Program-made: the position numbers and the translations under genes | The notes under the pieces: model-generated | What the model saw: the letters and a program-made list of their open reading frames with translations, nothing else | Database searches by the model: none | Told to the model about the DNA's origin: nothing | DNA from: a virus | DNA: 45,469 nt | Strand: one strand, 5' to 3' | UHGV virus genome: UHGV-0206691 | Part shown: positions 1 through 45,469 of the stretch, piece after piece | Layout of the letters: the number at the start of each line of letters is the position of its first letter | Position numbering within the stretch: the first letter of the stretch is position 1

Positions 1-39
1 CTGGAGGATACCACGGGTAGGAATTATCCTAATAACGGT

Positions 40-333
40 TTATTTGTGTCTCCAGATGTATTGTCGTCTCTGTGGTTTCGTCGGGATATCATCGTACCCC
101 AGCGATTTCCAGTAATTAAACAACCGATTAGCGATAGCGGCCCGTTCCTGTGTTTTAAACTCACCGAGATTCACGGCCTTCCCGTTCTGGAATCCACATG
201 CGCGGATAGCTTTGCGTCTGGCCTGAATCTCTGGGTACAGCGCGTTACGACGGCGCTTGTATATTCGGGTGTTAGTTCTCGGCGACAGCGGCGCAAGGCC
301 GCTTCGTTCCAGGATGTCGGTTGCGAGGCTCAT
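40..333 (-). CDS. hypothetical early protein (97 aa), last gene of leftward early operon
   Basis: ORF track; co-directional and 6 nt downstream of gene 340..804; basic, no recognisable motif. Confidence 0.4.
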   Translation of the reverse strand: MSLATDILERSGLAPLSPRTNTRIYKRRRNALYPEIQARRKAIRACGFQNGKAVNLGEFKTQERAAIANRLFNYWKSLGYDDIPTKPQRRQYIWRHK

Positions 334-339
334 TTTACA

Positions 340-804
340 TCACCCCACAACCCGGTATGCAATAATGTCAGAACCTCGTTCGCCGTTACATAACCACCAG
401 CGATAAATACCCGAATCTTCCTTATACGCGATGGTTCCGTCGCGGAATTTAACATCGACAAGCCTCCCAGGAACAGGGTTTTCACCTTCGAGCCATACTG
501 TCCACGCAGACTCCTTCCCGTCATGTTCCACCCCTTCCACGTGTGTAATTGACCCACAGTTCGCGCACTCAACGTAATCCGGGAACTGGTCTTTGTATTT
601 CTGTAACTCAGCGTTTACTTCTGCCAGTCTTGACACAAGCCCCTCTATTTCCGTGTCTGTAGTTGTTATGTAGTCCTGGAAATCATCATCCAGGTCCTTG
701 TAGTCTTCGTAACTTACCCAATCGCCTTCGTCATTCTTCACTAGCTCGTGATACGGCTGGTACGGGTTAGCGCCAACGTCTTTAAACTCATATCTCCGTA
801 CCAT
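340..804 (-). CDS. hypothetical protein, paralog A (coiled-coil N-terminus plus W-rich C-terminal domain)
   Basis: ORF track 340..876 trimmed to internal ATG (MVRRYEF) preceded by AGGAG; C-terminus WTVWLEGENPVPGRLVDVKFRDGT...DIIAYRVV resembles C-terminus of 1006..1506 product. Confidence 0.55.
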   Translation of the reverse strand: MVRRYEFKDVGANPYQPYHELVKNDEGDWVSYEDYKDLDDDFQDYITTTDTEIEGLVSRLAEVNAELQKYKDQFPDYVECANCGSITHVEGVEHDGKESAWTVWLEGENPVPGRLVDVKFRDGTIAYKEDSGIYRWWLCNGERGSDIIAYRVVG

Positions 805-805
805 G

Positions 806-1009
806 TTATTTCTCCTGTTTACCAAGTCGCTTAGGTGAGCAGATAGCGCGTACCTCTGAATCGTTGGGCTTGTCACCCTGAAACAGGAAGTGCGCGTTCT
901 CTGCGGCGCGTGCCGCTGACTGGCACGCCTCCATCGAGTAAAACGTTTCTGATGCCGCGAGTTGCATCTGGCCTGCGGACAGTACCCAGATAAAGAGGAT
1001 GCTGGTCAT
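806..1009 (-). CDS. small putative secreted protein (N-terminal signal-like segment, 2 Cys)
   Basis: ORF track 806..1024; likely start MTSILFIWVLSAGQMQLAAS overlapping upstream stop (ATGA); its stop sits between RBS and ATG of the next gene. Confidence 0.4.
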   Translation of the reverse strand: MTSILFIWVLSAGQMQLAASETFYSMEACQSAARAAENAHFLFQGDKPNDSEVRAICSPKRLGKQEK

Positions 1010-1506
1010 TTCTTTAACCCGCATTTAATGCACATACTTGAAAGCCCCGCACCATAAAATTGCCAATCATGCTCACACTCTGGCTTGACTACACGGTAGC
1101 GGGTAATGTCTCCACGCCATCCGCGATGGTCCCAGCGCAGCTCCCCCGCTACTCCAGGTTCGCATGCACTTGTCCCGTCACGCATCCTGATTTGTACAAT
1201 AGTATCTTTCGGCACCGGACACTCACCACCTTCCCACTTAACCCACGGCTCCGCGACCTGAGTGTCTTCTTTACGGCAACCGGATTGCTTCGACCCGTAC
1301 CCACCTTTGCGGATAAGTTTGTACGCCTCCACATCACCCGTAGCTTTAACCAGCGCCAGATGCAACTCCTTAATCTGCGCCGACGCATCACGTAACTGAT
1401 TCTTAAGTGACTGCACTTCATGCGCCAGGTCTTCGCACTGTTTGTTATTTACCTGCTGCCGTAGCTGGTCAATCAGGTACTCGAATACTTCGTTTTTGCT
1501 ACTCAT
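1006..1506 (-). CDS. hypothetical protein, paralog B (coiled-coil plus W-rich C-terminal domain)
   Basis: ORF track 1006..1608 trimmed to ATG (MSSKNEV) preceded by GGAGGAGACAGAAG; C-terminus WVKWEGGECPVPKDTIVQIRMRDGT...DITRYRVV. Confidence 0.55.
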   Translation of the reverse strand: MSSKNEVFEYLIDQLRQQVNNKQCEDLAHEVQSLKNQLRDASAQIKELHLALVKATGDVEAYKLIRKGGYGSKQSGCRKEDTQVAEPWVKWEGGECPVPKDTIVQIRMRDGTSACEPGVAGELRWDHRGWRGDITRYRVVKPECEHDWQFYGAGLSSMCIKCGLKK

Positions 1507-1717
1507 CTTCTGTCTCCTCCCCATCATATTCTTCGAATATAAAGTCATCGTCTGCGGATAGCGCCCATCGACCGTACCCCGTGTAGTAGACATCAAGTTC
1601 AGTGCCATTGTCGTCTATTATGTAGCAGCGACTTTCGTCGCCGTCTTCTTTGAGGCGGTAAAAGTCATTTTTAGTCAGCACCCAATAACCATCATAGGAT
1701 TTACATTCCAGGAACAT
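1499..1717 (-). CDS. hypothetical acidic protein (72 aa)
   Basis: ORF track 1499..1810 trimmed to ATG (MFLECKSYDG) preceded by GGAGACAGAAG. Confidence 0.45.
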   Translation of the reverse strand: MFLECKSYDGYWVLTKNDFYRLKEDGDESRCYIIDDNGTELDVYYTGYGRWALSADDDFIFEEYDGEETEDE

Positions 1718-1829
1718 CTTCTGTCTCCAGTTCATCGTAAACACGTTCATTGTCGCCATCGCATACGCAGCAAACTCGCAACTCAGCGTAAAGCTGTTCC
1801 ATTTTCTCAACCGCCAGGTACTTATACAT
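1701..1829 (-). CDS. small protein (42 aa) with CCVC motif
   Basis: own reading, below track size cut-off: ATG preceded by GAGAGGAGAGACAGAAG; stop overlaps next start. Confidence 0.3.
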   Translation of the reverse strand: MYKYLAVEKMEQLYAELRVCCVCDGDNERVYDELETEDVPGM

Positions 1830-1860
1830 CTTCTGTCTCTCCTCTCGTTTGTGTAAATGA

Positions 1861-1889
1861 ATAGTAGTCTATTCTATCACAGTGTGCAA
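1861..1889 (-). promoter_or_regulatory. early promoter, TTGCAC-N17-TACTAT class
   Basis: minus strand reads TTGCAC, 17-nt spacer, TACTAT, then TCA; AATAG-N4-CTATT inverted repeat overlaps -10; lies just upstream of gene 1701..1829. Confidence 0.5.
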
Positions 1890-1896
1890 GTAAATT

Positions 1897-2073
1897 TTAT
1901 TGGTGTTGCGAATTTACGTGATGGCACTTTCTACACTTATGCGTAACCGAGTCACCAAGGTACGAGATTAACTGTACCTGCTCGCTTCCGCAGTTGGTGC
2001 ATTTACGGTAACTACGGGCCGCGGCATCCCGCTTTTCAACAAACCCCATAAGTTTCTCAGTGAACGTTTTCAT
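1897..2073 (-). CDS. small zinc-ribbon protein (58 aa, CxxC...CxxC)
   Basis: own reading: MKTFTEKLMGF...CTNCGSEQ...HKCRKCHH; GGAGAT upstream of ATG. Confidence 0.35.
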   Translation of the reverse strand: MKTFTEKLMGFVEKRDAAARSYRKCTNCGSEQVQLISYLGDSVTHKCRKCHHVNSQHQ

Positions 2074-2197
2074 TGTTGCATCTCCTGCAATAGTCGCTTC
2101 GATTGTTGCGTTTGGTGAAATAGAACAAAAATGAGAAAAATGATACGCTGCTGTGTAGCAGCGTAAGTCACTCAGTAAAATCCCAAACTATTGAACA

Positions 2198-2383
2198 TCA
2201 CACTTCCGGCGGCTCAGGTAACGGCATCCAGTGCGTTATATCACCGCGATATAAACTCTTTGCTGGCCCCCAGTAGCCATCTGTATTAACACGCATAACC
2301 TCACAGCCATCAAAACCATCAGTTACAAGAACGTATTCATAAGGTTCCGGCATCCGCTCACTACACTTAATCCACTCTCCCAT
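2198..2383 (-). CDS. DUF551-like phage protein
   Basis: ORF track; C-terminal HWMPLPEPP motif, recalled as a DUF551 hallmark. Confidence 0.5.
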   Translation of the reverse strand: MGEWIKCSERMPEPYEYVLVTDGFDGCEVMRVNTDGYWGPAKSLYRGDITHWMPLPEPPEV

Positions 2384-2392
2384 AAATCACCC

Positions 2393-2530
2393 CTTATTCG
2401 CCACAGCTTGCACACCAGCTTTCCACGCCCGCCACGCGAGACGGGTCTTAACGTTCAGGTACTCTTTCTTCGGACCCTTGTTAACAGGCAGACCCTCGAC
2501 GACGGCCCACCGCTCGAATGCTTCTCTCAT
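2393..2530 (-). CDS. small hypothetical protein (45 aa)
   Basis: own reading MREAFERWAVVEGLP...; stop overlaps start of DUF551 gene. Confidence 0.3.
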
Positions 2531-2533
2531 AAC

Positions 2534-2755
2534 TTAGTCCTCACTTAATGCCTGAGTCGCTGCCAGGATGATAGCTGATAAACATTGCGCGCAAGGCTCT
2601 TGCCTGAATCCGTTTTCTACAGCATATAAGGCGTGTTGGGCATCCCGGAACAGCCATTCACCGTACGATGGGGTAGCTCGGCACCACGTTTCTACTTTAC
2701 TCGTCGGCAATTTAACCCCATCCAGATGGTCTACCTTTATTATGTGTTTTCTCAT
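2534..2755 (-). CDS. hypothetical protein (73 aa)
   Basis: ORF track 2534..2785 trimmed to ATG (MRKHIIKV) preceded by GGGGG. Confidence 0.4.
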   Translation of the reverse strand: MRKHIIKVDHLDGVKLPTSKVETWCRATPSYGEWLFRDAQHALYAVENGFRQEPCAQCLSAIILAATQALSED

Positions 2756-2815
2756 ACCAACCCCCACAACGCGTGCACCACACATACGGCGCTGACAATT
2801 AAAATGAACAGGTAA

Positions 2816-3055
2816 TTATTCACGGCAACCTCCCTCAGAGTCGTCGGCACGAGCATCATGATTCGATGCCGTTGTGAATAACGCTAGCCATCTCCAGGTA
2901 TAAACACACATACGTCCTTCATATACATCCTCATCAGTTACCCTGTAATCATCGCCATCATCTGAGGTAATGCACCCATCGCTACTTAGCACATAACTTT
3001 TTCCTTCTGTGAAGTAATCACATAGACTGGTTATACAAATTAATTCTTCCATCAC
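2816..3055 (-). CDS. hypothetical acidic Cys-containing protein
   Basis: ORF track; co-directional in early operon. Confidence 0.4.
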   Translation of the reverse strand: MMEELICITSLCDYFTEGKSYVLSSDGCITSDDGDDYRVTDEDVYEGRMCVYTWRWLALFTTASNHDARADDSEGGCRE

Positions 3056-3237
3056 TTCACCCCTTTGAATTTAAAATTGTTGCCGATGAGTTCTAAATCC
3101 CACTTGCGGAGTAACCCTTTACCAAACCCGGATACGCTATTAACCTCAACGAAACCGAACCACATTAACTTTGATTCTGTTACCGTAAATAAATTGCCTG
3201 TAAATTTATCCCTAACCAACTGACCCTTCTTAAACAT
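3052..3237 (-). CDS. hypothetical protein (61 aa), first gene of leftward early operon
   Basis: ORF track; AGGAG upstream; promoter 3272..3300 upstream. Confidence 0.45.
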   Translation of the reverse strand: MFKKGQLVRDKFTGNLFTVTESKLMWFGFVEVNSVSGFGKGLLRKWDLELIGNNFKFKGVK

Positions 3238-3271
3238 AACCCTAACTCCTCTGTCTCGTTCCGATAAGTGA

Positions 3272-3300
3272 ATAGTATCCTATTATGTTGGGGTGTGCAA
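3272..3300 (-). promoter_or_regulatory. early promoter, TTGCAC-N17-TACTAT class
   Basis: minus strand reads cTTGCACaccccaacataataggaTACTATtcactta; near-identical to the promoters at 26855, 36202 and 38070. Confidence 0.55.
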
Positions 3301-3746
3301 GAGATTCATTGAAAATGGTTACGTTGCCGTTGTGGATTCTTTCGTTTCTTGGAAGAGTACGCAACGCAGTGGGTGGGCGTTAGCCCACCCCAGCGGAGTG
3401 AAGTACTCTCAACAATGCTCACGGCAACTATAGAAACTTTTAATTATCAGATACTTAAGAGATATGCTGCCGATGAGAATAGAGCTTGCCCATGGCAACC
3501 GGAGATACTAAGGAAGGAAAGTTACGATAATTCATATGTTCAGTAATCTGCCGCTTAACACTTCGCTTGCGCTTTGGCGCAGCTGCGTTTCAAGCGGGTA
3601 TTACAAGGTGAACAGGAATCAAAGTAACTAAGATATAGAAGCACCTTAAACGAAGATTTTCATAATGTCAATAGGTGCAATTATGTTTGATTTCCCATTA
3701 TTCGCAATGTATGCTTGGTTCGTTAACTGATAATGAGGGTTTGAGA

Positions 3747-3917
3747 ATGACGCAGAATGAAGTAGCGGAGCGTATCGGGGTTACTCGCCGCACACTGAAT
3801 AACTGGTTAAAGAGTGGGAAGTTCCCGGATTGCTGTATTCGCATTATGGGCCGCCGTCAGCCAGGTACGTTTGACCCGGCGAAAGTGGAAGCGTGGATTA
3901 AGGAGAACGTGAAATGA
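3747..3917 (+). CDS. AlpA/excisionase-like HTH DNA-binding protein
   Basis: ORF track 3675..3917 trimmed to ATG (MTQNEVAERIGVTRRTLNNWLKSGKFP) with GAGGG upstream; HTH_17-like pattern. Confidence 0.55.
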   Translation: MTQNEVAERIGVTRRTLNNWLKSGKFPDCCIRIMGRRQPGTFDPAKVEAWIKENVK

Positions 3918-4147
3918 CCGAGTTTCAGTCGCGTGTATTTACGGCGGTCGTTTCATTAACACGTAAAAAAGGGTCTTGCAGTGTTATGGACTTGCGCCGT
4001 AGTTATTTTAGGTACTATAGTTCCGCCATTATTGAAGGGTCGTTGAGAGTGCTGGTTAAATCTGGTGTCGTGAAAAATGCTGGCGGGAAATATAGTGCTG
4101 TTGCTGAAGTTCGCGGAATGGCCGCTACTTTAGAAGACCTGGAATAA
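3914..4147 (+). CDS. hypothetical protein (77 aa)
   Basis: ORF track; start overlaps upstream stop (ATGA). Confidence 0.45.
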   Translation: MTEFQSRVFTAVVSLTRKKGSCSVMDLRRSYFRYYSSAIIEGSLRVLVKSGVVKNAGGKYSAVAEVRGMAATLEDLE

Positions 4148-4204
4148 AAGAAAGCCCCAGCGTTAGAGCGCCGAGGCCAAATTACTTGCTGAAGGAAATA
4201 CAAC

Positions 4205-6472
4205 ATGTCCGATGTAATTTTATCCTACTCGTGGTCACGTCGCAACGCGCGAGCAGAGAAAAAGGATATAAACGTCAGAACCACACACACGGCAACACTG
4301 GACGACCTGAAAGAGTTAATCCAGCCGCTCGATGCCGTTCGCGACGGAATTAATCCGAAGACTGCGCCAGGGTATATCACCGCCGCGTGTGACCAAACCC
4401 ACAGCACCGTAAAAGACCCGGAAACTGGCGACTTTAAGCAAGCGCGTAAAGGCTTTTTCTATCGCTGTGATGCGTCTGTAAGCAAATCGTCGCTGGCGTA
4501 TCTGGACTTCGACAGCGCAACACCGGAAGAGTATCAGGAAGCGGTGCGCCTGGTTAAGCGCAGCCGCCAGGCGATGTGCCTCTATACCACGGCATCCCAT
4601 ACCGACGAGTCGCCGCGCTTTCGCGTCGTCATGCCACTGGCCCGTCCGGTTGAGGGTGGTGACATCATCCGTGTTCGTCATGGGTTGCTGGAACACTTCT
4701 TCAAAGGCATGGGTGCGGACCGCAGCGGGTTCACTCTGTCCCAGCCGATGTACCTGCCGCCGGTTGGCTCTCAGGTTATCTGGTCGCGCCGCAACGACCT
4801 GATTGACCCGGAAGAACTGCTGGAAGGCATTCCCGCCGTTGACGTTAGCAGCGCATCGGATTACCAGATACCGGAAGAACTGCGCACTGCGTTTACTGAT
4901 GCGTTCGAAGCCCTGGCGTTCGAGTACGGCGGTATCATGACACCACGCGGCCTTAAGATGCCAGCTACACCAGAACACGCAGAAAACTACAGCGACCCGA
5001 CGCCGCGCCCGGACGACTTCCTGCTGTGCTTCCCGCGGGAGGGGTACGAAGCGCCGAACGTAACCATGATTCACGACACCGACATTACGGCAACCGAAGG
5101 CATGTCGCCGAAAGAGGTGTGGAAGTATGCGTGTGATGCGACCGGGCTGCCGTTCAGTGAAGTCGCTGAGGCTATAGGATGGGGTGCACGTGAATCTGTT
5201 TCATGCAGCCTCGACGACCTGGAAGACGACGAGGATCCAGGGGAGGACGAGCTGCCGGAGCCGGTAAAGGCTGACTTCGTCGTTGAAGGGTACATGCCGT
5301 CGGATTGTATCTGGGACATTGTCGGGGAGTCCGGCACGTACAAATCATTCTATACGCTGGGGGTGATGTACCTGAGCGCCGCCGGATACCGGTTTGCAGG
5401 CGCTGACACACAGCGTTGCCACCACTTCTATATTGACGGTGAAGGTGGCGCAGCTACACGCACCCGTATTGACGCGCTCGCGGCTAAATACGGCGTGGAA
5501 GGTAAAGATTATGTACACGTCATCGATATGGGTGAAGTAGGCAAACTTAAAAGCCTGATTAAGTTAATGCGCGAAACTGCTGGCGAAGAGCCAATCGGCA
5601 TGGTCGCGTTTGACACCCTCAACCAGACCCTGGCACTGACTATTGATAAGTTCGACGAGAACAGCTCATCAACGGCAATCGGCATGGGTAAAGTTATCGC
5701 CATCCTGAAAGAAGTGCGTGACGCGACTAAAGCCGCGGTAGGCGTTGTCCATCATACGCCGAAAGGCGGAAAGAAAGCCCGTGGCAGCGGGGCGTTGTAT
5801 GCTGGTGTCGACGTGGAACTGACAATCGAACGTGCCACCGACCGACAGATAAACGTATACCACTCGAAATTTAAGCACGGGCCTCAGCAGAAAACTGTCG
5901 GTATGGTGCTTGAGTCGGTACAGTTCCGCGAAGCGCCGCCGCCGAAAGAATACCGCGCGGTTGAGTTCCTGGGTAACACCGAGGAATACGGCGCAATCGT
6001 AAACCTGGACCTGCCAGAACCACACAAGGCGCTTGTACTGATGCCGTGGGGCTTTGAGCCGTTCAAGACTGACGAGGAGAAAGAGCGGGAAGAAGGGCTG
6101 ACAAAGGAAGGTAAAGAAAACGTACGTAAAACCGTAGAGAATGCCGTCAACAGTTCAGAGGCCACGATACTGGCAGCGTTTGAACTGGCAGAAGGAACCT
6201 ACAACGGCAACGAAGGTATCACAGTAGCCGCAGCGAATAAGCTCGCACAGTCAGACCCCAACGCAAAGGCGTTTAACTCCAAAGAAGCCATAGAACGCGG
6301 AAAGATTAAGAAAATGGTTGAGGCCGGGTATCTTGTACCGGGAACAGATGAAAACAATCAGATAATCCAGGGCCGTTACAGACTGAACACCCGAATAACG
6401 GATAACAAGATTCCGAAGACAATATACGAACCGAATGAAATGCTGGCGGTGACAGAGGAGGATTTAGAATGA
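4205..6472 (+). CDS. bifunctional primase-helicase (AEP primase-polymerase N-terminus, RecA-like/DnaB-like ATPase C-terminus)
   Basis: ORF track; YLDFD catalytic-type motif in N-terminal half; Walker A-like GESGTYKS and Walker B-like VAFD; good RBS GAAGGAAA. Confidence 0.75.
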   Translation: MSDVILSYSWSRRNARAEKKDINVRTTHTATLDDLKELIQPLDAVRDGINPKTAPGYITAACDQTHSTVKDPETGDFKQARKGFFYRCDASVSKSSLAYLDFDSATPEEYQEAVRLVKRSRQAMCLYTTASHTDESPRFRVVMPLARPVEGGDIIRVRHGLLEHFFKGMGADRSGFTLSQPMYLPPVGSQVIWSRRNDLIDPEELLEGIPAVDVSSASDYQIPEELRTAFTDAFEALAFEYGGIMTPRGLKMPATPEHAENYSDPTPRPDDFLLCFPREGYEAPNVTMIHDTDITATEGMSPKEVWKYACDATGLPFSEVAEAIGWGARESVSCSLDDLEDDEDPGEDELPEPVKADFVVEGYMPSDCIWDIVGESGTYKSFYTLGVMYLSAAGYRFAGADTQRCHHFYIDGEGGAATRTRIDALAAKYGVEGKDYVHVIDMGEVGKLKSLIKLMRETAGEEPIGMVAFDTLNQTLALTIDKFDENSSSTAIGMGKVIAILKEVRDATKAAVGVVHHTPKGGKKARGSGALYAGVDVELTIERATDRQINVYHSKFKHGPQQKTVGMVLESVQFREAPPPKEYRAVEFLGNTEEYGAIVNLDLPEPHKALVLMPWGFEPFKTDEEKEREEGLTKEGKENVRKTVENAVNSSEATILAAFELAEGTYNGNEGITVAAANKLAQSDPNAKAFNSKEAIERGKIKKMVEAGYLVPGTDENNQIIQGRYRLNTRITDNKIPKTIYEPNEMLAVTEEDLE

Positions 6473-6783
6473 ATATTTACGATTTTATAGATAACCCGTT
6501 TAAAGCAGTGAAGGCGGGGTACCGCCCGTCATACCTGACATGTGTTTCCGCGGTAAGCGGCCACTGGTGGACTTTTTGCGTGTACACAGCAGGGATTTTT
6601 GCGGAGTTTAAAGACGTTTTAGATATGACACTGGCGGAGATTATAAAGTGCCTTTTCAAGTTGATTATCGCGATAGCTATTGTGGTAAGTTTTCCTGTAA
6701 GTGTGTGGTTTCTTGCCTGGATTCAGTACCTGAACGTGCAGCACACGATTAAGAATTTGGAAGAACTCGATAAGTTGCAATAA
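6469..6783 (+). CDS. small membrane protein
   Basis: ORF track; ATGA overlap with primase-helicase; hydrophobic segments IAIAIVVSFPVSVWFLAWI. Confidence 0.45.
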   Translation: MNIYDFIDNPFKAVKAGYRPSYLTCVSAVSGHWWTFCVYTAGIFAEFKDVLDMTLAEIIKCLFKLIIAIAIVVSFPVSVWFLAWIQYLNVQHTIKNLEELDKLQ

Positions 6784-6786
6784 AAA

Positions 6787-6808
6787 GAAAGGGGCATTAA
6801 GCCCCTTC
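6787..6808. terminator. hairpin terminator between convergent genes
   Basis: aaaGGGGCattaaGCCCCttc stem-loop; overlaps the last codons of the XRE gene. Confidence 0.5.
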
Positions 6809-7012
6809 ACCCAACGCCAGCCACTTGGCGTCTACTTCCAGCACTTCCGCCAGTTTAAACAGCGTTGCCGGGCGGACGTCCTGAGTTACTCCGAGTGCAA
6901 GCTGGTTAATCGCGCCCTGGGAAACGCCAGCCAGGACCGCCAGACGGCGCTGGGAGATGCCGAGTTCTTTGCGGCGTTGTTCTACGCGTATGCCTAGTTC
7001 AGATGGTTGCAT
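6797..7012 (-). CDS. XRE-family (Cro/CI-type) HTH transcriptional regulator
   Basis: ORF track; LGISQRRLAVLAGVSQGAINQLALG helix-turn-helix; AAGGAG RBS; divergent from gene 7137. Confidence 0.7.
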   Translation of the reverse strand: MQPSELGIRVEQRRKELGISQRRLAVLAGVSQGAINQLALGVTQDVRPATLFKLAEVLEVDAKWLALGEGA

Positions 7013-7076
7013 GTCAATTACTCCTTAGTCAGTTGATATGTGAATAGTACCATATTAATTATTTTAGAAAAGCCCA

Positions 7077-7105
7077 TTGACATGTGAATAGTTCGCTATT
7101 ATAGT
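7077..7105 (+). promoter_or_regulatory. sigma70-type promoter TTGACA-N17-TATAGT with AATAG-N4-CTATT inverted repeat in spacer
   Basis: ttgacaTGTGAATAGTTCGCTATtatagt, 31 nt upstream of gene 7137 with GAGAGGAGAG RBS. Confidence 0.6.
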
Positions 7106-7136
7106 TAGCCCATACCAAACGAGAGGAGAGAAACAA

Positions 7137-7658
7137 ATGTTAGACCAATTCTTAAAATTACTTGAACGTTTCGTAGTTGCACATGAACTGATTGCCGCGA
7201 ATAGCGTGAAACCACAAAACGGCAAATCAGTAGGTGAATTAACCGTTGATGTTGCGGTAACGGGAGTAGAAACAGTTAAAAAAGAACTGGCTAAAGCACT
7301 TGAAGAAGTCGAGAAAGCAAAAGAAATCCCGGTTGAAGGCAAAGACATCGTCGACACCAAACCTGCGGAAGAAGAGAAGCCTAAACGCAAGCCGCGTAAA
7401 GCTAAAGTAGAGGAGCCGGCGCTAGAGCCGGAAGAAGAGAAAGAAGAAGTCGATTACCAGTCTCTGCGTGACCAGATTCAGGCTATCGACGATGCGATTA
7501 ACGAAGGTCCGAGCGATGCCGCGTGCGATGATTCCGATGAACTGCTGGAAGAGTTCACCGGTAAGAAGATGAAGATTGCCGCGATTAAAGACGAAGACCT
7601 GGCTGAGTACCTGGAGCGCCTGACAGCAATCAAGAACAAGTATTTCGAAGAAGAATAA
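7137..7658 (+). CDS. highly acidic hypothetical protein (173 aa)
   Basis: ORF track; runs of E/D (EEEKPKRKPRKAKVEEPALEPEEEKEEVDY, DDSDELLEEF); first gene behind a strong promoter. Confidence 0.55.
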   Translation: MLDQFLKLLERFVVAHELIAANSVKPQNGKSVGELTVDVAVTGVETVKKELAKALEEVEKAKEIPVEGKDIVDTKPAEEEKPKRKPRKAKVEEPALEPEEEKEEVDYQSLRDQIQAIDDAINEGPSDAACDDSDELLEEFTGKKMKIAAIKDEDLAEYLERLTAIKNKYFEEE

Positions 7659-7665
7659 CTATCCT

Positions 7666-7684
7666 GCGGCCTTCGGGCCGCTTT
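7666..7684 (+). terminator. intrinsic terminator
   Basis: GCGGCCttcgGGCCGC followed by TTT directly after stop of gene 7137..7658. Confidence 0.55.
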
Positions 7685-7701
7685 AACTGAGGGTCGGAAT
7701 T

Positions 7702-8091
7702 ATGAAATACGAAGATATGAGCGATTTTGAAATTAATTGTGCAGTGGCAGTCGCATTAGATTTGAATGAACATTTGTTCTTCCCGTCGGGCGTAGAAGAC
7801 TTTGATAGTGATACCGATGATTCAGACATGGGGCCGGTGTGGCAAACAAGAATGCCGTTTGTTAAAGGTTTTAGACCTTCTAATGGTAATTTATTTAACC
7901 CGTGCAACAACATAGACATAGCGTGGCAAATTATAACCCGCAATCATATATCAATTGAATGTGTTACGGTAAACCGGCATACAGTTACATATCGCGCGTA
8001 TCACTCTGCATCTTTCACCAAAAGTACGCACGAAAACCCCCTACGCGCCGCTATGATTGTCTTTCTGAAAATGCGGGAGAAGGCGCAATGA
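7702..8091 (+). CDS. hypothetical protein (129 aa)
   Basis: ORF track; GAGGG RBS. Confidence 0.5.
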   Translation: MKYEDMSDFEINCAVAVALDLNEHLFFPSGVEDFDSDTDDSDMGPVWQTRMPFVKGFRPSNGNLFNPCNNIDIAWQIITRNHISIECVTVNRHTVTYRAYHSASFTKSTHENPLRAAMIVFLKMREKAQ

Positions 8092-8360
8092 TTTACCAAC
8101 TCTACCGCGCCGTGGACAGGCGGGATAACACCGAGGCGCTATGGCTGCTGCGCGCGCCGTCCGGTGCACACCAGATGGAAGAGATGGCGTACTTAGGCAA
8201 AGTACCGCGGCCTAAAGGTATCGGCCGTCACGTGTCGCAGATTAAGCGCACGACTTTCGCCAAACCTGACTTTTATGTCTTCGAGTCGATGTATGGGTGG
8301 GCTATGCACTGCGACCATAAGACACGACATTTAATTGACCAGTGGGAGAGCAGGGTATGA
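8088..8360 (+). CDS. hypothetical protein (about 90 aa)
   Basis: ORF track 7959..8360 trimmed to ATG (MIYQLYRAVDRR) with GGGAGAAGG RBS and ATGA overlap with upstream stop. Confidence 0.45.
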   Translation: MIYQLYRAVDRRDNTEALWLLRAPSGAHQMEEMAYLGKVPRPKGIGRHVSQIKRTTFAKPDFYVFESMYGWAMHCDHKTRHLIDQWESRV

Positions 8361-8704
8361 CTGATAAATGGTGGCTTAATTTGCGCAGCGGCGACAAAGT
8401 TTACACCGTCGGCGACCGCAGAAAGAACAGCGGTGTAGCTACTGTGCTACAAAACAGCAAAAAGTACATACACATTGCGCATGAAGCTCGCGCACTCCGC
8501 GTGAATAAATCGTCTGGCAGGCTTGAGGATTACCCGAAAACCTTAATATATAAAAGTGAAAAGCATCACATTGACGCTGTTGACGCAAGACGTAAGTTCG
8601 CAGGAATGCTGCAACAGTTAAGCGACTTACATCGCGATGATTCTTTCATTCCCACAGAAGAACAGCTACAGGCATTAAACTTGTATTTGGAGAGTTTACG
8701 ATGA
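8357..8704 (+). CDS. hypothetical protein (about 115 aa)
   Basis: ORF track 8342..8704 trimmed to ATG (MTDKWWLNL), ATGA overlap with upstream gene. Confidence 0.45.
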   Translation: MTDKWWLNLRSGDKVYTVGDRRKNSGVATVLQNSKKYIHIAHEARALRVNKSSGRLEDYPKTLIYKSEKHHIDAVDARRKFAGMLQQLSDLHRDDSFIPTEEQLQALNLYLESLR

Positions 8705-9990
8705 TTCTTAAAGAACGCGGTGGAAATAACGATGTGCACGCCTTACTGTCGCCATCTGGCGCTAAGAAGTGGCTAAGCTGCGCCGCATCACTGGCCTGTG
8801 AAAAAGATATTCCTAACACGTCCGGTAAAGCAGCCGTTACAGGGACCGCGTGCCACACTATTGCTGAGGTCCATCTCAACGCCTATATCCGCGGAACCGC
8901 GCTACCGTTAGAGCGTGAAGTCGGCGCTTACGTGCTGGATGAAGGTAAAGGCCAGATTAAGGCGCTAATCAGCCCGATGAAAGGAGCGGTACTGATTACG
9001 GCGGATATGATTGAGCAGGTGCGCAAGTACACCGACTACTGCAAAGCGATTATCGACGTGGCGACTTACGCCAAGCTCGAGATGCGCGTCAATCTTACTG
9101 AAGTATTGCATCCGGGGTACAAAGTACCTGCTGAGAGTGAAGAAGGTAAGGAGGATGGTTTAGAGACATTCGGAACAGCCGACTTAGTGGCGGTTATAGA
9201 AGGCTTTACGGGTGAAAGTAACTCCGCGATGCTCATTATCGGCGACCTTAAAACAGGACGACATCGTGTCGAAGCGAAAGAAAACAAGCAGCTTATGCTT
9301 TACGCGCTCGGTGTTTATCGCCGACTAAAAAGACGTTATAACATAACAATTGTTCGTCTGGTCATCTTCCAGCCGTATGCCGGCGGTGCGTCGGAGTGGG
9401 ATATCTCGGTTGAAGGTCTTGAACTGTTTGCTAAGTTCGCACAGAAACGCGCGCTGTTAGCACTCGATGCGTATTTCCGTGGTAAGAAGAACCTGAAAGC
9501 GTCCGACTTTAAGCCGTCAGTCGATGGTTGTCAGTGGTGTCGTTTCTCGGAGCAGTGCGCCGCGCGTACAAAGACGGTTAACGCGGTACTGGCAGAAGAA
9601 CTGGAGGACGACTTTGCGCTGGAACTGACGCCGGAGCAACTCGTAACTGAGTATGAGAAGTTGCCGCTGTTGCGCCAGCACATCGACAAGGTTGAGAAAG
9701 CTATGGCCGCCGCTTTGCATTCCGGTAAGAAAGTGCCGGGATATAAGCTGGTTGAAGGTCGTCCTGGAAATCGTGCGTGGAAAGATGCCGATGCGATTGA
9801 AGTGTCACACGGCGACATTCTCAAAAAAGAGGTATTGATGTCCCCTACGGAGGCAGCAAAAGTTCTTTCGGCGGATGAGATGGCCGCGCTTGAGCCGTTT
9901 ATTACCCGTAAGCCTGGCGCACCATGTGTCGCAACGGCAGACGACAAACGTCCTGAGTGGAATCAGGTTAGTGAAGAAGATTTAGAATAA
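8701..9990 (+). CDS. PD-(D/E)XK-type nuclease, DUF2800-like (Cas4/RecB-like fold with C-terminal Cys cluster)
   Basis: ORF track; N-terminal SPSGAKKWLSCAASLAC, central GDLKTGRH, C-terminal CQWCRFSEQC; sits next to SSB-like gene as in phage replication modules. Confidence 0.6.
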   Translation: MILKERGGNNDVHALLSPSGAKKWLSCAASLACEKDIPNTSGKAAVTGTACHTIAEVHLNAYIRGTALPLEREVGAYVLDEGKGQIKALISPMKGAVLITADMIEQVRKYTDYCKAIIDVATYAKLEMRVNLTEVLHPGYKVPAESEEGKEDGLETFGTADLVAVIEGFTGESNSAMLIIGDLKTGRHRVEAKENKQLMLYALGVYRRLKRRYNITIVRLVIFQPYAGGASEWDISVEGLELFAKFAQKRALLALDAYFRGKKNLKASDFKPSVDGCQWCRFSEQCAARTKTVNAVLAEELEDDFALELTPEQLVTEYEKLPLLRQHIDKVEKAMAAALHSGKKVPGYKLVEGRPGNRAWKDADAIEVSHGDILKKEVLMSPTEAAKVLSADEMAALEPFITRKPGAPCVATADDKRPEWNQVSEEDLE

Positions 9991-9994
9991 AGTG

Positions 9995-10023
9995 TTGACA
10001 CCTGAATAGATAGCTATTATATT
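9995..10023 (+). promoter_or_regulatory. sigma70-type promoter TTGACA-N17-TATATT with AATAG-N4-CTATT inverted repeat in spacer
   Basis: ttgacaCCTGAATAGATAGCTATtatatt upstream of gene 10084. Confidence 0.6.
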
Positions 10024-10083
10024 TCTAATCACTGGCCGGGCAGCTCCCGGAGTAAACGAAACTGAAAACTGAGGAATCGAGAT

Positions 10084-10722
10084 ATGGGTATCAAAGTTAA
10101 ACTGAGCAACGTGCGTATCGGATGGGTAGACGTTTATAAGAAAGCAGCGGACCGTGTAAACAGTCAGGGTCAACAAGTAGAGGGACAATACCAGCTTACC
10201 GCGTATCTGGATAAAGACGACCCGCAAATTGATAAAATTGAAGACGCTGTAACTGAGGTTATGACCGAAGCATTAGGTAGCGCTTCTGCCGCCGAAAAAT
10301 GGATGTCAAAAAACTTCGGCTTCGGGAACCATGCGGATAAATGCGCATTCCGCGACCTCGCGCAGCGCGACTCACCGATTGAAGGGCTAGAGGAAGGCTT
10401 GTATTTCATGGCTAAGAGCCGTAAGCAGCCTATGATTGCAACTTCTGAGGGTGAGGTGCAGTGTCAACGCGGCGGGCGTGTAGTTAAGGGCCTTACCGAA
10501 GCGGGTGACGATGTAGAAGGTAAGGAAGTTTATTCTGGTTGTTACGCTAATATCGTAGTTGATGTGTATTGGTACTCAACTTATAAAAACCTCGGTGTAG
10601 AACTCCTCGGTGTTCGCTTTAAGGACGACGGCGAAGCATTCGGCGGTGCCGGAGCTACCGTGGACCTTAACGACCTTGAGGATGACGAACCAGCACCGCG
10701 CCGCGAACGTCGCCGCCGCTAA
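10084..10722 (+). CDS. ssDNA-binding protein, DUF2815-like
   Basis: ORF track; size, acidic C-terminal tail (DLNDLEDDEPAP) and position after DUF2800-like nuclease. Confidence 0.55.
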   Translation: MGIKVKLSNVRIGWVDVYKKAADRVNSQGQQVEGQYQLTAYLDKDDPQIDKIEDAVTEVMTEALGSASAAEKWMSKNFGFGNHADKCAFRDLAQRDSPIEGLEEGLYFMAKSRKQPMIATSEGEVQCQRGGRVVKGLTEAGDDVEGKEVYSGCYANIVVDVYWYSTYKNLGVELLGVRFKDDGEAFGGAGATVDLNDLEDDEPAPRRERRRR

Positions 10723-10741
10723 TATCTGAATAAATTTAACT

Positions 10742-10766
10742 AAGGCCCTTCATTGGGCCTTTTTAC
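10742..10766 (+). terminator. intrinsic terminator
   Basis: AAGGCCCttcattGGGCCTTTTT after stop of gene 10084..10722. Confidence 0.6.
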
Positions 10767-10781
10767 TAAGGGTCGAAAACA

Positions 10782-11060
10782 ATGGCAGCGGAACTTAAGA
10801 GATACAGACGCATCACATACTGCAAATTTTGTAAGGCAGAAGGAAAAAAAGTTAGAGCAATTTGGATGACTAAATACCCTCCAGCTTACGGTGTACGAGA
10901 CTGGTATAAACACTATGCATGCGAGGAGCATAAACATTTAATAGAAGACACAGACCCAGACAGGACTTGGGCAGAAATCATAGAACGCGGTAAAAACAAG
11001 AAACAAGAACGCGACGACTATCTCACAGAAGCAGACTATCAGACGTGGTACAGACTATGA
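10782..11060 (+). CDS. hypothetical zinc-binding protein (CxxC...C..H)
   Basis: ORF track; YCKFCKAEGKK ... YACEEHKH. Confidence 0.45.
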   Translation: MAAELKRYRRITYCKFCKAEGKKVRAIWMTKYPPAYGVRDWYKHYACEEHKHLIEDTDPDRTWAEIIERGKNKKQERDDYLTEADYQTWYRL

Positions 11061-13309
11061 ACACATTGCTTTACTTAGACTTTGAAACATTCTCCGAAGC
11101 CGATTTAAAGAAAGTCGGCTCCTACGCTTACGCCGAACACCCGTCAACCGAAGTGCTAATCTGTACCTATGCTTTTGACGACGAGCCTGTGCAGGTATGG
11201 GATTGCACCGACGGCAGCGACATGCCGGGCGATTTGCACCGCGCACTGCGCCGCCTGGTTAAGCCGAACAGCCGCATCAAGATGGTGTGGCACAACGGTG
11301 GACTTTTCGACAGGCTCATCATGAAGCATTGCTGGGGCTTTGATATTCCGGTAAGCAACACCATTGATACGATGATTTGGGCGTTTCGTCACGCGCTTCC
11401 GGGTTCACTCGATGCGCTGTGTGAAGTGCTGGGCGTATCCGCGGACAACGCGAAAGATAAACGCGGCAAGGCGCTGATTCAGCGTTTTTCTAAACCTACT
11501 CCGAAGAACTACAAAATCCGCCGTTACACTGCTGAAACTCACCCGGACGAGTGGGCACTGTTTATCAAGTACGCCGTGAGCGACATCACCGCGATGCGTG
11601 AAGTCTTTCATAAGCTGCCGCGATGGGGTAACTCCGAGTTCGAAGACCGTGTACTGGAACTGGACCAGTTAATCAATGACCGTGGGTTTAAGGTTGACGT
11701 TGCACTGGCAGAAGCCGCGATTGAAGCCGTGGAGAAACACAAAGCGCAGTTACAGGAAGAGGCCCAACGCAAATACGGCGGATCGCTTACTGGGAAGGAC
11801 TTTCTGCCTATTCTGCGTGAACTGGCACCTGCGCACCGCATCCACAACGCACAGAAGTCTACGCTTAACGACCTGCTGGCGGACGATGATTTACCAGACG
11901 ACGCACGCACGATTATCGAAATGCGCCTCGGGGCCGCGTCTACAGCGTCAACGAAATATAACCCGCTACTGTTGGGCCGCTCGTCAGACGACCGCCGTCG
12001 CGGTTGCATTCAGTACGGCGGAGCCAAGCGTACATTACGATTTGCCGGTAAAGGCTTTCAGCCGCAGAACCTGGCGCGCGGGTACTATCACGACGACCCG
12101 AAGAATAAAAAGAAAAAAGTACGTTATGACTGGATGTCAGAGAAGGACTGGTGGAGAGTAACACACCCATTGTCCTACGGAATCGACCTGTTGTTTAAAG
12201 GCCGTGCGCACCGCCGTTTTGATGTAGCCAAACTGACAGCATCGACGGTTCGTAGCTGCATCATACCGGAAGCCGGGTATAAGTTTGTCGTCGCCGATTA
12301 CTCTAACGTTGAAGGCCGTGGTTTGGCGTGGCTGGCTGGAGAAGAAACCGCGCTCGATACGTTCCGCGCCGGGCTGGATATTTACTGCGTAACCGCGGGT
12401 AAGATGTTCGGAATGGACCCCGATTACATTCTCGAAAGCCGTAGTGACCTACGCCAGATTGGTAAAGCCTGTGAATTGGGCCTCGGCTATGCTGGAGGTG
12501 TTGGTGCTTTCGTTCAGTTTGCTAAAAACCTCGGCTTAAACCTTGTTGATATGGCAAAAACAATGGATGGGACTTTCCCCGACCACATCTGGGCGGCTAC
12601 TGCACGGGGCTATGAGTGGGCGCGTATACAGGAGGCAAAGCGACCGCCGCGTCCCGGTGAAAAGGACGACAGACCGTCGTATATTCTTGATAAGAAAGTG
12701 TGGCGTACCTGTGACGCTATCAAGCGCATGTGGCGCGAGTCTCACCCGGAAACCGTAGCGTTCTGGCGAGATATTGAAGACGCAGCTATGGCGGCTATCC
12801 GCAATCCGGGCAAAGAGTTCACCGCAGGACCACGCGGCGTTAAGTTTTCGCGTAACGTAGAGACAGACAACAACGGCAACAAAGTCGCTGGCTGGTGGTT
12901 GCGCATGACGTTGCCATCGGGTCGCGTTATGTCATACCCTGGCGTCGGGTTAAGCGTGTCGAAAGAGACAGACGAAGATGGAAAGGTGTCTACTAACGTA
13001 CGCATCAAGTACCAGGGGGAGAACCAGTTAACCCGTCAGTGGGGCTTCCAGTACACCTACTCCGGTAAACTGGTGGAAAACTGCACTCAGGCGCTGTGCC
13101 GTGATTTGCTGGCTAATGCCCTGCTTAACGTCGAAGCAAACGGTTACCCGATTGTACTTCATGTCCACGATGAGATTATCTGCGAGACACCAGATACCCC
13201 CGAGTACACGGTGGCTGAACTTGAGCGGTTGATGTGCGAATTACCGGAATGGGCCGAGGGGTTCCCTCTTGTAGCGGAAGGCGCGGAGATGAAGCGCTAT
13301 GCTAAGTAA
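11045..13309 (+). CDS. family-A DNA polymerase with 3'-5' exonuclease domain
   Basis: ORF track; N-terminal exo motif LYLDFETFS; palm motifs DYSNVEGRGLAWLAGE, GKACELGLGYAGGVGAF, VLHVHDEIICE. Confidence 0.9.
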   Translation: MVQTMNTLLYLDFETFSEADLKKVGSYAYAEHPSTEVLICTYAFDDEPVQVWDCTDGSDMPGDLHRALRRLVKPNSRIKMVWHNGGLFDRLIMKHCWGFDIPVSNTIDTMIWAFRHALPGSLDALCEVLGVSADNAKDKRGKALIQRFSKPTPKNYKIRRYTAETHPDEWALFIKYAVSDITAMREVFHKLPRWGNSEFEDRVLELDQLINDRGFKVDVALAEAAIEAVEKHKAQLQEEAQRKYGGSLTGKDFLPILRELAPAHRIHNAQKSTLNDLLADDDLPDDARTIIEMRLGAASTASTKYNPLLLGRSSDDRRRGCIQYGGAKRTLRFAGKGFQPQNLARGYYHDDPKNKKKKVRYDWMSEKDWWRVTHPLSYGIDLLFKGRAHRRFDVAKLTASTVRSCIIPEAGYKFVVADYSNVEGRGLAWLAGEETALDTFRAGLDIYCVTAGKMFGMDPDYILESRSDLRQIGKACELGLGYAGGVGAFVQFAKNLGLNLVDMAKTMDGTFPDHIWAATARGYEWARIQEAKRPPRPGEKDDRPSYILDKKVWRTCDAIKRMWRESHPETVAFWRDIEDAAMAAIRNPGKEFTAGPRGVKFSRNVETDNNGNKVAGWWLRMTLPSGRVMSYPGVGLSVSKETDEDGKVSTNVRIKYQGENQLTRQWGFQYTYSGKLVENCTQALCRDLLANALLNVEANGYPIVLHVHDEIICETPDTPEYTVAELERLMCELPEWAEGFPLVAEGAEMKRYAK

Positions 13310-13430
13310 ACTGATTATCGCGGTACTGGCGGGATTTGCTGCCGGTGTCTACTGTCACGAGGGCCAATACGGCATGATTGTCGCCGTACTGGGCATGTTC
13401 ATCGCAATTTATCTGTGGGTGCTGGAATGA
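13299..13430 (+). CDS. small membrane protein (43 aa)
   Basis: own reading MLSKLIIAVLAGFAAGVYCHEGQYGMIVAVLGMFIAIYLWVLE; start overlaps polymerase 3' end. Confidence 0.3.
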   Translation: MLSKLIIAVLAGFAAGVYCHEGQYGMIVAVLGMFIAIYLWVLE

Positions 13431-13512
13431 AAATATACTGGTTCTATGAAGAAGACTGCCGAATCTGTCCGCGCTGCGGGATTGAACATACGAAACGGGA
13501 GGGGTGCATATT

Positions 13513-13800
13513 ATGAGTACGCCTGAGGGCAAGATTCAGAAATACGCAAAAGACAGATTCGAGGCCCTGGGGGGCCTCGTACGAAAATTGTCGTACGAAA
13601 ATAGAGTGGGGGCCCCCGACCTGCTGGTAATCCTCCCCGGCGGCATCATCTGGTTCGTAGAGGTTAAGAAAGACGGAAGCACGAAGCCTGACCCGCATCA
13701 GTTACGGGAGCACGAGCGGATGCGTAAACGCGGCGCGAATGTTTTTGTCGTTGGTTCGTTTAAACAGGTTGACGACCTAATAGCGAACTATTATAGTTAG
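13513..13800 (+). CDS. VRR-NUC domain nuclease
   Basis: ORF track 13504..13800 trimmed to ATG after GGGAGGGG; PDLLVILPGGIIWFVEVKK PD-(D/E)XK core. Confidence 0.65.
   Translation: MSTPEGKIQKYAKDRFEALGGLVRKLSYENRVGAPDLLVILPGGIIWFVEVKKDGSTKPDPHQLREHERMRKRGANVFVVGSFKQVDDLIANYYS
13769..13797 (+). promoter_or_regulatory. sigma70-type promoter TTGACG-N17-TATAGT with AATAG-N4-CTATT inverted repeat in spacer
   Basis: ttgacgACCTAATAGCGAACTATtatagt inside the 3' end of the VRR-NUC gene, upstream of gene 13831. Confidence 0.55.
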
Positions 13801-13830
13801 TCATACGCCAACAATATAAGGAATTGAGAA

Positions 13831-14022
13831 ATGAAACACGAATATGACCGCAAACCAGCACGTGATATCGTACCGGGCGACATGATTTTCAACGTTAAGA
13901 CCCGCCAGCCGGTCGCCGTTGATACGGTGTTCGTCGAGTCGAACGGTAAACTGGTTATCGAAGATGTAACTGGTAACGTTACGGCGTTCGGGCGTAAAGA
14001 GCTGGTTTTGGTGGCGAAATGA
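13831..14022 (+). CDS. hypothetical protein (63 aa)
   Basis: ORF track; AAGGAATTGAG RBS; stop overlaps methyltransferase start. Confidence 0.45.
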   Translation: MKHEYDRKPARDIVPGDMIFNVKTRQPVAVDTVFVESNGKLVIEDVTGNVTAFGRKELVLVAK

Positions 14023-14822
14023 ACTATTACAACGAATGGGATAAAGGTGCAGCCGCGTGGCTACGTGAATTAATAAAACAGGGCCACATACCTTTTGGGG
14101 TTGTAGATGAAAGAAGCATTACCGAAGTTAAGCCAGAAGACCTTGACGGGTTCACCCAGTGTCATTTTTTCGCTGGTATCGGCGGCTGGCCTCTCGCGCT
14201 CAGACTTGCGGGAGTTTCGGAAGATACGCCTTGCTGGACGGGAAGCCCGCCTTGCCAACCGTTTAGCGCGGCGGGAAAGCAACTCGGACAGTTCGACCCG
14301 AGACACCTCGCGCCAGTCTTCCTCGACCTCATCAGCGAGTGCCGCCCTCCAGTCCTCTTTGGGGAGCAGGTTGCGCCAGCAATTGCAAAATCGTGGATGT
14401 GCGATTTACAAAATCGCCTGGAAGGAGAAGACTACGCCGTCGGGTTTGCCGTACTCCCAGCTTGTAGCGTCGGTGCCCCGCACAAACGCGACAGACTGTT
14501 CTTCGGCGCGTACAACCTGGCCGAGTCCTTGTGCGCAGAACGGGGCCGTGAACGGCTACACGGATTGGGAAAAAGTAATCAAACGCAAGGAAGCAGGACG
14601 GCAGCAGAACCTACAGGACGTTGTGATTCTGGCGGTTTCTGGTCAGATGCTGATTGGCTCGGATGCAGGGACGGAAAATTCAGGCCAGTTGAACCCGGCA
14701 CATTCCCGCTGGCTAATGGGATACCCGCCAGAGTGGGACGATTGCGCGGTTATGGCAATGCCATCGTCCCGCAAGTAGCCGCTGAATTTATAAAGGCATT
14801 CATGGGGGCGGTAAATGAGTAA
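14019..14822 (+). CDS. compact DNA (cytosine-5)-methyltransferase
   Basis: ORF track; motif I FFAGIGG, motif IV GSPPCQPFSAAGK, ENV-like LFGEQV, RxR-like HKRDRLFF, C-terminal GNAIVPQV. Confidence 0.65.
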   Translation: MNYYNEWDKGAAAWLRELIKQGHIPFGVVDERSITEVKPEDLDGFTQCHFFAGIGGWPLALRLAGVSEDTPCWTGSPPCQPFSAAGKQLGQFDPRHLAPVFLDLISECRPPVLFGEQVAPAIAKSWMCDLQNRLEGEDYAVGFAVLPACSVGAPHKRDRLFFGAYNLAESLCAERGRERLHGLGKSNQTQGSRTAAEPTGRCDSGGFWSDADWLGCRDGKFRPVEPGTFPLANGIPARVGRLRGYGNAIVPQVAAEFIKAFMGAVNE

Positions 14823-16239
14823 GTTTCGAAGGCGCGAGTACCAGAAGCTCATGACTTCGTTCATGTTGCGGCACCATCGCTGCAATATCTGGGCGAGCAT
14901 GGGCGCCGGGAAGACCGGCAGCGTACTGTGGGCATTAAACCGACTGTTCCGCAATGGGCAACTTAATGACGACGACCGCGTGTTGATCCTTGCCCCGTTG
15001 CGCGTTGCATCAGGTACATGGCCCGCAGAACAAGATAAATGGAAATTTCCATGTCTTCGTGTCGTCGATGCAACTGGTTCGGAGAAGCGCCGCATAGCGG
15101 CGCTGGAATCAGACGCTAACGTGGTGTGCACAAACTACGAAGTTATCGAGTGGCTTATTGACTACTACGGCAAAGACGACTGGCCTTTTACGGTTATCGT
15201 CGCCGACGAAAGCACGAAGCTGAAATCGTTTCGCAGCCGTTCAGGCGGTAGCAAGAGGGCCAAGGCGCTAAGCAAAGTGGCATTCGGTAGGGTTAAGCGT
15301 TTCATTAACCTGACTGGCACACCATCCCCAAACGGCCTCAAAGACTTGTGGGGCCAGAACTGGTTTATCGACGCTGGTGAGCGCCTCGGTTCTTCATACA
15401 CAGCATTCACCGACCGATGGTTTAACTCAGTACAGAAAGGCAAATCCGCGATGGCGCGTGAGTATCATGCGCGCCCGGGTGCGGATAATGAAATTCACCA
15501 GAAGATGAAGGACATTAGTCTCACGATTGACGCCGCCGAGTGGTTCGGTTGCGAAGCGCCGATTATCGTGCCGGTTGAAATCGGTCTGCCGAAGAAAGCG
15601 CGTCAGGCGTACATTGATATGGAGGAGAAGTTATTTGCGGAACTGGAGAGCGGAGAAGTCGAAGCGGCTAACGCGGCAGCGAAGACATCTAAGTGTTTGC
15701 AGATTGCTTCTGGTGCCGTGTATGTGTCCGGGCCAGATGGCGAAGCAACCAAAGACTGGGAGAAAGTGCATGACACTAAACTGGATGCGCTGGAGTCCAT
15801 TGTTGAGGAGTTACAGGGTGCACCGTTACTGGTGGCGTATCAGTTCAAGCACGAACTGGAGCGCATCCTTAAGCGATTCCCGCAGGCGCAGGCGTTTGCA
15901 AAAGGTGCTAAGGGTAATAAGCAGATGGAAGCGTGGAACCGTGGTGAGATACCTATGCTCCTGATACACCCAGCTTCTGCGGGCCACGGGCTGTCGCTAC
16001 AACATGGCGGACACCATATGGCATTTATGAGTCAGGGGTGGAACCTGGAACATTATTTGCAGGTTATCGAGCGTATAGGTCCGGTAAGGCAGATGCAATC
16101 TGGATACAAACGGTCTGTATTCATTTATCAAATAATAGCCCGAGACACTCTTGATGAAGTTGTCGCCGCTCGTACAGACGAGAAAAGGTCTGTACAAGAC
16201 GAACTACTTAATTATATGAAGAGAAGGAGTAAGAAATGA
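14815..16239 (+). CDS. SNF2-family ATP-dependent helicase
   Basis: ORF track; Walker A GAGKTG, DExx box IVADESTKLK, motif III NLTGTPSPN, helicase-C region near C-terminus. Confidence 0.8.
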   Translation: MSKFRRREYQKLMTSFMLRHHRCNIWASMGAGKTGSVLWALNRLFRNGQLNDDDRVLILAPLRVASGTWPAEQDKWKFPCLRVVDATGSEKRRIAALESDANVVCTNYEVIEWLIDYYGKDDWPFTVIVADESTKLKSFRSRSGGSKRAKALSKVAFGRVKRFINLTGTPSPNGLKDLWGQNWFIDAGERLGSSYTAFTDRWFNSVQKGKSAMAREYHARPGADNEIHQKMKDISLTIDAAEWFGCEAPIIVPVEIGLPKKARQAYIDMEEKLFAELESGEVEAANAAAKTSKCLQIASGAVYVSGPDGEATKDWEKVHDTKLDALESIVEELQGAPLLVAYQFKHELERILKRFPQAQAFAKGAKGNKQMEAWNRGEIPMLLIHPASAGHGLSLQHGGHHMAFMSQGWNLEHYLQVIERIGPVRQMQSGYKRSVFIYQIIARDTLDEVVAARTDEKRSVQDELLNYMKRRSKK

Positions 16240-16721
16240 GCAAGGTATCTTACGACCCTGAAACCGGTATTTTCACATGGGTCGAAACAAAACGTAGGGG
16301 TTTTGTTGGAAAGAACGCTGGATGTTTTTGTCCTCGGGACGGGTACATTCGTATACGAATAAACGGAAAACTAGAACTAGCACACCGGTTAGCATGGGAT
16401 ATATGCAATCCATATAACCCACTTACCCCACAGGAGCAGATATACCACATCAATCACATTCGAACCGATAACCGAATATGCAACCTGCGGAAAGTTACCA
16501 ACACTGAAAATAGCCGCAACGCATCGATAGGGGTGAACAATACTAGCGGCGCTCTTGGTGTATGGCGTGAAAAGAGAAGAAACAAATGGGTAGCAGAAAT
16601 AAAGGTAGACAGAAGAAAAATACATCTTGGCCAGTTTGATGATTTTGACGAAGCTGTTGCCGTGCGTAAAGCCGCGGAAGCTGCTTACGGATTTCATGAA
16701 AACCACGGAGAAACAACGTGA
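16236..16721 (+). CDS. HNH homing endonuclease with AP2-like DNA-binding domain
   Basis: ORF track; HRLAWD...IYHINHIRTDNRICNLRKVTNTEN HNH core; C-terminal WREKRRNKWVAEIKVDRRKIHLGQFDDFDEAVAVRKAAE AP2-like. Confidence 0.8.
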   Translation: MSKVSYDPETGIFTWVETKRRGFVGKNAGCFCPRDGYIRIRINGKLELAHRLAWDICNPYNPLTPQEQIYHINHIRTDNRICNLRKVTNTENSRNASIGVNNTSGALGVWREKRRNKWVAEIKVDRRKIHLGQFDDFDEAVAVRKAAEAAYGFHENHGETT

Positions 16722-16855
16722 ACATCATAGCCCCCATTCCAGCATTGCAAAAACGTATCAAGGAACTTGAAGAGGAGGTTCTACACCTACGGCAGCAAAG
16801 AGACGCCGCTAACGCGCAACTGGCGTTTGTACTGGAGAAGTTATCAGAAGAGTAG
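16718..16855 (+). CDS. small coiled-coil protein (45 aa)
   Basis: own reading, GTG start overlapping HNH stop: NIIAPIPALQKRIKELEEEVLHLRQQRDAANAQLAFVLEKLSEE. Confidence 0.3.
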   Translation: MNIIAPIPALQKRIKELEEEVLHLRQQRDAANAQLAFVLEKLSEE

Positions 16856-16857
16856 AG

Positions 16858-16886
16858 AAAAGGCCCCAAACGGGGCCTTAGTTTTA
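16858..16886. terminator. bidirectional hairpin terminator between replication module and tailspike gene
   Basis: aaAGGCCCCaaacGGGGCCTtagtttta. Confidence 0.6.
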
Positions 16887-18860
16887 TATAAAATACGTAC
16901 AATTTCCTATAACCCGAGAGTTATTACCCAGTGCTGCTATTGAAGAAGAAATTCCGCTAGCTGAGGCCGTGGCGCCACTTAGCATCAAATTAGCGTTTAG
17001 AGCTTCAGCTCTAATGTTCAGGGTGTAGACATTAAGCGCAAGGTTTACGTAATACCCTACGCTACCAGAACCGGTTTCACTCCCAACCGCATATGGAAGA
17101 CCGAGAATAGCAGATTGATTACCGGTACCAATAGTATTGATATGCAAATCGAACTGTACAGTAACCTTTCTTCCATCGCGACGGAAAGTTCCTTTTTGTA
17201 TCAAATACGTAGCATTACCGCCAACATTTGGCGTCCACACGCCTTCTTCAACATCACCGGAAGTCCATGCAGAAGGTGATAGCGGAGGATTGTTAACAAC
17301 CGTAAATTTAGCACCACCACTTGAGTTATATGGCGCAAAAATTGGAGTAATACGGTTGTATACGTTTCCTATCTGCTCGTCGAGGTTATTCATATCAATG
17401 AGCACCTGACCATTCTGGAATGTACTGACAGATATGTCCTCAACAACCCAATTGCGAAGTTTGACTCCAGCATCCATCATTCCAATGATGCGACCATTAT
17501 TTCCTATCTTCTCACTGTGCATGTTTATGTAACAGTTTTTTATCAAAACACCTTGCGGAATAAGATAATTTGCAGGGTTTGATGTGTCGCTAAGTACTGA
17601 AATCATCCAAGGTCTGTATGTTGTACTCACCTCAGTGTAATATCCATCTACGATTGTTCCATGGGCGTTAGGTCCAATAAGGATGCCGCCGGTAGAATGG
17701 TGCGCATTACCGCCAATAACACGGCATTTAACCGAGTTAATATACGCAAAATACCCAAGTTCCTGGTTATCGTATGCGCCCATTGAGCAGTCACGAATTG
17801 TAAATCTTGAGTTCCCCCCGTCATAGGCGCTACCATCCGTGCGCTTACTAACCAAAGCGATAAAGCTACCGGTTGCCACGGTACTAAAATACGTATGCTT
17901 TTCGCAGCATTCAATCAACCCATCCCAGTCTTCATACTGAGCGTATATGTCGTAACAGGCGCTATTTCCGAAATCAATAAACAAGCAATTACGGATGCGC
18001 GGGGTGAATACAAATGACTTAATAAATATCCCGTGCGTTGCACTTTCGCCACCAGTAAACCTAAGCCCTTCAATGGTGTATTCTCCCTGATAAAAATTAT
18101 CAGCGGTAGGTGATCCTTCTGGTGTAGGATCTCCTACCGCTAACGCTTTACCAGACCCGGTATACTTAAGCGTCGCCCCCTGATGGCCGTATATTGCAAC
18201 AGGACGGATGAAATCCAAACCTCCAGAATATAAATATGTGCCATTGGGGAAGTTAACAGTTACTGGGTTAGAATACTTAGGGCGGCTATTTACCCACGCA
18301 GCAAGAGCGGTTAAGGCCGCGGTGTCGTCAACCACACCATCACCGACTGCTCCGAAGTCTTTTACGCTAATAATGTCAGCGTTTTTTGCGTGCTGAGTTC
18401 TTGGTGTGCCCGAAACGCCCGGCTGATTTACCGAGATTAAATAGTCCCCCTTACCGTCAGAACTGCTTGCTAAATCGTTACGCAAATCCGGGTCAGTCCG
18501 CGGCTTCCAGTTAGCGTTACCAACGGGGTTAAATGATGCTGGTACAACAACCGGCAACGTACCTGCGTACGAATACCATGTTTTACTTACAGGGTCATAC
18601 ACCACTTTGTCGCGGTCGTTAGCCGTGAGAGTGCCGCCGGTAGAAAAGTCCCACGACACCGGAGAAAAACCCGCATCACGCAACACGGCAGGGAGGGTCT
18701 TCTGTGTCTGTCCCGTAACCGGATTAGCCGCATAATCAATATCCGCGCCACTGGCAACACCACCGGACTTGCCCGTGATAACCTCGGCTTCGAAAATTTG
18801 GTGTTTCTTGGCGGTTTGTAAATCCGCCAGGCTTAAAACGTCACCGCATCCGCTTGACAT
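16884..18860 (-). CDS. tailspike / depolymerase with pectate-lyase-like beta-helix
   Basis: ORF track; DFGAVGDGVVDDTAALTALAAW motif typical of right-handed beta-helix tailspikes; AAAGAGGA RBS; last gene of tail module. Confidence 0.75.
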   Translation of the reverse strand: MSSGCGDVLSLADLQTAKKHQIFEAEVITGKSGGVASGADIDYAANPVTGQTQKTLPAVLRDAGFSPVSWDFSTGGTLTANDRDKVVYDPVSKTWYSYAGTLPVVVPASFNPVGNANWKPRTDPDLRNDLASSSDGKGDYLISVNQPGVSGTPRTQHAKNADIISVKDFGAVGDGVVDDTAALTALAAWVNSRPKYSNPVTVNFPNGTYLYSGGLDFIRPVAIYGHQGATLKYTGSGKALAVGDPTPEGSPTADNFYQGEYTIEGLRFTGGESATHGIFIKSFVFTPRIRNCLFIDFGNSACYDIYAQYEDWDGLIECCEKHTYFSTVATGSFIALVSKRTDGSAYDGGNSRFTIRDCSMGAYDNQELGYFAYINSVKCRVIGGNAHHSTGGILIGPNAHGTIVDGYYTEVSTTYRPWMISVLSDTSNPANYLIPQGVLIKNCYINMHSEKIGNNGRIIGMMDAGVKLRNWVVEDISVSTFQNGQVLIDMNNLDEQIGNVYNRITPIFAPYNSSGGAKFTVVNNPPLSPSAWTSGDVEEGVWTPNVGGNATYLIQKGTFRRDGRKVTVQFDLHINTIGTGNQSAILGLPYAVGSETGSGSVGYYVNLALNVYTLNIRAEALNANLMLSGATASASGISSSIAALGNNSRVIGNCTYFI

Positions 18861-18872
18861 ATAGAGTCCTCT

Positions 18873-21437
18873 TTAATTAAAACCGTTGCTGAATCCGTCG
18901 GAGAAACCGCGACCGAAAGGCGCGACGCCGTCGTATTTATAGAATCCGTCGTCATAGTTGTAGCCAGTAATCTTGACCGTGCGGTCGTCGCCCGGGTCGA
19001 TTGAAGAAACAACTATCTTCTGAGCATTATGCCTTGCTTCGTTGCCGAATGAAAACTCAGTTTTTAGTGCGCTATTACCCGTGTATATTGCTTCCTCTGG
19101 TGCAGAGAGCATAACCACCTCGCGGTCGTGGCTTCCTTGGATAACAGAGATACTCTGCACAGAGCCGTCGCGCTTCTTGAGGATGATGGAGTGGTCATCC
19201 CCCGGGGTAAACGTGACAGGCTGAGATAGCGTAAGCGTAAGCCCATTAACGGCAACAACATAACCATCCTGCGGGGTGATGCGGGAGCCTTTAACCACAC
19301 TTACCGCACGCCCCGGCATCGCAAAAATCCCTTCTTCTGTCGCTGTGAAAGATACCGTGACCTTTTTCAACAGATTTTTCTGATAACGGCGGTATGCAGC
19401 CCAGTATGCCTGCTTATAGTTACGGATGCCTTTAGAGTCATATGTTTCAGTATTAACCCCACCTTCTGCTGGTATGCTAATAGTCTCTTTTACGTTGGTA
19501 TCCGGGTCAATATAAGAGAACTTGAGACTGTCGTATACCTGGGAGTCATTGAATGTCCTGGTCCACTTCTCCGAAGCTGTGGTTTTGCTACGATGCGTAA
19601 ACACCATCTCTGGGCCAATCCGCGGGCGCTCGAAATCCAGAAGAATGTCAGCACCTCTCCGATATGGAGTGCAGAAAATTGCTTCCGCTATCGTAGTTAC
19701 TATGTCCTGCATCGTAGTTTTGTAATCGTCAAACGTATAGCAAAACTCACCGGCGGATGTGCTACCAAAATAGCTCTCAATTTCGTTTTGCACCGCCAGC
19801 AGTTTATCCATGTTTGCCGTTGTCAGATTCAAGGCCCCGACATCCGGGTCGCGTGCAAGACGAATCAGCGACTGTACCGCTTGTGTGTTTGGCGTTCTTA
19901 AGGAGTCAAAAACACCGTTACCGAGATACTTGTGCACCATTTCCGTCACCACCATGCGCAACTGAGGCTGTTTAACCTCCGCGGCTCGTGGCGTCTGTTT
20001 ACGCGCGGAATGTACGGTCGTTCGGTTGCCATAATGTGGGGTTCGGTCAACAGACTGCCCATACAGATTTATGTATGAAATTTCATCTGACACTGTCCCG
20101 GAGAAGTCGCGGTCAGTGTCAGATACACGACGACAGCGAACACGTACCTTAGATTTAACCGGGAGGTCCGCGTAGACAGTAACTCCAGTGTAATCGCTGC
20201 TTCTACCGGAAATAGTCCCCTGCCTATTGTATACAGGGCCGTAAGGGGTGCTGTCATCACCAATTAGCTGGTACTGAACCTCTATCGTTGCCGACGCGCT
20301 TTGTTTGTTTCCGTCGTCCTTAAACATCCCATTCGCGGCGGCAAAATTAGCAACTACGCGCTCCACAGGAATTCGGTTAAGGGAAACCCAATCCGTCAGG
20401 CTGGCGCTATATGTATCAGTCGGGCCAATAGTCGCCGCTTTATCTTGCGTAACGTACCCTTCGCGGATTCCGCCTCCGCGGTCTGGTAATGTCTGCCACT
20501 CTGATAGTTTGGGGGAGGCGTCAACCGTTATCTGGAACTCGTCTACACTTAATACCGTGTAGACGCCATCAAGATTACCACCGCCTTCAGGGCGTATCCA
20601 CGTAAAAGTGGCCTGGTCTCCCGGAGATATGTATGTGTTAAAAGCCGAGTCGCCTGTAGGGTCCGTTATGGTCCCTGTCGCCCCCACAAGTCTGGCGCGC
20701 GAAGAATTACCAACATTATTAGCCAGGTCATTAGGTGCTTTTAGGACCGCACCATCTACTTCATTGGATGCTATTGTTATATACAACCCTTGCCCGATAG
20801 TGTCACCAACAAGAAGTTGCGGGGAGCTTGTATTGTTTGGCGAAGTGTATGGGGCGTACACCGCCACGGATGTTCCAGTTATCTCCTGGACTTTAGTATC
20901 GCCGTCGGTGATGTCTTCCGCTTTAACATCCAGATACCCGCGACCGGCATCATAGTAGCCGTACTCAATGATACGGCCCGCATTATCAAAAACCTTATAA
21001 GTGGTCATAAGGTTATTGGGTATCGTCTGCACACGGCCACAGATGTCATAAGTTCGCTCGTATGGGCGGGCCTTGTTATTCCGGTCCGTCAGACTGTTAT
21101 TCGGCGAGTCCGCTTGCTGGTTAGCGAGATTGTTAGACGCGCCCTTCGTTGACGGTGTGAGTAATTTGGCCAGCGGTTTAAGGATTATGCTGAACACTTT
21201 CATCACGCCCTTGATAGCGCCGCCACCAGCACCCTCCAGGATGTGAAAAACAGCATCCTGTTTTAATGCGTCAAAATCTTCTGTTACGTCGTTATCCTCT
21301 CCTATCTCTTCGAGGAAAACGCGAAACGGTACACCATCAGGGATATGGTTTACGACGAAATTCAGCGGCGAGTCGTTATGCCGTTTTTGTGTGAATGCCC
21401 CGTCTTCGTTGCGGGTGTAATGGATGACTATCGCCAA
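18873..21437 (-). CDS. tail tip / tail fiber protein (gpJ-like position)
   Basis: ORF track; 854 aa, between tail assembly genes and tailspike. Confidence 0.55.
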   Translation of the reverse strand: MAIVIHYTRNEDGAFTQKRHNDSPLNFVVNHIPDGVPFRVFLEEIGEDNDVTEDFDALKQDAVFHILEGAGGGAIKGVMKVFSIILKPLAKLLTPSTKGASNNLANQQADSPNNSLTDRNNKARPYERTYDICGRVQTIPNNLMTTYKVFDNAGRIIEYGYYDAGRGYLDVKAEDITDGDTKVQEITGTSVAVYAPYTSPNNTSSPQLLVGDTIGQGLYITIASNEVDGAVLKAPNDLANNVGNSSRARLVGATGTITDPTGDSAFNTYISPGDQATFTWIRPEGGGNLDGVYTVLSVDEFQITVDASPKLSEWQTLPDRGGGIREGYVTQDKAATIGPTDTYSASLTDWVSLNRIPVERVVANFAAANGMFKDDGNKQSASATIEVQYQLIGDDSTPYGPVYNRQGTISGRSSDYTGVTVYADLPVKSKVRVRCRRVSDTDRDFSGTVSDEISYINLYGQSVDRTPHYGNRTTVHSARKQTPRAAEVKQPQLRMVVTEMVHKYLGNGVFDSLRTPNTQAVQSLIRLARDPDVGALNLTTANMDKLLAVQNEIESYFGSTSAGEFCYTFDDYKTTMQDIVTTIAEAIFCTPYRRGADILLDFERPRIGPEMVFTHRSKTTASEKWTRTFNDSQVYDSLKFSYIDPDTNVKETISIPAEGGVNTETYDSKGIRNYKQAYWAAYRRYQKNLLKKVTVSFTATEEGIFAMPGRAVSVVKGSRITPQDGYVVAVNGLTLTLSQPVTFTPGDDHSIILKKRDGSVQSISVIQGSHDREVVMLSAPEEAIYTGNSALKTEFSFGNEARHNAQKIVVSSIDPGDDRTVKITGYNYDDGFYKYDGVAPFGRGFSDGFSNGFN

Positions 21438-21793
21438 AATTCAATCTCCTGATATGTGTCGCGTAAATCTTCAAGGCGGTCGAGACGCACTTGTCGGGAC
21501 GCTAACTCGCAGTGGCTTACCATCCCATCATAATACACGCCTGCGTGCCACACTACACGCCCTCTGTGGTAGGTACCCAGCAACACCGCATCATAATTCT
21601 GTGGATGGGTGGCACGTACCAGACCTTTCGGGTCGGAGTGGCCAGAGTCAAACGCCGAGTCGATAGCCGTCGGCGATGTTACATCGAAAGCCGGTGTAGG
21701 CAGGCCGACGTCACCACGCACCCGGCGAACATGATGCCAACAATTATAACGACGGAAGTCGTACGGCAAACCGGTATAGGAAGCAATACTCAT
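21428..21793 (-). CDS. tail assembly protein with NlpC/P60-like Cys-His core (gpK-like position)
   Basis: ORF track 21428..21946 trimmed to ATG (MSIASYTG) overlapping upstream stop; YNCWHHV and HAGVYYDGMVSHCE. Confidence 0.5.
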   Translation of the reverse strand: MSIASYTGLPYDFRRYNCWHHVRRVRGDVGLPTPAFDVTSPTAIDSAFDSGHSDPKGLVRATHPQNYDAVLLGTYHRGRVVWHAGVYYDGMVSHCELASRQVRLDRLEDLRDTYQEIEFWR

Positions 21794-22305
21794 GTGAGAA
21801 GCACCCCGCGCAGCAGCGGTATCTCTTCCGGTGTCATAAGGATTCCGGTCTGCCGTTGGTTGAGCATAGGTGTTCCTGTCTCGGCGGTGAACACCCCTTT
21901 CTCTTGTGTCAGAGTCTGTAACTCGTACACTACAGGGCCGTCGCAAGGGTATGACAGGTCGGTGCTTACGTAACGGCGGAAGATGAATCTAGGCAACTCT
22001 TTGTTGCTGTACGGGATGCGATCCATCTCTTCGTCCAGAATGTTAAGAACATCCGGAAGCGAGAAGGAGGCTGTCTGGTCCATATCATTGTTATTTGCTG
22101 CGTTCTTAGCGTCCATCGGCGTAGCCTCGAACGTGACTGTCTCGCCGGTCTCTAGCGTTGCCGTGAGGTCAGATGTTCCGCGCACGAGTAACCACCGCTT
22201 CGATAGAAGCGGGTGATATATCTCAAGCGTAATGTAGTCCAGTTCGCCGTCTGGATTTGAGGCCAGCTTACGGCGATAGGCGGCTTCTACTGATTCTTGG
22301 CTCAT
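21790..22305 (-). CDS. minor tail protein (gpL-like position, DUF1833-like)
   Basis: ORF track; position after distal tail protein. Confidence 0.45.
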   Translation of the reverse strand: MSQESVEAAYRRKLASNPDGELDYITLEIYHPLLSKRWLLVRGTSDLTATLETGETVTFEATPMDAKNAANNNDMDQTASFSLPDVLNILDEEMDRIPYSNKELPRFIFRRYVSTDLSYPCDGPVVYELQTLTQEKGVFTAETGTPMLNQRQTGILMTPEEIPLLRGVLLT

Positions 22306-22308
22306 AAG

Positions 22309-23700
22309 TTAACCGTCCACCTTAAAATCGATACGGGTGATATATTTACTGCCCCACGCGGAATCAGCCGGCGGGATGGCGGCGTAGCCGTCAACCGCTT
22401 GAACGTTTACCACAGTGCCGTCAGAATAGGTAATGTCTATGCTTGTTGCACCGTTCATTGCTACTTTTGCGGATGCCGTTTGGCGGGTTACAGCAGACGA
22501 ATCTGTGATTATTGGTGAAGTGGCAAATTCTGATTTTTCTATTTGCATCGCGCATACTAATATCCCGCTAACACCGTCCCCTGCAAACGTCGCAGCCTGG
22601 GTATTGTCGTACACCCACGATGCTAACAGTAAAGAAGAAGCCCCGCCTTGACGTATCTCCACTTGCTCGGTAAATCTGTACCAACCACCACCACAGTTAA
22701 TTATAGTACTATTAGTGGCGCCAGCGAATATAGTTCCGTCCTGCAGATTAGCCCGACAATCAGAAATAAACCCCGCATCATCAGCGGCGCGAAGTCTCGC
22801 ATAATTATAACCATAGGCCTTAGCAACGTAACTGAGGGTGTATACATCACCCTCAGCAAAAGCGGAAGACACTGATTGTTGTACGGTATGGTCGCCGTTC
22901 GTCGTGGTCGGGATTAGCGAGAACGTACCTCCGTTTAAGATTGCATCAACTGCATCTGACACCGTTGTGCGAGTTTTTGACCACGATGCGTCAGATAATT
23001 TCGACGATTTAATCAGGATATTGCTGGATGCAGCTTCCGGCGGCACGCGTCCAACAGCAACCCCGTCAATAAACGTAAGGGGCCATTCATTGGCAGCGGA
23101 CTGCACAAGATTGCCGTTTCGGTTGATGTAGTAAACCTGCGGCCCGTCGTAAATAATGCGGCTATCAAGAGTCGACGCCAGAAGGTTAATCGGCGGATAT
23201 CCGGCAGGACCTTCGTCACTCCAGATGCGCGGGAACGTCGTCTGATAGTTCGCGTATATTTTCAGAAAACCACCTAAACAATCGCCGTAGGAACCGAACA
23301 AATCTGGCAGATTCTTAGTAAGACAAGTGTCTTCCTGAATCGCCGTACGTTCTGCAGTGGCCGTGAATGTAATCACCCAATTCTTACCATCATCAGTGCT
23401 GTCGCTTATATCAGATGTAATAAGCACCTGGTGGTCTTCTATACCTAAACCGGTATCATGCGGCATGATAAACGAGGACGCCCCGCCGTCGATGTTGTTC
23501 AGGAAGCTATAAAACGCCTGGCGCCCGAGAGACGACACGACAAGCGTTACACTAATTGGTACCGGTTCAAAGTACGTGTCTCGCCCCTGACGGGGTAAGC
23601 CACCCTGAACCTCAGTGCGCCAGATATTACTCCCCCTGGTCTGGGAGTACCCCTTCGACACTATAGGTCGAAGGGACATAGGGAATCTCAAATCGCTCAT
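22309..23700 (-). CDS. distal tail protein with C-terminal extension
   Basis: ORF track; immediately downstream of tape measure gene. Confidence 0.5.
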   Translation of the reverse strand: MSDLRFPMSLRPIVSKGYSQTRGSNIWRTEVQGGLPRQGRDTYFEPVPISVTLVVSSLGRQAFYSFLNNIDGGASSFIMPHDTGLGIEDHQVLITSDISDSTDDGKNWVITFTATAERTAIQEDTCLTKNLPDLFGSYGDCLGGFLKIYANYQTTFPRIWSDEGPAGYPPINLLASTLDSRIIYDGPQVYYINRNGNLVQSAANEWPLTFIDGVAVGRVPPEAASSNILIKSSKLSDASWSKTRTTVSDAVDAILNGGTFSLIPTTTNGDHTVQQSVSSAFAEGDVYTLSYVAKAYGYNYARLRAADDAGFISDCRANLQDGTIFAGATNSTIINCGGGWYRFTEQVEIRQGGASSLLLASWVYDNTQAATFAGDGVSGILVCAMQIEKSEFATSPIITDSSAVTRQTASAKVAMNGATSIDITYSDGTVVNVQAVDGYAAIPPADSAWGSKYITRIDFKVDG

Positions 23701-23703
23701 TAA

Positions 23704-25989
23704 TTAATACCCCGGCTGACCGCGAGTAGCGCGGCGAGCTTTAGAAATCGGTGAGTTGTTATCCTGTAACTGCGACGCTACTGTTTCACTGATTATAATA
23801 CGTAAACGCCCTTCGTCATCACGTTCTGTTACAGCAGAATCTACGCGCCCCGTAGTGTTATTAACTATAGTGACGTTATCACCGCCGGGCTGGCCGCCGT
23901 TTTGCCCCATAATTTCTTTCATCTGCTGCGCAGTGCGCACACGTGACGCACCAGCAGGCATGATAACTTCTGGTTTACCGCGTTCAGCGATGGTGGAAGC
24001 CTGCCCCGCAGATAACTGACCCCCCTGCTCACGTGCCGAGCGGATTTTGGCGATATTAGCCAGCCCCGCGGCAACGGCGGTGGCGGCAGCTACAGGAGCC
24101 AGGAATGGGCCGACAACAGGGATAGCGGCCGTTGACTTATATGCCTCAATAGCCGATGTGTACGTGGCGATAGTGGCCTGTGCGATAGCAAACGCCTTGT
24201 ATGCGGTGGACGCCTCGCCAAATGCCGTTTTAGCATTAGCCGCCATATCACCAAAAGAGCTACCTAAAGCCTCGGCTCGCTTCGTGGCATACTGCTCATT
24301 GATAGCGTTAAGCGCCGCTTGATACTGTTCCTCGTTAATCAACCCCTGTTCACGGTATTTATCTGCGACCGCCAGTTTCTGCTGTTCCTGGATGTCGAGA
24401 AGCTCAAGCTCAGCGGCGTTCTGGCCCATAATCTGAGCCATGAAGTCGTCGCCTTTCTGCTGTTTTTCCTGGGCTTCTTTCTGGCGTTTATCCAGTTCAT
24501 CTTGTCGTTTTTGCCCTGCTTCGAGGACAATAGCCGTTTTTGCTTGCTCGTATTCTTTCAGTGACAACGCGCCCTGGCTGTAGAACTCTTTTGCTTTAGC
24601 CAGTTTCTGCTGTTCCTGCGCGTCGATAGCCTTTAACTCATCGTTGTTCTGGCGGGCCAAAGTGTCGAGGTAATCTTGCGCCTGATTCCGTAGTTGTTCT
24701 GCTTTCTTGGCGGCGGCTTTTGCTGCTTTATCGTCGGTGTTTCCCGCCCCGTCAGTTCCGCCCTTTTTATTAACAAGACTGGCTAAGTCAATTTCTTGCT
24801 TCTTGCGCTCGTTGTACTGCTTGCGCTGCTCCTCAATTTCTTTCTTACGCTGCTTAGACCTGTTAGTAATGGCTTGTGATTCGGCCTCTGCACGTTTTAT
24901 GCTGGCGTCGTATGCGGCGTCAGCCTCCGCGGTCAGTTTTTTAAATGTGAGCGCCGCCGTTTTGCTCGGGTCAAACACATCAGCAAGGGTCTGGCCTAAC
25001 GCTACTGCGTAGTCGTCAATGCGCTGGAACCACGCAATAACCTCGTGGAATGTCTGCTGGATATCTGGCAACCACTCTCGGATAGCGTCCGGGATAGCTC
25101 CCAGCGAGTCTGACATATCTGTGGATTTGTTCTCAGTGTCGTATGCCAGGTCATTCAAGGCATCAGAAATAAACTTGAACGATTCATTGAACAGTGTCAC
25201 CCAATCCTGGAGCGTGGCGGCGATCTCATTAGACGCGATAGCGTCGGTGAGTGCCGTGATAGCATCTTCCGCCGTTGCCGCTTGCGCACCTACCGCGTCA
25301 CCGAAACCGGATTGCGCTACGGCAAGAACAAGGCCATCGAAGGAGTCCGCCAGACTCGATAACTGACCATCTAAGGTCTTCGAGCGCGTTTCCATCGCCC
25401 CGGCGAAATCAGTGTTACCGATATTTAGCAGGTATTTCTGAATCTCTTCGGAGTTCTTTTTAACCGTGGTGGTAACACCGCGGAACGTGAAAGAAACTGT
25501 ATCCGCCTGTTGGGAAGACTTGATGCCAAACTCTTTTAAGCGTTCAAACTCAAAGGTACTGGCGTCCGCTACGGCCTCAATCATCTGATTAAGGTCTTTG
25601 CCCATCGCCGCAGCGGTGTTGCCGTAGGAGATTAACGCCTCTTTGCTGGGGTTAAGACCTAGCGCCACGAGCTTGGTAAACCCCTCGACCGCCTGGTTAA
25701 GACCGTATGGTGTTTCTTTTGCGAACTGTTGCAGGACGCTGAAAGCCTTCGCCGCATTCTCCGCGCTTCCGGTCATTGTGATGAGGCCGGAATTCAGCTT
25801 ATCGAAGTTGCGCTGAGAGTCCACCAGCGCACTGAACACCTGCTTGGCGGTTTCCAGACTGACAACGGCGGCGGCAGCAGCCCCCGCCGCCTTGGTAAGC
25901 CCGTTCAGTTGTGATGTGGTTTTATCGACGCCAGTCGATGATACTCGTACTATCAAGCTAGCGGTATCAGCCATGATTTCTACCTTCAA
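23704..25989 (-). CDS. tail tape measure protein
   Basis: ORF track; 761 aa, Ala/Gln-rich coiled-coil, largest gene of tail module, preceded by chaperone pair; true start may be MADTAS about 15 nt inside. Confidence 0.8.
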   Translation of the reverse strand: MKVEIMADTASLIVRVSSTGVDKTTSQLNGLTKAAGAAAAAVVSLETAKQVFSALVDSQRNFDKLNSGLITMTGSAENAAKAFSVLQQFAKETPYGLNQAVEGFTKLVALGLNPSKEALISYGNTAAAMGKDLNQMIEAVADASTFEFERLKEFGIKSSQQADTVSFTFRGVTTTVKKNSEEIQKYLLNIGNTDFAGAMETRSKTLDGQLSSLADSFDGLVLAVAQSGFGDAVGAQAATAEDAITALTDAIASNEIAATLQDWVTLFNESFKFISDALNDLAYDTENKSTDMSDSLGAIPDAIREWLPDIQQTFHEVIAWFQRIDDYAVALGQTLADVFDPSKTAALTFKKLTAEADAAYDASIKRAEAESQAITNRSKQRKKEIEEQRKQYNERKKQEIDLASLVNKKGGTDGAGNTDDKAAKAAAKKAEQLRNQAQDYLDTLARQNNDELKAIDAQEQQKLAKAKEFYSQGALSLKEYEQAKTAIVLEAGQKRQDELDKRQKEAQEKQQKGDDFMAQIMGQNAAELELLDIQEQQKLAVADKYREQGLINEEQYQAALNAINEQYATKRAEALGSSFGDMAANAKTAFGEASTAYKAFAIAQATIATYTSAIEAYKSTAAIPVVGPFLAPVAAATAVAAGLANIAKIRSAREQGGQLSAGQASTIAERGKPEVIMPAGASRVRTAQQMKEIMGQNGGQPGGDNVTIVNNTTGRVDSAVTERDDEGRLRIIISETVASQLQDNNSPISKARRATRGQPGY

Positions 25990-26299
25990 AGATTGCTTCT
26001 AAGCCCATGATAATGTCTATCTCGAACAGGCTAAGCTGTTTTTGCGTAACATCGAGATAGGCTTTCAGGTCTTGCCACGTAACGGATTCTCTTGCAAACA
26101 ATACTACAGCGTCCTCGCGCACGTGTCGCGTAAACTTAATGTCGCAGTACGTTTCAAAGGTGGATATAAAAAGGGGCGGGCATTCCGGCCCACCCCGTCG
26201 CGCTGCACGTTTTTTCTTATCGATTACACCCATCGCGATAAGCGCCTGTTCGTGACCGTCAGCTATAGAATCAAATTCTCTGATTTTATGCTTATCCAC
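25967..26299 (-). CDS. tail assembly chaperone, T-frame (possible -1 frameshift extension of 26332..26748)
   Basis: ORF track; -1 frame relative to upstream chaperone stays open across its stop; GGAAAAG at end of upstream gene. Confidence 0.4.
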   Translation of the reverse strand: MDKHKIREFDSIADGHEQALIAMGVIDKKKRAARRGGPECPPLFISTFETYCDIKFTRHVREDAVVLFARESVTWQDLKAYLDVTQKQLSLFEIDIIMGLEAIFEGRNHG

Positions 26300-26331
26300 A
26301 AACTCGTAGGTGGCGAACCTGTACAGCGCGT

Positions 26332-26748
26332 CTACTTTTCCTGTAATGCTTTGCGCTCGGCGTTATGGAACGCAGCTACCTGTGTGCCTAATGCCTTAAA
26401 CTGGTCCAGCAATTTGTTAAATGCTTCTTTAGAGAAAGGCTCATCAAAACTCCAGCCGTTTACGACTTCTGCCGCAAGTTGTCGGTTGAGGTCTTCCGCC
26501 AGTTCGTTAATCGCCAGGTTATATTCAGTATAGTCGCCTGATTCTTTGGCGGCTTTTTCCAGTTCTTCGAAACGCGCCAACCCGCGACGGTACGCAATAA
26601 TGAAAGCACGCCCAGCTTTAACGGCGGCATCCGCATCCGGATTTACAACGTTAAGCCACTCCCCTGAGTCTTCACCATTTGGTAGGAGAATGGGCATCTT
26701 CTTGCCCACCAACGCTTTCTCTTCGAAATAAAAATCAGAAAGTTTCAT
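26332..26748 (-). CDS. tail assembly chaperone (gpG-like)
   Basis: ORF track; acidic 138-aa protein directly upstream of tape measure. Confidence 0.5.
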   Translation of the reverse strand: MKLSDFYFEEKALVGKKMPILLPNGEDSGEWLNVVNPDADAAVKAGRAFIIAYRRGLARFEELEKAAKESGDYTEYNLAINELAEDLNRQLAAEVVNGWSFDEPFSKEAFNKLLDQFKALGTQVAAFHNAERKALQEK

Positions 26749-26854
26749 TCTTTAATCCTTTGGTTAAGAGGTTACTGGTTAAGATGGACGCGCCAGACGG
26801 GAACCACCCGCTTTTCGTGTGCGACACTAGGCGCAAACTTATTCTAGCACACTA

Positions 26855-26883
26855 CTTGCGCGCCCCAATATAATAGGGTACTA
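26855..26883 (+). promoter_or_regulatory. early-class promoter TTGCGC-N17-TACTAT driving accessory cassette
   Basis: cTTGCGCgccccaatataatagggTACTATtcactta; matches promoters at 3272 (minus), 36202 and 38070. Confidence 0.55.
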
Positions 26884-26914
26884 TTCACTTACACCAACAA
26901 TGAAGGGGTTTAAA

Positions 26915-27106
26915 ATGTCCAGTTTACCAGTTTCCTTAATTCTGTTTGCACTGCTAGCCTATTTTGCGCCTTTCCTGGTTGCATATTTCCGCGACCATAA
27001 AGCGAAGTTAGCGATATTCATGGCCAACCTGTTTCTCGGTTGGATTCTTCTGCCGTGGGTATTTATTTTAATCTGGGCTTGCAACTCGAATGTCAAAGAG
27101 AAGTGA
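26915..27106 (+). CDS. Imm-like superinfection-immunity family small membrane protein (63 aa, 2 TM)
   Basis: ORF track 26900..27106 trimmed to ATG with GAAGGGG RBS; RDHKAKLAIFMANLFLGWILLPWVFILIWA resembles recalled Imm-family motif. Confidence 0.5.
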   Translation: MSSLPVSLILFALLAYFAPFLVAYFRDHKAKLAIFMANLFLGWILLPWVFILIWACNSNVKEK

Positions 27107-27143
27107 GCTAGTATAGGACAAATCCTAAGCACGAGGAATAAGC

Positions 27144-28274
27144 ATGGCCCGGAAGAAAATAACCGACGAACAGTTGCAGGAAGAATTGAACGCCGGTATG
27201 AAGAATATCGACATCGCCCGTAAATACGGCATCTCGGACCGCGTTATTCGCATCCGTAAAGCGAAGCTGGCTAAGAAAGGCGTAGGCCACGGGCGCGACG
27301 TTAGCCACCTTGTACCAGATGGCTACAAGATTAAAGGTACATCGTCGCTGGTTGATGAGTTCGGCAACACTAAGCTGCAATGGGTTAAGACCGACACCGA
27401 TGCTGAACGTCAGGTCGAGTTGATGAAAGCCGTAATCGAAGGCATGAAGTCAGAGATTACACCAGTTGCGCCTGTTAAAGCGACTCGAGCCAAACGCGAC
27501 GATAAACTACTCAATCTTTACACGGTATCTGATTTTCATCTCGGTATGCTGGCATGGGCTGACGAGAGCGGCGACGACTGGGATATGAAAATCGCGGAAG
27601 ACATGTTCTCTCGATGGTTCGACGCGGCGTTTCAGAAAGCACCGGATGCAGGAACAGGAGTTATTAACCTGCTTGGCGACCTTGCACACTTCGATAGTCT
27701 GGATGCCGTTACACCCGCGAGCGGTCATATTCTTGACGCGGACACGCGCTACCAGAAACTGGTCCGCTACATGATTCGTATGGTTCGCCGTGTTGTCGAT
27801 ATGGCACTTGTTAAGCATAAGAATGTTCGCTTGCTTATCGTGCAAGGGAACCACGACGAAAGCGGAATGATTTGGTTAGCTGAGATGTTCAGTACACTAT
27901 ACGACAACGAGCCGCGCGTGTTAGTAGATACGTCGCCGGATGTTTACAAGATGGTGCAACACGGCAAAACGACGTTGTTCTTTACACACGGACATAAATG
28001 CCGGTTTGAGGTGGTAGAACCCATTATGATCGCTAAGTTCAGAAAAGCATTTGGCGAAAGCGAGTACAGTTATGCGCATGTCGGACATCTCCACCACCAA
28101 AAGATTGTAGAAAGTAGGAATATGGTAGTGGAGCAGCATCGCACTCTCGCGGCGAAAGATGCATATGCTTCTCGCGGCGGGTGGATGTCAGGTCGGAGTG
28201 CAAACGTAATTACTTATAGCGCCGAATATGGAGAGGTCGCACGTTTAACTATTTCACCGGAGATGTTGGGATGA
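27144..28274 (+). CDS. HTH-fused calcineurin-like metallophosphoesterase
   Basis: ORF track; N-terminal HTH (IDIARKYGISDRVIRIRKAKL); metallophosphoesterase motifs SDFHLG, GDLAHFD, GNHDE, THGHK, GHLHH in canonical order. Confidence 0.75.
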   Translation: MARKKITDEQLQEELNAGMKNIDIARKYGISDRVIRIRKAKLAKKGVGHGRDVSHLVPDGYKIKGTSSLVDEFGNTKLQWVKTDTDAERQVELMKAVIEGMKSEITPVAPVKATRAKRDDKLLNLYTVSDFHLGMLAWADESGDDWDMKIAEDMFSRWFDAAFQKAPDAGTGVINLLGDLAHFDSLDAVTPASGHILDADTRYQKLVRYMIRMVRRVVDMALVKHKNVRLLIVQGNHDESGMIWLAEMFSTLYDNEPRVLVDTSPDVYKMVQHGKTTLFFTHGHKCRFEVVEPIMIAKFRKAFGESEYSYAHVGHLHHQKIVESRNMVVEQHRTLAAKDAYASRGGWMSGRSANVITYSAEYGEVARLTISPEMLG

Positions 28275-28504
28275 TTAAAGCCCTGTGGATTTTCATCGTA
28301 ATGCCGCTTTTGATGCTGTTTGTGCTAGCGGCTGCGGTGCTGTTTCTAGCGGTAGCCTTGTTCTTTATTACTATGGACCCGTCCGTATTCTTTAGCTTGT
28401 ACAAAGAGGTTACACAAGCGGACCTGACAGGCATACGTCTTCTGTACGTAGTCGCCGTCGTAGTTTCTGCGGTTATCATTCTGGCAGAGGAAAGTGATTT
28501 ATGA
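28271..28504 (+). CDS. small membrane protein (77 aa)
   Basis: ORF track; ATGA overlap with upstream gene; hydrophobic segments. Confidence 0.5.
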   Translation: MIKALWIFIVMPLLMLFVLAAAVLFLAVALFFITMDPSVFFSLYKEVTQADLTGIRLLYVVAVVVSAVIILAEESDL

Positions 28505-28731
28505 CTTCAAAATACAACCGCACAATGACAAACACTCACGGTAGCACTATGACAGTAGATGTTTACGATGTGCTACGTGCCTTCGACATCCGTGACCCTG
28601 CGCTACAACATGCATTGAAGAAACTATTGTGCATGGGCTTGCGGGGGCACAAGGACACCGGAACAGACTTAGCGGAAGCAATTGAAAGCCTGGAGAAGTT
28701 ACGGGAGTATCGAAGTAACATTGATGAGTGA
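28501..28731 (+). CDS. hypothetical protein (76 aa)
   Basis: ORF track; ATGA overlap with upstream gene; terminator follows. Confidence 0.5.
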   Translation: MTSKYNRTMTNTHGSTMTVDVYDVLRAFDIRDPALQHALKKLLCMGLRGHKDTGTDLAEAIESLEKLREYRSNIDE

Positions 28732-28734
28732 TAA

Positions 28735-28762
28735 AAAGGCCCCGAAAGGGGCCTTAGTTTTA
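28735..28762. terminator. bidirectional hairpin terminator closing accessory cassette
   Basis: aaaaGGCCCCgaaaGGGGCCttagtttta. Confidence 0.6.
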
Positions 28763-29932
28763 TGCGTAGGTGATACGTTGAATTACGATAGACGACTGGT
28801 ACTGGTTTCCGGTTGCCTGGCCTTCAATGGACTGAGTGATTGACTCAGGTCCGCCAATCTCTGGCGTAACCGCCGTAAGCTCTGCACGTTTCAAACTGAA
28901 AGACATAGCCCCGTTTACCCCCGCCAGAATAGAGTTAATCTCTACCTGCTGCTCGTTGATAAACTTCTGAATCATAGCCATGTCGTACAGCTTACCAGAG
29001 ATAGAGAAGGTGTTAGCCGCACGGCTACGCTCAACAAACGCTACGTTAGTGTTACCAAGTTCGAACTGGGCGGACGCGCTGTTATCATTGGTGATGGTCA
29101 GGCTGTCGCAGCGCAACGGCGTAGAGCCGTCGAACACAGAAACGTCAACCGAAGAGAACGGCTCATCAGTGAAAGTCACCGTAGAGAAATCAGAACCAGA
29201 CGGCTGCGTGGCGAGAATCTCCTGACTGCGACCGATGAACGGGAAGCTGCCAGTTACCATAGCGTTAACGGCCTGCTCAATAGTGAAGCCAGAAACTTCC
29301 ACGCCTTTGGTCAGCGTGTACGCGTCAGCCCCACCACACTGGCCTTTGTACCACGTGAGAATAGAGAACGTCTTACACTGGCTACCGGTTTCCAGCTTAT
29401 CGCCAGTTTTAGCCGCAGTAGTGGCAGTCTCAGTGGTAAGAGTATGCTGGATACCCGCACCGGTGACAACAGTTGCGCTTACCTCAGTTACGATAAACGG
29501 CTTAGCGTTGTCGCCCGTTAAGTCGGTAAACGCAATCAGGTCGCCCACTTCAACGCCGTCGGTAATAAAGCTGCCATCGGCACGGGTGAACGTCTTGCCT
29601 GCGGGTGCAACGGTAATCGATAACCCTGACAGAGAAACCCCGGACTGCCACGTAGAGCCTAAAGCACCCGCCAGCCAGTCGTCCTGGCTTTTCGAGCTAA
29701 GCTCAATAGCATATTCACCGCTAACCTGTTTGTTACCGGTGCGGATGGATGTAGTTTCACGGCTGCCATCCAGTTCGTTGGAGGTCAGTGTGTCGCGGGT
29801 AATGGCAGGAACGCCACCCGTGTTGCGCAACGGCGACCATACCGGGTTATCGGGTGTTACGCCCGGGGTCACTTCCGCCACATAGAATTGCGCGGTATTC
29901 GCGCCCTTAAAAGGAGTTGTAGCCATATTCAC
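28760..29932 (-). CDS. major tail protein
   Basis: ORF track; 390 aa, position between tail terminator-like gene and chaperones. Confidence 0.6.
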   Translation of the reverse strand: MNMATTPFKGANTAQFYVAEVTPGVTPDNPVWSPLRNTGGVPAITRDTLTSNELDGSRETTSIRTGNKQVSGEYAIELSSKSQDDWLAGALGSTWQSGVSLSGLSITVAPAGKTFTRADGSFITDGVEVGDLIAFTDLTGDNAKPFIVTEVSATVVTGAGIQHTLTTETATTAAKTGDKLETGSQCKTFSILTWYKGQCGGADAYTLTKGVEVSGFTIEQAVNAMVTGSFPFIGRSQEILATQPSGSDFSTVTFTDEPFSSVDVSVFDGSTPLRCDSLTITNDNSASAQFELGNTNVAFVERSRAANTFSISGKLYDMAMIQKFINEQQVEINSILAGVNGAMSFSLKRAELTAVTPEIGGPESITQSIEGQATGNQYQSSIVIQRITYA

Positions 29933-30342
29933 AGCCTCTTGGTGAATGCGATAAAGTTAATTGACAATGGTCGTTTGGCCCATCCGTTTTCTACAATCAG
30001 CGGCCCCAGGCTAACCGATTGAACCTTGGCGCAGATGTCGTTACGTGAAAATGACTTACCTGCTTTAAACGCCGTGTTAAGTAAGTCTGCCATTTTATTG
30101 ATTGGCGCGCTACCTTTCACCGATGCGTAGTTAATGTCTACCTGATAAATACCTGAGCGTTGTTCCGTGAAGAACAAATCCGCCTGTTCCGTATCCGCCA
30201 ACAACATGTAACTCGCCAGGTACGGCGTATCGGTTGACGTCGGCGCGTCGATGTTTTCAAGCGCGACTTTGATGCCGTTGGCGGATCCGAAGGCTACCAG
30301 CGGCACGTCGAACGCTTTTGTTAAGTCCTCAAAGTAGCCCAT
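29929..30342 (-). CDS. tail terminator-like protein
   Basis: ORF track; position immediately upstream of major tail gene. Confidence 0.4.
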   Translation of the reverse strand: MGYFEDLTKAFDVPLVAFGSANGIKVALENIDAPTSTDTPYLASYMLLADTEQADLFFTEQRSGIYQVDINYASVKGSAPINKMADLLNTAFKAGKSFSRNDICAKVQSVSLGPLIVENGWAKRPLSINFIAFTKRL

Positions 30343-30737
30343 TATTTCACCTTGTTGGCTTCTTCGTTAATGATTTGCTGGAAGCGTGACACATTAGTCC
30401 TGACAACCCCGGCGGGGGCCTGTTGTGACCAACCATACTCCAGCCGTTGCGCATACGGCAGGTTGTTTGTCAGCGTGAACTCGTGCCAATCCACGGATTT
30501 CAGCACGAAACTCGTAGCGTTTCCGGTTGCTATGTTTCCTGATTTATCCGTAGCGTCTGTAATCCCGGAAGCAGGAGTACCGCCAGATGCCATCCAGTTC
30601 ATACGAAAGCGACCCGTATCTACCGGACTCGCCTTTATGATAGCGGAAAACAGCTTGATAGACACCTGACGCATCACCTTCTCGGGATTCTTCTTCGCCT
30701 TTTCCACAAACTTAGAGACATCAAGAGCGAAACTCAT
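30342..30737 (-). CDS. HK97 gp10-like tail completion protein
   Basis: ORF track; SPVDTGRFRMNW ... NNLPYAQRLEYGWSQQAP pattern. Confidence 0.55.
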   Translation of the reverse strand: MSFALDVSKFVEKAKKNPEKVMRQVSIKLFSAIIKASPVDTGRFRMNWMASGGTPASGITDATDKSGNIATGNATSFVLKSVDWHEFTLTNNLPYAQRLEYGWSQQAPAGVVRTNVSRFQQIINEEANKVK

Positions 30738-31093
30738 TTTCTCACCTGGATAAAGTATGCCACGACATCATCGTTAACCATCTTCTTCTCAATGGATACG
30801 ACGGACCATTGCTCGCCGCCGAATTGCACCTTGTCTTCCATCTTCGGAACGACACTGCAATCGGCTTTAACAATCATATCCCCCGCCCGAATCGTCGTGC
30901 CGTTCACCAGCCCCGCGTTTACCGGAACCGGAACGGCCTTCAACGGCAACACTTCATCGTCGGACCAGACGTACTCGCCGAGAACTTCATCCCACACTTT
31001 CGAGCCAGCACGAACCAGAGATACCGTGCTACCGAATTTGGTTAGCAGGCGTGTACCAACGCCTTGCATACGTTTACTAAAGGCGGTACTCAT
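30734..31093 (-). CDS. head closure-like protein
   Basis: ORF track 30734..31147 trimmed to internal ATG (MSTAFSKRMQG); position. Confidence 0.4.
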   Translation of the reverse strand: MSTAFSKRMQGVGTRLLTKFGSTVSLVRAGSKVWDEVLGEYVWSDDEVLPLKAVPVPVNAGLVNGTTIRAGDMIVKADCSVVPKMEDKVQFGGEQWSVVSIEKKMVNDDVVAYFIQVRK

Positions 31094-31707
31094 CAGGCGG
31101 CCTCCAGTCTCGAAATAACCAGTAGTGCTGACGGTGCGGTACCCCATGCGGTTACGGTAGCCGCTTGGGGGTATACGCCACCGAAGTTACTCCCGGCGCT
31201 ATCTCGCATAATCTGAACGGCAAACGTCTGGCCTGCGGTAGGGTTAATAACTACGCGAGACTCAATAGGGATGGTTACGTCGGCGCTGACTAGTTTTGTA
31301 GAGGCAGGCGAACCGTACTGAGCGCCGTTAAGAAGAATGCGAGATAGCAGGATAGAGGTTCCGCTAGCGCCTGTACGCCCTGCCTGTAACTTGATTCGAA
31401 CGGCATAGTTACCCGCGGTGTTGAACGTAACCAGCCCCGCGGCATTAATCATTACCGGGTCAGATGCGCTACCCTGAGCGGAGCCAAAAGTTAACTGTAA
31501 CGCCGTATCTACTGCGGTAGGCGCTTGGGTTACAGTAGACGCGGCGCGAAGAACTTCAACCTCTTTAACGCCCGGAGTGGCGTAAATAGGTGAGTCTGCC
31601 ATCTGTGTCATTACCTCGCGCAACGCTGCTGGGGTAATAAGTCCGGTGGTGTTATCGGGGAGGTTCGCACCGATAAGGGTAAACATCTCTGTTTTAGTCT
31701 TCGCCAT
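31093..31707 (-). CDS. hypothetical structural protein (204 aa)
   Basis: ORF track; within connector cluster. Confidence 0.45.
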   Translation of the reverse strand: MAKTKTEMFTLIGANLPDNTTGLITPAALREVMTQMADSPIYATPGVKEVEVLRAASTVTQAPTAVDTALQLTFGSAQGSASDPVMINAAGLVTFNTAGNYAVRIKLQAGRTGASGTSILLSRILLNGAQYGSPASTKLVSADVTIPIESRVVINPTAGQTFAVQIMRDSAGSNFGGVYPQAATVTAWGTAPSALLVISRLEAA

Positions 31708-31709
31708 TT

Positions 31710-32222
31710 TTAACCCCGGTACACGTTAAACGAGAAGCCATTGTTAAGACCGCCACACAGTAACGGGCGTAAGGCGTCGTCCGCAGCGGTAATCGCGGTT
31801 GTAGCACCACTGTTGCCGTTGTTGAAGTATGTCACTGTTACTGCGCCCTCAACACGCTCAGTCTGCACGGAACGCCCGTCAGAGTTGGCCCGCACTTCCG
31901 TGCCTGCGCCATATGTGGCGGAGGCGATTACCTGCGCAAGAATCACCTGTTTTGGGATAACGTTGTTAGCTATCGGGAACCCATTCAACGTTACACCAGT
32001 GCGAGGGTACGCCAGAGACTGTTCAGCGGATACGCGACGGCCGCACATCTGCGGCTCTGCCAGTCCGACATAAGTAGCACCATTGCGCAAGGCAACCTCT
32101 GCGGCGGTATCATCCACGGGCAACTCCAGCCCATAATTAGCCGCTAACGCGCGGGCGTCAGCCAGACTAATGTAACTGTCAGCGCCGGGTACTATTGACC
32201 CATCTTCCACGATTAGCGGCAT
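31710..32222 (-). CDS. head-tail adaptor-like protein
   Basis: ORF track; N-terminus MPLIVEDGSIVPGADSYISLADARALA typical of gp6-like adaptors. Confidence 0.5.
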   Translation of the reverse strand: MPLIVEDGSIVPGADSYISLADARALAANYGLELPVDDTAAEVALRNGATYVGLAEPQMCGRRVSAEQSLAYPRTGVTLNGFPIANNVIPKQVILAQVIASATYGAGTEVRANSDGRSVQTERVEGAVTVTYFNNGNSGATTAITAADDALRPLLCGGLNNGFSFNVYRG

Positions 32223-32225
32223 AAA

Positions 32226-32405
32226 CTATTCCTCTGACTTACGGCGATGACGCTTAGTACCACCGCCGTTGTTGTGCGCTTCTTCGTTGTCCGGTTGAGT
32301 CGCAACCAGTTCATCCGCTTCTACCACACCGCGAACAGGCATTACCTGACCGTCAACAATATCAACGTGGGTGTACTTTTCGCGGATTACGTAATTATCT
32401 ACCAT
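32226..32405 (-). CDS. small hypothetical protein (59 aa)
   Basis: own reading MVDNYVIREKYTHVDIVDGQVMPVRGVVEADELVATQPDNEEAHNNGGGTKRHRRKSEE. Confidence 0.3.
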   Translation of the reverse strand: MVDNYVIREKYTHVDIVDGQVMPVRGVVEADELVATQPDNEEAHNNGGGTKRHRRKSEE

Positions 32406-32790
32406 GATTGGCCTCGCTGTTTTTCTCCAGCAACTTCTGCTTCAGCAAGTAACCTTCAAGCATCCAAATTTTGTTTACAGCATTCTGGCGAGCAATCTTG
32501 CGCCCGATTTCTTCATCGAAGTTCTCTGGGCTGGCGCAGGCGCTTTCCCCGGTGACTGTAAAGCCATTCTTCAGCACCAGTACGCAGAATGTCAGCAGCT
32601 CCAGCTCGTCAGGCTGGTCTGGGATTTTTACGCTGTATGTTTCGCTTCTCTGCACATGAGCAAAGCGAGCACCATCAGCGGCCGTAAAGTAATGTTCGCT
32701 GGCGATTATGCTGGCAATGTGTTCAGGAGTAACGCGAGCCGCCGTCTTACCCTTGGCTGCGATTTCTTTTTCGATTTGCTGGTCGTTCAT
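32395..32790 (-). CDS. hypothetical protein (131 aa)
   Basis: ORF track; co-directional in head module. Confidence 0.45.
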   Translation of the reverse strand: MNDQQIEKEIAAKGKTAARVTPEHIASIIASEHYFTAADGARFAHVQRSETYSVKIPDQPDELELLTFCVLVLKNGFTVTGESACASPENFDEEIGRKIARQNAVNKIWMLEGYLLKQKLLEKNSEANHGR

Positions 32791-32832
32791 AATTATTACC
32801 TTTCCTTATTACGGCCCCGAAGGGCCGTTGTA

Positions 32833-33180
32833 TTAAGACACAGTTGCTACAGTGCTACTGGAGATAATATTACCATACACATCGTGAACAACCACTTTAT
32901 ACGTACCAGAATCGGCGGTAGTGGTTGACGCTTTAGAGTAGGTAGCTGCGGTAGCCCCGGCGATAGCGTTGTTATCTTTGTACCACTGGTAAGAATACGG
33001 CTCCAGACCGCCGGTAACAACTACGGTCAGTGTCATAGTCTGCCCGGCTGTAACTGCTGTAGTAGCATTCAGTGCGGTAGAAAAAGACGCTGGAGAGATG
33101 TTTGCCATGTCGATTTCAACCTGACCGTCAGAGTCTTCATCAGAAACACCAGTAATACGACGTTTGATTACATCAACCAT
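32833..33180 (-). CDS. Ig-like domain protein (possible head decoration)
   Basis: ORF track; YQWYKDNNAIAGATAATYSK...GTYKVVVHD I-set-like pattern. Confidence 0.5.
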   Translation of the reverse strand: MVDVIKRRITGVSDEDSDGQVEIDMANISPASFSTALNATTAVTAGQTMTLTVVVTGGLEPYSYQWYKDNNAIAGATAATYSKASTTTADSGTYKVVVHDVYGNIISSSTVATVS

Positions 33181-33192
33181 TTTTAAGCTCCT

Positions 33193-33492
33193 TTAGCTTA
33201 CGGTTCCTGCGTTTTTAAGCGCAGTCAACAGATTTGCTACGGTAGTGCGCAGCGCGGTAACATCAGTTAGAAGTTTGTTGTACTCGGCTACAAGCGCATC
33301 GAACTCGGCTTTAGTCGGATCCGCAGCGGACTGCGCCCCAGCGGCGGCGGTAATGGCCGCAGGTGCAGCCACAGTAGCTGACTTTTTAACCCCTCCAACT
33401 ACGCTGGTAGTAGCAGGCGTGACTGGGATATCAAAGTCGCCGAAATCGACATTCTGAAGGCTGCGCGGCAAGCCTTTTCCGGTCTTGGCCAT
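33193..33492 (-). CDS. hypothetical Ala-rich protein (99 aa)
   Basis: ORF track; directly downstream of capsid gene. Confidence 0.4.
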   Translation of the reverse strand: MAKTGKGLPRSLQNVDFGDFDIPVTPATTSVVGGVKKSATVAAPAAITAAAGAQSAADPTKAEFDALVAEYNKLLTDVTALRTTVANLLTALKNAGTVS

Positions 33493-33551
33493 AATTTACC
33501 TCTTAGTAAATGAAAAGAGGGACCGAAGTCCCTCTCGATTATAGCTTAACC

Positions 33552-34601
33552 TTAAGCCCCTACACCAGTTACCAGGAAGGCAATCGGTACGTGCTTACGC
33601 TCAACAACGCGGTTCCAGTTGGAGGCGTTCGCCAGGTCCTGCCATGAAGCAGAGCGGGCGATAGTCTCAGTGCCGTTGCCAGTGATTACTGCACTGGTGA
33701 AGCTGTAGCCCAGTGGGTGCAGCAACCAGGTCTTACGGGTCCACAGGGTTTCAACACCACCGCCGTTAGCGCGAGACGCTTCACGTTCGTATTCCAGCGG
33801 GTTGGACGGGCTGCCTTCACCATAACCGATAGCGCCGTTGCCGAAGATGATGGAGATGAACTTACGGCTCGGGCCAGTACCGACTACGGTCATGCTGTCG
33901 TCAACAATCACGCGGTAGCCCTGGTAGGTGGCGAACATGGTGTTGTTGTCAGCGTCTTTGATGAAGTCGATAAGCTGCTGCTTACGTGCCTGCGCATATA
34001 CGAAGCTATGCATCGCGATAGCGCCCAGCACTTCACCACCGTTGCCCATCAGCGCATCACCCATAGTCTGGGTAGCGTCGATGAACGCGCCTGCATCGAA
34101 GCCCAGAGTAGCGGACACGTCTACAACCATGTCATTCTGCTCGTGGTAAGCGTCGGTAGCGGCTACGTTGTCGTTATACAGACCGAGGGCGGTTGCAATC
34201 AGACGGCGTTGTGCCTGGCGCTGCCAGAAGTTATCAAGACGAGACGCTACGGATTGCAGCGGGTTCTGACTGGTCAGTTCTACCGTCAGGTCAGCTTGGC
34301 CGAAACCTTCGTTCAGATACGCAACGCGCGCCATCATCTCGCCAGTCTGGACATTACGCGGGGTCGCGATGTCCTGGTATACGTCATTCGAGTAGTTAGG
34401 CTCGATAGAGGTATCAATCGCTTTCCAGAACGGAATATTAGCGACGTTGGACGGGCCGCGGGCAATCTCGGCAGCGTATGGAGTCGGGGTCAGAATACCG
34501 GACTGGAAGAACGCGGTTTTTTCTACCGGGTCCTCTGTCATGTAAGACGCCAGGACCGGGATGTTGCCAGTTACGATATCGCCGATAGTGGTAATTGCCA
34601 T
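33552..34601 (-). CDS. major capsid protein
   Basis: ORF track; 349 aa, directly downstream of scaffold gene. Confidence 0.75.
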   Translation of the reverse strand: MAITTIGDIVTGNIPVLASYMTEDPVEKTAFFQSGILTPTPYAAEIARGPSNVANIPFWKAIDTSIEPNYSNDVYQDIATPRNVQTGEMMARVAYLNEGFGQADLTVELTSQNPLQSVASRLDNFWQRQAQRRLIATALGLYNDNVAATDAYHEQNDMVVDVSATLGFDAGAFIDATQTMGDALMGNGGEVLGAIAMHSFVYAQARKQQLIDFIKDADNNTMFATYQGYRVIVDDSMTVVGTGPSRKFISIIFGNGAIGYGEGSPSNPLEYEREASRANGGGVETLWTRKTWLLHPLGYSFTSAVITGNGTETIARSASWQDLANASNWNRVVERKHVPIAFLVTGVGA

Positions 34602-34603
34602 TA

Positions 34604-35305
34604 TTATTTCCTCAGGGCTTTAAGTTGCCGTTCAAATTCGGCAGGGTTCGATTTATACAGGGCTAGACGCTCTGCTTCACTCATGTCTTTAAACGCTGGT
34701 GCGGCCCCGCCGCCTTTGCTACCGGAAGCCCCGCCGCCGGAAGCTGCATTTGCTTTAATCAAATGCGAAAATGCTTTGTGTTCACGCAGGTATTTGCGGA
34801 ACTGTTCCGGGTCAGTCGTGATTACATTGCCATCTGCGCCAACAAACTTAGTAACCACATCATCGCCTTCGAACTCAGTCTTAACGAACGGAGCCAGAAT
34901 GTCCACTGCTTCCGGGGTAATAAAGTCACCCGCGAAAGAGCCTAACACCGCTTTACGCTCGCTGCCGAGGATGCGCTCTGCCATTTTGGAGATGCGACCA
35001 TCTTTCTCGGCTAACACCGGGTCATACTGGCTACGAATCGTTTTTTCGAACTCGTCCATCTTACCAGCGGCTTTTAATGCCTCCTGGTGCGCGCGCTGCC
35101 GTTCTTCTTCTGCCTCTTTTGCTTTACGGGCGGCTTCTTTCTTCTCCGCCAGCAATACTTCCTGATTGGCCTTAAGCCCGGCAACTTCTTTCTCAATCAG
35201 CGCCTGAACTTCTTCAGCGGTGAACATTTTTGGCGCGTCACCGCCACCGGATTTATCTTCTGCCCCAGCTTCTTCCTGGAACGGATAACGTAAAAAACGA
35301 TTCAT
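34604..35305 (-). CDS. scaffolding protein
   Basis: ORF track 34604..35359 trimmed to ATG (MNRFLRYPF) after AGGGGACA; charged coiled-coil; precedes capsid gene. Confidence 0.6.
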   Translation of the reverse strand: MNRFLRYPFQEEAGAEDKSGGGDAPKMFTAEEVQALIEKEVAGLKANQEVLLAEKKEAARKAKEAEEERQRAHQEALKAAGKMDEFEKTIRSQYDPVLAEKDGRISKMAERILGSERKAVLGSFAGDFITPEAVDILAPFVKTEFEGDDVVTKFVGADGNVITTDPEQFRKYLREHKAFSHLIKANAASGGGASGSKGGGAAPAFKDMSEAERLALYKSNPAEFERQLKALRK

Positions 35306-35387
35306 AGTCAGTATGTCCCCTGGACGTTGGAATCCGGGCCACCCGGATTTACATGTCAAGAATAAATTATTCCAACATGCAAGGCAA

Positions 35388-35651
35388 CTATTCCAGAATA
35401 TTCCTCACGTAATCCTGCAACATAAACACTTTTAGTCTTAGTTGCCGTACACATTCTGCGTTCTGAACGTCGACAGCTAAGTCCTCGTCCGCGTCACTGC
35501 TTGGCATTGCCAGTTTGCACGGCGGCTGCATCATCGTCGTATCCGGGGATGGAATTGGCGTTGGCAACGGCGCGGGACTTGAGCAGGACGCGAGCATCAT
35601 CGAAAGTGCACACGCTGCGACCAGGCGTTTTAATGTACTTAACGACTTCAC
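35388..35651 (-). CDS. Rz1: o-spanin (Rz1-like outer-membrane lipoprotein)
   Basis: ORF track; signal peptide plus lipobox LASC then Pro-rich SSPAPLPTPIPSPD; starts inside Rz in a different frame. Confidence 0.7.
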   Translation of the reverse strand: MKSLSTLKRLVAACALSMMLASCSSPAPLPTPIPSPDTTMMQPPCKLAMPSSDADEDLAVDVQNAECVRQLRLKVFMLQDYVRNILE

Positions 35652-35883
35652 GGGTAATTACCTCCGATTTCGTCTTGCCTTCGTTGTCAGCGGCTGCGGC
35701 CTTTGATTCGTCCTGCTGCTGCCGTTGTGTTTTCTTCGCTAACTCAGCCTGTGCTTTCTGCTGTTGCTGCGAAACGAGATTCGCCCGGCCTTCGTTCCAG
35801 CCGCTGCGGTATTGAAAGTAGCCGTGTGCGTATAACAGGATGATGAAACATGCTCCCGCTACGACAGTTGCTTTAAGATTCAT
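35494..35883 (-). CDS. Rz: i-spanin (Rz-like)
   Basis: ORF track; N-terminal TM (VVAGACFIILLYAHGYF) then Gln/Ala-rich coiled-coil; GAGAAAGGAGAAAC RBS. Confidence 0.75.
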   Translation of the reverse strand: MNLKATVVAGACFIILLYAHGYFQYRSGWNEGRANLVSQQQQKAQAELAKKTQRQQQDESKAAAADNEGKTKSEVITREVVKYIKTPGRSVCTFDDARVLLKSRAVANANSIPGYDDDAAAVQTGNAKQ

Positions 35884-35906
35884 GTTTCTCCTTTCTCGAT
35901 AAGTAA

Positions 35907-35928
35907 AGCCCCGCCATAAAGCGGGGCG
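35907..35928 (-). terminator. hairpin in leader upstream of spanin genes
   Basis: AGCCCCGCcataaaGCGGGGCG; T-rich tract follows on minus strand. Confidence 0.4.
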
Positions 35929-36201
35929 CTAGTCCTTATCATTTAAACATAGAAACGGCGTAATCTCAGTAAACCAGTTACTTTTTACACAAGCAATAGA
36001 CTATGGCCCTTCCGAACGCGTCAGCGTAACTACACTCAGGACTTACGTCCCGCTCCGTTACCTGCCCGCGCCGCGGTCGCTTGTTCATACTTCACAAGCT
36101 CAGGTGAGCTTAGCACATTTTCAGTGAAAAGTCAACTATTCGAATAGTTTATTCCGACATTTACAATTGAGCGGAATACCTGGAATACGTAAATAAATAG
36201 T

Positions 36202-36230
36202 TTGCAGACACCAATATAATAGGGTACTAT
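36202..36230 (+). promoter_or_regulatory. early-class promoter TTGCAG-N17-TACTAT
   Basis: tTTGCAGacaccaatataatagggTACTATtcagttaa; 36-nt core identical to copy at 38070. Confidence 0.55.
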
Positions 36231-36258
36231 TCAGTTAACTTAAACAGGAGGTGTTACT

Positions 36259-36492
36259 ATGGGTGCGTACAAACATTCTATAAACTGGAAAGGTAGACGT
36301 GGCTTAGCTGTTCTCGAAGGGGGTGTTTCAGGCCCACACGCGTTTGGGTGGTGGCTAGTTCCATCATATTCAAACAAACATGGCGGGCAGGACTACGACT
36401 GGAATAACGCCATACCTACTAGATTCAAAACAAAGAAAGCCGCGTTGGACGCGCGTAAAGAGTTAAGAAAAGGGGGACTATTTTTACAGTAA
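36259..36492 (+). CDS. hypothetical accessory protein (77 aa)
   Basis: ORF track; CAGGAGGTG RBS; own promoter and terminator; antisense to head module. Confidence 0.5.
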   Translation: MGAYKHSINWKGRRGLAVLEGGVSGPHAFGWWLVPSYSNKHGGQDYDWNNAIPTRFKTKKAALDARKELRKGGLFLQ

Positions 36493-36497
36493 AAATA

Positions 36498-36516
36498 AGG
36501 CCCCTTAAAGGGGCCC
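36498..36516. terminator. bidirectional hairpin terminator
   Basis: AGGCCCCttaaaGGGGCCCT after stop of 36259..36492. Confidence 0.55.
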
Positions 36517-36520
36517 TCTA

Positions 36521-36982
36521 TCATTCTGGCTTAATAACCTTCGCCGCTTTACTGACAGCCTCTACACCATCGGCATCAGTAACTTTAACGAAGTATTCGC
36601 CTGCTGCGTTAACCGTCAGAGACAAGACCTCTTCAGGGGCGTTTACCACTTCCTTTCCGTCTTTGTACCAGGTCAGCGCATACGGTGCTTTGCCCGCCTT
36701 AACTTCGACAGTGATGATTGCGCTACCGTCTGCCAGTTCAGTGTCTTTCGGTTGCACAGAGAAATACACGTCGCCAGCATCAGCCAGATACGGAATCTCA
36801 TAGAGCATGCCCGCTGCAGGCAGGGCAATACCGGTCTTGTCTGCAAACGGCATAACGTCTACAGGTGCACCCAGTACACTTTCGTCTTCAATAAACACCA
36901 CGTTCTCGCCAGAGCCAGACACACGGGCGTACTGAACAACACGACGCGACGGCACATCAGTTACTTTAAAAAAGCCCATCAT
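36521..36982 (-). CDS. Ig-like domain protein (possible capsid decoration)
   Basis: ORF track; YALTWYKDGKEV...GEYFVKVTDADG I-set-like pattern. Confidence 0.5.
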   Translation of the reverse strand: MMGFFKVTDVPSRRVVQYARVSGSGENVVFIEDESVLGAPVDVMPFADKTGIALPAAGMLYEIPYLADAGDVYFSVQPKDTELADGSAIITVEVKAGKAPYALTWYKDGKEVVNAPEEVLSLTVNAAGEYFVKVTDADGVEAVSKAAKVIKPE

Positions 36983-38025
36983 TATTCCCCTTTCAGATAA
37001 TCAGCAACACGTTTATCGAGTTCCGCCATCTGCTTAAGCGTGAGCGGATTCCCGAAACCATCTACAGATATTACGCGAAACTCTTCCGGCGATATACCGC
37101 TGTTACGGAAAATCTTACCTCGCACCGGGCCGAGAGCCTGGTCCTGAAACCATGCAGGTTGTTGTTTCAGGAACTCATAATAAGTGGTGTCTGCGCTTAC
37201 CTGAGTGCCGCCTTCTGCACCCTTAGCTGCTCGTTTTGCACCTTTATCGAGGAAGTCGAATTCTGAACTTATTACAGGCGCAGTGGTACTCCTGCAATTA
37301 GGATGTGCGGGCGGCATCGGCCCTTTACCAATTTCCCACGTCATCCCGTCTCTGGCTCTGCAAATCGTACTGGTACGGCTGTCCAGCGTTGACACCCATT
37401 CGTATTTCTCGATAATGTCGTCGTTCTGGCGGTATGTCTCGTTACGGGCTTCGTTGGATACATGGGACAGCGCGGTGCGGATTACCGTAGCAGCGTTACG
37501 TTCAGAGATGTCCGCCAGTCCGCCAGCACCCACGACATTCTTAACAATCTGCCGTGTCGTCTGGCCTTGTACGAAACCCATCTTAACACCTGTTACCAGG
37601 CGCGATACTTCGGTTTCACCCCAGCTGGGCATCAGCTTAGTGAAATCGACAGGCTTGTCACTTAGTGCCAGAGGCTGAAACTCGGCGGCGGCCCACACCT
37701 GTTCGGCGGTGGGCGTAACAAATTCCGCGCCTACGTTGGCGGTCAGTGTCTTTACGTTCCACTCGGCCTCATACGCTGCCAGCTCCTTAAGGTCTTCTGT
37801 CAGCTTTGTCTGCCAGTCACCTGTAAGTCCTGTCAGTGCTTCTTCCAGGTCTCGTAACAGTTTATTCAGTCGCGCAGTGCTACGACCATCGTCGCCAAAT
37901 AGCAGCACCTGCCGTTTTATTTCGTCCCGCATTTCCTGAATGAATGGTGTGAAGTCTTTCACTTCACCGGACGCGGCGCGTTGCAGCCATATCTGGTGGC
38001 TGATTATGGATGTCAGTAAGCTCAT
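36982..38025 (-). CDS. head morphogenesis protein (Mu F / SPP1 gp7 family)
   Basis: ORF track 36982..38082 trimmed to ATG (MSLLTSII) after AGGAGGG; conserved STICRARDG ... HPNCRST. Confidence 0.8.
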   Translation of the reverse strand: MSLLTSIISHQIWLQRAASGEVKDFTPFIQEMRDEIKRQVLLFGDDGRSTARLNKLLRDLEEALTGLTGDWQTKLTEDLKELAAYEAEWNVKTLTANVGAEFVTPTAEQVWAAAEFQPLALSDKPVDFTKLMPSWGETEVSRLVTGVKMGFVQGQTTRQIVKNVVGAGGLADISERNAATVIRTALSHVSNEARNETYRQNDDIIEKYEWVSTLDSRTSTICRARDGMTWEIGKGPMPPAHPNCRSTTAPVISSEFDFLDKGAKRAAKGAEGGTQVSADTTYYEFLKQQPAWFQDQALGPVRGKIFRNSGISPEEFRVISVDGFGNPLTLKQMAELDKRVADYLKGE

Positions 38026-38069
38026 ATGCCCTCCTATAGTATCGCCAGTGTAACGCATAAAAATAATAT

Positions 38070-38098
38070 TTGCAGACACCAATATAATAGGGTACTAT
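38070..38098 (+). promoter_or_regulatory. early-class promoter TTGCAG-N17-TACTAT
   Basis: tTTGCAGacaccaatataatagggTACTATtcagttaa. Confidence 0.55.
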
Positions 38099-38129
38099 TC
38101 AGTTAAACGACAAAGAGGAGGAAGAAAAC

Positions 38130-38459
38130 ATGATTAATGCTAAAGAAGAGTTGCTCGCCCATCTGGATGGTAAAGATGTAGTTAAATGCGCCTGGTTTGC
38201 AGACTATGATGCGGATGACGCGGATTACGGTTTCGTTGAGGGGAGTAAATGGCTCCTGCGGGAGAATTACTCCCGCGGAGAATGGGAAAGCCTAATGGCC
38301 GCACTTGATTTTGAATACCACGACGGTTACGGCAGTCAAAACTTCTTCGGGGTAATTTGGTACGAAGATGGTACATGGTCTTCTCGCGGAGAATACGATG
38401 GTTCTGAATGGTGGGAATATAATGCCGTGCCGGATGTGCCGGAAGAACTTAAGCGCTAA
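38130..38459 (+). CDS. hypothetical acidic Trp/Tyr-rich accessory protein (109 aa)
   Basis: ORF track; AGAGGAGG RBS; own promoter and terminator; antisense to head module. Confidence 0.5.
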   Translation: MINAKEELLAHLDGKDVVKCAWFADYDADDADYGFVEGSKWLLRENYSRGEWESLMAALDFEYHDGYGSQNFFGVIWYEDGTWSSRGEYDGSEWWEYNAVPDVPEELKR

Positions 38460-38463
38460 AATT

Positions 38464-38487
38464 AAGGCCCCTTTAGGGGCCTTTTCT
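38464..38487. terminator. bidirectional hairpin terminator
   Basis: AAGGCCCCtttaGGGGCCTTTTcttatt. Confidence 0.6.
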
Positions 38488-39980
38488 TATTGCTGCTGTT
38501 GGTCTTGCGGAGATTGTTCCTGTCTTGCTGTAGCAGGAATCTCTCCCGCCACCTGAGTATTTGCACCTAGCGGCAACGGTGCGTCTTCGATAGCGTTCTG
38601 AATGTCCTCGTCTGTCCAGTCAGTTACGCCCGCTTTGCGCAATGCTGCATAGTAAGCGGTAGCTGGTAGCAGACCAGCGTTAATATCCGCCATCCACTGT
38701 GCGCGGTCCTGAGCGGTCATCGGTTGCAGGAAGAACTCCATATTCAGCTTGAACTCAACCTCTGTACCTTCACGCAGCCCCAGCATCGCGGACACCCAGC
38801 GCAATGCTTCGGTATACGCCATGCTTACGTTACGCGCGATTGTCGCCATAACGGACGTATCAGCGCCGCGTTGTAGACGGGCGGATTCAGCGGTTATTTG
38901 CTGCGTCGGGGTGATAAGCTGCGCACCAATCTGAATGGCCTGATTCTCTTTATCCAGCATGTTCTGCTTAGCCAGGTTGTTCTCCCCCGCCTGAACCAGA
39001 AACGCATTGCCGCCGTAGCCAATGTTATGACCTGAACGCGACCCCATGCGCACGCCGTGAGGATTGGCTTCTTTCCACTGCTCCATACTCATGTTCTCGC
39101 CCGGGGCAATGAACAGCGTTGGCTGGCCTACAACGAAGCTGGATTCCTCATTGTCTGCGCTGTTGCGGAAATGTCCGATATTAAGCTCGGCCAACGGCAG
39201 CAAAGGGGCGTCGTCAATGGTCGCGTCGTTGTTGCTGGCCCCAATGAACGTGAACGGGATTTTGCCACGTAACTGTTCGCCGAGTTCCGGGAATATTTCG
39301 ATTACTTCATCCTGCGCACCACCTTCGGCATCGAAGCGGTAAATGCGCTGGCGATAGCGCCCGTCAATCAGGTCAAGGACGCGGTATTGTTCACCGAATT
39401 TTGTTTCGAACTCTGCGCCCGGTTCTGAGTATTCCCACACCTCGCGCAATACAACCATCGTCACGCGGTTAACTGAACCGACGCGAGTCAGTCGCCAGTT
39501 GATGATGTTCTCTGCGGTATAGAATGCGATGACCGGGTTTAGTAGCCCCGCGTTCTGTTCTGCCGCCGTTGCCGCGGCTGTTTCTGGGGCGTCCACCAGC
39601 AGTCCACCACGACCCACCGAGTCAATCTCCATTAGCGTATCCTGCGCGTGCTGCCACAGCCCGACACCGGAACCGTCCACATTATGTAACAGGTACTCCA
39701 GTTCAGGCGGAATAATCTGCTCAGGGTCTTTATGCATAATGCTGCCGACCATCCCCGCCAGGGTACGCTTAGTGAAGTTGTAGCAGATAGCGCCGTTCTC
39801 GTATTCTTCCTGGCGCTGTGCCGCGTATGTCGGGTCGGGTTCGTTTTTTCCTACGTTACGAAGATAGCGAATAAGGTCGCCTTCCAGAGCGTGGCGGACC
39901 TTCTGCCATTTATTGAAGTGATGCAGCCATTCCCGGTGTTTTGTCTTAACACCCTGATTCTGACCGTTCATAGTTAACAT
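38487..39980 (-). CDS. portal protein
   Basis: ORF track; 497 aa between terminase large subunit and head morphogenesis gene; Gln-rich C-terminal tail. Confidence 0.8.
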   Translation of the reverse strand: MLTMNGQNQGVKTKHREWLHHFNKWQKVRHALEGDLIRYLRNVGKNEPDPTYAAQRQEEYENGAICYNFTKRTLAGMVGSIMHKDPEQIIPPELEYLLHNVDGSGVGLWQHAQDTLMEIDSVGRGGLLVDAPETAAATAAEQNAGLLNPVIAFYTAENIINWRLTRVGSVNRVTMVVLREVWEYSEPGAEFETKFGEQYRVLDLIDGRYRQRIYRFDAEGGAQDEVIEIFPELGEQLRGKIPFTFIGASNNDATIDDAPLLPLAELNIGHFRNSADNEESSFVVGQPTLFIAPGENMSMEQWKEANPHGVRMGSRSGHNIGYGGNAFLVQAGENNLAKQNMLDKENQAIQIGAQLITPTQQITAESARLQRGADTSVMATIARNVSMAYTEALRWVSAMLGLREGTEVEFKLNMEFFLQPMTAQDRAQWMADINAGLLPATAYYAALRKAGVTDWTDEDIQNAIEDAPLPLGANTQVAGEIPATARQEQSPQDQQQQ

Positions 39981-39992
39981 TGAATAATCCTC

Positions 39993-41243
39993 TTAAAGTG
40001 CGAAAGTCACCGGGATGTTGATTACTGGTTTAACCACCGGCATCTCGTAAACTACAGGATAGCCGAGAGCATCCGCCATATGGTCAATGATGCCGTCTTT
40101 AGCTGGCTCTCCGTTATCGTCGTATGCCTGCTGCTCCAGCGTCTTCGCTATCTCGGGGCATAAGTGGTCGTTAACCCACAGCTTACCTTTTTCCAGCGCG
40201 GTATTCACGGCTAAAACACGGTCTTTAACCGGGGGGTTGGCAGATTTAGCGCGAACATCAAAACCGGCCTGCTGGAGTAATGCGATATCGGAGATTGATG
40301 CCGAGTTTGTTTTTCGGTTCTTGCCGCTGGCGTCGGGGTAAACAACGATGCGGTGGCCTTGCGACTTCCATTTCTCGGTAATTACGCGCACGGTGTCTGG
40401 CGTATCGAACAGGCCTTTCAGTTCTGCTACCGCGTGCCAGCCGTCTTTACGTTGCACATACACGGCGCTCGCGTTCTTCGTAACGTTGAAGTCCTGCCCA
40501 ATGTACAACGTGTCGCCCGGTTGAATTGTCTCTTTGCTGCGGTGCTTACGGCGGTCGTACGCGTAATACACGCTGCCAGATGTCAGGTTAACGAACTCAC
40601 CGTTCAGATAGGCATTAATCAGTTGCGCCGGGTAAGTCTCTGTCAGCGAGCTAATATAATCCGGCGGCAGGAATCTGGCGTTCTCATGAGTTGATGCCTG
40701 CACCATAGAGTAGCTCGGCGTCGGGTTCTCTTTGAACTTGGCGTAGACGAACTTGAACCCTTCCGGCGTCGTGGTTACAGAGATGTGGTTTGTTACGCCA
40801 GGAATAACAAGACGCATACGCGCTACGATTTTGTTCCACGCCAGCTCAGCTTTCTCGCGACTCAATACGTCCAACTCATCCACGACCGCCGCGGCGATTT
40901 TGAAGCCGACGATAGAGCCGGGGTTGTCCATCGAACGGCAGATAACTGTTCCGAGCACCGTGTTACCACGACTAACCACGACTTCTTTGTCACCGGATTT
41001 AACCAGCACATCGAGGCCGAGCAGGTTGGCCGCTTCCTCAAATGTCGGGTAGAAGATGTCACGGATAGCCGGATATGTAGGGCCGAAGTACCCCAGGCGC
41101 GTACCGGGGTGCTTGAGCATGAACGTAAGCAGGTCGAGGCAGCCGACAAATGTCTTGCCGCTACCGAAGCCGCCTACATAGGCTTTGTATTTGTTATCGC
41201 AATTCAGGAACAGTGCCTGTGGTGCGGATAGCTGAATACTCAT
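39993..41243 (-). CDS. terL: terminase large subunit
   Basis: ORF track; Walker A VGGFGSGKT near N-terminus; acidic nuclease-domain residues in C-terminal half; 416 aa. Confidence 0.9.
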   Translation of the reverse strand: MSIQLSAPQALFLNCDNKYKAYVGGFGSGKTFVGCLDLLTFMLKHPGTRLGYFGPTYPAIRDIFYPTFEEAANLLGLDVLVKSGDKEVVVSRGNTVLGTVICRSMDNPGSIVGFKIAAAVVDELDVLSREKAELAWNKIVARMRLVIPGVTNHISVTTTPEGFKFVYAKFKENPTPSYSMVQASTHENARFLPPDYISSLTETYPAQLINAYLNGEFVNLTSGSVYYAYDRRKHRSKETIQPGDTLYIGQDFNVTKNASAVYVQRKDGWHAVAELKGLFDTPDTVRVITEKWKSQGHRIVVYPDASGKNRKTNSASISDIALLQQAGFDVRAKSANPPVKDRVLAVNTALEKGKLWVNDHLCPEIAKTLEQQAYDDNGEPAKDGIIDHMADALGYPVVYEMPVVKPVINIPVTFAL

Positions 41244-41785
41244 TCCTCTACCTCGCCCATATTCGTTGTTACTATTTTGCCTACAGGCTCTGCGACACTG
41301 AAAACAATCTCAGTCGGCGCCGTTTCTTCGGTTGATTCAACCGGTTTCTCTTTGCCTAACCCCAACTTAGCGGCAGCGAACGTAGCCGAGATACCAGCGG
41401 CTCCTGTCTCAGTGAAGTATGCCTCTTCCAGCGCCTGGGCTGTTTCGTATGCTTCTGCAAATGCGGGAATCTCGCGCAGCCACAGCTTAATAATCGGGAT
41501 AGTGACGCCGATGTGCAAGGCAAAGCGGGCCAGTGACGGCGGCTTATCCTGAATCAGCGGGCGTTCGTCACCCTTAGACGTGGGCACAAGTTCCCACGAC
41601 GTGCGGTTGAAGAACTCGATTAACGCATCGCAATAGTCCGGGTCCCACAGCGCAGCGGAATTACGGGACGATTGATAAAGGCTCTGTTTGCCGCGCGGTC
41701 GTTTACGGCGACGGTTTGCGCTAACAGCTTCTTCATGTGCAGCTTGCACCACCTCTGGCGATGGCTGCTTGAGTTTCAGCTTCAT
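41240..41785 (-). CDS. terS: terminase small subunit
   Basis: ORF track 41240..41824 trimmed to ATG (MKLKLKQP) after AAGGGGATT; stop overlaps terL start; basic N-terminal region. Confidence 0.6.
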   Translation of the reverse strand: MKLKLKQPSPEVVQAAHEEAVSANRRRKRPRGKQSLYQSSRNSAALWDPDYCDALIEFFNRTSWELVPTSKGDERPLIQDKPPSLARFALHIGVTIPIIKLWLREIPAFAEAYETAQALEEAYFTETGAAGISATFAAAKLGLGKEKPVESTEETAPTEIVFSVAEPVGKIVTTNMGEVEE

Positions 41786-41881
41786 AGAATCCCCTTGCAT
41801 ATGCGTCTGACCATCAGAGCGCATCAGACGCGCCCTACGCGTCTAAAGGGATTATATAAGTGGAATGGGTGGGATGTACAG

Positions 41882-41905
41882 AAAAGCCCTCCGTAGAGGG
41901 CTTGT
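41882..41905 (-). terminator. hairpin terminator upstream of terS
   Basis: aaaAGCCCTCcgtaGAGGGCTtgtat; minus strand has T-run after stem. Confidence 0.45.
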
Positions 41906-42009
41906 ATCAGTTATATAGGCCGTGTCGTGATGCTCTTTTGCCATCGCCGCCGTAATGGTCATTAGCTACCGCGATAGCCCATGCGTTCTGGATGATTAGT
42001 AGCCTCATT

Positions 42010-42183
42010 TTAAGAATCTCAGCACGGCGTCCGCGATACCGGACGCCACTAGCCCGAAAAACATAGGCCACCAGATATATCTGGGCAGATTGGTAAATGT
42101 TTCTGGCTTAGTCCAGAAAGCCATTAAAAACGCGAACCAAAACACCATATAACTAATGTTGCTAAGTAATTCTAAAATATTCA
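42010..42183 (-). CDS. small membrane protein (about 57 aa)
   Basis: own reading MNILELLSNISYMVFWFAFLMAFWTK...; AGAGGAGAG RBS; ATGA overlap with upstream stop. Confidence 0.3.
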
Positions 42184-42417
42184 TTCCCCACTCTCCTCTT
42201 TAGCAATGCGCTGCTCAGTTTTAGTGATACCACGGCGCGTGAATAGCACCGGGCTTGTCTTAACGTGCGTCATCAGACGGTTGTTATAAATTACGTGGCG
42301 CTCGCAATCAACGTCTTTGCTGTACTTCGCAATCGTCATTTCGCAGATGCCGGTTTGTCGGCAAGTCTCAGACATACTTCCATACTCTTCAATCAGTTTA
42401 GGGATGCTGGTAATCAA
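42181..42417 (-). CDS. hypothetical protein, possible HTH
   Basis: ORF track; TTG start; my reading of the 3' end disagrees with the track by 1 nt. Confidence 0.35.
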   Translation of the reverse strand: MITSIPKLIEEYGSMSETCRQTGICEMTIAKYSKDVDCERHVIYNNRLMTHVKTSPVLFTRRGITKTEQRIAKEESGE

Positions 42418-42767
42418 TTTGTATCTCCTTTAGTGACAGTAATGTCTTTCTTAGTGATGTCTACAAAAATAGTGTGCGCGCCGCTTGTGTAAATGTGACA
42501 CCGCGGGACCAGGCTTTCTGTGGTCCATAAAAACTCGTGCGGACGGCCGGCGCGCACTCTCCTGATTTCAAACTTGCCATATTTAATGATAACCCCGTAG
42601 TTATGTGTCGCAGAGGGGTTGCAGAATTTGCTATAAACAGCTTCTTATATCGCGGATTCAATGTCTGTGAATCTCGCGGCAACAGTACGGGCCATTAGTA
42701 CCTACCCCACAGAAACCCAACCAATAGTCCAATGAAGTAACTAAGACCAACCAGACTAATAACAGCC

Positions 42768-43028
42768 TCAAGCCCCATACCCGATACCCCACATAACTAA
42801 CATCCCAACCGCCACACCAATCAGAATAGATACTGTTGTATTCGTCCACGCCCGCTGGCTACGCAAAGTCTCGGCGTTCTCCAGAATGTCGCGAACACGC
42901 GTTAAGTGTTCAACTTCCAGTTTCGCAGCGATTAGTTCCTGTGTCGCTTTTGAATATTTACCGTTCATCTTATCCAGCGCCTTCTTAAGGTCTTTGTTGT
43001 TCTTCTTGAGTTGTTCAATCTGTTCCAT
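42768..43028 (-). CDS. coiled-coil protein with C-terminal TM anchor (86 aa)
   Basis: ORF track; N-terminal charged coiled-coil then SILIGVAVGMLVMWGIGYG. Confidence 0.4.
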   Translation of the reverse strand: MEQIEQLKKNNKDLKKALDKMNGKYSKATQELIAAKLEVEHLTRVRDILENAETLRSQRAWTNTTVSILIGVAVGMLVMWGIGYGA

Positions 43029-43030
43029 AA

Positions 43031-43213
43031 CTACCCCACTATCTCATCACCAAGCCACGCCGTTTCTCGTATATCGTCGACCACACACGCGGCGTGCTCA
43101 CGGCTAATTGCAAAAATGTAGAAGCTGAACTTCTTCCCGTCGGCGTCGATGTGGTTAACCGAGTAAGGTTTCCACAGGACACCATCGATAACTACTGGCT
43201 CAGGCACTTTCAT
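43031..43213 (-). CDS. hypothetical protein (about 60 aa)
   Basis: ORF track 43031..43261 trimmed to ATG (MKVPEPVVIDG) with ATGA overlap. Confidence 0.35.
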   Translation of the reverse strand: MKVPEPVVIDGVLWKPYSVNHIDADGKKFSFYIFAISREHAACVVDDIRETAWLGDEIVG

Positions 43214-43499
43214 CTGGAAACAGTCCAAGACCACTAAGCATATCAGTAATTTCTGACTCAAGTCGTTGGCCTAACGCTGATTTAGTACAGTGTTCGGCCC
43301 ACTCCCCTGATTGCAGCAATCCAATCATATTTTCTATGTCAGACGCGATGGTTAGTAGTTCTTTAAACGCCTCTAGTAACTCCTTAAACGCCTCCAGTTG
43401 AAACTCACCGTTAATTGACAGTTGCCCGCCTAACGTCTGCTTCTCTGACTCAAGCACCTGAATACGGCGCTCGAGTGATGCGATTGTGATTTTAGGCAT
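43200..43499 (-). CDS. hypothetical coiled-coil protein with internal EAFKELL tandem repeat
   Basis: ORF track 43200..43565 trimmed to ATG (MPKITIASLERR) after AAAGGTGA. Confidence 0.4.
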   Translation of the reverse strand: MPKITIASLERRIQVLESEKQTLGGQLSINGEFQLEAFKELLEAFKELLTIASDIENMIGLLQSGEWAEHCTKSALGQRLESEITDMLSGLGLFPDESA

Positions 43500-43677
43500 T
43501 GGTGTCACCTTTGTTAAGGTTGAAGCGATTAATAAGTCCACGGCGCGTCTCGTAAAGCGACTCAACCATTTGCTCGGCTACAGCGATTTTAGTATTCAGG
43601 ACGTGCATCACGAGACCGATATCTACGCCGCTGTTAACAGCCTCCACCATCATCTTTTCGTATTCGCGGTCAGTCAT
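43492..43677 (-). CDS. hypothetical protein (61 aa)
   Basis: ORF track; start overlaps upstream stop. Confidence 0.4.
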   Translation of the reverse strand: MTDREYEKMMVEAVNSGVDIGLVMHVLNTKIAVAEQMVESLYETRRGLINRFNLNKGDTNA

Positions 43678-43831
43678 TTTTACGCTCTCCCCACATGCGA
43701 TTGAGATACTTGTTCTTGTCAGGCCCTGGGAAACTGTTACGTTTCATCAGTTCCTCGCGTGACGGGAACGGGGTGTGGTTGACTTTCTTGCCGGCTGATG
43801 GTGTCGTGATATTCCCTTCTGACTCGTTCAT
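43670..43831 (-). CDS. small hypothetical protein (53 aa)
   Basis: own reading MNESEGNITTPSAGKKVNHTPFPSREELMKRNSFPGPDKNKYLNRMWGERKND; GCAGGAGAGAAG RBS; overlapping stop/start on both sides. Confidence 0.3.
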   Translation of the reverse strand: MNESEGNITTPSAGKKVNHTPFPSREELMKRNSFPGPDKNKYLNRMWGERKND

Positions 43832-43983
43832 TTCTTCTCTCCTGCATAAGCTGCTTTCAGTGTCTGCATCGCGGCGAACCAGAACGCGTCTGCTGGGATG
43901 CTGTTGCTCAGGTTACTAACGGCGATGCGTGCCATCAGTTGTGCGTCTTTGAATGCTTCGGTATCTGTGATTTTCATATTCAT
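43828..43983 (-). CDS. small hypothetical protein (51 aa)
   Basis: own reading MNMKITDTEAFKDAQLMARIAVSNLSNSIPADAFWFAAMQTLKAAYAGEKK; overlapping stop/start on both sides. Confidence 0.3.
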   Translation of the reverse strand: MNMKITDTEAFKDAQLMARIAVSNLSNSIPADAFWFAAMQTLKAAYAGEKK

Positions 43984-44195
43984 TATCCCGCGTTGAATGA
44001 GCCAAGTACGATTCCGCTTTCTTTCGGTTTCTTGATTTCGGTAACTTTTACGTTATCGTTGAAGTTATTCATGGTTGTTGGGTCATCCTTCGCGCGAACC
44101 AGGCTCAAGGCTTCATCCGGGGACTTAGCCCACACCACAAAAGAATCGTATTGGTCATAATCACACCAGTTGGCTTCTACTAAATATAATTTCAT
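43983..44195 (-). CDS. hypothetical protein (70 aa)
   Basis: ORF track; first gene downstream of promoter 44229..44257. Confidence 0.45.
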   Translation of the reverse strand: MKLYLVEANWCDYDQYDSFVVWAKSPDEALSLVRAKDDPTTMNNFNDNVKVTEIKKPKESGIVLGSFNAG

Positions 44196-44228
44196 CTTCT
44201 CTACTCCGTTCTCGCTGTCGATGGAGTA

Positions 44229-44257
44229 AATATAATAGGGTCGATGGTAATAGTCAA
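44229..44257 (-). promoter_or_regulatory. sigma70-type promoter TTGACT-N17-TATATT
   Basis: minus strand TTGACTattaccatcgaccctatTATATT, about 35 nt upstream of gene 43983..44195. Confidence 0.55.
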
Positions 44258-44286
44258 CTAGTCATTACAGAAAATAGATAAAAAAA

Positions 44287-44311
44287 ATCCCGGCTGGGTC
44301 AGGGCCGGGAT
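44287..44311 (-). terminator. intrinsic terminator after lysis cassette
   Basis: ATCCCGGCtgggtcagggCCGGGAT stem-loop; plus-strand A8 run gives T-run on minus strand; lies about 65 nt past endolysin stop. Confidence 0.6.
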
Positions 44312-44375
44312 AAAACTGGAGAGCAGAGGGATGGAACAGGAGGTGATTTAAGTATCGTCGGGTTAGCCTTAAGTG

Positions 44376-44882
44376 TCAACCTTTCACCGCGCGCCCGATA
44401 GCCTCTGCCTCCTGCCACGGTTTACCGTCGAACAGTGCCAGGCGACCAGCTACGCGGCGGCGCAGGCCCAGAACTGGCTCGAGTTTACCGGTTTTAGGGT
44501 TGCGCTGGTTAATGAACTGACTCATCTTGTGCCGTAGAGTAGGGATGTCGCCCTGCCGTAGCGCCTTACCCGTGCCTGTAGTAGATGCAATCACACCAGC
44601 ACCTGCGTTGTAGACCAGGTCGCAAACAGCGTCGAACTGCGCCTGTGTCAATGAATGGTGCGCTGCTGCATCAACCGCGGCTACGGCTTTAGCCATATCA
44701 CGATTCAGTAACAGGAGGCCTTGCCCGGGCGTGATGGTCTTGCCCGGGGTTACGTCCGGCCCATAGTGCCCGTAGCCTATAGTCAGGTACTTTTCGTTCG
44801 GCGTAGCGCGATACGCAGTACCACGGAATCCCTCGAACGCGGCGGTGAAATGCAGCCCATTATCTGAAATGTTTCGAGACAC
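44376..44882 (-). CDS. endolysin, phage lysozyme (GH24, P22 gp19-like)
   Basis: ORF track 44376..44933 trimmed to GTG after GGAGGG; FEGFRGTAYRATPNEKYLTIGYGHYG and LTQAQFDAVCDLVYNAG resemble P22-type lysozyme. Confidence 0.85.
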   Translation of the reverse strand: MSRNISDNGLHFTAAFEGFRGTAYRATPNEKYLTIGYGHYGPDVTPGKTITPGQGLLLLNRDMAKAVAAVDAAAHHSLTQAQFDAVCDLVYNAGAGVIASTTGTGKALRQGDIPTLRHKMSQFINQRNPKTGKLEPVLGLRRRVAGRLALFDGKPWQEAEAIGRAVKG

Positions 44883-45132
44883 GCTTATGCCCTCCGTACG
44901 ACAGCCACGCCTGGCGAATCTGGCGCAGCGCAACTAATGTGATTAATGTCTCAGGCAGCGTAGGTGACATGCTGCCCTGTAACAGATGAATACATCCGGC
45001 GGCGCAGACAATAGCAGTCAGGATGTAGAGCACCCGGCCAAATAATCCGTCATCAACGCTGGGATGGTACACATTAAACAGCGATGCGCCTCCGATTGCC
45101 AGCATACCGCCGAACCAGAATAACTCATTCAT
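44860..45132 (-). CDS. lysis-cassette membrane protein (holin or antiholin, 2 TM)
   Basis: ORF track 44860..45312 trimmed to ATG (MNELFWFGGMLAIGG) after GAGGAGG; overlaps holin stop and endolysin start. Confidence 0.5.
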   Translation of the reverse strand: MNELFWFGGMLAIGGASLFNVYHPSVDDGLFGRVLYILTAIVCAAGCIHLLQGSMSPTLPETLITLVALRQIRQAWLSYGGHKRVSKHFR

Positions 45133-45433
45133 CTGAGCCTCCTCGACGTGCGATGTATTCTCCTGCGACGATACCGGAGAGACGGGAATAAATAGGCATC
45201 CAGAGAATAGCGATAATGAAGCCCAGGCCTGCGATTTCACGGTCGCCCGTGATACCGAACCATTGAGCTGCGAGAGGTGCGCCAAATACGGCGCAGGTGA
45301 AGCCGGTTGCAATAAAGCAGAAGCCGTCGATGGGGCCAGAAATAACGGACTTATGTTGCCTTAGCCCGATTACCCCTCCGGCTAGTGCGGCAGCGAGAAG
45401 CCACCCCGTCACTGTTTCAGTAAATTTATCCAA
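45125..45433 (-). CDS. holin (about 3 TM segments)
   Basis: ORF track; TTG start after GGAGGA; hydrophobic segments LLAAALAGGVIGL, FCFIATGFTCAVFGAPLAA, GLGFIIAILWMPIY; charged C-terminus; first gene of lysis cassette. Confidence 0.6.
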   Translation of the reverse strand: MDKFTETVTGWLLAAALAGGVIGLRQHKSVISGPIDGFCFIATGFTCAVFGAPLAAQWFGITGDREIAGLGFIIAILWMPIYSRLSGIVAGEYIARRGGSDE

Positions 45434-45469
45434 GATGAATCCTCCAGGTGCGTATTAAGTATGCAGTAA

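Follow-up and report, generated by a model that had tools for sequence, protein, structure and literature searches.

A Cro-type regulator gene and a 14-bp promoter-overlapping dyad recurring across the genome of a virulent Kagunavirus

The stretch of DNA analysed here (45,469 nt, referred to as the window) is a complete, circularly permuted Kagunavirus genome, i.e. that of a non-integrating E. coli phage, and its two ends are contiguous in a relative. The phage is a virulent Kagunavirus. An Rfam scan of the window gave no matches. Within the block of rightward genes between 3747 and 16721 one gene only is read leftward, and it encodes a small regulator of the XRE/Cro type (termed XRE in the following). 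Together with the intergenic region of 124 bp (7013-7136) and the first gene on its other side, the locus comprises the following elements.

6788-6808, minus strand: hairpin terminator after the XRE gene (8-bp stem, 5 G-C pairs, minus-strand T-run)
6797-7012, minus strand: XRE/Cro-type regulator gene, 71 aa, HTH_3
7043-7056, no strand assigned: dyad O1, AATAGTACCATATT, one mismatch (right half ATATT)
7044-7052, minus strand: proposed XRE promoter with an extended -10, TG (7052-7051), G, TACTAT (7049-7044)
7077-7105, plus strand: rightward promoter P_R, TTGACA (7077-7082), 17 bp, TATAGT (7100-7105)
7087-7100, no strand assigned: dyad O2, AATAGTTCGCTATT, perfect AATAG-N4-CTATT
7137-7658, plus strand: acidic protein, 173 aa, pI 4.58, first gene of the P_R transcript

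A preceding sequence-only reading had described a leftward Cro/CI-type HTH gene at 6797-7012, an assignment borne out by the match of residues 11-65 to Pfam HTH_3 (47.2 bits versus a cut-off of 23, E 2.3e-12). The best solved match of the protein is 434 Cro (1zug, E 2e-6, residues 6-68 of the query against 4-64 of the chain), a likeness at the level of sequence only, and 434 repressor as well as P22 C2 also match. The protein consists of the HTH domain alone and lacks a CI-type C-terminal oligomerisation or self-cleavage domain. About 117 Kagunavirus records contain the protein at 95% identity or more, and in Jerseyvirus the identity is about 50%; an intact gene is present in more than 540 phage records. 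No change is seen in the recognition helix SQGAINQL, even where XRE variants share just 77-80% overall identity; between the genera, where the XRE proteins share 49% identity, it reads SQGAINQ in Kagunavirus versus SQSLITH in Jerseyvirus. With respect to homologues elsewhere, a word-indexed search returned close relatives only, the SQGAINQL helix was not found in an exhaustive search of 1.84 billion representatives, and a scan of genome contigs gave generic XRE matches only. No close relative is present among the representatives of 185,579 species, the best match there (49% identity) coming from an unrelated MAG. The terminator is located between the convergent stops of a 104-aa gene (6783) and the XRE gene (6797), and an equivalent terminator is annotated in phage Schulenburg. 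A silent XRE gene, which the sequence-only reading had named as a counter-argument to its proposal, is not what is seen in phage K1B4: its XRE orthologue K1B4_004, identified like the other K1B4 orthologues from the supplement of the RNA-seq paper, is transcribed during infection and is classed as a middle gene by these coarse RNA-seq data (PMC12645636).

The divergent orientation of the HTH gene and gene 7137 across 124 bp is confirmed. The acidic protein contains 45 Asp and Glu versus 27 Lys and Arg residues, has neither a Pfam or NCBIfam match nor an HTH domain, and is assigned to phrog_3127 of unknown function. All homologues among the matches listed are at least 85% identical, and in relatives unrelated small ORFs often stand before the gene or in its place. 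The consensus promoter claimed earlier for the spacer is indeed found as the near-consensus sigma-70 promoter P_R, which with 11 of 12 consensus matches is the joint best match within positions 1-20000 of the window. Among the 38 sequences aligned at O1 and O2, its TTGACA is invariant and its TATAGT is altered in one only (TATATT, L040). O2 fills the spacer of P_R such that the final T of the dyad is the first base of the -10. Across the same 38 sequences TGAATAG and CTATTATA are invariant, while variation and indels occur in the centre of O2 and in the 4-5 nt adjoining the -35. O1, on the other hand, overlaps the -10 of the proposed XRE promoter, which was read from the sequence and has no good -35; a promoter scan offers TTCACA(7088)-16-TAAAAT(7061) as an alternative for this gene. 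O1 is nearly invariant in the 38 sequences, and its mismatched position, which coincides with the T of the extended -10 TG, never varies. This suggests that O1 is a tuned operator in which the invariant mismatch creates the TGn extended -10. A direct repeat of 25 nt, with copies at 7033-7057 and 7077-7101 that are 84% identical and 44 bp apart, encloses both dyads. Of the two AATAG..CTATT copies reported previously, the one at 7087-7100 is thus perfect, whereas the first is to be placed at 7043-7056 instead of 7044-7058 and carries one mismatch. Two further candidate operators, TTGACATGTGAA and the 9-nt arms 7010-7018/7076-7084, were discarded as they fall in columns that vary among relatives.

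In a comparison with 36 metagenomic relatives the half-sites of the dyads are invariant, while centre and flanks vary. Median nucleotide identity amounts to 93.5% for the XRE gene and 96% for the intergenic region but drops to about 52% in the mosaic flanks, so that conservation is higher in the intergenic DNA than in the coding DNA around it. These values bear on the earlier proposal that the regulator is a remnant of a temperate ancestor. The homology of XRE to 434 Cro and to CI proteins of temperate phages, alongside NinX and NinH as other lambdoid-type genes of the genome, agrees with the notion that gene and operators are a decaying, non-functional piece of a former immunity region. Contrary to what decay would leave behind, the XRE gene is intact in the many phage records mentioned above, gene and intergenic region form the most conserved part of a mosaic locus, and the orthologue is transcribed. 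The decaying-remnant explanation is therefore extremely improbable and close to refuted; as history, a temperate ancestry of the XRE gene may apply, judging from the homology to 434 Cro and CI.

The dyad had been treated as local to 6797-7136; its copies are in fact spread genome-wide. AATAG-N4-CTATT occurs in eight perfect copies versus 0.04 expected from composition, and at one mismatch or less 12 copies are present in the window versus 1.18 expected, a number reached by none of 100 shuffles. It is the most over-represented palindrome of this genome and likewise of Schulenburg, pC16EC0033-2 and Jersey. Eleven dyads overlap sigma-70-type promoters, i.e. at least nine besides O1 and O2, and ten are followed by a Shine-Dalgarno sequence and start codon at a distance of 27-65 nt. 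The site at 36127-36140 falls outside this distance check and was placed by its conserved overlap with a -35. The sites away from the XRE gene are listed below.

1860-1873, minus strand: perfect dyad in the leftward promoter TTGCAC-17-TACTAT
3271-3284, minus strand: perfect dyad in the leftward promoter of small genes starting at 3237
10005-10018, plus strand: perfect dyad in the spacer of TTGACA-17-TATATT
13779-13792, plus strand: perfect dyad in the spacer of TTGACG-17-TATAGT
26872-26885, plus strand: perfect dyad containing the -10 of TTGCGC-17-TACTAT
36127-36140, minus strand: one-mismatch dyad over a -35 (AATAGTTGACT), leftward, structural side
36218-36231, plus strand: perfect dyad in the promoter of a one-gene cassette (36259-36492)
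38086-38099, plus strand: perfect dyad in the promoter of a one-gene cassette (38130-38459)
44249-44262, minus strand: one-mismatch dyad over the -35 of TTGACT-17-TATATT

Behind the dyad at 1860-1873, the operon continues across the window junction and reaches the holins and the endolysin (44376-44933). The dyad at 10005-10018 is found upstream of an SSB-like gene (10084) and the DNA polymerase gene, and in its Jersey orthologue both half-sites are kept while the centre is different. The dyad at 13779-13792 precedes gene 13831, a Dcm-type methylase and a helicase. The promoter at 26872-26885 serves a plus-strand cassette embedded in the structural module, which consists of a 63-aa ORF at 26915, annotated as superinfection immunity protein in its orthologues in relatives, and a phosphoesterase. 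The leftward promoter at 44249-44262 is located downstream of the endolysin gene and points towards the terminase and structural genes; its site is conserved in Schulenburg, pC16EC0033-2 and Jersey, that at 36127-36140 in Schulenburg and pC16EC0033-2. Where the -10 falls inside the dyad, a TATAAT upstream of TACTAT was ruled out as the true -10, the conserved TTGCAx being 17 bp away from TACTAT and only 7 bp away from TATAAT.

With respect to the promoters the dyad adopts three registers, namely in the spacer, over the -10 and over the -35, and at one orthologous promoter, that of 26872-26885, it is shifted by 3 bp between this phage and Jersey, where it is nearer to the -35. It follows that the dyad is more than a mere -10 or -35 element. 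The two 5-bp half-sites carry its highest information content, and centre and flanks contribute little. Of the known host-factor sites, the consensus sequences of CRP, OxyR (ATAG-N7-CTAT) and LexA would not fit the N4 spacing. Geometry also bears on the idea that the dyad is an intrinsic part of phage promoter cassettes, which were duplicated and recombined and are read by host RNA polymerase, with no dedicated binder. The motif has been published as a promoter consensus, tgAATAGTa-ccTATTat-T (PMC9825357), several sites share a longer promoter and leader similarity (e.g. 36218 and 38086), and in one promoter class the right half-site belongs to the -10. However, the left half-site occupies spacer positions that are unread by sigma-70, the three registers and the 3-bp shift are not expected of such an element, and twofold symmetry is kept while centre and flanks drift. 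Furthermore, no phage RNA polymerase or sigma domain is found in any ORF of at least 150 aa. An intrinsic promoter element is thus a very unlikely explanation of the dyad.

Two small regulators have to be considered as binders, the second one being located at the start of the helicase-primase operon.

3687-3715, plus strand: promoter of the HTH_17/helicase-primase operon, TTGATT-17-TATGCT, read from the sequence
3747-3917, plus strand: HTH_17/excisionase-family regulator, 56 aa, first gene of the helicase-primase operon

The assignment to HTH_17 rests on 29.6 bits versus a cut-off of 27 (phrog_66), with an NCBIfam excisionase-domain match below cut-off. The hexamers and the 17-bp spacing of its promoter are conserved in four genomes, and it is the sole conserved intergenic promoter found to be devoid of a dyad. 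The end-to-end alignment with 434 Cro, both proteins comprising 71 aa, supports XRE as the dyad binder, and dimeric 434 Cro is known to bind dyads of 14 bp. O1 and O2 are the sole conserved dyads beside the XRE gene, as expected if the XRE protein is autoregulated. Binding by the HTH_17 protein instead would leave XRE devoid of a conserved operator beside its own gene. In that case HTH_17, expressed early from its dyad-less promoter, would repress or modify the dyad promoters, and the role of XRE would be narrower or different. The dyad core is identical in Kagunavirus and Jerseyvirus despite the 49% XRE identity, and between these genera the HTH_17 protein is 86% identical, with its predicted recognition helix TRRTLNNW nearly unchanged. 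The HTH_17 protein is absent from St162 and VLCpiS11a, and neither of these contains the AATAG dyad. In K1B4 only four genes are early, and the HTH_17 orthologue K1B4_008 is among them (PMC12645636). The nearest families of the HTH_17 protein, all weak matches, are the excisionase domain, BldC and the terminase small-subunit HTH. Members of these families typically bind direct repeats and not perfect inverted repeats, which counts against HTH_17 as the dyad binder.

The phyletic distribution does not separate the two candidates, since XRE and HTH_17 occur in the same approximately 443 genomes and nowhere else, so that the test is fully confounded. Among more distant relatives, an XRE gene is kept in St162 and VLCpiS11a, both with no clear genome-wide dyad: St162, with an XRE of 41% identity, shows a loose TAWTA-N6-TAWTA pattern with mixed half-site orientations, and in VLCpiS11a no dyad is enriched. 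The mixed orientations in St162 rule out a clean symmetric A-to-T change covarying with the XRE type. Clean covariation is thus missing, and by conservation alone HTH_17 fits the dyad better than XRE. In view of the repeat type and of O1 and O2, binding of the dyad by HTH_17 in place of XRE is nevertheless judged unlikely.

We consider with moderate confidence that XRE is an autoregulated Cro-like repressor which controls nearly all phage promoters in lytic growth. According to this model, host RNA polymerase would use two back-to-back sigma-70-type promoters, a strong rightward one for the acidic-protein and replication genes and a weaker leftward one for XRE, each overlapped by one AATAG-N4-CTATT copy. 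A Cro-like dimer bound to the dyad would block the polymerase. Positioned over the regulator's own -10, O1 would confer negative autoregulation, while the perfect O2 in the P_R spacer would make the rightward promoter a target. The nine or more further dyad promoters would add the small leftward genes, the lysis cassette, two replication operons and three plus-strand cassettes embedded in the structural module, and the one-mismatch dyads over the -35 of the two structural-side promoters would also bring these into the regulon. Regarding the order of response, repression would come last at promoters with an imperfect dyad (that of XRE itself and those on the structural side), and the dyad-less helicase-primase promoter would escape repression altogether. 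XRE would thereby act as a genome-wide damper or timer of host-polymerase transcription in lytic growth instead of forming one side of a lysogeny switch. The earlier suggestion that the regulator times early-to-middle expression fits the evidence for lytic growth but is too narrow, given that the dyad overlaps about eleven promoters. The position of the lysis cassette behind a perfect-dyad promoter is awkward for a simple shut-off of early genes.

The layout of the locus had also been likened to a lysogeny switch. The divergent promoters with their dyads are real; the remainder of a switch is not present. No recombinase Pfam domain is detected in any ORF of at least 150 aa, hence the integrase whose discovery elsewhere in the genome was to overturn the sequence-only reading is not seen among these ORFs, and none is annotated in three related complete genomes (Schulenburg, Jersey, St162). 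The statement that an integrase/excisionase pair is missing holds for the recombinase, whereas an excisionase-family gene does exist in the form of HTH_17 at 3747-3917, with no integrase partner in the genome. The search of host genomes for prophage copies, recommended at that time, yielded none in 5,426 complete E. coli genomes, and among the database clusters listed contigs bearing the XRE or the acidic-protein gene are at most about 47 kb long. The locus is not a lambda/434-type bistable switch, because it contains one repressor-type gene, no CI-type C-terminal domain and no prophage copies are found.

A maintenance switch for a non-integrated carrier or plasmid-like state, in which XRE silences almost every promoter and the dyad-less operon of the RepA-like helicase-primase stays on to replicate the circular genome, would match the distribution of the dyads over replication-accessory, lysis, cassette and structural-side promoters, with the helicase-primase promoter left free. 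Moreover, a complete Kagunavirus genome was deposited as a circular 44,086-bp "plasmid" from an E. coli blood isolate (CP088689.1), and the assembly of an E. coli isolate contains another Kagunavirus as a contig of its own (43,041 bp, GCA_026180655.1). Such contigs may reflect contamination or chronic lytic carriage; among 72,556 plasmid-database records a single one carries such a genome, no partition, integrase or CI-type gene was found, and descriptions of the group consistently call it lytic (PMC7203180, PMC9825357, PMC12919940). A maintenance function of the locus is quite unlikely for these reasons, and it is similarly improbable that Kagunavirus and Jerseyvirus are able to enter a plasmid-like state of which records like CP088689.1 are the traces. 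If true, this would concern phages that are regarded as strictly lytic and serve in therapy and biocontrol.

Of the E. coli and Salmonella siphophages suggested for therapeutic use and for biocontrol in food, Guernseyvirinae belong to the most common, and their "Cro/repressor" gene has variously been ignored, flagged as a lysogeny marker or denied outright, with PMC12919940 asserting the absence of any repressor. XRE does not have to be taken as a sign of lysogeny if it is part of a promoter/operator system that spans the genome of a phage with no integrase. The preferred model of XRE as a repressor of nearly all phage promoters is compact in that it brings together a single small regulator, a single 14-bp dyad and about eleven promoters of three geometries, and it may reveal how transcription is scheduled or damped in a virulent phage dependent on host polymerase. 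According to this model, cells making the 71-aa protein should be resistant to infection, and phages with the dyad in common should be cross-immune.

In order to compare the locus to known systems, the immunity regions of lambda, 434 and P22 are considered first. Shared features are the back-to-back divergent promoters with dyad operators and a regulator gene read away from the replication genes. While the lambdoid phages employ both CI and Cro, a single repressor is present here and the divergent gene encodes no HTH domain; the CI C-terminal domain, integrase, att site and prophage copies are likewise absent. Similarity is most pronounced to 434 Cro, which has the same length of 71 aa, aligns from end to end (E 2e-6) and likewise acts on a 14-bp dyad over promoters including that of the regulator itself, the proposed target in this phage. 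Significant differences are observed in the operators (ACAA-N6-TTGT in 434 versus AATAG-N4-CTATT) and in the recognition-helix residues. Furthermore, 434 possesses a partner CI, a triple operator and two local operator clusters, whereas here neither partner nor triple operator is found and about eleven sites are dispersed over the genome of a non-integrating phage. Dispersed sites are known from P1 C1 and from the "stoperators" of mycobacteriophage L5 gp71, where one regulator acts on many sites genome-wide and on many operons. Their ten or more sites are matched here by eleven promoter-associated dyads. The P1 C1 and L5 gp71 sites are asymmetric, in L5 orientation-dependent and within transcription units, and the repressors maintain lysogeny. 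Contrary to this, the sites described here are twofold symmetric and situated on promoters, the phage is virulent, and the Pfam match of the regulator is HTH_3.

The motif itself corresponds to the "phage-specific promoters" found with PHIRE in the Kagunavirus phages fBC-Eco01 (PMC9825357) and Golestan (PMC7203180) at seven copies per genome, and the consensus given above from the former matches the sites of the window. PMC9825357 attributes the motif to a phage-encoded RNA polymerase and proposes neither dyad symmetry nor an operator role or a link to an HTH gene. No RNA polymerase domain is present here in ORFs of at least 150 aa and the sites coincide with sigma-70-type -35/-10 pairs, an overlap that corrects the published reading as promoters of a phage RNA polymerase. 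The motif was thus known before as "phage promoters", and its tie to a regulator, as proposed here from sequence comparison, would be new.

The leftward gene at 6797-7012 (-) encodes a 71-aa regulator of the Cro/CI type (HTH_3, 47.2 bits), denoted the XRE protein in the following, and is separated by a spacer of 124 bp from the ATG at 7137 of a divergent acidic 173-aa protein (7137-7658, pI 4.58). The spacer harbors the rightward near-consensus promoter P_R (TTGACA-17-TATAGT, 7077-7105, score 11/12) and two copies of the dyad AATAG-N4-CTATT, namely O1 (7043-7056, AATAGTACCATATT, one mismatch) and O2 (7087-7100, AATAGTTCGCTATT, perfect). To this extent the sequence-only reading of the locus was accurate. 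Each dyad lies within a 25-nt direct repeat, with a spacing of 44 bp, and the hairpin terminator 3' of the XRE gene (6788-6808) is shared with the convergent helicase-primase operon.

Database comparison yielded 446 phage records matching the region, nearly all of them Kagunavirus or Jerseyvirus of the subfamily Guernseyvirinae. As the termini of the window are contiguous in the Kagunavirus Schulenburg, the window represents a complete, circularly permuted genome of 45,469 bp. Its gene order is that of annotated relatives:

Main gene blocks and cassettes of the genome
Small genes and lysis cassette, leftward: endolysin at 44376-44933
3747-16721 (+), rightward block: HTH_17, helicase-primase, XRE gene (reversed), acidic protein, NinX, DUF2800 nuclease, SSB-like protein, PolA, Dcm-type methylase, helicase, HNH endonuclease
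16884-41824, leftward: structural genes
26872-28755 (+): cassette with a 63-aa ORF (orthologues annotated superinfection immunity protein) and a phosphoesterase
36218-36517 (+): cassette with a 77-aa protein
38086-38483 (+): cassette with a 109-aa protein

The three self-contained cassettes lie within the minus-strand structural module, the dyad of each promoter contains the -10 element, and each ends in a hairpin terminator, that of the middle one being called on the opposite strand and presumably bidirectional. The leftward and rightward early operons diverge from a stretch of about 400 bp (3290-3686) that is apparently non-coding and contains conserved blocks as well as a G+C-rich hairpin (3372-3391, GGGTGGGCGTTAGCCCACCC); this segment has no match in Rfam and could be a replication origin or an unannotated RNA. 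Compared with Schulenburg and the Jerseyvirus Jersey, the locus 4205-6783 shows pronounced mosaicism: its helicase-primase has 58% identity with that of Jersey but 32%, over the C-terminal half only, with that of Schulenburg. The SSB-like protein shares 44% identity with Schulenburg and 68% with the more distant St162, and NinX 95% with Jersey.

The dyad is not confined to the XRE spacer. With at most one mismatch it occurs 12 times in the window, against 1.18 expected, a number reached in none of 100 shuffles; for perfect copies the figures are 8 and 0.04. No other palindrome comes close to its enrichment in the window, in Schulenburg (seven copies) or in the "plasmid" pC16EC0033-2, and it is enriched in Jersey as well, in the form TAATAG-N4-CTATTA. 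Ten dyads are followed after 27-65 nt, in the orientation of the adjoining promoter, by a Shine-Dalgarno sequence with its start codon, and an eleventh (36127-36140) covers a conserved -35 element on the structural side. At least nine promoters outside the spacer carry it, and three classes are distinguished by its register:

Dyads by position relative to the promoter elements
Class A, dyad fills the spacer (TTGACA-N4-dyad, its final T being the first T of TATAGT): 7087-7100, 10005-10018, 13779-13792 (+)
Class B, dyad contains the -10 (TTGCAx-N10-AATAGnnTACTATT): 1860-1873, 3271-3284 (-); 26872-26885, 36218-36231, 38086-38099 (+); XRE promoter, 7043-7056 (-)
Class C, dyad covers the -35, always with one mismatch (AATAGTTGACT): 44249-44262, 36127-36140 (-)

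The class A sites are exactly the top three sigma-70 predictions of the first 20 kb. One-mismatch dyads are found at both structural-side promoters (44249 and 36127) and at O1 of the XRE promoter. A conserved promoter devoid of the dyad (TTGATT-17-TATGCT, 3687-3715) drives the operon of HTH_17, a 56-aa excisionase-family regulator (3747-3917), and the helicase-primase.

In the literature, the motif (tgAATAGTa-ccTATTat-T) appears as a set of seven PHIRE "phage promoters" ascribed to a phage RNA polymerase (PMC9825357), and Golestan contains a similar number of copies (PMC7203180). Four lines of sequence evidence instead point to the dyad as a protein-binding site rather than a part of the promoter. 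It occurs in three registers relative to the -35 and -10 elements, and in the promoter of the 26872-28755 cassette it is displaced by 3 bp between the window and Jersey, which places the -10 in another portion of the dyad. Information content is maximal at both 5-bp half-sites and falls off in the 4-bp center and in the flanks. In 38 sequences (the window and 37 IMG/VR relatives) TGAATAG and CTATTATA of O2 are constant in all 38, while the center reads TTCG, TTAG, CTAG, TTCA, TTTG or CTCG. In P_R, the 4-5 nt that separate the -35 from the dyad (7083-7086 in the window) are hypervariable with indels amid invariant surroundings, and one base gained or lost there gives P_R spacers of 17 or 18 bp in close relatives. 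Among 36 relatives, median identity is 96% for the intergenic region and 93.5% for the XRE gene, compared with 82% for the divergent gene and about 52% for the 104-aa gene and the helicase C-terminus, which are thus different alleles. The gene directly behind P_R varies: in several of the 37 relatives another small ORF takes this position. These unrelated ORFs, which precede or replace the acidic protein, start with MTNNRKAK, MNIITGAI, MKFRVDMQ or MAKRKDYD; promoter, dyad and leader are near-identical despite the exchange.

On balance, the XRE protein is the somewhat favored candidate for binding the dyad. Its alignment with 434 Cro, a dimer which recognizes a 14-bp dyad, runs from end to end (both 71 aa, E 2e-6). 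No conserved dyads other than O1 and O2 adjoin the XRE gene, as expected for an autoregulated protein, and the recognition helix SQGAINQL is unchanged even in variants of 77-80% overall identity. The mismatch of O1 is constant across relatives and converts AGG-TACTAT to TGG-TACTAT, creating an extended -10, whereby the operator would be weakened and the absent -35 compensated. Binding by the HTH_17 protein instead seems unlikely, even though this protein is 86% identical between Kagunavirus and Jerseyvirus, two genera with a common dyad core, against 49% for the XRE protein, whose recognition helix differs between them. St162 and VLCpiS11a, both more distant Guernseyvirinae, lack HTH_17 together with the AATAG dyad, and no clear genome-wide dyad was found in either. 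However, the nearest families of HTH_17 are the excisionase domain, BldC and the terminase small-subunit HTH, which usually bind direct repeats. Since both proteins co-occur in the same ~443 genomes, the phyletic test is confounded. The HTH_17 gene is the first of the helicase-primase operon; in St162 (9779-12685) and VLCpiS11a (5298-7900) it is the XRE gene that occupies this place, heading the operon co-directionally with the helicase-primase gene. A full-text literature search retrieved no paper tying the motif to either regulator.

A lysogeny switch, which the divergent architecture had suggested, is not supported. Consistent with the earlier failure to find an integrase, no recombinase domain is present in window ORFs of at least 150 aa, and the proposed search for prophage copies, with a 12.8-kb query across the locus, found none in 5,426 complete E. 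coli genomes. Apart from a 35-nt CRISPR spacer of E. coli strain 2017.09.02CC (NZ_AP025214.2, 4038605-4038639), 100% identical to 6815-6849 in the XRE gene, the query had no match there. No close relative of the XRE protein was detected among representatives of 185,579 species, and in the database clusters listed, contigs with the XRE gene or the acidic-protein gene do not exceed ~47 kb. Two Kagunavirus genomes derive from E. coli isolates, neither of them integrated: a complete one deposited as the circular 44,086-bp "plasmid pC16EC0033-2" of a blood isolate (CP088689.1), and a separate 43,041-bp contig (ABJJUQ010000019.1) of assembly GCA_026180655.1. These could reflect contamination or chronic carriage; an episomal state has a low probability. 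With regard to the latter, the sole dyad-less operon encodes a RepA-like helicase-primase. In GenBank the XRE gene is labeled Cro, repressor or hypothetical; one paper states that a repressor is absent (PMC12919940), and RDF-like and Ant-like genes of a Jerseyvirus have been described as temperate-type features without lysogeny functions (PMC9409062).

The alternative proposal of a regulator of the lytic programme is supported, with a far wider reach than envisaged, as the dyad is genome-wide. In RNA-seq of phage K1B4 the XRE orthologue (K1B4_004, 216 bp, alone on the opposite strand) is classed as a middle gene and the HTH_17 orthologue (K1B4_008, 183 bp) is among four early genes (PMC12645636). 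We infer a mechanism of repression in which, on entry, host RNA polymerase would fire all phage promoters, while the XRE protein would build up from its own weak extended -10 promoter, possibly slowed by convergent transcription of the helicase-primase operon through the shared hairpin. Perfect dyads would be filled first, i.e. those of P_R, the two other replication promoters, the small-gene and lysis promoters and the cassettes, and one-mismatch dyads later, i.e. those of the XRE promoter itself and the structural-side promoters; the helicase-primase promoter would escape control. With a perfect dyad in front of the lysis cassette, the regulator may act in damping or dosage control no less than as a temporal switch. 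Judged by its sequence and its predicted sites, the XRE protein belongs to the Cro family of regulators, and the operators proposed for it in this virulent phage are unusually dispersed.

Follow-up and report, generated by a model that had tools for sequence, protein, structure and literature searches.

In phage 434, Cro and the repressor bind 14-bp dyad operators (ACAA-N6-TTGT) at OR and OL, in which the outer bases are conserved and the variable centre is not contacted. Cro proteins of lambda and P22 turn down early promoters during lytic growth. Controller (C) proteins of restriction-modification systems bind dyads located in their own promoters, and proteins of the HTH_17/excisionase type usually bind as monomers or to direct repeats, not to 14-bp dyads. 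The element recognized by AlpA is located between the -35 and -10 hexamers and is a non-palindromic 6-bp sequence bound by a monomer; true AlpA exceeds 140 aa, possesses an RNA-exit-channel segment and requires a downstream -10-like pause site (PMC9371919).

Phages of the genera Kagunavirus and Jerseyvirus are popular for therapy, typing, synthetic biology and biocontrol, and their gene regulation is unstudied. In the literature searched, we found no binding, footprint, transcription-start or reporter experiments on the regulator or the sites described below. An RNA-seq study of one Kagunavirus (K1B4) reports an HTH gene, not necessarily a homologue of the XRE gene considered here, among only four early genes, and its data give gene-level timing only (PMC12645636). 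For fBC-Eco01, PHIRE revealed seven "Phage RNAP promoters" (PP1-PP7) with the consensus tgAATAGTa-ccTATTat-T; the excerpts of that article dealing with these promoters mention neither a dyad nor an operator (PMC9825357). Along this line, excerpts of the Golestan description report seven PHIRE promoters (PMC7203180).

The stretch of DNA analysed here (the window, 45,469 nucleotides) is an essentially complete 45.5-kb genome of a Kagunavirus-like virulent siphovirus of the subfamily Guernseyvirinae. It shares approximately 87-90% identity over the aligned parts with phages such as Bas72, BEU35 and fEg-Eco19, and its gene order is that of the annotated Bas72 genome. For comparison, we used five whole genomes and 80 loci around XRE homologues taken from viral contigs; loci of this set are denoted by L and a number. 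Neither an RNA polymerase nor a sigma factor, an integrase or a CI-type repressor was found in Bas72 or the other annotated relatives retrieved, nor by Pfam scans of about 40 ORFs of the window. Specifically, a CI-type repressor with a C-terminal S24 peptidase/dimerisation domain and an integrase are absent from the annotations of Bas72, Jerseyvirus SP-101 and Cornellvirus VSiA. A lambdoid immunity region with a bistable CI/Cro switch was therefore rejected for the annotated relatives and the roughly 40 window ORFs. Two further ORFs for DNA-binding proteins were noted, a NinH-like one at 42181-42417 (minus strand), which scores just under the Pfam cut-off, and a homing-endonuclease-like one with HNH_3 and AP2 domains at 16236-16721 (plus strand), at the end of the replication module.

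The motif AATAGNNNNCTATT, with half-sites AATAG and CTATT separated by four nucleotides (N4), has eight exact matches in the window, starting at 1860, 3271, 7087, 10005, 13779, 26872, 36218 and 38086. Shuffled sequences gave an expectation of 0.03, and none of the shuffles reached eight. With up to one mismatch allowed, the number rises to 12 (1.18 expected). The two half-sites pair at N4 only, each other spacing from 0 to 12 giving at most one match in the window. All eight exact sites and three of the four one-mismatch sites lie in promoter cores that are directly followed by a ribosome binding site and a start codon; the fourth, at 19769 inside a tail gene, looks like a chance match. Unanchored genome-wide tallies of palindromes were uninformative, the signal being swamped by GC-rich coding palindromes. 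The promoters concerned and two genes for candidate binders are the following.

1860-1889, minus strand: class A promoter, TTGCAC (1889-1884)-N17-TACTAT (1866-1861); putative operator at 1860-1873, centre near -12.5
3271-3300, minus strand: class A promoter, TTGCAC (3300-3295)-N17-TACTAT (3277-3272); putative operator at 3271-3284
3747-3917, plus strand: AlpA-like HTH_17 gene, 56 aa (Pfam HTH_17), the less likely binder
6797-7012, minus strand: XRE/HTH_3 gene, 71 aa, 434-Cro-like (Pfam, phmmer, fold), candidate repressor
7043-7056, minus strand: one-mismatch putative operator AATAT-GGTA-CTATT in the XRE gene's own promoter; -10 TACTAT at 7049-7044
7077-7105, plus strand: class B promoter P_R, TTGACA-N17-TATAGT; putative operator AATAGTTCGCTATT at 7087-7100, centre near -18.5
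9995-10023, plus strand: class B promoter, TTGACA-N17-TATATT; putative operator AATAGATAGCTATT at 10005-10018
13769-13797, plus strand: class B promoter, TTGACG-N17-TATAGT; putative operator AATAGCGAACTATT at 13779-13792
26856-26885, plus strand: class A promoter, TTGCGC-N17-TACTAT; putative operator AATAGGGTACTATT at 26872-26885
36107-36149, minus strand: conserved leftward promoter, TTGACT (36135-36130)-N17-TAAGCT (36112-36107), TGn extended -10
36202-36231, plus strand: class A promoter, TTGCAG-N17-TACTAT; putative operator at 36218-36231; predicted to drive island gene 36259-36492
38070-38099, plus strand: class A promoter, TTGCAG-N17-TACTAT; putative operator at 38086-38099; predicted to drive island gene 38130-38459
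44229-44262, minus strand: class C promoter, TTGACT (44257-44252)-N17-TATATT (44234-44229); one-mismatch putative operator over the -35

Direct reading of the sequence confirmed the original prediction that 7077-7105 (TTGACA-TGTG AATAG TTCG CTAT-TATAGT), 9995-10023 (TTGACA-CCTG AATAG ATAG CTAT-TATATT) and 13769-13797 (TTGACG-ACCT AATAG CGAA CTAT-TATAGT) are near-consensus sigma70 promoters with the dyad in the 17-nt spacer. AATAG occupies spacer positions 5-9, and CTATT extends from spacer position 14 into the -10 hexamer, its final T being the first T of the latter. N4 is unconstrained in this class. Compared with TTGACA and TATAAT at 16-18 nt, these promoters score 11, 11 and 10 of 12 at 17-nt spacing, and they are the three best sigma70-type matches within window positions 1-17000. 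P_R is predicted to drive 7137-7658 and the exonuclease genes; Pfam reveals here a 173-aa protein of unknown function and a DUF2800/PD-(D/E)XK exonuclease. The second promoter is predicted to drive the genes of an Enc34-type ssDNA-binding protein (10084-10722) and the DNA polymerase. The third is located within the final 30 nt of ORF 13504-13800 and is predicted to drive 13831-16721 with a methyltransferase and an SNF2 helicase. According to Pfam, the replication module also comprises the Enc34-type protein, a family A DNA polymerase, the methyltransferase and the SNF2 helicase. A hairpin, CCGGG-CAGCU-CCCGG (10036-10050), was observed in the 5' leader of the gene for the Enc34-type protein. 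It is kept in Cornellvirus and occurs with different sequence in Serratia phage Tsm2; its folding energy by itself is not significant, and it may be a translational operator.

That the half-sites recur at the presumed early-class promoters was likewise borne out. The other five exact sites belong to promoters of the form TTGCA[C/G]/TTGCGC-N17-TACTAT, two on the minus and three on the plus strand, which we summarize as class A (TTGCAN-17-TACTAT). Their N4 always ends in TA, and TA together with CTAT makes up the -10, so that the right half-site of the 1860 operator, for instance, lies inside this hexamer. The promoter at 3271-3300 is predicted to drive leftward small genes from 3237 onwards. 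The three plus-strand promoters (operators at 26872, 36218 and 38086) lead into short rightward islands inside the leftward structural genes, and three class A copies have about 24 identical bases in common; the promoter at 26856-26885 is predicted to drive the island 26900-28731, embedded in leftward tail genes.

A terminator family of the form AAGGCCCC-N4-GGGGCCTT has members at 10742-10761, 16860-16879, 28736-28755, 36497-36517 and 38464-38483. The last three close the rightward islands and the copy at 16860-16879 closes the replication module, while the copy at 10742-10761, a variant with a 6-nt loop, lies between genes inside this module. With a class A promoter on one side and such a terminator on the other, the islands are built like moron-type cassettes.

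The three one-mismatch sites in promoter cores are all on the minus strand. In the promoter of the XRE gene, AATAT in place of AATAG yields a TGn extended -10 (TGG, 7052-7050), and a good -35 is lacking; this site is conserved in more than 30 Kagunavirus loci. The Jerseyvirus orthologue of this promoter reads TTGCAC-17-TACTAT and thus has a normal -35. The other two sites span a -35, namely AATAG-TTGA-CTTTT (36140-36127) in the leftward promoter TTGACT-17-TGcTAAGCT, and ACTAG-TTGA-CTATT (44262-44249) in the class C promoter, where a lone CCTATT abuts the -10. In Kagunavirus and Jerseyvirus, the -35-overlapping operator carries one mismatch in 77 of 77 instances, with the differing half-site depending on the genus. 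A mismatch-free copy does not occur there, even though TTGACT could be accommodated in an intact AATAG-TTGA-CTATT.

The promoter at 36107-36149 overlaps the only perfect 16-bp palindrome of the window, AACTATTCGAATAGTT at 36134-36149, in which the half-sites had been noted in inverted order. The palindrome is present, and about 34 contigs of Kagunavirus and Jerseyvirus phages carry it without a single substitution. As a second arrangement of the operator, however, it did not hold: the left half of AATAG-TTGA-CTTTT doubles as its right arm, and half-sites in everted order could not be recognized by a symmetric dimer in the way the operator is. It is better read as overlapping the upstream edge of the one-mismatch operator over the leftward -35, a reading that leaves the invariance of its left arm unexplained.

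The surroundings of this palindrome are unusually conserved, both in the TATTCC/GGAATA repeats upstream and over about 190 nt downstream. The repeats (36150-36190), two direct TATTCC and an inverted GGAATA just upstream of the palindrome, are conserved in both genera and might form a second binding-site array. Downstream, on the minus strand (35908-36135), the conserved promoter TTGACT-17-TGcTAAGCT precedes a unit of roughly 190 nt, which encodes a basic ORF of 36 aa (35978-36088, MNKRPRRGQ...) and ends at the terminator 35927-35908. This unit is near-invariant between Kagunavirus and Jerseyvirus, and a diverged second copy is located upstream of the AlpA-like gene, or of its replacement, in the Kagunaviruses L009, L016, L018, L022, L040 and L042. 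Its product could be a micro-protein or a small RNA. No Rfam family matches the conserved region around 36100, palindrome included, and RNA folding is not significant (fold z-score of -1.8 for the 190-nt unit). An RNA role of the palindrome or of this region was dismissed on these grounds and because transcription is predicted to start only downstream of the operators.

At the level of relatives, each Kagunavirus and Jerseyvirus locus contains exact copies of the motif, between two and eight per locus. Across about 50 genomes of the two genera, the half-sites are almost invariant, while N4, the adjoining spacer and even the -35 vary. Positional entropies were calculated for 26-27 unique orthologues each of the promoters at 7077 and 9995 from about 45 genomes, with the alignments anchored on the flanks and not on the motif. 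The left half-site gave 0.00 and 0.12 bit, respectively, and the right half-site 0.05 bit; N4 gave 0.71 and 1.06 bit, the -35 hexamer 0.82 and 0.42 bit, and the four nucleotides after the -35 0.8 bit. We know of no sequence requirement of sigma70 RNA polymerase at the spacer position of the left half-site. Its invariance thus calls for a reader other than this polymerase.

The relatives included, the dyad takes four registers with respect to the -10. Its centre is at about -18.5 in class B and at about -12.5 in Kagunavirus class A; the two further registers have it at about -15.5 and, where the dyad covers the -35, at about -33.5. The -15.5 register, with TATTAT or TATTGT as -10, is found in Jerseyvirus (13836), Cornellvirus, L053 and L054. 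The registers are shifted by 3, 6 and 21 bp. This variety fits steric occlusion and does not fit an activator or polymerase contact on a fixed face.

Subfamily-wide, promoters show an excess of the generic form AWTAN-N4-NTAWT, with 15 matches in the window (2.7 expected), 9-10 in Cornellvirus (2-2.5 expected) and 4 in L053 (0.6 expected). Kagunavirus, Jerseyvirus and Tsm2 prefer the half-site AATAG and the L053-type phages AATAC, whereas Cornellvirus mostly has ATTAG, with hybrids; its motif is ATTAG-N4-(C/G)TAAT and its sites are heterogeneous. In the loci L003/L004 (Cornellvirus), L053, L054 and L069, the dyad is built alike but prefers ATTAG or AATAC, and hybrid operators are frequent. Since the preference differs although Jerseyvirus and Cornellvirus both infect Salmonella, the binder is expected to be encoded by the phage rather than by the host.

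The gene at 6797-7012 was proposed to encode an XRE regulator, and the product does match HTH_3 (PF01381) over residues 11-65 with 47.2 bits at a cut-off of 23. It forms a stand-alone leftward unit with a terminator at 6808-6788, divergent to P_R, and its own operator copy is 44 bp away from that of P_R. The best sequence match in the PDB is 434 Cro (phmmer, 1zug/3cro, E 2e-6, residues 6-68 versus 4-64). The AF2 model has five helices at a pLDDT of 81.7, and its top Foldseek match is 2cro (TM 0.74/0.81, 42% identity). The protein hence presents the single-domain five-helix fold, the size of about 70 aa and the homology of a 434 Cro-type protein, and the motif presents the features of the corresponding operators, being a dyad of about 14 bp that overlaps the promoter, its outer half-sites conserved and its centre variable. 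All six XRE homologues aligned have a Gln at the position of the first Gln in the 434 "QQ" pair, as do all related XRE helices compared; nor does the outermost A of the half-site vary. A clean switch of specificity between XRE recognition helix and half-site across the lineages was only partly borne out. The AATAC of L053-type phages and the predominant ATTAG of Cornellvirus are in line with it, but the Cornellvirus sites are heterogeneous, and AATAG is common to Kagunavirus and Jerseyvirus despite different helices. The correlation of lineage half-site and recognition helix is suggestive only.

We conclude, with a probability of roughly 65%, that AATAG-N4-CTATT is the operator of a phage-encoded dimeric HTH repressor, most likely the XRE protein. 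The original prediction of one repressor acting on several operons through a shared operator is the best-supported reading in view of the enrichment, the N4 spacing, the location in promoter cores, the conservation, the registers and the adjacent 434-Cro-like gene; the repression itself, as well as binding, the identity of the binder and the timing, we infer from sequence and predicted fold.

Among the competing explanations, the published label takes the motif for a promoter-specificity element with a positive reader, which would be a sigma-like factor or an RNA polymerase of the phage, or else an activator redirecting the host polymerase. PHIRE indeed picks identical 20-mers in Kagunaviruses, presented as PP1-PP7 in the excerpts on fBC-Eco01 (PMC9825357), and the motif is found on nearly all phage promoters. 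A gene for such a polymerase or sigma factor, however, is missing from annotated Bas72 and from the roughly 40 window ORFs scanned with Pfam, the large ones included, and from the annotated relatives in the case of the polymerase. The motif-bearing promoters moreover already possess good sigma70 hexamers at 17-nt spacing, and a dyad that overlaps the hexamers in four registers shifted by 3, 6 and 21 bp is incompatible with a fixed activating contact. We therefore consider a positively read element improbable and regard the motif as already published, mislabelled as "phage RNAP promoters". A host transcription factor or nucleoid protein exploited by the phage is more improbable still. The dependence of the phage on the host transcription machinery is all that speaks for it, direct support being absent, whereas the preferred half-site differs between Jerseyvirus and Cornellvirus on the same host genus and is identical between phages of E. 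coli and of Salmonella. To our knowledge, no consensus of an enterobacterial regulator matches AATAG-N4-CTATT.

It is just as hard to believe that the repeats only derive from a single promoter cassette, multiplied through duplication or recombination, and that the dyad is functionless. The at least 24 identical bases of the three class A copies and the common terminator family of the islands do suggest mobile cassettes, and part of the repetition could stem from duplication, but the class B sites have only half-sites and hexamers in common, with different N4 and flanks. In the orthologous sites of about 50 genomes, substitutions affect N4, the spacer and the -35 and not the left half-site, and the half-site spacing is strictly N4. 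Another view accepts the operator and assigns it to the AlpA-like protein, whose gene at 3747-3917 had been pointed out as a second candidate and does match HTH_17 in Pfam. Precisely the two genera in which the motif has its strict AATAG-N4-CTATT form possess this protein, and it is about 85% identical between Kagunavirus and Jerseyvirus, as opposed to about 50% for XRE, in which four of seven recognition-helix positions differ in spite of the identical operator; taken alone, this conservation favours the AlpA-like protein. Its operon, with the primase-helicase, is preceded by TTGATT (3687-3692)-N17-TATGCT (3710-3715), the only conserved phage promoter without an operator. Expression from this promoter would speak for the AlpA-like protein; the absence of an operator from its own promoter, on the other hand, speaks against it. 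In some phages, the operators persist although the gene for the AlpA-like protein is missing. The whole Tsm2 genome lacks it and has two exact sites, on promoters; in Kagunavirus L018, other genes replace it and six exact sites are kept; operator variants are found on promoters of Cornellvirus and other lineages without the protein. Furthermore, no homologue of solved structure was found, and a 14-bp dyad would be ill-suited to the binding habit of HTH_17/excisionase-type proteins. The AlpA-like protein thus appears a poor candidate, and XRE is clearly to be preferred to it as the binder. A loading site for an AlpA-type antiterminator was also rejected, given a 56-aa protein with HTH_17 only, a dyad instead of a monomer site, and no pause element.

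If XRE is the repressor, the circuit may be pictured as follows. Host sigma70 RNA polymerase would read all phage promoters, and the operator would overlap nearly every promoter core, between the hexamers in class B (centre about -18.5), across the -10 in class A (about -12.5) and across the -35 in two leftward promoters (about -33.5), so that a bound dimer would exclude the polymerase. XRE would be made from its own extended -10 promoter, where the weakened one-mismatch operator would allow negative autoregulation. The eight perfect operators would control the replication-module promoters, the rightward islands directed head-on into the late genes, and two leftward early promoters; imperfect operators would remain for XRE's own promoter and the two leftward promoters upstream of the morphogenesis genes. 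Such a set would result in a graded shut-off by a single protein. This hierarchy of perfect and imperfect operators is speculation; equal repression of every promoter, in turn, would block late gene expression, which counts against the repressor reading. All in all, we regard the circuit as sound but fairly ordinary phage control. It is rather doubtful that one 71-aa Cro-like protein with graded operators makes up the whole temporal programme of a "strictly virulent" phage lacking an RNA polymerase, a sigma factor and any known late activator and, beyond this, silences the genome for a dormant or carrier state or for superinfection immunity, which the presence of an operator on nearly every promoter would permit.

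The resulting map of about 11 sites and one probable regulator corrects the published misannotation as "phage RNAP promoters" and suggests that a small virulent siphovirus could time its genes by means of the host polymerase and one repressor. A capacity for genome-wide silencing, if true, would bear on the assumption that these phages are strictly lytic. The pair of operator and XRE could serve as a compact orthogonal repression module for engineering, and the half-site variants of Cornellvirus, L053, L054 and L069 are material for a specificity study of the XRE subfamily.

Compared with known systems, the motif is identical to the PHIRE promoters of fBC-Eco01 at equivalent loci, for example TGAATAGTACCCTATTATAT and TGAATAGTACCATATTAATT, although that article, in the excerpts considered, credits a phage RNA polymerase which these phages do not encode (PMC9825357). 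With the AlpA-binding element of AlpA and Q-type antiterminator loading, the motif has the location between -35 and -10 in common; the difference is that a protein of more than 140 aa and a 6-bp non-palindromic monomer element there (PMC9371919) stand against a 56-aa protein and a dyad here. When superposed on the XRE model, the controller proteins C.BclI and C.AhdI fit about equally well as 434 Cro. However, no restriction gene is present here, the target promoters are many, and the sites lie over the -10 or the spacer, not at an activating position upstream of the -35 as in C-boxes. With Cro of lambda and P22, XRE would share the role of a small early repressor that lowers host-polymerase early promoters and its own region; the operator here additionally marks internal promoters of the replication module and the moron-like islands, and a weakened version of it is present at leftward promoters ahead of morphogenesis genes. 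The closest agreement is with 434. XRE and 434 Cro each comprise 71 aa and fold into one HTH_3 domain of five helices, 434 Cro being the best match in sequence and fold; the putative operator, like that of 434, is a 14-bp dyad that overlaps core promoter elements and in which the outer bases are conserved and the centre is free; and in both cases the gene is divergent from the promoter that its protein would regulate. In contrast to 434, the half-site sequence differs, at least 11 operators are dispersed genome-wide instead of two tripartite clusters, and the phage is virulent and devoid of a CI partner, an integrase and a lysogeny module. As judged from sequence, XRE and its operator would thus be of the Cro/434 repressor-operator kind, with unusually genome-wide targets in a virulent phage.

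Follow-up and report, generated by a model that had tools for sequence, protein, structure and literature searches.

A probable two-polypeptide orphan cytosine-5 methyltransferase read from two frames of one gene in a Kagunavirus-like coliphage

The virus genome UHGV-0206691, analysed here as a single window of 45,469 nucleotides, carries at positions 14019..14822 an open reading frame (frame A, 267 aa) with the hallmarks of a DNA (cytosine-5) methyltransferase (C5-MTase). Enzymes of this class need a small domain with a target-recognition domain (TRD) for base flipping and recognition, and the locus raises the question of where that part might be encoded. A sequence-only reading of this DNA had described the product as a compact orphan enzyme with almost no target-recognition region. 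It is probably not self-sufficient in that form: residues 165-205 of frame A look like the unconstrained shadow of a second frame (frame B), which bears WPxP-type module(s), a motif-IX-like C-terminus and its own Shine-Dalgarno (SD) sequence and ATG. We propose that the locus is probably an orphan two-polypeptide C5-MTase, in which one stretch of DNA is read in two frames. All features described below lie on the + strand.

The catalytic frame and its neighbours

Frame A matches PF00145 with 60.8 bits (cut-off 22, E=2e-16), the Pfam alignment spanning aa 74-165 only, and TIGR00675 with 37.4 bits, which is under the cut-off of 100.65 for that model. In hhalign it matches M.HhaI at a probability of 98.3-98.4%, with the alignment ending at residue 169-175. 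A Foldseek search with its AlphaFold2 (AF2) model (pTM 0.69) placed 1dct, 2z6a, 1fjx, DNMT1 and Dnmt2 at the top with probability 1.0 and had M.HaeIII and M.HhaI among the matches, likewise at 1.0, although the TM scores were just 0.3-0.5. Across 84 diverse homologues, 70 columns are invariant, C79, E116, R157, R159 and N247 among them, and the catalytic motifs I, IV, VI, VIII and X are invariant or nearly so. Together, the Pfam, hhalign and Foldseek matches and the invariant catalytic residues support the assignment of ORF 14019-14822 as a C5-MTase with intact catalytic motifs; its product is the putative alpha subunit, a large (catalytic and SAM-binding) domain.

The motifs recognized earlier from the sequence are indeed present. 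Motif I, FFAGIGG, for SAM binding (14166..14186, aa 50-56), has F50, F51, A52, G53 and G55 invariant, and motif IV, PPCQ, with the catalytic Cys79 (14247..14258, aa 77-80), has P78, C79 and Q80 invariant. The ENV-like motif VI, GEQV (14361..14372, aa 115-118), aligns with FMENV of M.HhaI and has Q in place of N family-wide, while motif VIII, HKRDR, of the RxR type (14481..14495, with RDR at aa 157-159), aligns with QKRER of the same enzyme. Motif X, GYGNAIVPQ (14748..14774, with GNAIVP at aa 246-251), is followed by a C-terminal helix (aa 251-266) modelled at a pLDDT of about 90, and third positions carry most of the variation in codons 241-264.

Motifs I and IV do stand as close together as had been remarked (about 25 residues claimed, about 21-27 measured). 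The segment of about 45 aa ahead of them, described at that time as an N-terminal extension, carries instead a motif II-III-like unit (YYNEWD, a helix and VVDERSI; 14025..14120), which was recognized by phmmer, hhalign and AF2. The spacing between motifs I and IV is short because this unit sits before motif I, and no SAM-binding elements have been lost. By phmmer and hhalign, aa 3-13 align with M.HhaI 37-47 (YSNEWDKYAQE) and aa 35-66 with M.HhaI 2-33, and the AF2 model orders the N-terminal elements as E2-5, H9-20, E27-30, E47-50, H56-63 and E72-75 with a pLDDT above 90. When aa 1-40 were transferred in silico behind aa 66, frame A became collinear with M.HhaI 9-169, and the hhalign score rose from 102 to 122 (E from 1e-14 to 1e-17). 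Instead of the canonical I-II-III-IV, the II-like YYNEWD and the III-like segment thus precede motif I, and the motif order of frame A is II-III-I-IV-VI-VIII-linker-X. A non-canonical linear order is also found in natural circular permutants such as M.BssHII, M.Alw26I and M2.Eco31I. However, every natural permuted C5-MTase given in PMC5944983 is a true circular permutation, in which motifs IX-X come ahead of I-VIII, whereas the swap in frame A involves the II-III segment alone, is non-circular and is absent from the list in that source.

The canonical monomeric C5-MTases M.HhaI and M.HaeIII, both in PF00145, share with frame A the large-domain fold and catalytic motifs I, IV, VI, VIII and X. 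In contrast to them, frame A places II-III before I, has EQV for ENV, is covered by Pfam at aa 74-165 only and has no small domain in frame: neither the alignment with M.HhaI nor the AF2 model nor the entropy profile revealed a TRD with motif IX within the frame A polypeptide. The linker between motifs VIII and X (aa 165-205, 14511..14633) is unconstrained, predicted to be disordered and variable in length among relatives, yet always open. Its amino-acid entropy is 2.8-2.9 bits, with equal variability at all three codon positions, and the pLDDT is below 50 at aa 179-209. The earlier remark that there is almost no target-recognition region therefore holds for frame A only, and the nested +1 ORF 14107-14778 with its conserved putative product had been overlooked.

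The methylase is placed in a replication/recombination module of a Kagunavirus-like coliphage. Upstream lies a VRR-NUC-type nuclease (13504..13800, 98 aa) that matches PHROG 93 'endonuclease' (E=7.7e-34) and PHROG 5702 'Holliday junction resolvase' (E=1.1e-19), and Pfam VRR_NUC weakly (17.6 bits, under the cut-off of 23.8, E=0.004); its relatives are annotated as VRR-NUC or Holliday junction resolvase, from an internal ATG, at about 94-95 aa. The PHROG matches uphold the identity first given to this gene; the start stated at that time, 13769, lies in the 3' end of the ORF. It is followed by a conserved 63-aa ORF of unknown function (13831..14022; PHROG 4879, E=1.3e-46 over the full length; hypothetical in relatives), which overlaps the methylase start by ATGA. 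An SNF2-family helicase of 474 aa (14815..16239; Pfam SNF2-rel_dom E=1e-12, PHROG 62 'DNA helicase' E=2e-166) shares its first 8 nt with the end of the methylase gene, and next comes a homing-type endonuclease with HNH_3 and AP2 (16236..16721; Pfam HNH_3 E=4e-10, PHROG 99 E=2e-62; AP2 at E=2e-4, under the Pfam cut-off); Pfam and PHROG bear out both genes as first named. Positions 16240-16718 are a 479-bp HNH insertion, absent from the close relative L001, where the flanks are contiguous by blastn, and from most others; most relatives cover only about 80% of the region. A coiled-coil-like ORF of 45 aa (16718..16855; PHROG 5915, E=2.5e-26) is conserved and hypothetical in relatives. In the ORF list, Pfam and PHROG, no restriction enzyme was found adjoining the methylase, whose neighbours are the VRR-NUC nuclease, the 63-aa ORF, the SNF2 helicase and the HNH-AP2 gene. 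On this ground the methylase is regarded as an orphan, as had been suggested before.

A second reading frame nested in the methylase gene

Frame B (+1; 14107..14778, 223 aa), the putative beta subunit, lies wholly inside the frame A gene and runs from a disordered N-terminus through a helix, a beta-hairpin and one WPSP module to a motif-IX-like C-terminus. Its start region (14097..14109) consists of GGGG, a weak SD, then 6 nt and the ATG, with an in-frame TAG upstream, and these signals sit within the frame A codons for G-V-V-D-E. The conserved core (14332..14472), made up of a long helix SASAALQSSLGSRLRQQLQNRG and a beta-hairpin IYKIAWKEKTTPSGLPYSQLVAS, overlaps frame A motifs VI-VIII and is modelled at a pLDDT of 84-93; L81, L85, L89, G97, W105, T110, P111, G113, A121 and S122 are invariant or almost so. 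The WPSP module, of WPTP type (14518..14529), is present here in a single copy, with W138 invariant in the alignments, and in one to several copies among relatives. Both ORFs vary in length because this copy number varies, and in long homologues the frame A linker contains GLADT/GLADA repeats, which is how the DNA for the WPTP modules of frame B reads in frame A. The motif-IX-like C-terminus, GQLNPAHSRWLMGYPPEWD (14683..14739), with the motif-IX-like LNPAHSRWLMGYPPEW at the end of frame B, is encoded by DNA that also specifies the conserved frame A segment RPVEPGTFPLANGIPARVG; the sole hhalign match of the frame B profile to M.HhaI is a weak one over 19 residues (272-290, RKLHPRECARVMGYPDSYK, motif IX; E=0.053).

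Frame B matches PHROG 1008 (E=2.9e-47) and PHROG 31772 (E=1e-16). By tblastn it has matches in unrelated phage genera, homologues were counted in 9318 representative clusters at E<=1e-3, and in some relatives it is annotated as 'Mte8-like' or 'DNA methyltransferase'. Searches of Pfam, NCBIfam and the PDB gave no match for frame B, and its AF2 model as a whole is poor (pLDDT 61), with no fold match.

Could frame B be a non-functional by-product of composition and frame-A constraints, with frame A acting as a self-sufficient, compact single-chain orphan? All catalytic motifs are already in frame A, frame B has no counterpart in curated domain libraries, and in GC-rich relatives chance alone quite often leaves a long open +1 frame after synonymous shuffling (p up to 0.15 at a single locus). 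Nevertheless, we consider this explanation highly improbable. At 92 loci picked by frame-A similarity alone (core identity 55-96%), frame B is open over nearly the whole gene in 92/92, and the +2 frame never. Counted from the frame A start, the open +1 stretch has begun by about +112 nt in 91 loci and by +184 in the remaining one. It spans 206-474 codons and, at most loci, closes no more than a few tens of nt away from the frame A stop; +2 runs span 8-137 codons only. When the window sequence was shuffled synonymously in frame A, 0 of 5000 shuffles kept the +1 frame open equally long. Conservation forms a mosaic, with the frame A core conserved and A aa 165-205 unconstrained, B aa 1-70 unconstrained and B aa 74-216 conserved, and conservation of B is located precisely over the unconstrained part of A. 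The absence of a small domain and TRD from frame A also speaks against a self-sufficient single chain.

Synonymous variation in frame A is likewise suppressed. Third-position entropy, otherwise about 1.5, drops to 0.6-1.1 at just those places where frame B is conserved; it is about 1.0 in codons 121-144, over the frame B core, and 0.62 over the motif-IX-like stretch, which is the most conserved part of frame B (amino-acid entropy 0.76). The start signals show a similar imprint: a B-frame ATG occurs in the ORF by +130 in 78/86 unique loci and a strong SD core, GGAG, GAGG or AGGA, lies 5-16 nt upstream of it in 58/86, against 0/86 in the control frame. The rare AGG codon at Arg32, which forms the SD, is used in 33% of loci, compared with 10% gene-wide. 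The usual ATG and SD of frame B are thus made of synonymous codon choices in frame A, and their bias is a further argument against a mere by-product. From these sequence patterns, frame B most likely encodes a conserved protein that would be translated from its own internal start.

A different reading of the same arrangement invokes programmed ribosomal frameshifting, by which one canonical chain would be made from A (I-VIII), a +1 shift to B (TRD and IX) and a -1 shift back to A (X). The conserved blocks do lie in canonical order along the DNA, I-VIII in A, then TRD-like and IX-like in B, then X in A, with motif X only about 8 codons after motif IX; this order probably reflects the evolutionary origin of the locus. 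However, frame B is open, with SD and ATG, for about 70 codons before its conserved part, and frameshifting needs neither. Codons 121-160 and 217-240 of frame A are constrained in both A and B, and frame A remains open through its variable region in all loci. The collapse of third-position entropy where B is conserved implies that one and the same DNA is read in both frames, something for which a single frameshifted chain cannot account. The M.EcoHK31I precedent described below also yields two separate chains, and we regard frameshifting as very unlikely.

A proposed enzyme of two chains from one gene

In some phages, in-frame read-through joins frame B to a Dam adenine methylase, and in others frame B carries an in-frame DUF2800/PD-(D/E)XK fusion. 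The Dam fusions argue that frame B is translated. Both kinds of fusion would also suit a modular DNA-binding role. This and the weakness of the motif IX similarity would fit a reading in which frame B is a real protein that does not complete the methylase, such as a regulator, a factor against host defence or an adaptor that binds DNA for several enzymes, and alpha would work or fail alone. Such a separate role seems unlikely to us, since B is nested in A-type genes at every locus examined, the strictest dual constraint ties the B C-terminus to the conserved C-terminal segment of A, and M.EcoHK31I again provides a precedent for a complementing chain.

According to the description in PMC2836561, M.EcoHK31I of E. 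coli HK31 (Lee, Kam and Shaw 1995) is a two-polypeptide C5-MTase that needs both chains, and the coding sequence of beta (motif IX) lies completely inside that of alpha (motifs I-VIII and X) in a different frame. As far as that description goes, the phage locus resembles it in this full nesting of a second, out-of-frame ORF, and frame A has the same set of motifs, I-VIII and X. The N-terminal 42 or so residues of M.EcoHK31I beta are given there as dispensable, which matches the unconserved, disordered first 70 or so residues of frame B. In contrast to the orphan gene of this lytic phage, M.EcoHK31I is described as part of a restriction-modification system (YGGCCR). Its TRD is placed on alpha in the same account, whereas here the variable region of alpha is unconstrained and conserved TRD-like modules are on beta, and hence the division of labour may differ between the two enzymes. 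M.AquI, cited in PMC5944983 as a two-subunit C5-MTase, is presented there as a natural split like that of the phage locus, into a catalytic part and a complementing part with motif IX and the TRD.

In M.AquI, two successive ORFs with only a slight overlap encode the subunits, neither being fully contained in the other out of frame, and the second subunit has motif X. For the phage locus, the sequence analysis establishes the two ORFs with their conservation and dual-coding signature, the internal start signals, the catalytic motifs, the fold of alpha and the absence of a neighbouring restriction gene; translation of beta, alpha-beta assembly, 5mC activity, a target site and a protective role are inferred. 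The alpha chain from frame A would be the SAM-binding and catalytic large domain bearing all catalytic motifs, its junk-like linker serving only to keep the frame going until the conserved C-terminal segment and then motif X are reached. The beta chain, started at its own internal ATG, would have a disordered and dispensable N-terminus that mirrors the alpha core out of frame, and would form the small, target-recognition domain that alpha is without. If M.EcoHK31I is a guide, the two chains would assemble into the active enzyme, with frame B most likely supplying the missing DNA-recognition part. During replication the enzyme may then modify phage DNA at a specific short site and guard this DNA, but only against certain host restriction enzymes. 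A role in self-protection from host restriction is plausible but putative. As Kagunavirus isolates of the BASEL collection have been reported to be highly sensitive to the restriction-modification systems tested, any protection by the methylase must be narrow and site-specific.

A methylase nested in two frames is of interest, yet it has a precedent in M.EcoHK31I. More tentatively, and with somewhat less than even confidence, we suggest that this nested alpha/beta arrangement may be no M.EcoHK31I one-off but a very large and ancient family of phage and prophage C5-MTases with thousands of 50%-identity clusters. In such a family, the target-recognition subunit would be overprinted in the +1 frame of the catalytic one, with an SD and ATG drawn from synonymous codon choices in a conserved alpha motif; near-identical phages would differ in how many WPTP modules they have, and perhaps thereby in specificity; and the catalytic subunit would have a non-circular II-III-I-IV order unrecorded among natural C5-MTases.

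The methylase gene and its surroundings

By analogy with M.EcoHK31I, the C5-methyltransferase gene at 14019-14822 most likely encodes two subunits in two reading frames, a description that replaces the compact, TRD-less single enzyme proposed in the sequence-only reading. The proposed alpha is the catalytic chain encoded by this ORF (frame A, 267 aa), and the proposed beta is encoded in the +1 frame at 14107-14778 (frame B, 223 aa), wholly within the methylase gene in the ORF list. The enzyme class and orphan status originally assigned to the gene were borne out, the former by its motifs and the latter by the finding of no restriction enzyme adjoining it.

Megablast places the window with Kagunavirus-like (Guernseyvirinae) siphophages of E. 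coli, and region 13400-17000 matched 487 phage records, mostly at 80-92% identity. The flagged genes come last in a rightward replication module that also contains a helicase-primase (4205-6472), an exonuclease (8701-9990), a Gp2.5-like SSB/annealing protein (10084-10722), and a family A DNA polymerase (11045-13309); a leftward tailspike gene comes next. The gene identities given for a replication sub-cluster at 13769-16855 were correct but its start was not, as 13769 falls within the 3' end of the VRR-NUC gene (13504-13800). The latter is supported by PHROGs, not Pfam, and the SNF2 (14815-16239) and HNH_3+AP2 (16236-16721) assignments were confirmed. With motifs and neighbours verified, the reported observation therefore holds, with corrected coordinates.

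The HNH_3+AP2 gene is a precise 479-bp insertion (16240-16718) between the SNF2 helicase stop and a 45-aa ORF. In the relative L001 the two flanks adjoin directly; coverage of the region is only ~80% in most relatives, and ORH_001 and Hrm2 alone among the relatives share the insertion. The gene behaves like a free-standing homing endonuclease. Elsewhere in the window, an unusually long 482-aa ORF (33717-35165, plus strand) overlaps two leftward structural genes (33552-34601 and 34604-35359) in antisense; PHROGs gave no match for this ORF, which is probably spurious.

Motif order and fold of frame A

Frame A contains FFAGIGG (aa 50-56), PPCQ (77-80), GEQV (115-118), RDR (157-159), and GNAIVP (246-251), and across 84 homologues, with identities as low as ~55%, these motif residues vary little or not at all. 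Motif VI (14361-14372), canonically ENV, is EQV family-wide in the frame-A family alignment, with Q117 invariant. Pfam PF00145 scores 60.8 bits against a cut-off of 22, but spans only aa 74-165. An AlphaFold2 model built with an alignment of database homologues (pTM 0.69) is confident at aa 1-78 and 98-170 and in the C-terminal helix after motif X; aa 179-209 are disordered and the conserved segment aa 210-244 is of low confidence. In Foldseek, the model matches M.HaeIII, M.HhaI, DNMT1, and Dnmt2 with probability 1.0. As 8yf3 is also among the matches, and a natural phage CmoX has been described (PMC12783734), frame A might be read as a carboxymethyl-transferase. However, 8yf3 is one of many generic C5-methyltransferase matches, and a PHROGs search of ten large replication-module and other ORFs, together with the ORFs of the region discussed here, returned no cxSAM synthase-like ORF; this reading is not favoured over a C5-methyltransferase.

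Against M.HhaI, the canonical monomeric enzyme, frame A aligns in hhalign with 98.4% probability and a 35-residue gap located exactly at M.HhaI motifs II-III. The alignment stops at motif VIII, so frame A has no small domain. The first 40 residues of frame A, previously taken as part of a 45-aa N-terminal extension, align with M.HhaI 37-47 (YYNEWDKGAAA vs YSNEWDKYAQE). When aa 1-40 were relocated in silico behind aa 66, the protein became collinear with M.HhaI 9-169, the score rising from 102 to 122 and E improving from 1e-14 to 1e-17. The predicted secondary structure is also consistent with the order beta2-alphaB-beta3-beta1-alphaA-beta4. Judging from this alignment and model, the supposed extension is a motif II-III unit carried in front of motif I, and the short motif I-IV spacing is due to that placement. 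In a 2018 survey, every natural permuted C5-methyltransferase in REBASE has motifs IX-X before I-VIII (PMC5944983). In contrast, the frame-A arrangement is non-circular, and it would give protein engineers, who permute this fold artificially, a further topology found in nature.

A conserved second frame within the gene

Frame B matches PHROG 1008 (E=2.9e-47) and PHROG 31772 (E=1e-16), each carrying the label DNA methyltransferase, and some GenBank records annotate it as an 'Mte8-like protein' or a second 'DNA methyltransferase'. No function for Mte8 was found in the literature, where it is mentioned once in passing. By tblastn, its C-terminal half matches 'methyltransferase' genes in unrelated phages of Klebsiella, Xanthomonas, Burkholderia, Rhodobacter, and Edwardsiella and in P2-like Salmonella phages. 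With the A and B pieces queried separately, every locus has the same layout, in which the A core is followed by B in the +1 frame and then by the A C-terminus in the first frame again.

The N-terminal ~70 residues of frame B are unconserved and predicted to be disordered; a long helix (aa 74-94) and a beta-hairpin (aa 102-122) follow with pLDDT 84-93. The window protein has a single WPSP module, a short conserved element of variable copy number (WPTP/WPSP), and its C-terminus, GQLNPAHSRWLMGYPPEWD, is highly conserved. In hhalign, the B profile matches M.HhaI only at motif IX (residues 272-290, RKLHPRECARVMGYPDSYK), and this match is weak (E=0.053). Pfam, NCBIfam, and PDB, searched by sequence and by profile, gave nothing useful for frame B, and a fold search of PDB with its poor model (pLDDT 61) gave no match below E=0.6. 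One apparent homologue, P0265 (4633 aa, with '32 repeats' of B 96-139), was rejected as spurious because it is a low-complexity Ser/Thr/Ala-rich repeat protein without the WxTP motif.

Whether frame B is under selection was examined in 92 loci, 80 of them drawn from IMG/VR with frame A as the only query (A-core identity 55-96%). All 92 keep the +1 frame open, over 206-474 codons, compared with 8-137 codons for the +2 frame in the same place. It opens by about +112 nt from the A start in 91 loci and at +184 in the other, and in most loci its end and the A stop are at most a few tens of nt apart, while in a few it runs on into the next gene. When A's synonymous codons were shuffled with A's protein and codon usage preserved, none of 5000 shuffles for the window left the +1 frame open for 223 codons or more; p ranged from 0.0006 to 0.15 at other loci.

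Codon-position entropy across 86 unique loci divides the gene. Over A codons 1-120, third positions are variable (1.2-1.65 bits) and first and second positions are not, indicating selection on A alone; the first 72 codons of B show shadow conservation only. Over A codons 121-144 and 217-240, where B is conserved, third-position entropy falls to 0.6-1.15, pointing to dual constraint. Over codons 169-204, A is unconstrained (amino-acid entropy 2.8-2.9) and variation tends to peak at the B third position, by small margins. The length of both ORFs varies with WPTP module number, the A-frame counterpart of the modules being low-complexity GLADT/GLADA, a frame shadow of WPTP. Because A and B are constrained across the same codons, these patterns imply that translation has to occur in both frames over that stretch; such shared constraint cannot be explained by one polypeptide joining the two frames by frameshifting.

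Separate translation of B would have start sites available. A B-frame ATG occurs inside the ORF by +130 in 78 of 86 loci, usually at +88 (A's GAT-GAA, Asp-Glu) or +106 (GAT-GTN, Asp-Val), and GGAG, GAGG, or AGGA lies 5-16 nt 5' of it in 58 of 86 (0 of 86 in the control frame). This SD is typically formed by the AGG/CGG-AGC codons of A's Arg-Ser, and AGG is used at that Arg in 33% of loci versus 10% gene-wide. In the window, the ATG at 14107 follows an in-frame TAG and has a weak SD, GGGG, six nt upstream.

Several relatives are unusual. Edwardsiella phage eiAU-183 and Klebsiella-phage-like contigs lack a frame-B stop ahead of a downstream Dam-type N6-adenine methylase gene, giving in-frame beta-Dam fusion ORFs of 449-497 aa (L004 943-2364; L017 1568-2914; L019 1568-2926; protein P0251); protein P0256 is a comparable fusion to a DUF2800/PD-(D/E)XK domain. 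In L092 (1501-2769, protein P0147), which is closely related to the window, a ~515-bp insertion carrying an HNH endonuclease ORF (HHVNEDW...CVFCHQYWH) lies within the methylase gene, directly behind an intact frame-B motif IX and its stop codon, with a remnant of the original B C-terminus downstream; frame A is open through the entire insertion, giving a 422-aa product. In Escherichia phage Bas76 (L005 1198-1866), frame A is intact and the frame-B C-terminus is degenerate immediately upstream of the LMGYP core (…YQADFARQLMGYPQEWDDC), so the beta subunit may be relaxed or altered in this lineage.

A proposed two-chain methylase and its implications

M.EcoHK31I is described (PMC2836561) as having alpha and beta chains that are both needed; in vitro, beta can do without its first ~42 residues, and internal Met codons are able to act as starts. 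In its gene layout, the window has the same architecture. Unlike M.EcoHK31I as described there, the window enzyme is an orphan of a lytic phage, its alpha has a motif rearrangement, and its TRD-like conserved modules are on beta, the variable region of alpha being junk. In view of its motif order and of a TRD carried by beta, the locus is possibly a variant of the M.EcoHK31I kind.

By the same analogy, alpha and beta would most likely form a sequence-specific 5mC methylase whose substrate is the phage DNA. Kagunavirus isolates of the BASEL collection are reported to be highly sensitive to the RM systems tried on them (PMC11990801), so any protection it confers would be narrow. Close relatives share 90-95% identity in the A core but only 52-66% in B aa 96-223, which also have module indels, a contrast that fits diversifying target recognition.

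Most records of this methylase family call one ORF only, some A and some B (the record of Klebsiella phage VLCpiM12a calls B but not A), both under the name 'DNA methyltransferase'; automated pipelines thus misdescribe a two-gene enzyme. This matters for expressing or deleting the 'methylase', as a silent change in one frame alters the other protein and alpha by itself may be inactive. The locus is also a clean, deeply conserved case of overprinting in a dsDNA phage with measurable dual-coding signatures, well suited to testing methods that detect overlapping genes. For the phages themselves, the fact that close relatives differ in WPTP module number suggests a way of switching specificity.

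What the first reader, a model, noticed from the sequence alone, without database searches (positions are those of the whole stretch)
26855..28762. Self-contained four-gene cassette inserted antisense into the tail module: Imm-like membrane protein, HTH-metallophosphoesterase, two small proteins
Seen in sequence: four rightward genes (26915-27106, 27144-28274, 28271-28504, 28501-28731) lie between the leftward tail-chaperone gene (26332-26748) and the leftward major tail gene (28760-29932). They have their own promoter (26855-26883) and their own hairpin terminator (28735-28762). Genes 2-3 and 3-4 are joined by ATGA stop/start overlaps, so they are translated as a unit. The promoter matches the one in front of the leftward early operon (3272-3300), which implies early expression inside a late region. 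Inference: this is an accessory module acting at the membrane (two TM proteins) with an enzymatic component, a plausible superinfection-exclusion or counter-defence system. Nothing about this combination is recognisable to me as a described system.
Basis: partly seen in the sequence, partly recalled or inferred. Interest (0 to 1): 0.8.

Follow-up and report, generated by a model that had tools for sequence, protein, structure and literature searches.

The report
Conserved Imm–nuclease operon in tail module

Summary
In detail: four rightward ORFs, two ATGA overlaps, a promoter motif and a hairpin terminator lie between the leftward tail chaperone and tail tube genes.

- The window is a Kagunavirus (Guernseyvirinae). 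The same locus occurs in hundreds of sequenced relatives and is already annotated there.
- The genes have separate distributions:
  - g1 is a T4-Imm-family protein, found in 366 phage records.
  - g2 is an HTH plus Mre11/SbcD-like metallophosphoesterase, found in 2,040 phage records, mostly without an Imm homologue.
  - g3 is a clade-restricted two-TM ORF. It is a precise 230-bp insertion into a variable slot.
  - g4 is a widespread 76-aa phage domain of unknown function, found in other gene contexts elsewhere.
- The promoter (5 copies) and the hairpin (4 copies) are this phage's standard signals. Two more antisense units in the head module are built the same way.

The most likely reading is an autonomously transcribed mosaic operon. 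Imm would exclude superinfecting phage at the tape-measure/inner-membrane step, as with the HK97 gp15 moron and T4 Imm. The HTH-MPE would be a cytoplasmic DNA nuclease.

Early expression and all functions remain untested. Interest is low to moderate.

The parts
26856..26891 (+). Promoter motif: -35 TTGCGC (26856-61), 17-nt conserved spacer, -10 TACTAT (26879-84), then TCACTTA
   Evidence: The motif has 4 copies in the window against 0 expected in shuffles, plus a fifth weaker copy. It is identical at the same locus in 7 relatives. Promoter function is inferred.
26915..27106 (+). g1: 63-aa Imm-family (T4 superinfection immunity) inner-membrane protein with two hydrophobic helices
   Evidence: Pfam PF14373 scores E 1.6e-12, 47.5 bits against a cut-off of 27.9. 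phrog_1039 scores E 5e-23. It is 28% identical to T4 Imm at E 3e-10, and T4 residues R33 and W50 are conserved.
27144..28274 (+). g2: 376-aa N-terminal HTH plus beta-hairpin plus Mre11/SbcD-like metallophosphoesterase; predicted cytoplasmic Mn-dependent DNA nuclease
28271..28504 (+). g3: 77-aa two-TM ORF, clade-restricted, inserted precisely into the variable slot between g2 and g4
   Evidence: Only 20 protein clusters match, at 75-100% identity, nearly all 77 aa, many from Kagunavirus-sized contigs. One partial tblastn hit exists in the phage collection. Homology to relatives stops at 28274 and resumes at 28501.
28501..28731 (+). g4: 76-aa soluble beta-hairpin plus three-helix domain of unknown function, widespread in phages, also found as a domain of longer proteins
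28736..28755 (.). Bidirectional intrinsic terminator hairpin AAGGCCCC-GAAA-GGGGCCTT, shared by the cassette and the convergent tail tube gene
   Evidence: It appears in the terminator scan. Folding z-scores are -4.1 and -4.3 on the two strands. The same hairpin family occurs at 16860-79, 36497-517 and 38464-83, all at convergent gene junctions.
26841..26849 (-). Possible leftward extended -10 (TGcTAGAAT on the minus strand) for the chaperone/tape-measure operon, back to back with the cassette promoter
   Evidence: Read from the sequence. The TGnTAGAAT element is kept in the Kagunavirus relatives (alignment). Serratia phage Eta has divergent promoters annotated at the same locus. This is inference only.
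23704..25989 (-). Tape measure protein gene, the proposed target of Imm. Its hydrophobic segment at aa 621-647 lies in a region conserved between TMP alleles.
   Evidence: ORF. Hydrophobic segment. Residues 601-680 are about 90% identical between two TMP alleles that are 54% identical overall. The target role is inferred by analogy with T4 Imm and HK97 gp15.
36202..36517 (+). Sister unit: same promoter motif, one 77-aa ORF (36259-36492), same hairpin type, antisense in the head module
   Evidence: No protein family matches the ORF.
38070..38483 (+). Sister unit: same promoter motif, one 109-aa ORF (38130-38459), same hairpin, between the portal and MuF-like genes
   Evidence: The ORF matches phrog_3972, function unknown. 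Flanking genes were identified.

Best explanation
The region is the conserved non-structural island of Guernseyvirinae phages. It is one rightward operon, bracketed by the phage's standard sigma70-type promoter and a bidirectional terminator, lying antisense between the tail tube and tail chaperone genes. It is a mosaic of independent genes, not one machine.

(1) g1 is an Imm-family protein. [quoted passage not shown] The likely mechanism is interference with the membrane-inserting C-terminal part of their tape measure protein. This is inferred from T4 Imm and HK97 gp15.

(2) g2 is a cytoplasmic, DNA-binding, Mre11/SbcD-like two-metal nuclease. It is a core gene of several virulent siphophage lineages. 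It probably processes DNA ends, or degrades DNA, during replication, recombination, packaging or host takeover. This too is inferred.

(3) g3 is a small two-TM accessory gene dropped precisely into a recombination hot-spot after g2. Other phages carry nothing there, an HNH endonuclease, a different small ORF, or a HAD phosphatase plus dNMP-kinase pair.

(4) g4 is a widespread small soluble phage domain of unknown function.

Shown here: the anatomy, homologies, distributions, conservation of the catalytic residues and repetition of the signals. Inferred: timing of expression and every biochemical function.
For: Locus conservation:
- 235 phage records match the DNA.
- The order chaperone | Imm | MPE | slot | g4 | tail tube holds in K1ind1, Bas74, GZMU_E2010, EC3-1, UTI-CM001, ST20, fEg-Eco19, FSL SP-101 and Kenya-K53.

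Independent distributions:
- MPE occurs in 2,040 phage records and 4,680 50%-identity clusters.
- It lies beside lysis, terminase or replication genes, with no Imm, in Drexlerviridae, Dhillonvirus, Pseudomonas MPK9 and a T4-like contig.
- g4 homologues sit among unrelated small genes in phiEB49, Shewanella 3/49, JD001 and Bas79.
- g3 is a precise insertion confined to about 20 clusters.

Imm:
- It scores above the Pfam cut-off and keeps T4 Imm R33 and W50.
- A 2026 preprint reports that mutating these two residues reduces exclusion, and that Imm binds the T4 tape measure protein (bioRxiv 10.64898/2026.03.06.709160).
- HK97 gp15 is a precedent: an inner-membrane exclusion moron with its own promoter and terminator, between the chaperone and tape-measure genes (PMC3594210).

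MPE:
- All metal-ligand motifs are invariant.
- The motif forms are of the Mre11 type: DxHLG, GDLxH, GNHD.
- The best structural neighbours are PolD DP1, Mre11 and SbcD.
- The N-terminal HTH is always present, although its type varies.

Signals: The promoter and hairpin are repeated as families.

Expression: In RNA-seq of the close relative K1_SXAU_B4, the Imm gene falls in the class of the DNA polymerase and methylase genes, not with the tail genes.
Against: - No experiment exists for any of the four proteins in this phage group.
- Imm is only 28% identical to T4 Imm, over 54 residues.
- Imm and MPE are adjacent and co-transcribed in every Guernseyvirinae phage examined, so a functional link within this subfamily cannot be excluded.
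- The RNA-seq study classes the Imm gene as peaking last, after 100 min, not first. Its design (MOI 100, 30-min latent period, sampling to 120 min) cannot separate classes cleanly.
- Imm N-terminal alleles track the TMP/chaperone alleles in only 6 of 7 phages, and physical linkage alone would explain that.
Confidence: 0.6

Rival explanations
1. One reading: the four genes form one integrated membrane-anchored superinfection-exclusion or counter-defence system. Its enzymatic effector (the MPE) would be recruited or controlled by the two TM proteins.
For: The four genes share one promoter and one terminator and are translationally coupled by ATGA overlaps. Imm and MPE are adjacent in all Guernseyvirinae examined.
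Against: g3 is absent from nearly all relatives, which still carry Imm, MPE and g4. In K1ind1, ST20 and UTI-CM001, g4 is replaced by other genes. About 1,700 MPE-bearing phage records show no Imm match. The MPE has no TM segment. There are no PADLOC matches.
Confidence: 0.07
2. The MPE is a counter-defence or repair enzyme rather than a replication/recombination nuclease. One version is a nucleic-acid end-healing phosphoesterase working with the HAD 3'-phosphatase and P-loop kinase that occupy the adjacent slot in some Kagunaviruses. Another is a hydrolase of cyclic-nucleotide immune signals.
Against: The gene is conserved across whole phage families, whereas anti-defence genes are usually variable. 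The N-terminal DNA-binding HTH is constant. The top structural neighbours and motif forms are of the nuclease type. The window itself has no phosphatase or kinase partner.
Confidence: 0.15
3. The HTH-MPE acts at the early-to-late switch or in packaging, either as a late-gene regulator or as a pac-site-associated nuclease, rather than in recombination.
For: In other families it lies at the boundary of the replication genes with the lysis or terminase genes. It is directly upstream of the small terminase in Dhillonvirus PEC14. It is in the position of lambda Q, before the holin, in Pseudomonas MPK9 and in T1-like phages. The HTH gives weak hits to sigma70 region 4/GerE, to a late-activator PHROG and to the small terminase.
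Against: All of these hits are weak (E 0.001-0.03). The catalytic residues are invariant, which a pure regulator would not need. In a T4-like contig it lies among Dda/PIF1 helicase and 5'-3' exonuclease genes.
Confidence: 0.1

Closest known systems
HK97 gp15 moron (Cumby et al. 2012; reviewed in PMC3594210)
   Same: A small inner-membrane protein gene with its own promoter and terminator, embedded in the siphophage tail operon next to the tail chaperone and tape-measure genes. It blocks DNA entry in a way that depends on the incoming phage's tail/TMP.
   Different: gp15 belongs to the YebO family and is unrelated in sequence to Imm. HK97 is temperate and gp15 is expressed from the prophage. 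The HK97 moron is a single gene. Here the unit lies between the tail tube and chaperone genes, is antisense, carries three further genes and belongs to a virulent phage.
T4 Imm (PF14373 Imm_superinfect)
   Same: A Pfam member above the cut-off. It has two hydrophobic helices. The R33 and W50 equivalents are conserved. T4 Imm blocks genome translocation and binds the tape measure protein.
   Different: It is 63 aa against 83 aa, is 28% identical and lacks the T4 C-terminal tail. It lies in a siphovirus next to the TMP operon, whereas T4 imm lies beside genes 42 and 43. Exclusion activity here is untested.
Mre11 / SbcD / archaeal PolD DP1 nuclease-type metallophosphoesterases
   Different: It has no capping domain and no Rad50/SbcC partner gene. 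It has an N-terminal HTH plus beta-hairpin module instead. Sequence similarity is not significant (E 0.12-0.2).
Serratia phage Eta locus between the tail protein and tail chaperone genes
   Same: The same structural-module position. It holds an antisense gene bracketed by annotated bidirectional rho-independent terminators and divergent promoters with a repeated motif.
   Different: Eta carries a single, unrelated 111-aa gene there and has neither Imm nor the MPE at that locus.
Pseudomonas putida nuclease MPE / PdeM (PDB 6NVO)
   Same: A stand-alone Mn-dependent metallophosphoesterase nuclease. One public annotation names a close homologue after it.

Membership tests
Imm_superinfect (PF14373; T4 Imm) | Matches the family HMM above the curated cut-off | tested here: met
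   47.5 bits against a cut-off of 27.9, E 1.6e-12. phrog_1039 'immunity to superinfection' scores E 5e-23. BLASTP against T4 Imm gives E 3e-10.
Imm_superinfect (PF14373; T4 Imm) | Small membrane protein with hydrophobic helices, and conservation of the residues needed for T4 Imm activity (R33, W50) | tested here: met
   Two hydrophobic segments, aa 1-26 and 31-58. R and W are invariant in the alignment with T4 Imm.
Imm_superinfect (PF14373; T4 Imm) | Blocks genome translocation of superinfecting phage and binds the tape measure protein | not testable with these tools
   This needs plating, DNA-entry and pull-down experiments. Only a conserved hydrophobic TMP region was identified as a candidate target.
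Mre11/SbcD-type nuclease metallophosphoesterase | Five MPE motifs with the metal-ligand residues | tested here: met
   D130, H132, G178, D179, N236, H237, H282, G314 and H317 are invariant, and H182 and H315 are kept in at least 90% of 96 homologues.
Mre11/SbcD-type nuclease metallophosphoesterase | Fold closest to the nuclease members of the superfamily | tested here: inconclusive
Mre11/SbcD-type nuclease metallophosphoesterase | Rad50/SbcC ATPase partner and a capping domain | tested here: not met
   No large ATPase ORF lies in or next to the cassette. The model has an N-terminal HTH plus hairpin and no C-terminal capping domain. It is therefore not filed as an Mre11/SbcD orthologue.
Mre11/SbcD-type nuclease metallophosphoesterase | Mn-dependent DNA nuclease activity | not testable with these tools
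   A biochemical assay is needed.
Moron (independent transcription unit inside a late operon) | Own promoter and terminator | tested here: met
   Met at the sequence level only: repeated promoter motif and bidirectional hairpin.
Moron (independent transcription unit inside a late operon) | Present or absent as a block between related phages, with deviant base composition | tested here: inconclusive
   It is replaced by a different gene in Serratia phage Eta, but is present in every Kagunavirus and Jerseyvirus examined. GC is 0.43-0.50 against 0.507 for the genome, which is not clearly deviant. g3 alone behaves as a classic insertion.
DUF3310 / T7 gp1.7 nucleotide kinase (considered for g4) | Matches the DUF3310 profile or gp1.7 | tested here: not met
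   No Pfam hit for any of 25 homologues. hhalign against T7 gp1.7 gives probability 0.3%, although gp1.7 itself matches DUF3310 at E 4.5e-23. The only link is weak Foldseek similarity to DUF3310, SaV-like and nucleotide-kinase models (E about 0.01-0.02).
Known anti-phage defence systems (PADLOC-DB) | Any component matches a defence-system model | tested here: not met
   No matches at E up to 1 for any of the four proteins.

The most novel reading that the evidence does not exclude
Within Guernseyvirinae the always-adjacent, co-transcribed Imm and HTH-MPE might act as a two-layer exclusion pair. Imm would block tape-measure-mediated entry at the membrane, and the DNA-binding nuclease would destroy any superinfecting or foreign DNA that still gets in. 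g3 would be an added membrane specificity factor in one subclade. Separately, the HTH-MPE family (about 4,700 clusters, in 4% of sequenced phages) has no experimentally known role. It could turn out to have a new core function at the early/late boundary.
Probability: 0.08. Interest if true: 0.6.

Novelty: already known. Interest (0 to 1): 0.25.

Why it matters
As a candidate new system it does not hold up. The locus is a standard, annotated feature of a well-sampled phage subfamily, and its layout repeats the original HK97 moron.

Three things remain useful.

(a) A T4-Imm homologue that keeps the two functionally important residues sits next to the tape-measure operon of a small, engineerable siphovirus. 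This gives a simple system for testing whether Imm-TMP blocking extends beyond T4.

(b) The HTH-metallophosphoesterase is one of the more common uncharacterised phage enzymes. It occurs in 2,040 of 50,697 phage records, and its catalytic residues are invariant.

(c) The phage re-uses one promoter and one terminator for three antisense units in its structural module. That makes promoter mapping and clean deletions straightforward.

Tried and rejected
- PADLOC and NCBIfam scans of all four proteins found nothing usable.
- PDB sequence searches found nothing significant for g2 or g4, whether with single sequences or profiles.
- The idea that g4 is a DUF3310/T7 gp1.7-type nucleotide kinase came from memory and from weak BFVD hits. 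It failed the sequence and profile tests.
- The idea that g4 is the C-terminal remnant of the 'ATP-binding protein' of K1ind1 was rejected. That protein is an unrelated P-loop dNMP-kinase-like protein. The long PHROG profiles simply include members with N-terminal extensions.
- The annotation of a g4-domain fusion to 'DNA ligase' in Aeromonas phage AhMtk13b was checked. Pfam sees only a BRCT domain, so no ligase link is claimed.
- The conserved 26789-26836 element upstream of the promoter is not significantly structured, with z -1.0 and -0.7.
- Imm/TMP allele co-variation gave 6 of 7 with one recombinant exception. It cannot be distinguished from plain linkage.
- Rfam and tRNA scans of the window were empty.
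- The AFDB Foldseek library was unavailable.
- Literature searches for the MPE in Drexlerviridae or Guernseyvirinae found no functional study.
Full report
**What the window is.**
- DNA and protein searches place the window in the genus Kagunavirus (Guernseyvirinae). These are about 41-45-kb virulent siphoviruses of E. coli, related to the Salmonella Jerseyviruses.
- Pfam hits give the genome map. A rightward DNA-metabolism module runs from about 3.3 to 16.7 kb: AAA_25 primase-helicase, a DUF2800/PD-(D/E)XK nuclease, DNA polymerase A, a C5 methylase and an SNF2 helicase.
- A leftward structural module runs from about 16.9 to 41.8 kb: tailspike, tail, head, portal and terminase.

**Check of the observation.**
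- The four + strand ORFs are 26915-27106, 27144-28274, 28271-28504 and 28501-28731. The two ATGA overlaps are present.
- The flanking leftward genes are a tail assembly chaperone (26332-26748; its frameshift partner is 25967-26299) and the tail tube-position protein (28760-29932).
- The promoter TTGCGC-N17-TACTAT is part of a 36-nt motif with four close copies in the window: 3265-3300 (-), 26856-26891 (+), 36202-36237 (+) and 38070-38105 (+). None is expected by chance. A fifth, looser copy lies at 1861-1889 (-).
- The motif is kept without change at this locus in seven Kagunavirus relatives. It is recognisable, though diverged, in a Jerseyvirus.
- The hairpin at 28736-28755 folds far better than shuffled sequence on both strands.
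- The hairpin is bidirectional. On the minus strand it follows the tail tube stop codon directly and has the better T-run. The same AAGGCCCC-loop-GGGGCCTT hairpin recurs at 16860, 36497 and 38464, always where genes converge.

**The cassette is one of three units built the same way.**
- The promoter copies at 36202 and 38070 each drive one small rightward ORF that ends at a hairpin of this family. Both units lie inside the leftward head module.
- The signals are therefore the phage's standard set, not private features of this cassette.
- A candidate leftward extended -10 (TGcTAGAAT) lies back to back with the cassette promoter and is kept in the relatives. It would restart transcription of the chaperone/tape-measure operon after the terminator. 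This is inference.
- Serratia phage Eta has divergent promoters and bidirectional terminators annotated at the equivalent locus.

**Synteny.**
- The order chaperone | Imm | MPE | variable slot | 76-aa gene | (optional extra gene) | tail tube holds in every Kagunavirus and Jerseyvirus inspected.
- The variable slot is:
  - empty in Bas74;
  - an HNH endonuclease in EC3-1 and Kenya-K53;
  - a different 66-aa ORF in fEg-Eco19;
  - g3 in the window and GZMU_E2010;
  - a HAD 3'-phosphatase plus dNMP-kinase-like pair that replaces g4 in K1ind1, ST20 and UTI-CM001.
- Jerseyviruses add an Ant/Rha gene after g4.
- Homology between the window and its relatives breaks exactly at 28274 and resumes at 28501. 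g3 is therefore a precise 230-bp, ATGA-to-ATGA insertion.
- Serratia phage Eta shares the structural module but carries a single unrelated antisense gene at this locus. The site is an old accessory slot whose present content is fixed within Guernseyvirinae.
- Base composition of the cassette is not clearly deviant.

**g1.**
- It is a member of Pfam Imm_superinfect, scoring above the cut-off. It is 28% identical to T4 Imm and has two hydrophobic helices.
- It keeps the arginine and tryptophan that correspond to T4 Imm R33 and W50.
- A 2026 preprint reports that T4 Imm binds the tape measure protein, and that R33A and W50A weaken exclusion.
- The classic HK97 gp15 moron is an inner-membrane exclusion protein encoded between the chaperone and tape-measure genes. 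Its action depends on the incoming phage's tail.
- By analogy, g1 most likely blocks TMP-mediated DNA translocation by superinfecting relatives.
- The window's TMP has one hydrophobic segment (aa 621-647). It lies in a region about 90% conserved between two TMP alleles that are only 54% identical overall.
- Kagunavirus Imm has two N-terminal alleles and a nearly invariant C-terminal half. The alleles track the TMP/chaperone alleles in 6 of 7 phages, which linkage alone would explain.

**g2.**
- It belongs to a very large family: 4,680 clusters at 50% identity and 2,040 phage records. Members occur in Drexlerviridae, Guernseyvirinae, Dhillonvirus, vibriophages, N4-like roseophages and a T4-like contig.
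- All metal-ligand residues are invariant. The motif forms are those of Mre11/SbcD.
- An N-terminal HTH is always present, though of varying type. There is no hydrophobic segment and no Rad50/SbcC-like partner.
- Outside Guernseyvirinae the gene lies at the junction of the replication genes with the lysis or terminase genes, or among helicase and exonuclease genes. It is never next to an Imm gene there.
- I read it as a DNA-binding two-metal nuclease of phage DNA metabolism. I do not file it as an Mre11/SbcD orthologue.

**g3 and g4.**
- g3 is a real, conserved 77-aa two-TM ORF. Its substitutions are conservative and its length is nearly constant. It is limited to about 20 clusters, many of them from Kagunavirus-sized contigs. 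Its function is unknown.
- g4 occurs in 774 phage records across many genera, alone or as a domain of longer proteins. It is not linked to the MPE elsewhere.
- g4's model is a beta-hairpin plus three helices. It has no informative PDB neighbour and no Pfam family.
- A DUF3310/T7 gp1.7 relationship for g4 was tested and not supported.

**Expression.**
- Early expression is inferred only from the shared promoter.
- The single RNA-seq study of a close relative (K1_SXAU_B4) groups the Imm gene with the DNA polymerase and methylase genes rather than with the neighbouring tail genes. It labels that class as the last to peak.
- Its design (MOI 100, 30-min latent period, sampling to 120 min) cannot decide the matter.

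**Verdict.**
- The anatomy is confirmed and extended. The 'new four-gene system' reading is not supported.
- The locus is known and annotated, and its architecture follows the moron paradigm.
- Its parts are an Imm-family exclusion protein, a common but uncharacterised phage nuclease, one clade-specific membrane ORF and one widespread small domain.

Noticed in passing
window 36202-36517 and 38070-38483: Two more rightward single-ORF units (77 aa with no family; 109 aa matching phrog_3972, function unknown) lie antisense in the head module. Each has the same 36-nt promoter motif and the same AAGGCCCC...GGGGCCTT hairpin as the cassette.
   Followed up: partly
window 16860-16879: A fourth copy of the hairpin family lies at the convergent junction between the rightward DNA-metabolism module and the leftward tailspike gene.
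   Followed up: no
window 26789-26849: An almost invariant stretch lies upstream of the cassette promoter in all relatives. It includes a possible leftward extended -10 (TGnTAGAAT). The stretch is not significantly structured as RNA.
   Followed up: partly
window 26915-26990; L011, L016, L018: Kagunavirus Imm has two sharply different N-terminal (first-helix) alleles, while the C-terminal 38 residues are nearly invariant. The TMP and chaperone also come in two alleles (54% identity, with the divergence concentrated in TMP aa 200-480). fEg-Eco19 combines the window-type TMP with the other Imm allele.
   Followed up: partly
L001 5524-6563; L017 5857-6911; L016 5782-6821: In some Kagunaviruses the slot after the MPE holds a stand-alone HAD 3'-phosphatase (annotated as polynucleotide kinase) and a dNMP-kinase-like P-loop protein in place of g4. 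This places an end-healing or nucleotide-metabolism pair next to the nuclease.
   Followed up: partly
L022 2420-3829 (Aeromonas phage AhMtk13b): The g4-like domain forms the N-terminus of a 469-aa BRCT-containing protein annotated as a DNA ligase. That gene is two genes away from a PNK-type phosphatase. Pfam confirms only the BRCT domain.
   Followed up: partly
L009 4001-5137 (Pseudomonas phage MPK9); L013 3492-4634 (Dhillonvirus PEC14): The HTH-MPE homologue occupies the lambda-Q-like position just before the lysis genes in a lambdoid-type phage. In Dhillonvirus it lies directly upstream of the small terminase.
   Followed up: no
window 8701-9990: The replication module already encodes a DUF2800/PD-(D/E)XK (Cas4-like) nuclease, so the MPE is not the phage's only candidate recombination nuclease.
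   Followed up: no

Follow-up and report, generated by a model that had tools for sequence, protein, structure and literature searches.

A T4 Imm homologue beside the tail chaperone and tape measure genes of a Kagunavirus phage as a candidate superinfection exclusion protein

Our analysis indicates that a short gene at 26915..27106, on the plus strand of UHGV virus genome UHGV-0206691, almost certainly encodes a member of the Imm_superinfect family, to which the Imm protein of phage T4 belongs. By analogy with T4 Imm, its product is probably a superinfection exclusion protein. The whole of the DNA stretch that was analysed, 45,469 nucleotides in length, is referred to below as the window, and the gene as imm. 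The window is a genome of Kagunavirus (Guernseyvirinae), a genus of virulent E. coli siphoviruses, with DNA 85-93% identical to that of many other members, and imm is already known there as an annotated homologue. What we add concerns the family relationship, the reality and variation of the gene, its setting beside the tail chaperone and tape measure protein (TMP) genes, and how far a mechanism recently proposed for T4 may extend to it.

The family assignment, which a preliminary description made from the sequence letters had guessed at, is borne out by profile and pairwise comparisons. A search against Pfam, the check proposed with that guess, placed residues 16-56 on positions 2-42 of the 42-position Imm_superinfect profile (PF14373; 47.5 bits, E = 1.6e-12, against a gathering threshold of 27.9 bits), and the product also matched phrog_1039, 'immunity to superinfection' (E = 5e-23). 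T4 Imm, taken from the T4 RefSeq record, falls on the same two models (58.2 bits for PF14373), and a single BLASTP comparison aligned the two proteins without gaps over 54 residues, with 28% identity and 50% positives (E = 3e-10). Across an alignment of 45 diverse family members, T4 Imm among them, P19, R26 and I34 do not vary, and Y16, A23, H28, N38, G42, W43, W48 and W54 are conserved in at least 90%. The core motif given in the preliminary description, N-x-F-L-G-W...L-I-W-A, does resemble the family consensus, NLFLGW...ALxWA, but T4 Imm itself departs from it and reads SLLFNW...FIWS. Neither NCBIfam nor PADLOC yielded a model for the product.

The likeness to T4 Imm (gene imm, 83 aa) extends to the layout of the protein, in which a hydrophobic helix at the N-terminus is followed by a basic loop and then by a hydrophobic core rich in Trp, and to individual residues: in the BLASTP alignment R33 and W50 of T4 Imm, which are needed for full exclusion, are kept as R26 and W43 in the window protein. 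Both proteins come from virulent phages. They differ in that the window protein is 20 residues shorter and lacks the polar C-terminal tail of T4 Imm, and in that it comes from a siphovirus with a TMP unrelated by sequence to T4 gp29. The genomic settings differ as well; T4 imm, which adjoins gene 42, is surrounded by early genes for nucleotide metabolism and replication, whereas the window gene lies beside the chaperone/TMP operon.

Close relatives of imm are plentiful. The protein of phage ST20 is identical to the window product, dozens of phages encode proteins that are 94-98% identical, and many of these, including the K1G RefSeq record and the BASEL collection phage Bas74, already carry the label 'superinfection immunity protein' or 'immunity to superinfection'. 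K1G gp23, Bas74_0023 and the other Kagunavirus orthologues are 94-100% identical within an allele type (the gene has two, described below) and occupy the same position in the same orientation, and gp24 of the Jerseyvirus Ent3, also at the same position, is 76% identical over residues 26-63. The annotated genes of the Guernseyvirinae differ from the window gene in nothing material, apart from some records that call the product a hypothetical protein or begin it at a 68-aa start. Homologues at 60% identity or above were detectable in about 350 phage records, against about 494 for the tail tube protein at the same level, a comparison limited by the shortness of the imm query; the gene is thus common in the subfamily, though perhaps not universal. 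None of 5,426 complete E. coli genomes gave a blastn match to imm, so that at the DNA level there is no sign in them of this imm lineage as a prophage gene. Genome papers repeat the imm annotation, some of them adding curious glosses, for example 'gene regulation' or 'cell lysis', and the paper describing BASEL does not discuss the gene; our searches found no published exclusion experiments on an Imm homologue from Kagunavirus, Jerseyvirus or any other of the Guernseyvirinae.

The open reading frame starts with the ATG at 26915 and stops with the TGA at 27104-27106, and its 63-aa product reads MSSLPVSLILFALLAYFAPFLVAYFRDHKAKLAIFMANLFLGWILLPWVFILIWACNSNVKEK; the segment quoted in the preliminary description is exactly residues 26-55 of this protein. 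An alternative in-frame ATG at 26900 would give a product of 68 aa, and public records differ on the choice, with 68 aa annotated in Bas74 (L034:13442-13648) versus 63 aa in the K1G RefSeq record (L001:4001-4192). The start at 26915 is better supported by the sequence, because a Shine-Dalgarno motif, AAGGGG, lies at 26903..26908 on the plus strand, 6 nt 5' of that ATG, and because, when the two alleles are aligned, the upstream ATG of type B proves to lie in another frame, which is closed by a stop at the true start codon. Farther upstream, reading by eye picks out a candidate sigma-70 promoter at 26856..26884 on the plus strand, the strand opposite to that of the late tail genes. It consists of a -35 element TTGCGC at 26856-26861, a 17-nt spacer that contains a perfect TATAAT at 26869-26874, and a -10 element TACTAT at 26879-26884, and it is kept in both allele types; we regard it as a putative promoter of the gene island that imm heads. 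This candidate is absent from the output of a consensus promoter scan, whose sole plus-strand hit, at 26888-26916, was rejected as overlapping the start codon.

With just 63 codons and a consensus scan that offered no strong promoter, the frame could in principle be a chance intergenic one from which no protein is made, and this we consider vanishingly improbable. By the Nei-Gojobori method we compared the coding sequences of 28 orthologues, of which 24 differ from one another, drawn from 24 IMG/VR loci, three GenBank records and the window. dN/dS was 0.048 within type A, the allele of the window, 0.059 within type B and 0.045 between the types over codons 26-63, with hundreds of synonymous differences among the orthologues. 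Ratios of about 0.05 combined with so many synonymous changes therefore exclude a chance frame and show imm to be a real gene under purifying selection. The strength of the Pfam match, the good Shine-Dalgarno motif, the same position of the gene in Kagunavirus and in a Jerseyvirus, and the transcription of the homologue in phage K1B4 all argue in the same direction.

The two hydrophobic segments that the preliminary description had seen in the 63-aa protein are recovered in the Kyte-Doolittle profile of the product, at about residues 3-23 and 32-56, and AlphaFold2 places helices at residues 3-25 and 29-61 with moderate confidence (mean pLDDT 75.7). The topology check suggested earlier thus gives two hydrophobic helices by both routes, as a prediction. 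From these profiles and the T4 alignment we delimit helix 1, a predicted N-terminal transmembrane segment (residues 3-25, 26921..26989); a charged loop, R26-D27-H28-K29-A30-K31 (26990..27007); and a conserved core helix (residues 32-61, 27008..27097) that carries N38, G42-W43, P47-W48 and W54. All three are encoded on the plus strand. The protein would sit in the inner membrane, and by the positive-inside rule the loop R26-K31 is predicted to be cytoplasmic with both termini outside; T4 Imm has a periplasmic N-terminus according to work cited in the preprint 10.64898/2026.03.06.709160. Structural searches added little. Foldseek, run with the AlphaFold2 model against BFVD, returned a single meaningless match (E = 8.7), as a 63-residue helical hairpin is too simple a shape, and the 45-member profile found no relative in the PDB at E values up to 1.

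A small protein with two hydrophobic helices and a charged C-terminus also resembles class II holins, and the paper on K1B4 calls the homologue lysis-related, without data. A part in lysis timing, whether as holin, antiholin or protector against lysis from without, is nevertheless very unlikely: no holin family appeared among the Pfam, PHROG and NCBIfam matches, the domain that did match is Imm, and the two holins, the endolysin and the spanins of Kagunavirus are annotated at other loci, the holins and endolysin at a distant one.

The imm gene heads a plus-strand island of four genes, 26915..28731, set within the minus-strand tail operon. The preliminary description had called it the first gene of an accessory cassette; the lead position holds, but imm itself is stable and only the distal genes vary. 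The second gene, 27144..28274 on the plus strand, begins 37 nt downstream of imm in the same orientation and encodes a metallophosphoesterase or 'DNA repair exonuclease' (phrog_704, E = 4.5e-166; weak Pfam Metallophos matches). Its counterparts in K1G, Bas74 and Ent3 are placed alike, and imm and the exonuclease gene occur together in this position in all 27 Kagunavirus loci examined and in one Jerseyvirus. Next comes a very hydrophobic 77-aa frame (28271..28504, plus strand) that overlaps the exonuclease stop and with which the variable distal genes begin. Searches of Pfam, PHROG and PADLOC gave no match to it, 25 related loci lack a counterpart, and DNA that is 69-77% identical over a stretch of it occurs in only six phage records, among them GZMU_E2010, the Kagunavirus phages LM08P1 and LM08P2, and the Salmonella phages ZCSE7 and SETP13; it is predicted to be a rare second small membrane protein of the island. 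The last frame, of 76 aa (28501..28731, plus strand), corresponds to the C-terminal end of phage ATPase-like families, matching only positions 150-220 of 235 in phrog_2452 and 172-237 of 246 in phrog_17613, and it looks like what is left of a longer gene, or a shortened version of one. Bas74 retains this frame directly 3' of the exonuclease gene; the distal end of the island is occupied in K1G by genes for a polynucleotide kinase and an ATP-binding protein of 184 aa, and in Ent3 by those for an HNH endonuclease and an anti-repressor.

Beyond the island, a terminator scan found a GC-rich hairpin with a perfect 8-bp stem, AAGGCCCCgaaaGGGGCCTT, at 28736..28755, between the last island gene and the convergent tail tube gene (28760..29932, minus strand), which forms the other flank. 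It is likely to be a two-way terminator that closes the island transcript. If so, the chaperone/TMP operon would need a promoter in the spacer at 26749-26914, or read-through. That spacer, of about 166 nt, separates imm from the divergently oriented tail assembly chaperone gene (26332..26748, minus strand), the first gene of the leftward chaperone/TMP operon as identified from the open reading frames, K1G and Bas74. In the same operon a minus-strand frame at 23704..25989 encodes a protein of about 757-761 aa that is annotated as the TMP in K1G and Bas74 and scores 38.7 bits against Pfam TMP_3, just under the 41-bit cut-off. Its hydropathy profile has one long hydrophobic stretch, at about residues 598-648, which resembles the kind of segment proposed to insert into the membrane.

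The spacer that separates imm from the chaperone gene contains a match to the Rfam int-alpA RNA (RF02996) at 26773-26837 on the minus strand, the strand of the chaperone/TMP operon, and the match stops 25 nt short of the chaperone start codon. In the window it scores 30.2 bits against a threshold of 35.8 bits, and copies in three Kagunavirus loci (L007:5859-5923, L024:5847-5911 and L025:5847-5911) reach 36.6 bits. The copy in the Jerseyvirus Ent3 (L028:4308-4352) is partial, at 26.2 bits, with a compensatory change from GUG/CAC to CGG/CCG in hairpin 1. The stretch that bears the match is 90-98% identical even where both of its flanks diverge. Bas74 annotates a 37-aa 'hypothetical protein' (13675-13788) within the spacer that holds this int-alpA-like motif, and has in addition a gene annotated as 'excisionase and transcriptional regulator'.

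How a protein of this kind might act is suggested by recent work on T4 Imm, the sole family member with functional tests. In a preprint (10.64898/2026.03.06.709160), T4 Imm expressed alone excludes incoming T4; it co-purifies from membranes with a fragment of the TMP gp29, a loop of it that contains W50 is set against a hydrophobic patch on the helical-bundle domain of the TMP, and the substitutions W50A and R33A weaken exclusion (10.64898/2026.03.06.709160). That the window protein may block the injection of DNA by an incoming phage, as proposed in the preliminary description, can reasonably be inferred from homology, as a hypothesis. Under this model the protein would be made after infection by a Kagunavirus and inserted into the cytoplasmic membrane, and, when a related second phage adsorbs, would halt the passage of its DNA across the inner membrane; expression would have to come early enough to matter. 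If the T4 analogy extends to the molecular step, the protein would bind the membrane-inserting part of the incoming TMP so that a translocation channel does not form. We hold exclusion itself to be the probable role, and give TMP binding as its mechanism slightly less than an even chance. BLASTP detected no similarity between the window TMP and T4 gp29, so the T4-type interface cannot simply be transferred, and a shared Imm-binding domain cannot be argued from sequence.

Two other systems offer useful comparisons. HK97 gp15 is likewise a small membrane protein, encoded by a moron between the chaperone and TMP genes, a comparable placement, and according to work cited in the same preprint (10.64898/2026.03.06.709160) it blocks genome entry through the TMP. 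A distant relationship to Imm was considered and rejected, since hhalign gave it a probability of 1.2% over 9 columns; with one hydrophobic helix followed by a polar tail, gp15 is an analogue and not a homologue. Colicin immunity proteins may be a second analogue, being small inner-membrane proteins that stop an incoming pore-forming helical domain, although they guard against a toxin rather than a phage.

The imm gene of Kagunavirus exists as two alleles that differ only from the ribosome-binding site to about codon 25, that is, in helix 1 (26903 to about 26995 in the window). Synonymous sites in this block are saturated between the alleles (pS 0.82), and the core of the protein is near-identical. 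The neighbouring TMP/chaperone block, 23704-26710 in the window, likewise comes in two types, with 54% protein identity. Among the 23 loci that could be scored (from the set L001, L003-L026), the imm allele agrees with the TMP type in 21; the other two, L007 and L023, are natural recombinants in which the TMP and Imm types do not correspond. Between the two blocks lies a conserved stretch of 150 bp that is 90-98% identical. We regard the association as a lead, since physical linkage over about 150 bp could explain it.

One reading of this pattern is that siphovirus Imm genes are partnered with particular TMPs, on the model of colicin/immunity pairing, with an invariant core that blocks TMPs generally and a swappable helix 1 that tunes specificity. 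The core surface would then comprise R26, G42-W43, W48 and W54, and at a late stage of infection Imm might in addition shield the host cell from the TMP made in it. We consider this partnering speculative and rather unlikely to be correct as a whole.

The shielding function could also be the entire role of the protein: Imm would bind or handle the phage's own newly made TMP and so spare the inner membrane from its pore-forming segment before lysis, much as colicin immunity proteins guard the cells that make a colicin. The allele concordance fits such a role, as do the tight placement of imm against chaperone/TMP genes, in the window and in several further siphovirus lineages, and the finding that co-expressed T4 Imm stabilises the TMP fragment, in a study whose authors themselves draw the colicin-immunity analogy (10.64898/2026.03.06.709160). 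Timing could be counted on the same side, and against exclusion, in that RNA-seq of the close relative K1B4 classes the imm homologue as peaking after 100 min, in contrast to the early pattern of T4 imm; that experiment used an MOI of 100 and coarse time points for a phage with a 30-min latent period, and we give it little weight either way. Several points count against producer protection, which we judge distinctly unlikely. T4 Imm on its own excludes incoming T4; imm lies on the strand opposite to the TMP operon and is paired with the gene of a nucleic-acid enzyme, unlike what late co-expression would suggest; and the mismatched recombinants exist, while linkage may account for the co-variation.

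Imm-family genes lie near TMP genes in other phages as well, which, together with the position of imm in the window, lends indirect support to TMP binding. In Skatevirus, a different siphovirus genus, the TMP/chaperone genes and the major tail gene flank a comparable island on the reverse strand that includes an Imm gene, and in Pseudomonas phage YMC11/02/R656 the gene directly 5' of a lambda-type TMP encodes a 195-residue protein that combines an Imm domain with a zinc ribbon. A profile-guided scan of IMG/VR gave 72 diverse Imm-family loci, 57 of them with enough flanking sequence to judge. A TMP gene lay within 750 bp of the Imm-family gene in 18 of the 72, and in 16 of the 57 that could be assessed; seven of the TMPs at the 18 loci were confirmed with PHROGs, and the others through their similarity to those seven. 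At 40% identity the TMPs of the 18 loci form five clusters, but at 70% identity their Imm proteins belong to just 3 of 34 clusters. Adjacency is therefore recurrent but not general, and reflects few independent events. The imm gene is away from the TMP gene in T4, in an Obolenskvirus (an Acinetobacter myovirus) and in another siphovirus, and a clear PF14373 member (61.7 bits) occurs at L033:4923-5165 in the N4-like podovirus EC1-UPM (Gamaleyavirus), which has no TMP; this last member is a caveat for a mechanism that works through the TMP only. The EC1-UPM gene sits amid nucleotide-metabolism genes (dCTP deaminase, thymidylate synthase), much as T4 imm sits beside gene 42. Some TMP-adjacent Imm genes, at L029:3911-4498, L078:6980-7330, L079:6941-7291, L080 and L083, have extra C-terminal parts, one being the zinc ribbon of YMC11/02/R656, and some of these tails are rich in charged residues and look like a SHOCT-type short C-terminal domain.

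This breadth raises the question of whether PF14373 is instead a general small membrane module that serves here in some other host-takeover or membrane function, with no part in exclusion. The family comprises 7,747 clusters at 50% identity, a size that also weakens the case for TMP binding and that became apparent only in an exhaustive profile search, a word-indexed protein search having returned 9 close relatives. Its members are 58-332 aa long, and some carry additional domains, for instance zinc ribbons or SHOCT-like tails. Only one of them, T4 Imm, has been tested, and the most conserved residues are common to phages with unrelated TMPs or none, which would fit a structural role equally well. 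We nonetheless consider a non-exclusion role unlikely: every member examined came from phage records or viral contigs, exclusion by T4 Imm depends on exactly the conserved residues, and the recurrent placement in tail modules beside TMP genes is hard to explain otherwise. Superinfection exclusion remains the reading we prefer.

Taken alone, the window gene matters little, as a routine and already annotated T4 Imm homologue in a well-sampled phage genus. In phage cocktails such a gene predicts mutual exclusion of related phages within one cell. Its wider interest lies in the genus itself: Kagunavirus phages are small (41-44 kb) and virulent and are represented in the BASEL collection, which is propagated on E. 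coli K-12 derivatives, and they would provide a convenient siphovirus system in which to ask whether the TMP binding proposed for T4 extends to non-contractile phages with unrelated TMPs.

Follow-up and report, generated by a model that had tools for sequence, protein, structure and literature searches.

The stretch of DNA analysed here (the window; virus genome UHGV-0206691, 45,469 nucleotides) is a Kagunavirus (K1G-like) genome; the 4 kb surrounding the gene described below are 87–92% identical to Kagunavirus (K1G-like, Guernseyvirinae) coliphages. The large ORFs of the window encode a helicase-primase, an exonuclease, a Gp2.5-like SSB, a DNA polymerase, a methyltransferase, a helicase, an HNH endonuclease and head, tail and lysis proteins. 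Positions 27144..28274 of the plus strand coincide exactly with a 376-aa ORF that runs from ATG to TGA, as given by the ORF list and its translation, and the opposite strand of this interval is stop-rich with no comparable ORF. The gene is the second in a short plus-strand operon that opposes the minus-strand tail genes. The ORF of the first gene, which encodes an Imm-like protein, is listed from 26900 and likely starts at 26915, and both junctions 3' of the phosphoesterase gene consist of overlapping ATGA start and stop codons. The locus comprises the following features:

26915..27106, plus strand: Imm-like superinfection-immunity membrane protein, first gene of the operon (PF14373, 1.6e-12; phrog_1039, 1.9e-23)
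27133..27137, plus strand: Shine-Dalgarno sequence GAGGA, 6 nt before the ATG, read from the sequence
27144..28274, plus strand: CDS of the helix-turn-helix (HTH)-metallophosphoesterase, a PHROG 704 member
28271..28504, plus strand: 77-aa hydrophobic ORF, in ATGA overlap with the phosphoesterase stop codon; no PHROG or Pfam match
28501..28731, plus strand: 76-aa ORF overlapping the stop of the 77-aa ORF; match to PHROG 2452 over the C-terminal ~70 residues of the latter
28736..28755, strand not assigned: GC-rich hairpin terminator between the convergent plus-strand cassette and a minus-strand tail gene

The phosphoesterase matches PHROG 704 ('DNA repair exonuclease') over essentially its whole length, with residues 4–375 aligned to profile positions 2–389 of 390 (E 4.5e-166). 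Its best match, which is 98.4% identical, is an annotated protein of Escherichia phage P AB-2017 labelled 'calcineurin-like phosphoesterase superfamily domain protein'. When the protein was used as a tblastn query, 2,040 of 50,697 phage records matched, 1,959 of them covering at least 80% of the protein, and the PHROG 704 architecture is present in ~4% of deposited phage genomes. Homologues occur in T1-like and Jersey/K1G-like phages and in phages of Escherichia, Klebsiella, Salmonella, Vibrio and Shigella, in Rhizobium phage 16-3, in Roseobacter phage RDJL Phi 1 and in others. Clustering of proteins at 50% identity gave 4,680 matching clusters under a cut-off of E≤1e-3, of which 1,153 remained at E≤1e-30; lengths of 370–420 aa prevail almost throughout, and the sole extra fused domain in longer homologues is a second HTH. 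K1G gp22 (YP_009168802), Bas74_0022, Shigella phage SH6 gp63 and Rhizobium phage 16-3 p044 are PHROG 704 members that resemble the window protein over their full length, with the HTH-linker-metallophosphoesterase arrangement common to all and no difference of substance; the Kagunavirus members also share its genome position. The full-length PHROG 704 match, the 1,153 clusters at E≤1e-30 and the invariance of the motif residues described below thus place the gene far beyond chance as a genuine HTH-metallophosphoesterase gene.

The tblastn and cluster counts show that the HTH-metallophosphoesterase is a large catalogued phage family and no oddity. The earlier note had regarded the fusion as one not recognised from characterised phage proteins. 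This stands as regards characterisation, as no experimental paper on the PHROG 704 family was found in the literature searched, which held superfamily-level precedents only; the architecture itself, however, is routinely annotated. Database records usually call family members 'DNA repair exonuclease' or 'calcineurin-like phosphoesterase', and the former is a homology-based label.

Domain architecture and active-site motifs

The 376-aa protein consists of three parts, an N-terminal HTH, a β-hairpin-helix linker (residues 61–103) and a C-terminal metallophosphoesterase domain. An AlphaFold2 model generated with a 91-member alignment as input had a mean pLDDT of 93.5 and a pTM of 0.82, with pLDDT values of 96–99 in the catalytic domain compared to 71–82 in the inter-domain linkers. 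Conservation was assessed in an alignment of 91 diverse homologues with 33–50% identity to the query. The domains and motifs map as follows:

27165..27275, plus strand: three-helix HTH of the LuxR/GerE/σ70 region 4 type (aa 8–44), from profile matches and AlphaFold2 superposition
27324..27452, plus strand: family-specific linker module, a β-hairpin (aa 61–85) followed by a helix (aa 87–103); G74 and W80 near-invariant
27498..28271, plus strand: metallophosphoesterase catalytic domain (aa 119–376)
27528..27545, plus strand: motif I, SDFHLG (aa 129–134); D130 and H132 invariant, G134 94%
27675..27695, plus strand: motif II, GDLAHFD (aa 178–184); G178 and D179 invariant, H182 in 88 of 91, D184 in 84 of 91
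27846..27860, plus strand: motif III, GNHDE (aa 235–239); N236 and H237 invariant
27984..27998, plus strand: motif IV, THGHK (aa 281–285); H282 invariant
28083..28097, plus strand: motif V, GHLHH (aa 314–318); G314 and H317 invariant, H315 96%

The HTH, which the earlier note had placed at about residues 1–60, is real and family-wide; the AlphaFold2 model locates it at residues 8–44, and the stretch IDIARKYGISDRVIRIRKAKL (aa 22–42) lies inside it. Individual family members match HTH_1, HTH_8, Sigma70_r4_2 (1.5e-9) or GerE in Pfam, the query itself giving a sub-threshold match to GerE (0.012). By sequence, the N-terminal family profile matches the LuxR/GerE/NarL structures RhlR, GerE and NarL, and the HTH of the model superposes on the DNA-binding domain of Tn3 resolvase, on NarL-type regulators and on σ28 region 4. 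Residues 1–118 are basic (pI 9.5–10), and the catalytic domain has a pI of 6.0.

The catalytic domain harbors the five superfamily motifs DxH, GDxx[DH], GNH[DE], H and GHxH, in that order, at residues 130–132, 178–182, 235–238, 282 and 314–317. All of the motif strings quoted in the earlier note were found in the order given. The ligands are invariant in the 91 homologues (H315, 96%), and motif II is GD-x-x-H rather than the canonical GD-x-x-D written there. Nine residues are invariant in the alignment (D130, H132, G178, D179, N236, H237, H282, G314 and H317), and at least 90% conservation is seen for H182, D184, D238 and H315 as well as for the family-specific residues G74, W80, T190, L197, D198, D200, R202 and R258. 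The predicted binuclear metal center is complete, being formed by D130, H132, D179, N236, H282, H315 and H317; H237 occupies the general-acid position, and H182 corresponds to a nuclease-type motif II histidine. Because the catalytic residues are invariant, catalysis is under selection.

The β-sandwich αβ fold of the model agrees with solved calcineurin-like members. The query remains below the Pfam gathering thresholds for PF00149 (24.3 compared to 27) and PF12850 (19.2 compared to 21.5), with E-values of 1.8e-3 for Metallophos and 3.4e-5 for Metallophos_2, and some homologues exceed the gathering score of 21.5 (P0133, 25.1; P0145, 27.0). As the Pfam scores alone are insufficient, it is the invariance of the motifs together with the fold that establishes the protein as a calcineurin-like metallophosphoesterase of a divergent clade.

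Relatives within the metallophosphoesterase superfamily

Sequence comparisons resolve the protein to the level of the superfamily. NCBIfam contains no family for it, the FixJ HTH (0.0037) and PdeM (0.28) matches both being far below their cut-offs, and a single-sequence search of PDB chains returned nothing meaningful, its best match (E 0.46) being an unrelated ATPase. The family profile gave only marginal Mre11 and MPE matches among PDB chains (E 0.15–0.6). When it was aligned by hhalign to E. coli SbcD, E. coli CpdA, Bxb1 gp47 and a 30-sequence profile of the gp47 family, the probabilities were 2–9%; as every value is below 10%, sequence profiles cannot rank these relatives. A screen for membership of known anti-phage defence proteins with PADLOC gave 0 families at E≤1.

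Structure comparison of the model gave the following values:

PolD DP1 proofreading exonuclease: 15.9
T. maritima Mre11: 15.2
S. aureus SbcD: 15.0
LpxH: 13.8
MJ0936: 13.6
Further Mre11/SbcD entries: 12.6–13.6
GpdQ: 12.1
cNMP phosphodiesterase Rv0805: 12.0
P. putida MPE: 9.3
PPP phosphatases: ≤9.6

The leading Foldseek matches agree with this order (Mre11, 2e-8; DP1, 3e-8; Rv0805, 1e-7). The family is thus a clade of its own; in structure it lies nearest to DNA nucleases, the margin being consistent but modest. The earlier note had proposed to place the protein among CpdA-, SbcD- or PP-lambda-like enzymes by Foldseek or profile comparison; the folds do place it nearest to Mre11 and DP1, while the profile route, with hhalign probabilities this low, yields no ranking.

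Mre11/SbcD enzymes (T. maritima Mre11, 3qg5; S. aureus SbcD, 7dog; E. coli SbcD, 6s6v) are among the closest folds, and the nuclease-type active site (DxHLG, GDxxH, GNHD) is present in the phage protein. Motif I of SbcD (SDWHLG) and of Mre11 has the form DxH[LIV]G, as in the phage family. In a profile alignment, motif II of T. maritima Mre11 (GDLLH) likewise shares the GDxxH of the phage family, whereas E. coli SbcD (GDVFD) has an Asp where the phage family has the His; the motif II His is therefore suggestive, not diagnostic, of nucleases. Mre11 and SbcD lack the N-terminal HTH and hairpin module of the phage protein, the SbcD/Mre11 models in NCBIfam and Pfam did not match it, and its hhalign probability against E. 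coli SbcD is 2.8%. The small subunit of PolD, DP1 (5ihe), is a 3'-5' proofreading exonuclease with 12% identity to the phage protein and with an OB fold where the latter has its HTH. DP1 acts bound to the DP2 polymerase (PMC11795197). In T1-like phages with the gene, unlike the setting of DP1, the annotation of the region examined lists no polymerase.

The class III cNMP phosphodiesterases E. coli CpdA and M. tuberculosis Rv0805 rank below the nucleases and are without a DNA-binding domain; none of CpdA, Icc or Rv0805 emerged as the closest relative by structure and sequence. Motif II of CpdA is GDLAQ, in contrast to the GDxxH of the phage family. In Rv0805 the D+3 position of motif II that corresponds to H182 is held by Asp66. 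The D66A mutant of Rv0805 is among the Foldseek matches.

P. putida MPE (PdeM, 6nvo) is a monomeric ssDNA endonuclease that acts without a Rad50 partner and has GDxxH at motif II, as does the phage protein. Its His81, three residues past the metal ligand Asp78, is needed for DNA cleavage and not for bis-pNPP hydrolysis (PMC7826289); H182 has the same D+3 spacing. As to the ligase-associated PdeM/MPE endonucleases (TIGR04123), the phage protein lies below the cut-off of that model and outside the Lhr-ligase operon context.

A few GenBank records treat the protein as a λ-PP/NinI-type Ser/Thr (or Tyr) protein phosphatase, and one of them (H29) is labelled 'putative serine/threonine protein phosphatase'. 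The superfamily is indeed the same; the GDxVDRG motif II of PPP and λ-phosphatases is absent, their folds are not the closest and PPP structures reach at most 9.6 in the structure comparison. We regard this function as extremely improbable.

Among phage enzymes, the mycobacteriophage metallophosphoesterases provide the available precedents. A10ZJ24 gp48 is expressed early, has phosphodiesterase activity, breaks down dsDNA in linear, plasmid and genomic form and is required to overcome host defences (PMC12287305), and Bxb1 gp47 has a second, non-catalytic role, in excision (PMC11795197). Both are stand-alone proteins of ~255 aa without an HTH, compared to the 376 aa and HTH of the window protein. 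The motif I of their family is D-T-Q, against D-x-H in the PHROG 704 protein, and hhalign probabilities against the gp47 family were 8.7% (single sequence) and 4.3% (30-sequence profile), with alignments spanning motifs III–V only. On account of the D-T-Q motif and the low profile probabilities, gp47 and gp48 form a separate family, related at the level of the superfamily only.

Genomic context and proposed function

The window and K1G are homologous as far as the stop codon of the phosphoesterase gene and again from the terminator onward. In the intervening slot K1G, like many relatives, encodes two proteins, a PNKP-type HAD 3'-phosphatase (HAD_PNKP, 6.7e-20) and a P-loop protein annotated as a kinase; in Bas74 the 76-aa ORF alone directly follows the phosphoesterase gene, and the window has an extra 226-bp insertion with the 77-aa ORF, which is absent from K1G and Bas74. 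The 76-aa ORF was considered as a remnant of the K1G P-loop protein and rejected, being unrelated to K1G gp20. This comparison reveals a variable downstream slot beside a constant phosphoesterase gene. The K1G pair represents nucleic-acid end-healing functions, and we counted this operon context toward a nuclease reading.

The same two genes raise the possibility that the enzyme is an end-healing phosphoesterase. In the manner of the metallophosphoesterase domain of Pnkp in bacteria, it would act with the K1G PNK pair to clear 2',3'-cyclic phosphates or 3'-phosphates from RNA or DNA breaks; the fold could accommodate phosphomonoesterase as well as cyclic phosphodiesterase chemistry. The pair is dispensable, however, as it is absent from the window and Bas74 and is not adjacent in T1-like, Vibrio, 16-3 and RDJL phages, and a second 3'-phosphatase would be redundant because the HAD 3'-phosphatase already lies next door in K1G. 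We therefore regard end healing as unlikely. Across phage groups (T1-like SH6, a Vibrio phage, Rhizobium 16-3 and RDJL Phi 1) no conserved neighbours were found and, as the neighbourhood differs between groups, genomic context gives little help on function. No Rad50/SbcC SMC-like ATPase was detected among the large ORFs of the window or in the neighbourhoods examined in relatives.

Promoter and terminator scans gave hits at chance frequency, the terminator at 28736–28755 alone being convincing, by its position; the early expression assumed in the earlier note thus finds no support in them. A perfect TATAAT is present at 26869–26874 without a -35 element, and 5' of the cassette only weak, imperfect repeats of 13–14 nt were seen. 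The repeats bear on whether the protein is primarily a transcription factor, its HTH acting on phage or host promoters in autoregulation or a late-gene switch and its enzymatic domain having a separate or sensing role, in a manner of moonlighting akin to Bxb1 gp47, the phage metallophosphoesterase with a second role noted above (PMC11795197). The LuxR/σ70-region-4 class of HTH is typical of sequence-specific regulators, and there is a weak match to PHROG 836, 'late transcriptional activator' (9.3e-4). Against this, the catalytic residues are invariant and no convincing operator-like repeat precedes the cassette, and a primarily regulatory protein seems improbable to us. Regulation and nuclease activity can coexist, and the HTH could serve autoregulation instead of substrate binding.

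Whether the gene is core or accessory was assessed by comparison with the portal gene. At a threshold of at least 80% identity, 287 records (77 + 21 + 189) were counted for the portal and 288 (81 + 31 + 176) for the phosphoesterase; at 60% or above the numbers were 493 and 462, respectively. The phosphoesterase gene is thus a core gene of the K1G-like group and essentially universal in it. Its GC content (0.498) equals that of the genome (0.507), and the flanking small genes have values of 0.43–0.47 (Imm-like, 0.425). These small genes behave as swappable morons; the phosphoesterase gene does not, and the accessory status assumed in the earlier note applies to its neighbours instead. Near-universal presence and a rate of divergence about that of the portal argue for a core function, not a sporadic counter-defence gene.

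This conclusion bears directly on the other suggestion of the earlier note, the degradation of host immune second messengers. On this reading the enzyme would disarm signalling defence by hydrolysing cyclic nucleotides (mono-, di- or oligomeric) that serve CBASS, Pycsar, Thoeris or type III CRISPR. Known anti-defence genes are patchy, unlike this gene. Nucleases score above phosphodiesterases in both structure searches, and the D+3 position of motif II is a His, where CpdA has the Gln of GDLAQ and Rv0805 has Asp66. Moreover, the conserved and sometimes duplicated DNA-binding HTH has no obvious role in a small-molecule enzyme, and no calcineurin-fold phage enzyme that degrades immune nucleotides was found in the literature searched. 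The suggestion is accordingly poorly supported and, in our estimate, very unlikely. If true, the enzyme would be without precedent as a phage phosphodiesterase of calcineurin fold directed against host immune nucleotide messengers; T1-like and Jersey/K1G-like phages would have it among their core genes, and its HTH would serve regulation or localisation.

The function that we favor, with confidence somewhat better than even, is that of a stand-alone metal-dependent DNA endo/exonuclease from the Mre11/SbcD/DP1 neighbourhood that is anchored to DNA through its HTH and has a part in phage DNA metabolism. The DNA-targeting nuclease guided by an HTH that the earlier note also put forward fits the data, with DP1, Mre11 and SbcD as the closest folds, Mre11-like motifs I and II and a basic region of residues 1–118. 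The enzyme would be a divalent-metal (probably Mn2+) phosphodiesterase that most likely cleaves DNA as an endo- or exonuclease, its catalytic domain being tethered to duplex DNA by the HTH on flexible linkers. As no Rad50/SbcC ATPase is encoded, it may work independently of such a partner. The status of the gene as a core gene suggests a role in phage DNA metabolism; candidate roles are the processing of DNA ends or structured intermediates in replication and recombination, and/or the breakdown of host DNA. For mycobacteriophage stand-alone metallophosphoesterases, end or intermediate processing and host DNA breakdown have both been reported.

As a sequence finding the gene is ordinary, being already catalogued with a 98%-identical copy, and nothing in it is unexpected for phage genomics. 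Our analysis raises a new alternative, that a Rad50-independent, HTH-targeted Mre11-like nuclease may degrade the host chromosome in T1-like and Jersey/K1G-like phages. Among the carriers of the gene are coliphages and Salmonella phages in wide use for therapy and biocontrol work, of the T1-like (Drexlerviridae) and Jersey/K1G-like (Guernseyvirinae) groups, and in the Jersey/K1G-like group it is a core gene. Defining the role of this enzyme, be it in the processing of replication intermediates, in host DNA degradation or in end processing, would fill a real annotation gap.

The Imm-like gene and the variable slot of the phosphoesterase cassette

The short operon carrying the HTH-metallophosphoesterase gene opens with a T4 Imm-like superinfection-immunity gene, and in a three-way comparison of the window with the related phages K1G and Bas74 the slot immediately 3' of the phosphoesterase gene differs among all three.

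Cassette features (window coordinates unless a phage is named)
26900-27106, + strand: superinfection-immunity membrane protein resembling T4 Imm (PF14373, phrog_1039)
28275-28732: variable slot, corresponding to 5277-6313 in K1G (L002) and 6274-6504 in Bas74 (L001)
28501-28731, + strand: 76-aa ORF, with PHROG matches to C-terminal parts of longer families

The GC content of the Imm-like gene is low (0.425 vs 0.507 for the genome), which suggests that it is a moron acquired separately from the adjoining core phosphoesterase gene. The K1G slot contains a split PNK, comprised of a PNKP-type HAD phosphatase (161 aa) and a P-loop protein (184 aa), that of Bas74 harbors only the 76-aa ORF, and that of the window combines the Bas74-type 76-aa ORF with a 226-bp insertion coding for a 77-aa hydrophobic protein, for which no match was found in PHROG or Pfam. 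The 76-aa ORF matches longer PHROG families over their C-terminal ~70 residues only (positions 150-220 of 235 in phrog_2452 and 172-237 of 246 in phrog_17613, "ATPase"); judged from these alignments, it may represent either a remnant or a C-terminal domain that stands alone. Kinship with the K1G P-loop protein was considered and rejected, as the two are unrelated.

Endonuclease-related genes and stretches free of longer ORFs

Features of the polymerase and helicase regions
11045-13309, + strand: DNA polymerase ORF, 754 aa, with an internal PHROG 93 match
13504-13800, + strand: 98-aa ORF, matching PHROG 93 and a Holliday-junction-resolvase PHROG
16236-16721, + strand: HNH endonuclease gene (phrog_99, 2.2e-62)

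Residues 472-566 of the polymerase ORF match PHROG 93, "endonuclease", and the separate 98-aa ORF just 3' of it matches a different part of the same family; from sequence, these could represent an inserted or split endonuclease module. The helicase gene and the HNH gene overlap at the end of the former, and the latter probably encodes a homing endonuclease. K1G carries a mobE-like homing endonuclease at another site, with no counterpart in the window within the compared stretch. Two stretches of 1.4-2.4 kb (1810-4205 and 41824-43200) contain no ORF of at least 90 aa; presumably they hold groups of tiny early genes or else regulatory DNA.

Metallophosphoesterases of other phages

In the mycobacteriophage Bxb1 gp47/A10ZJ24 gp48 family (set A3; locus L007 6021-6788, - strand), motif I is D-T-Q in place of the canonical D-x-H, with Gln12 invariant. 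In enzymes reported as active nucleases, D-T-Q is an unusual metal-site variant. Rhizobium phage 16-3 (L005 3246-5737) encodes both p044, a homologue of the window phosphoesterase, and, three genes downstream, a separate NinI-like Ser/Thr phosphatase, p047. As read from gene content, their co-occurrence in phage 16-3 shows that the p044-type and NinI-like metallophosphoesterases are not redundant.
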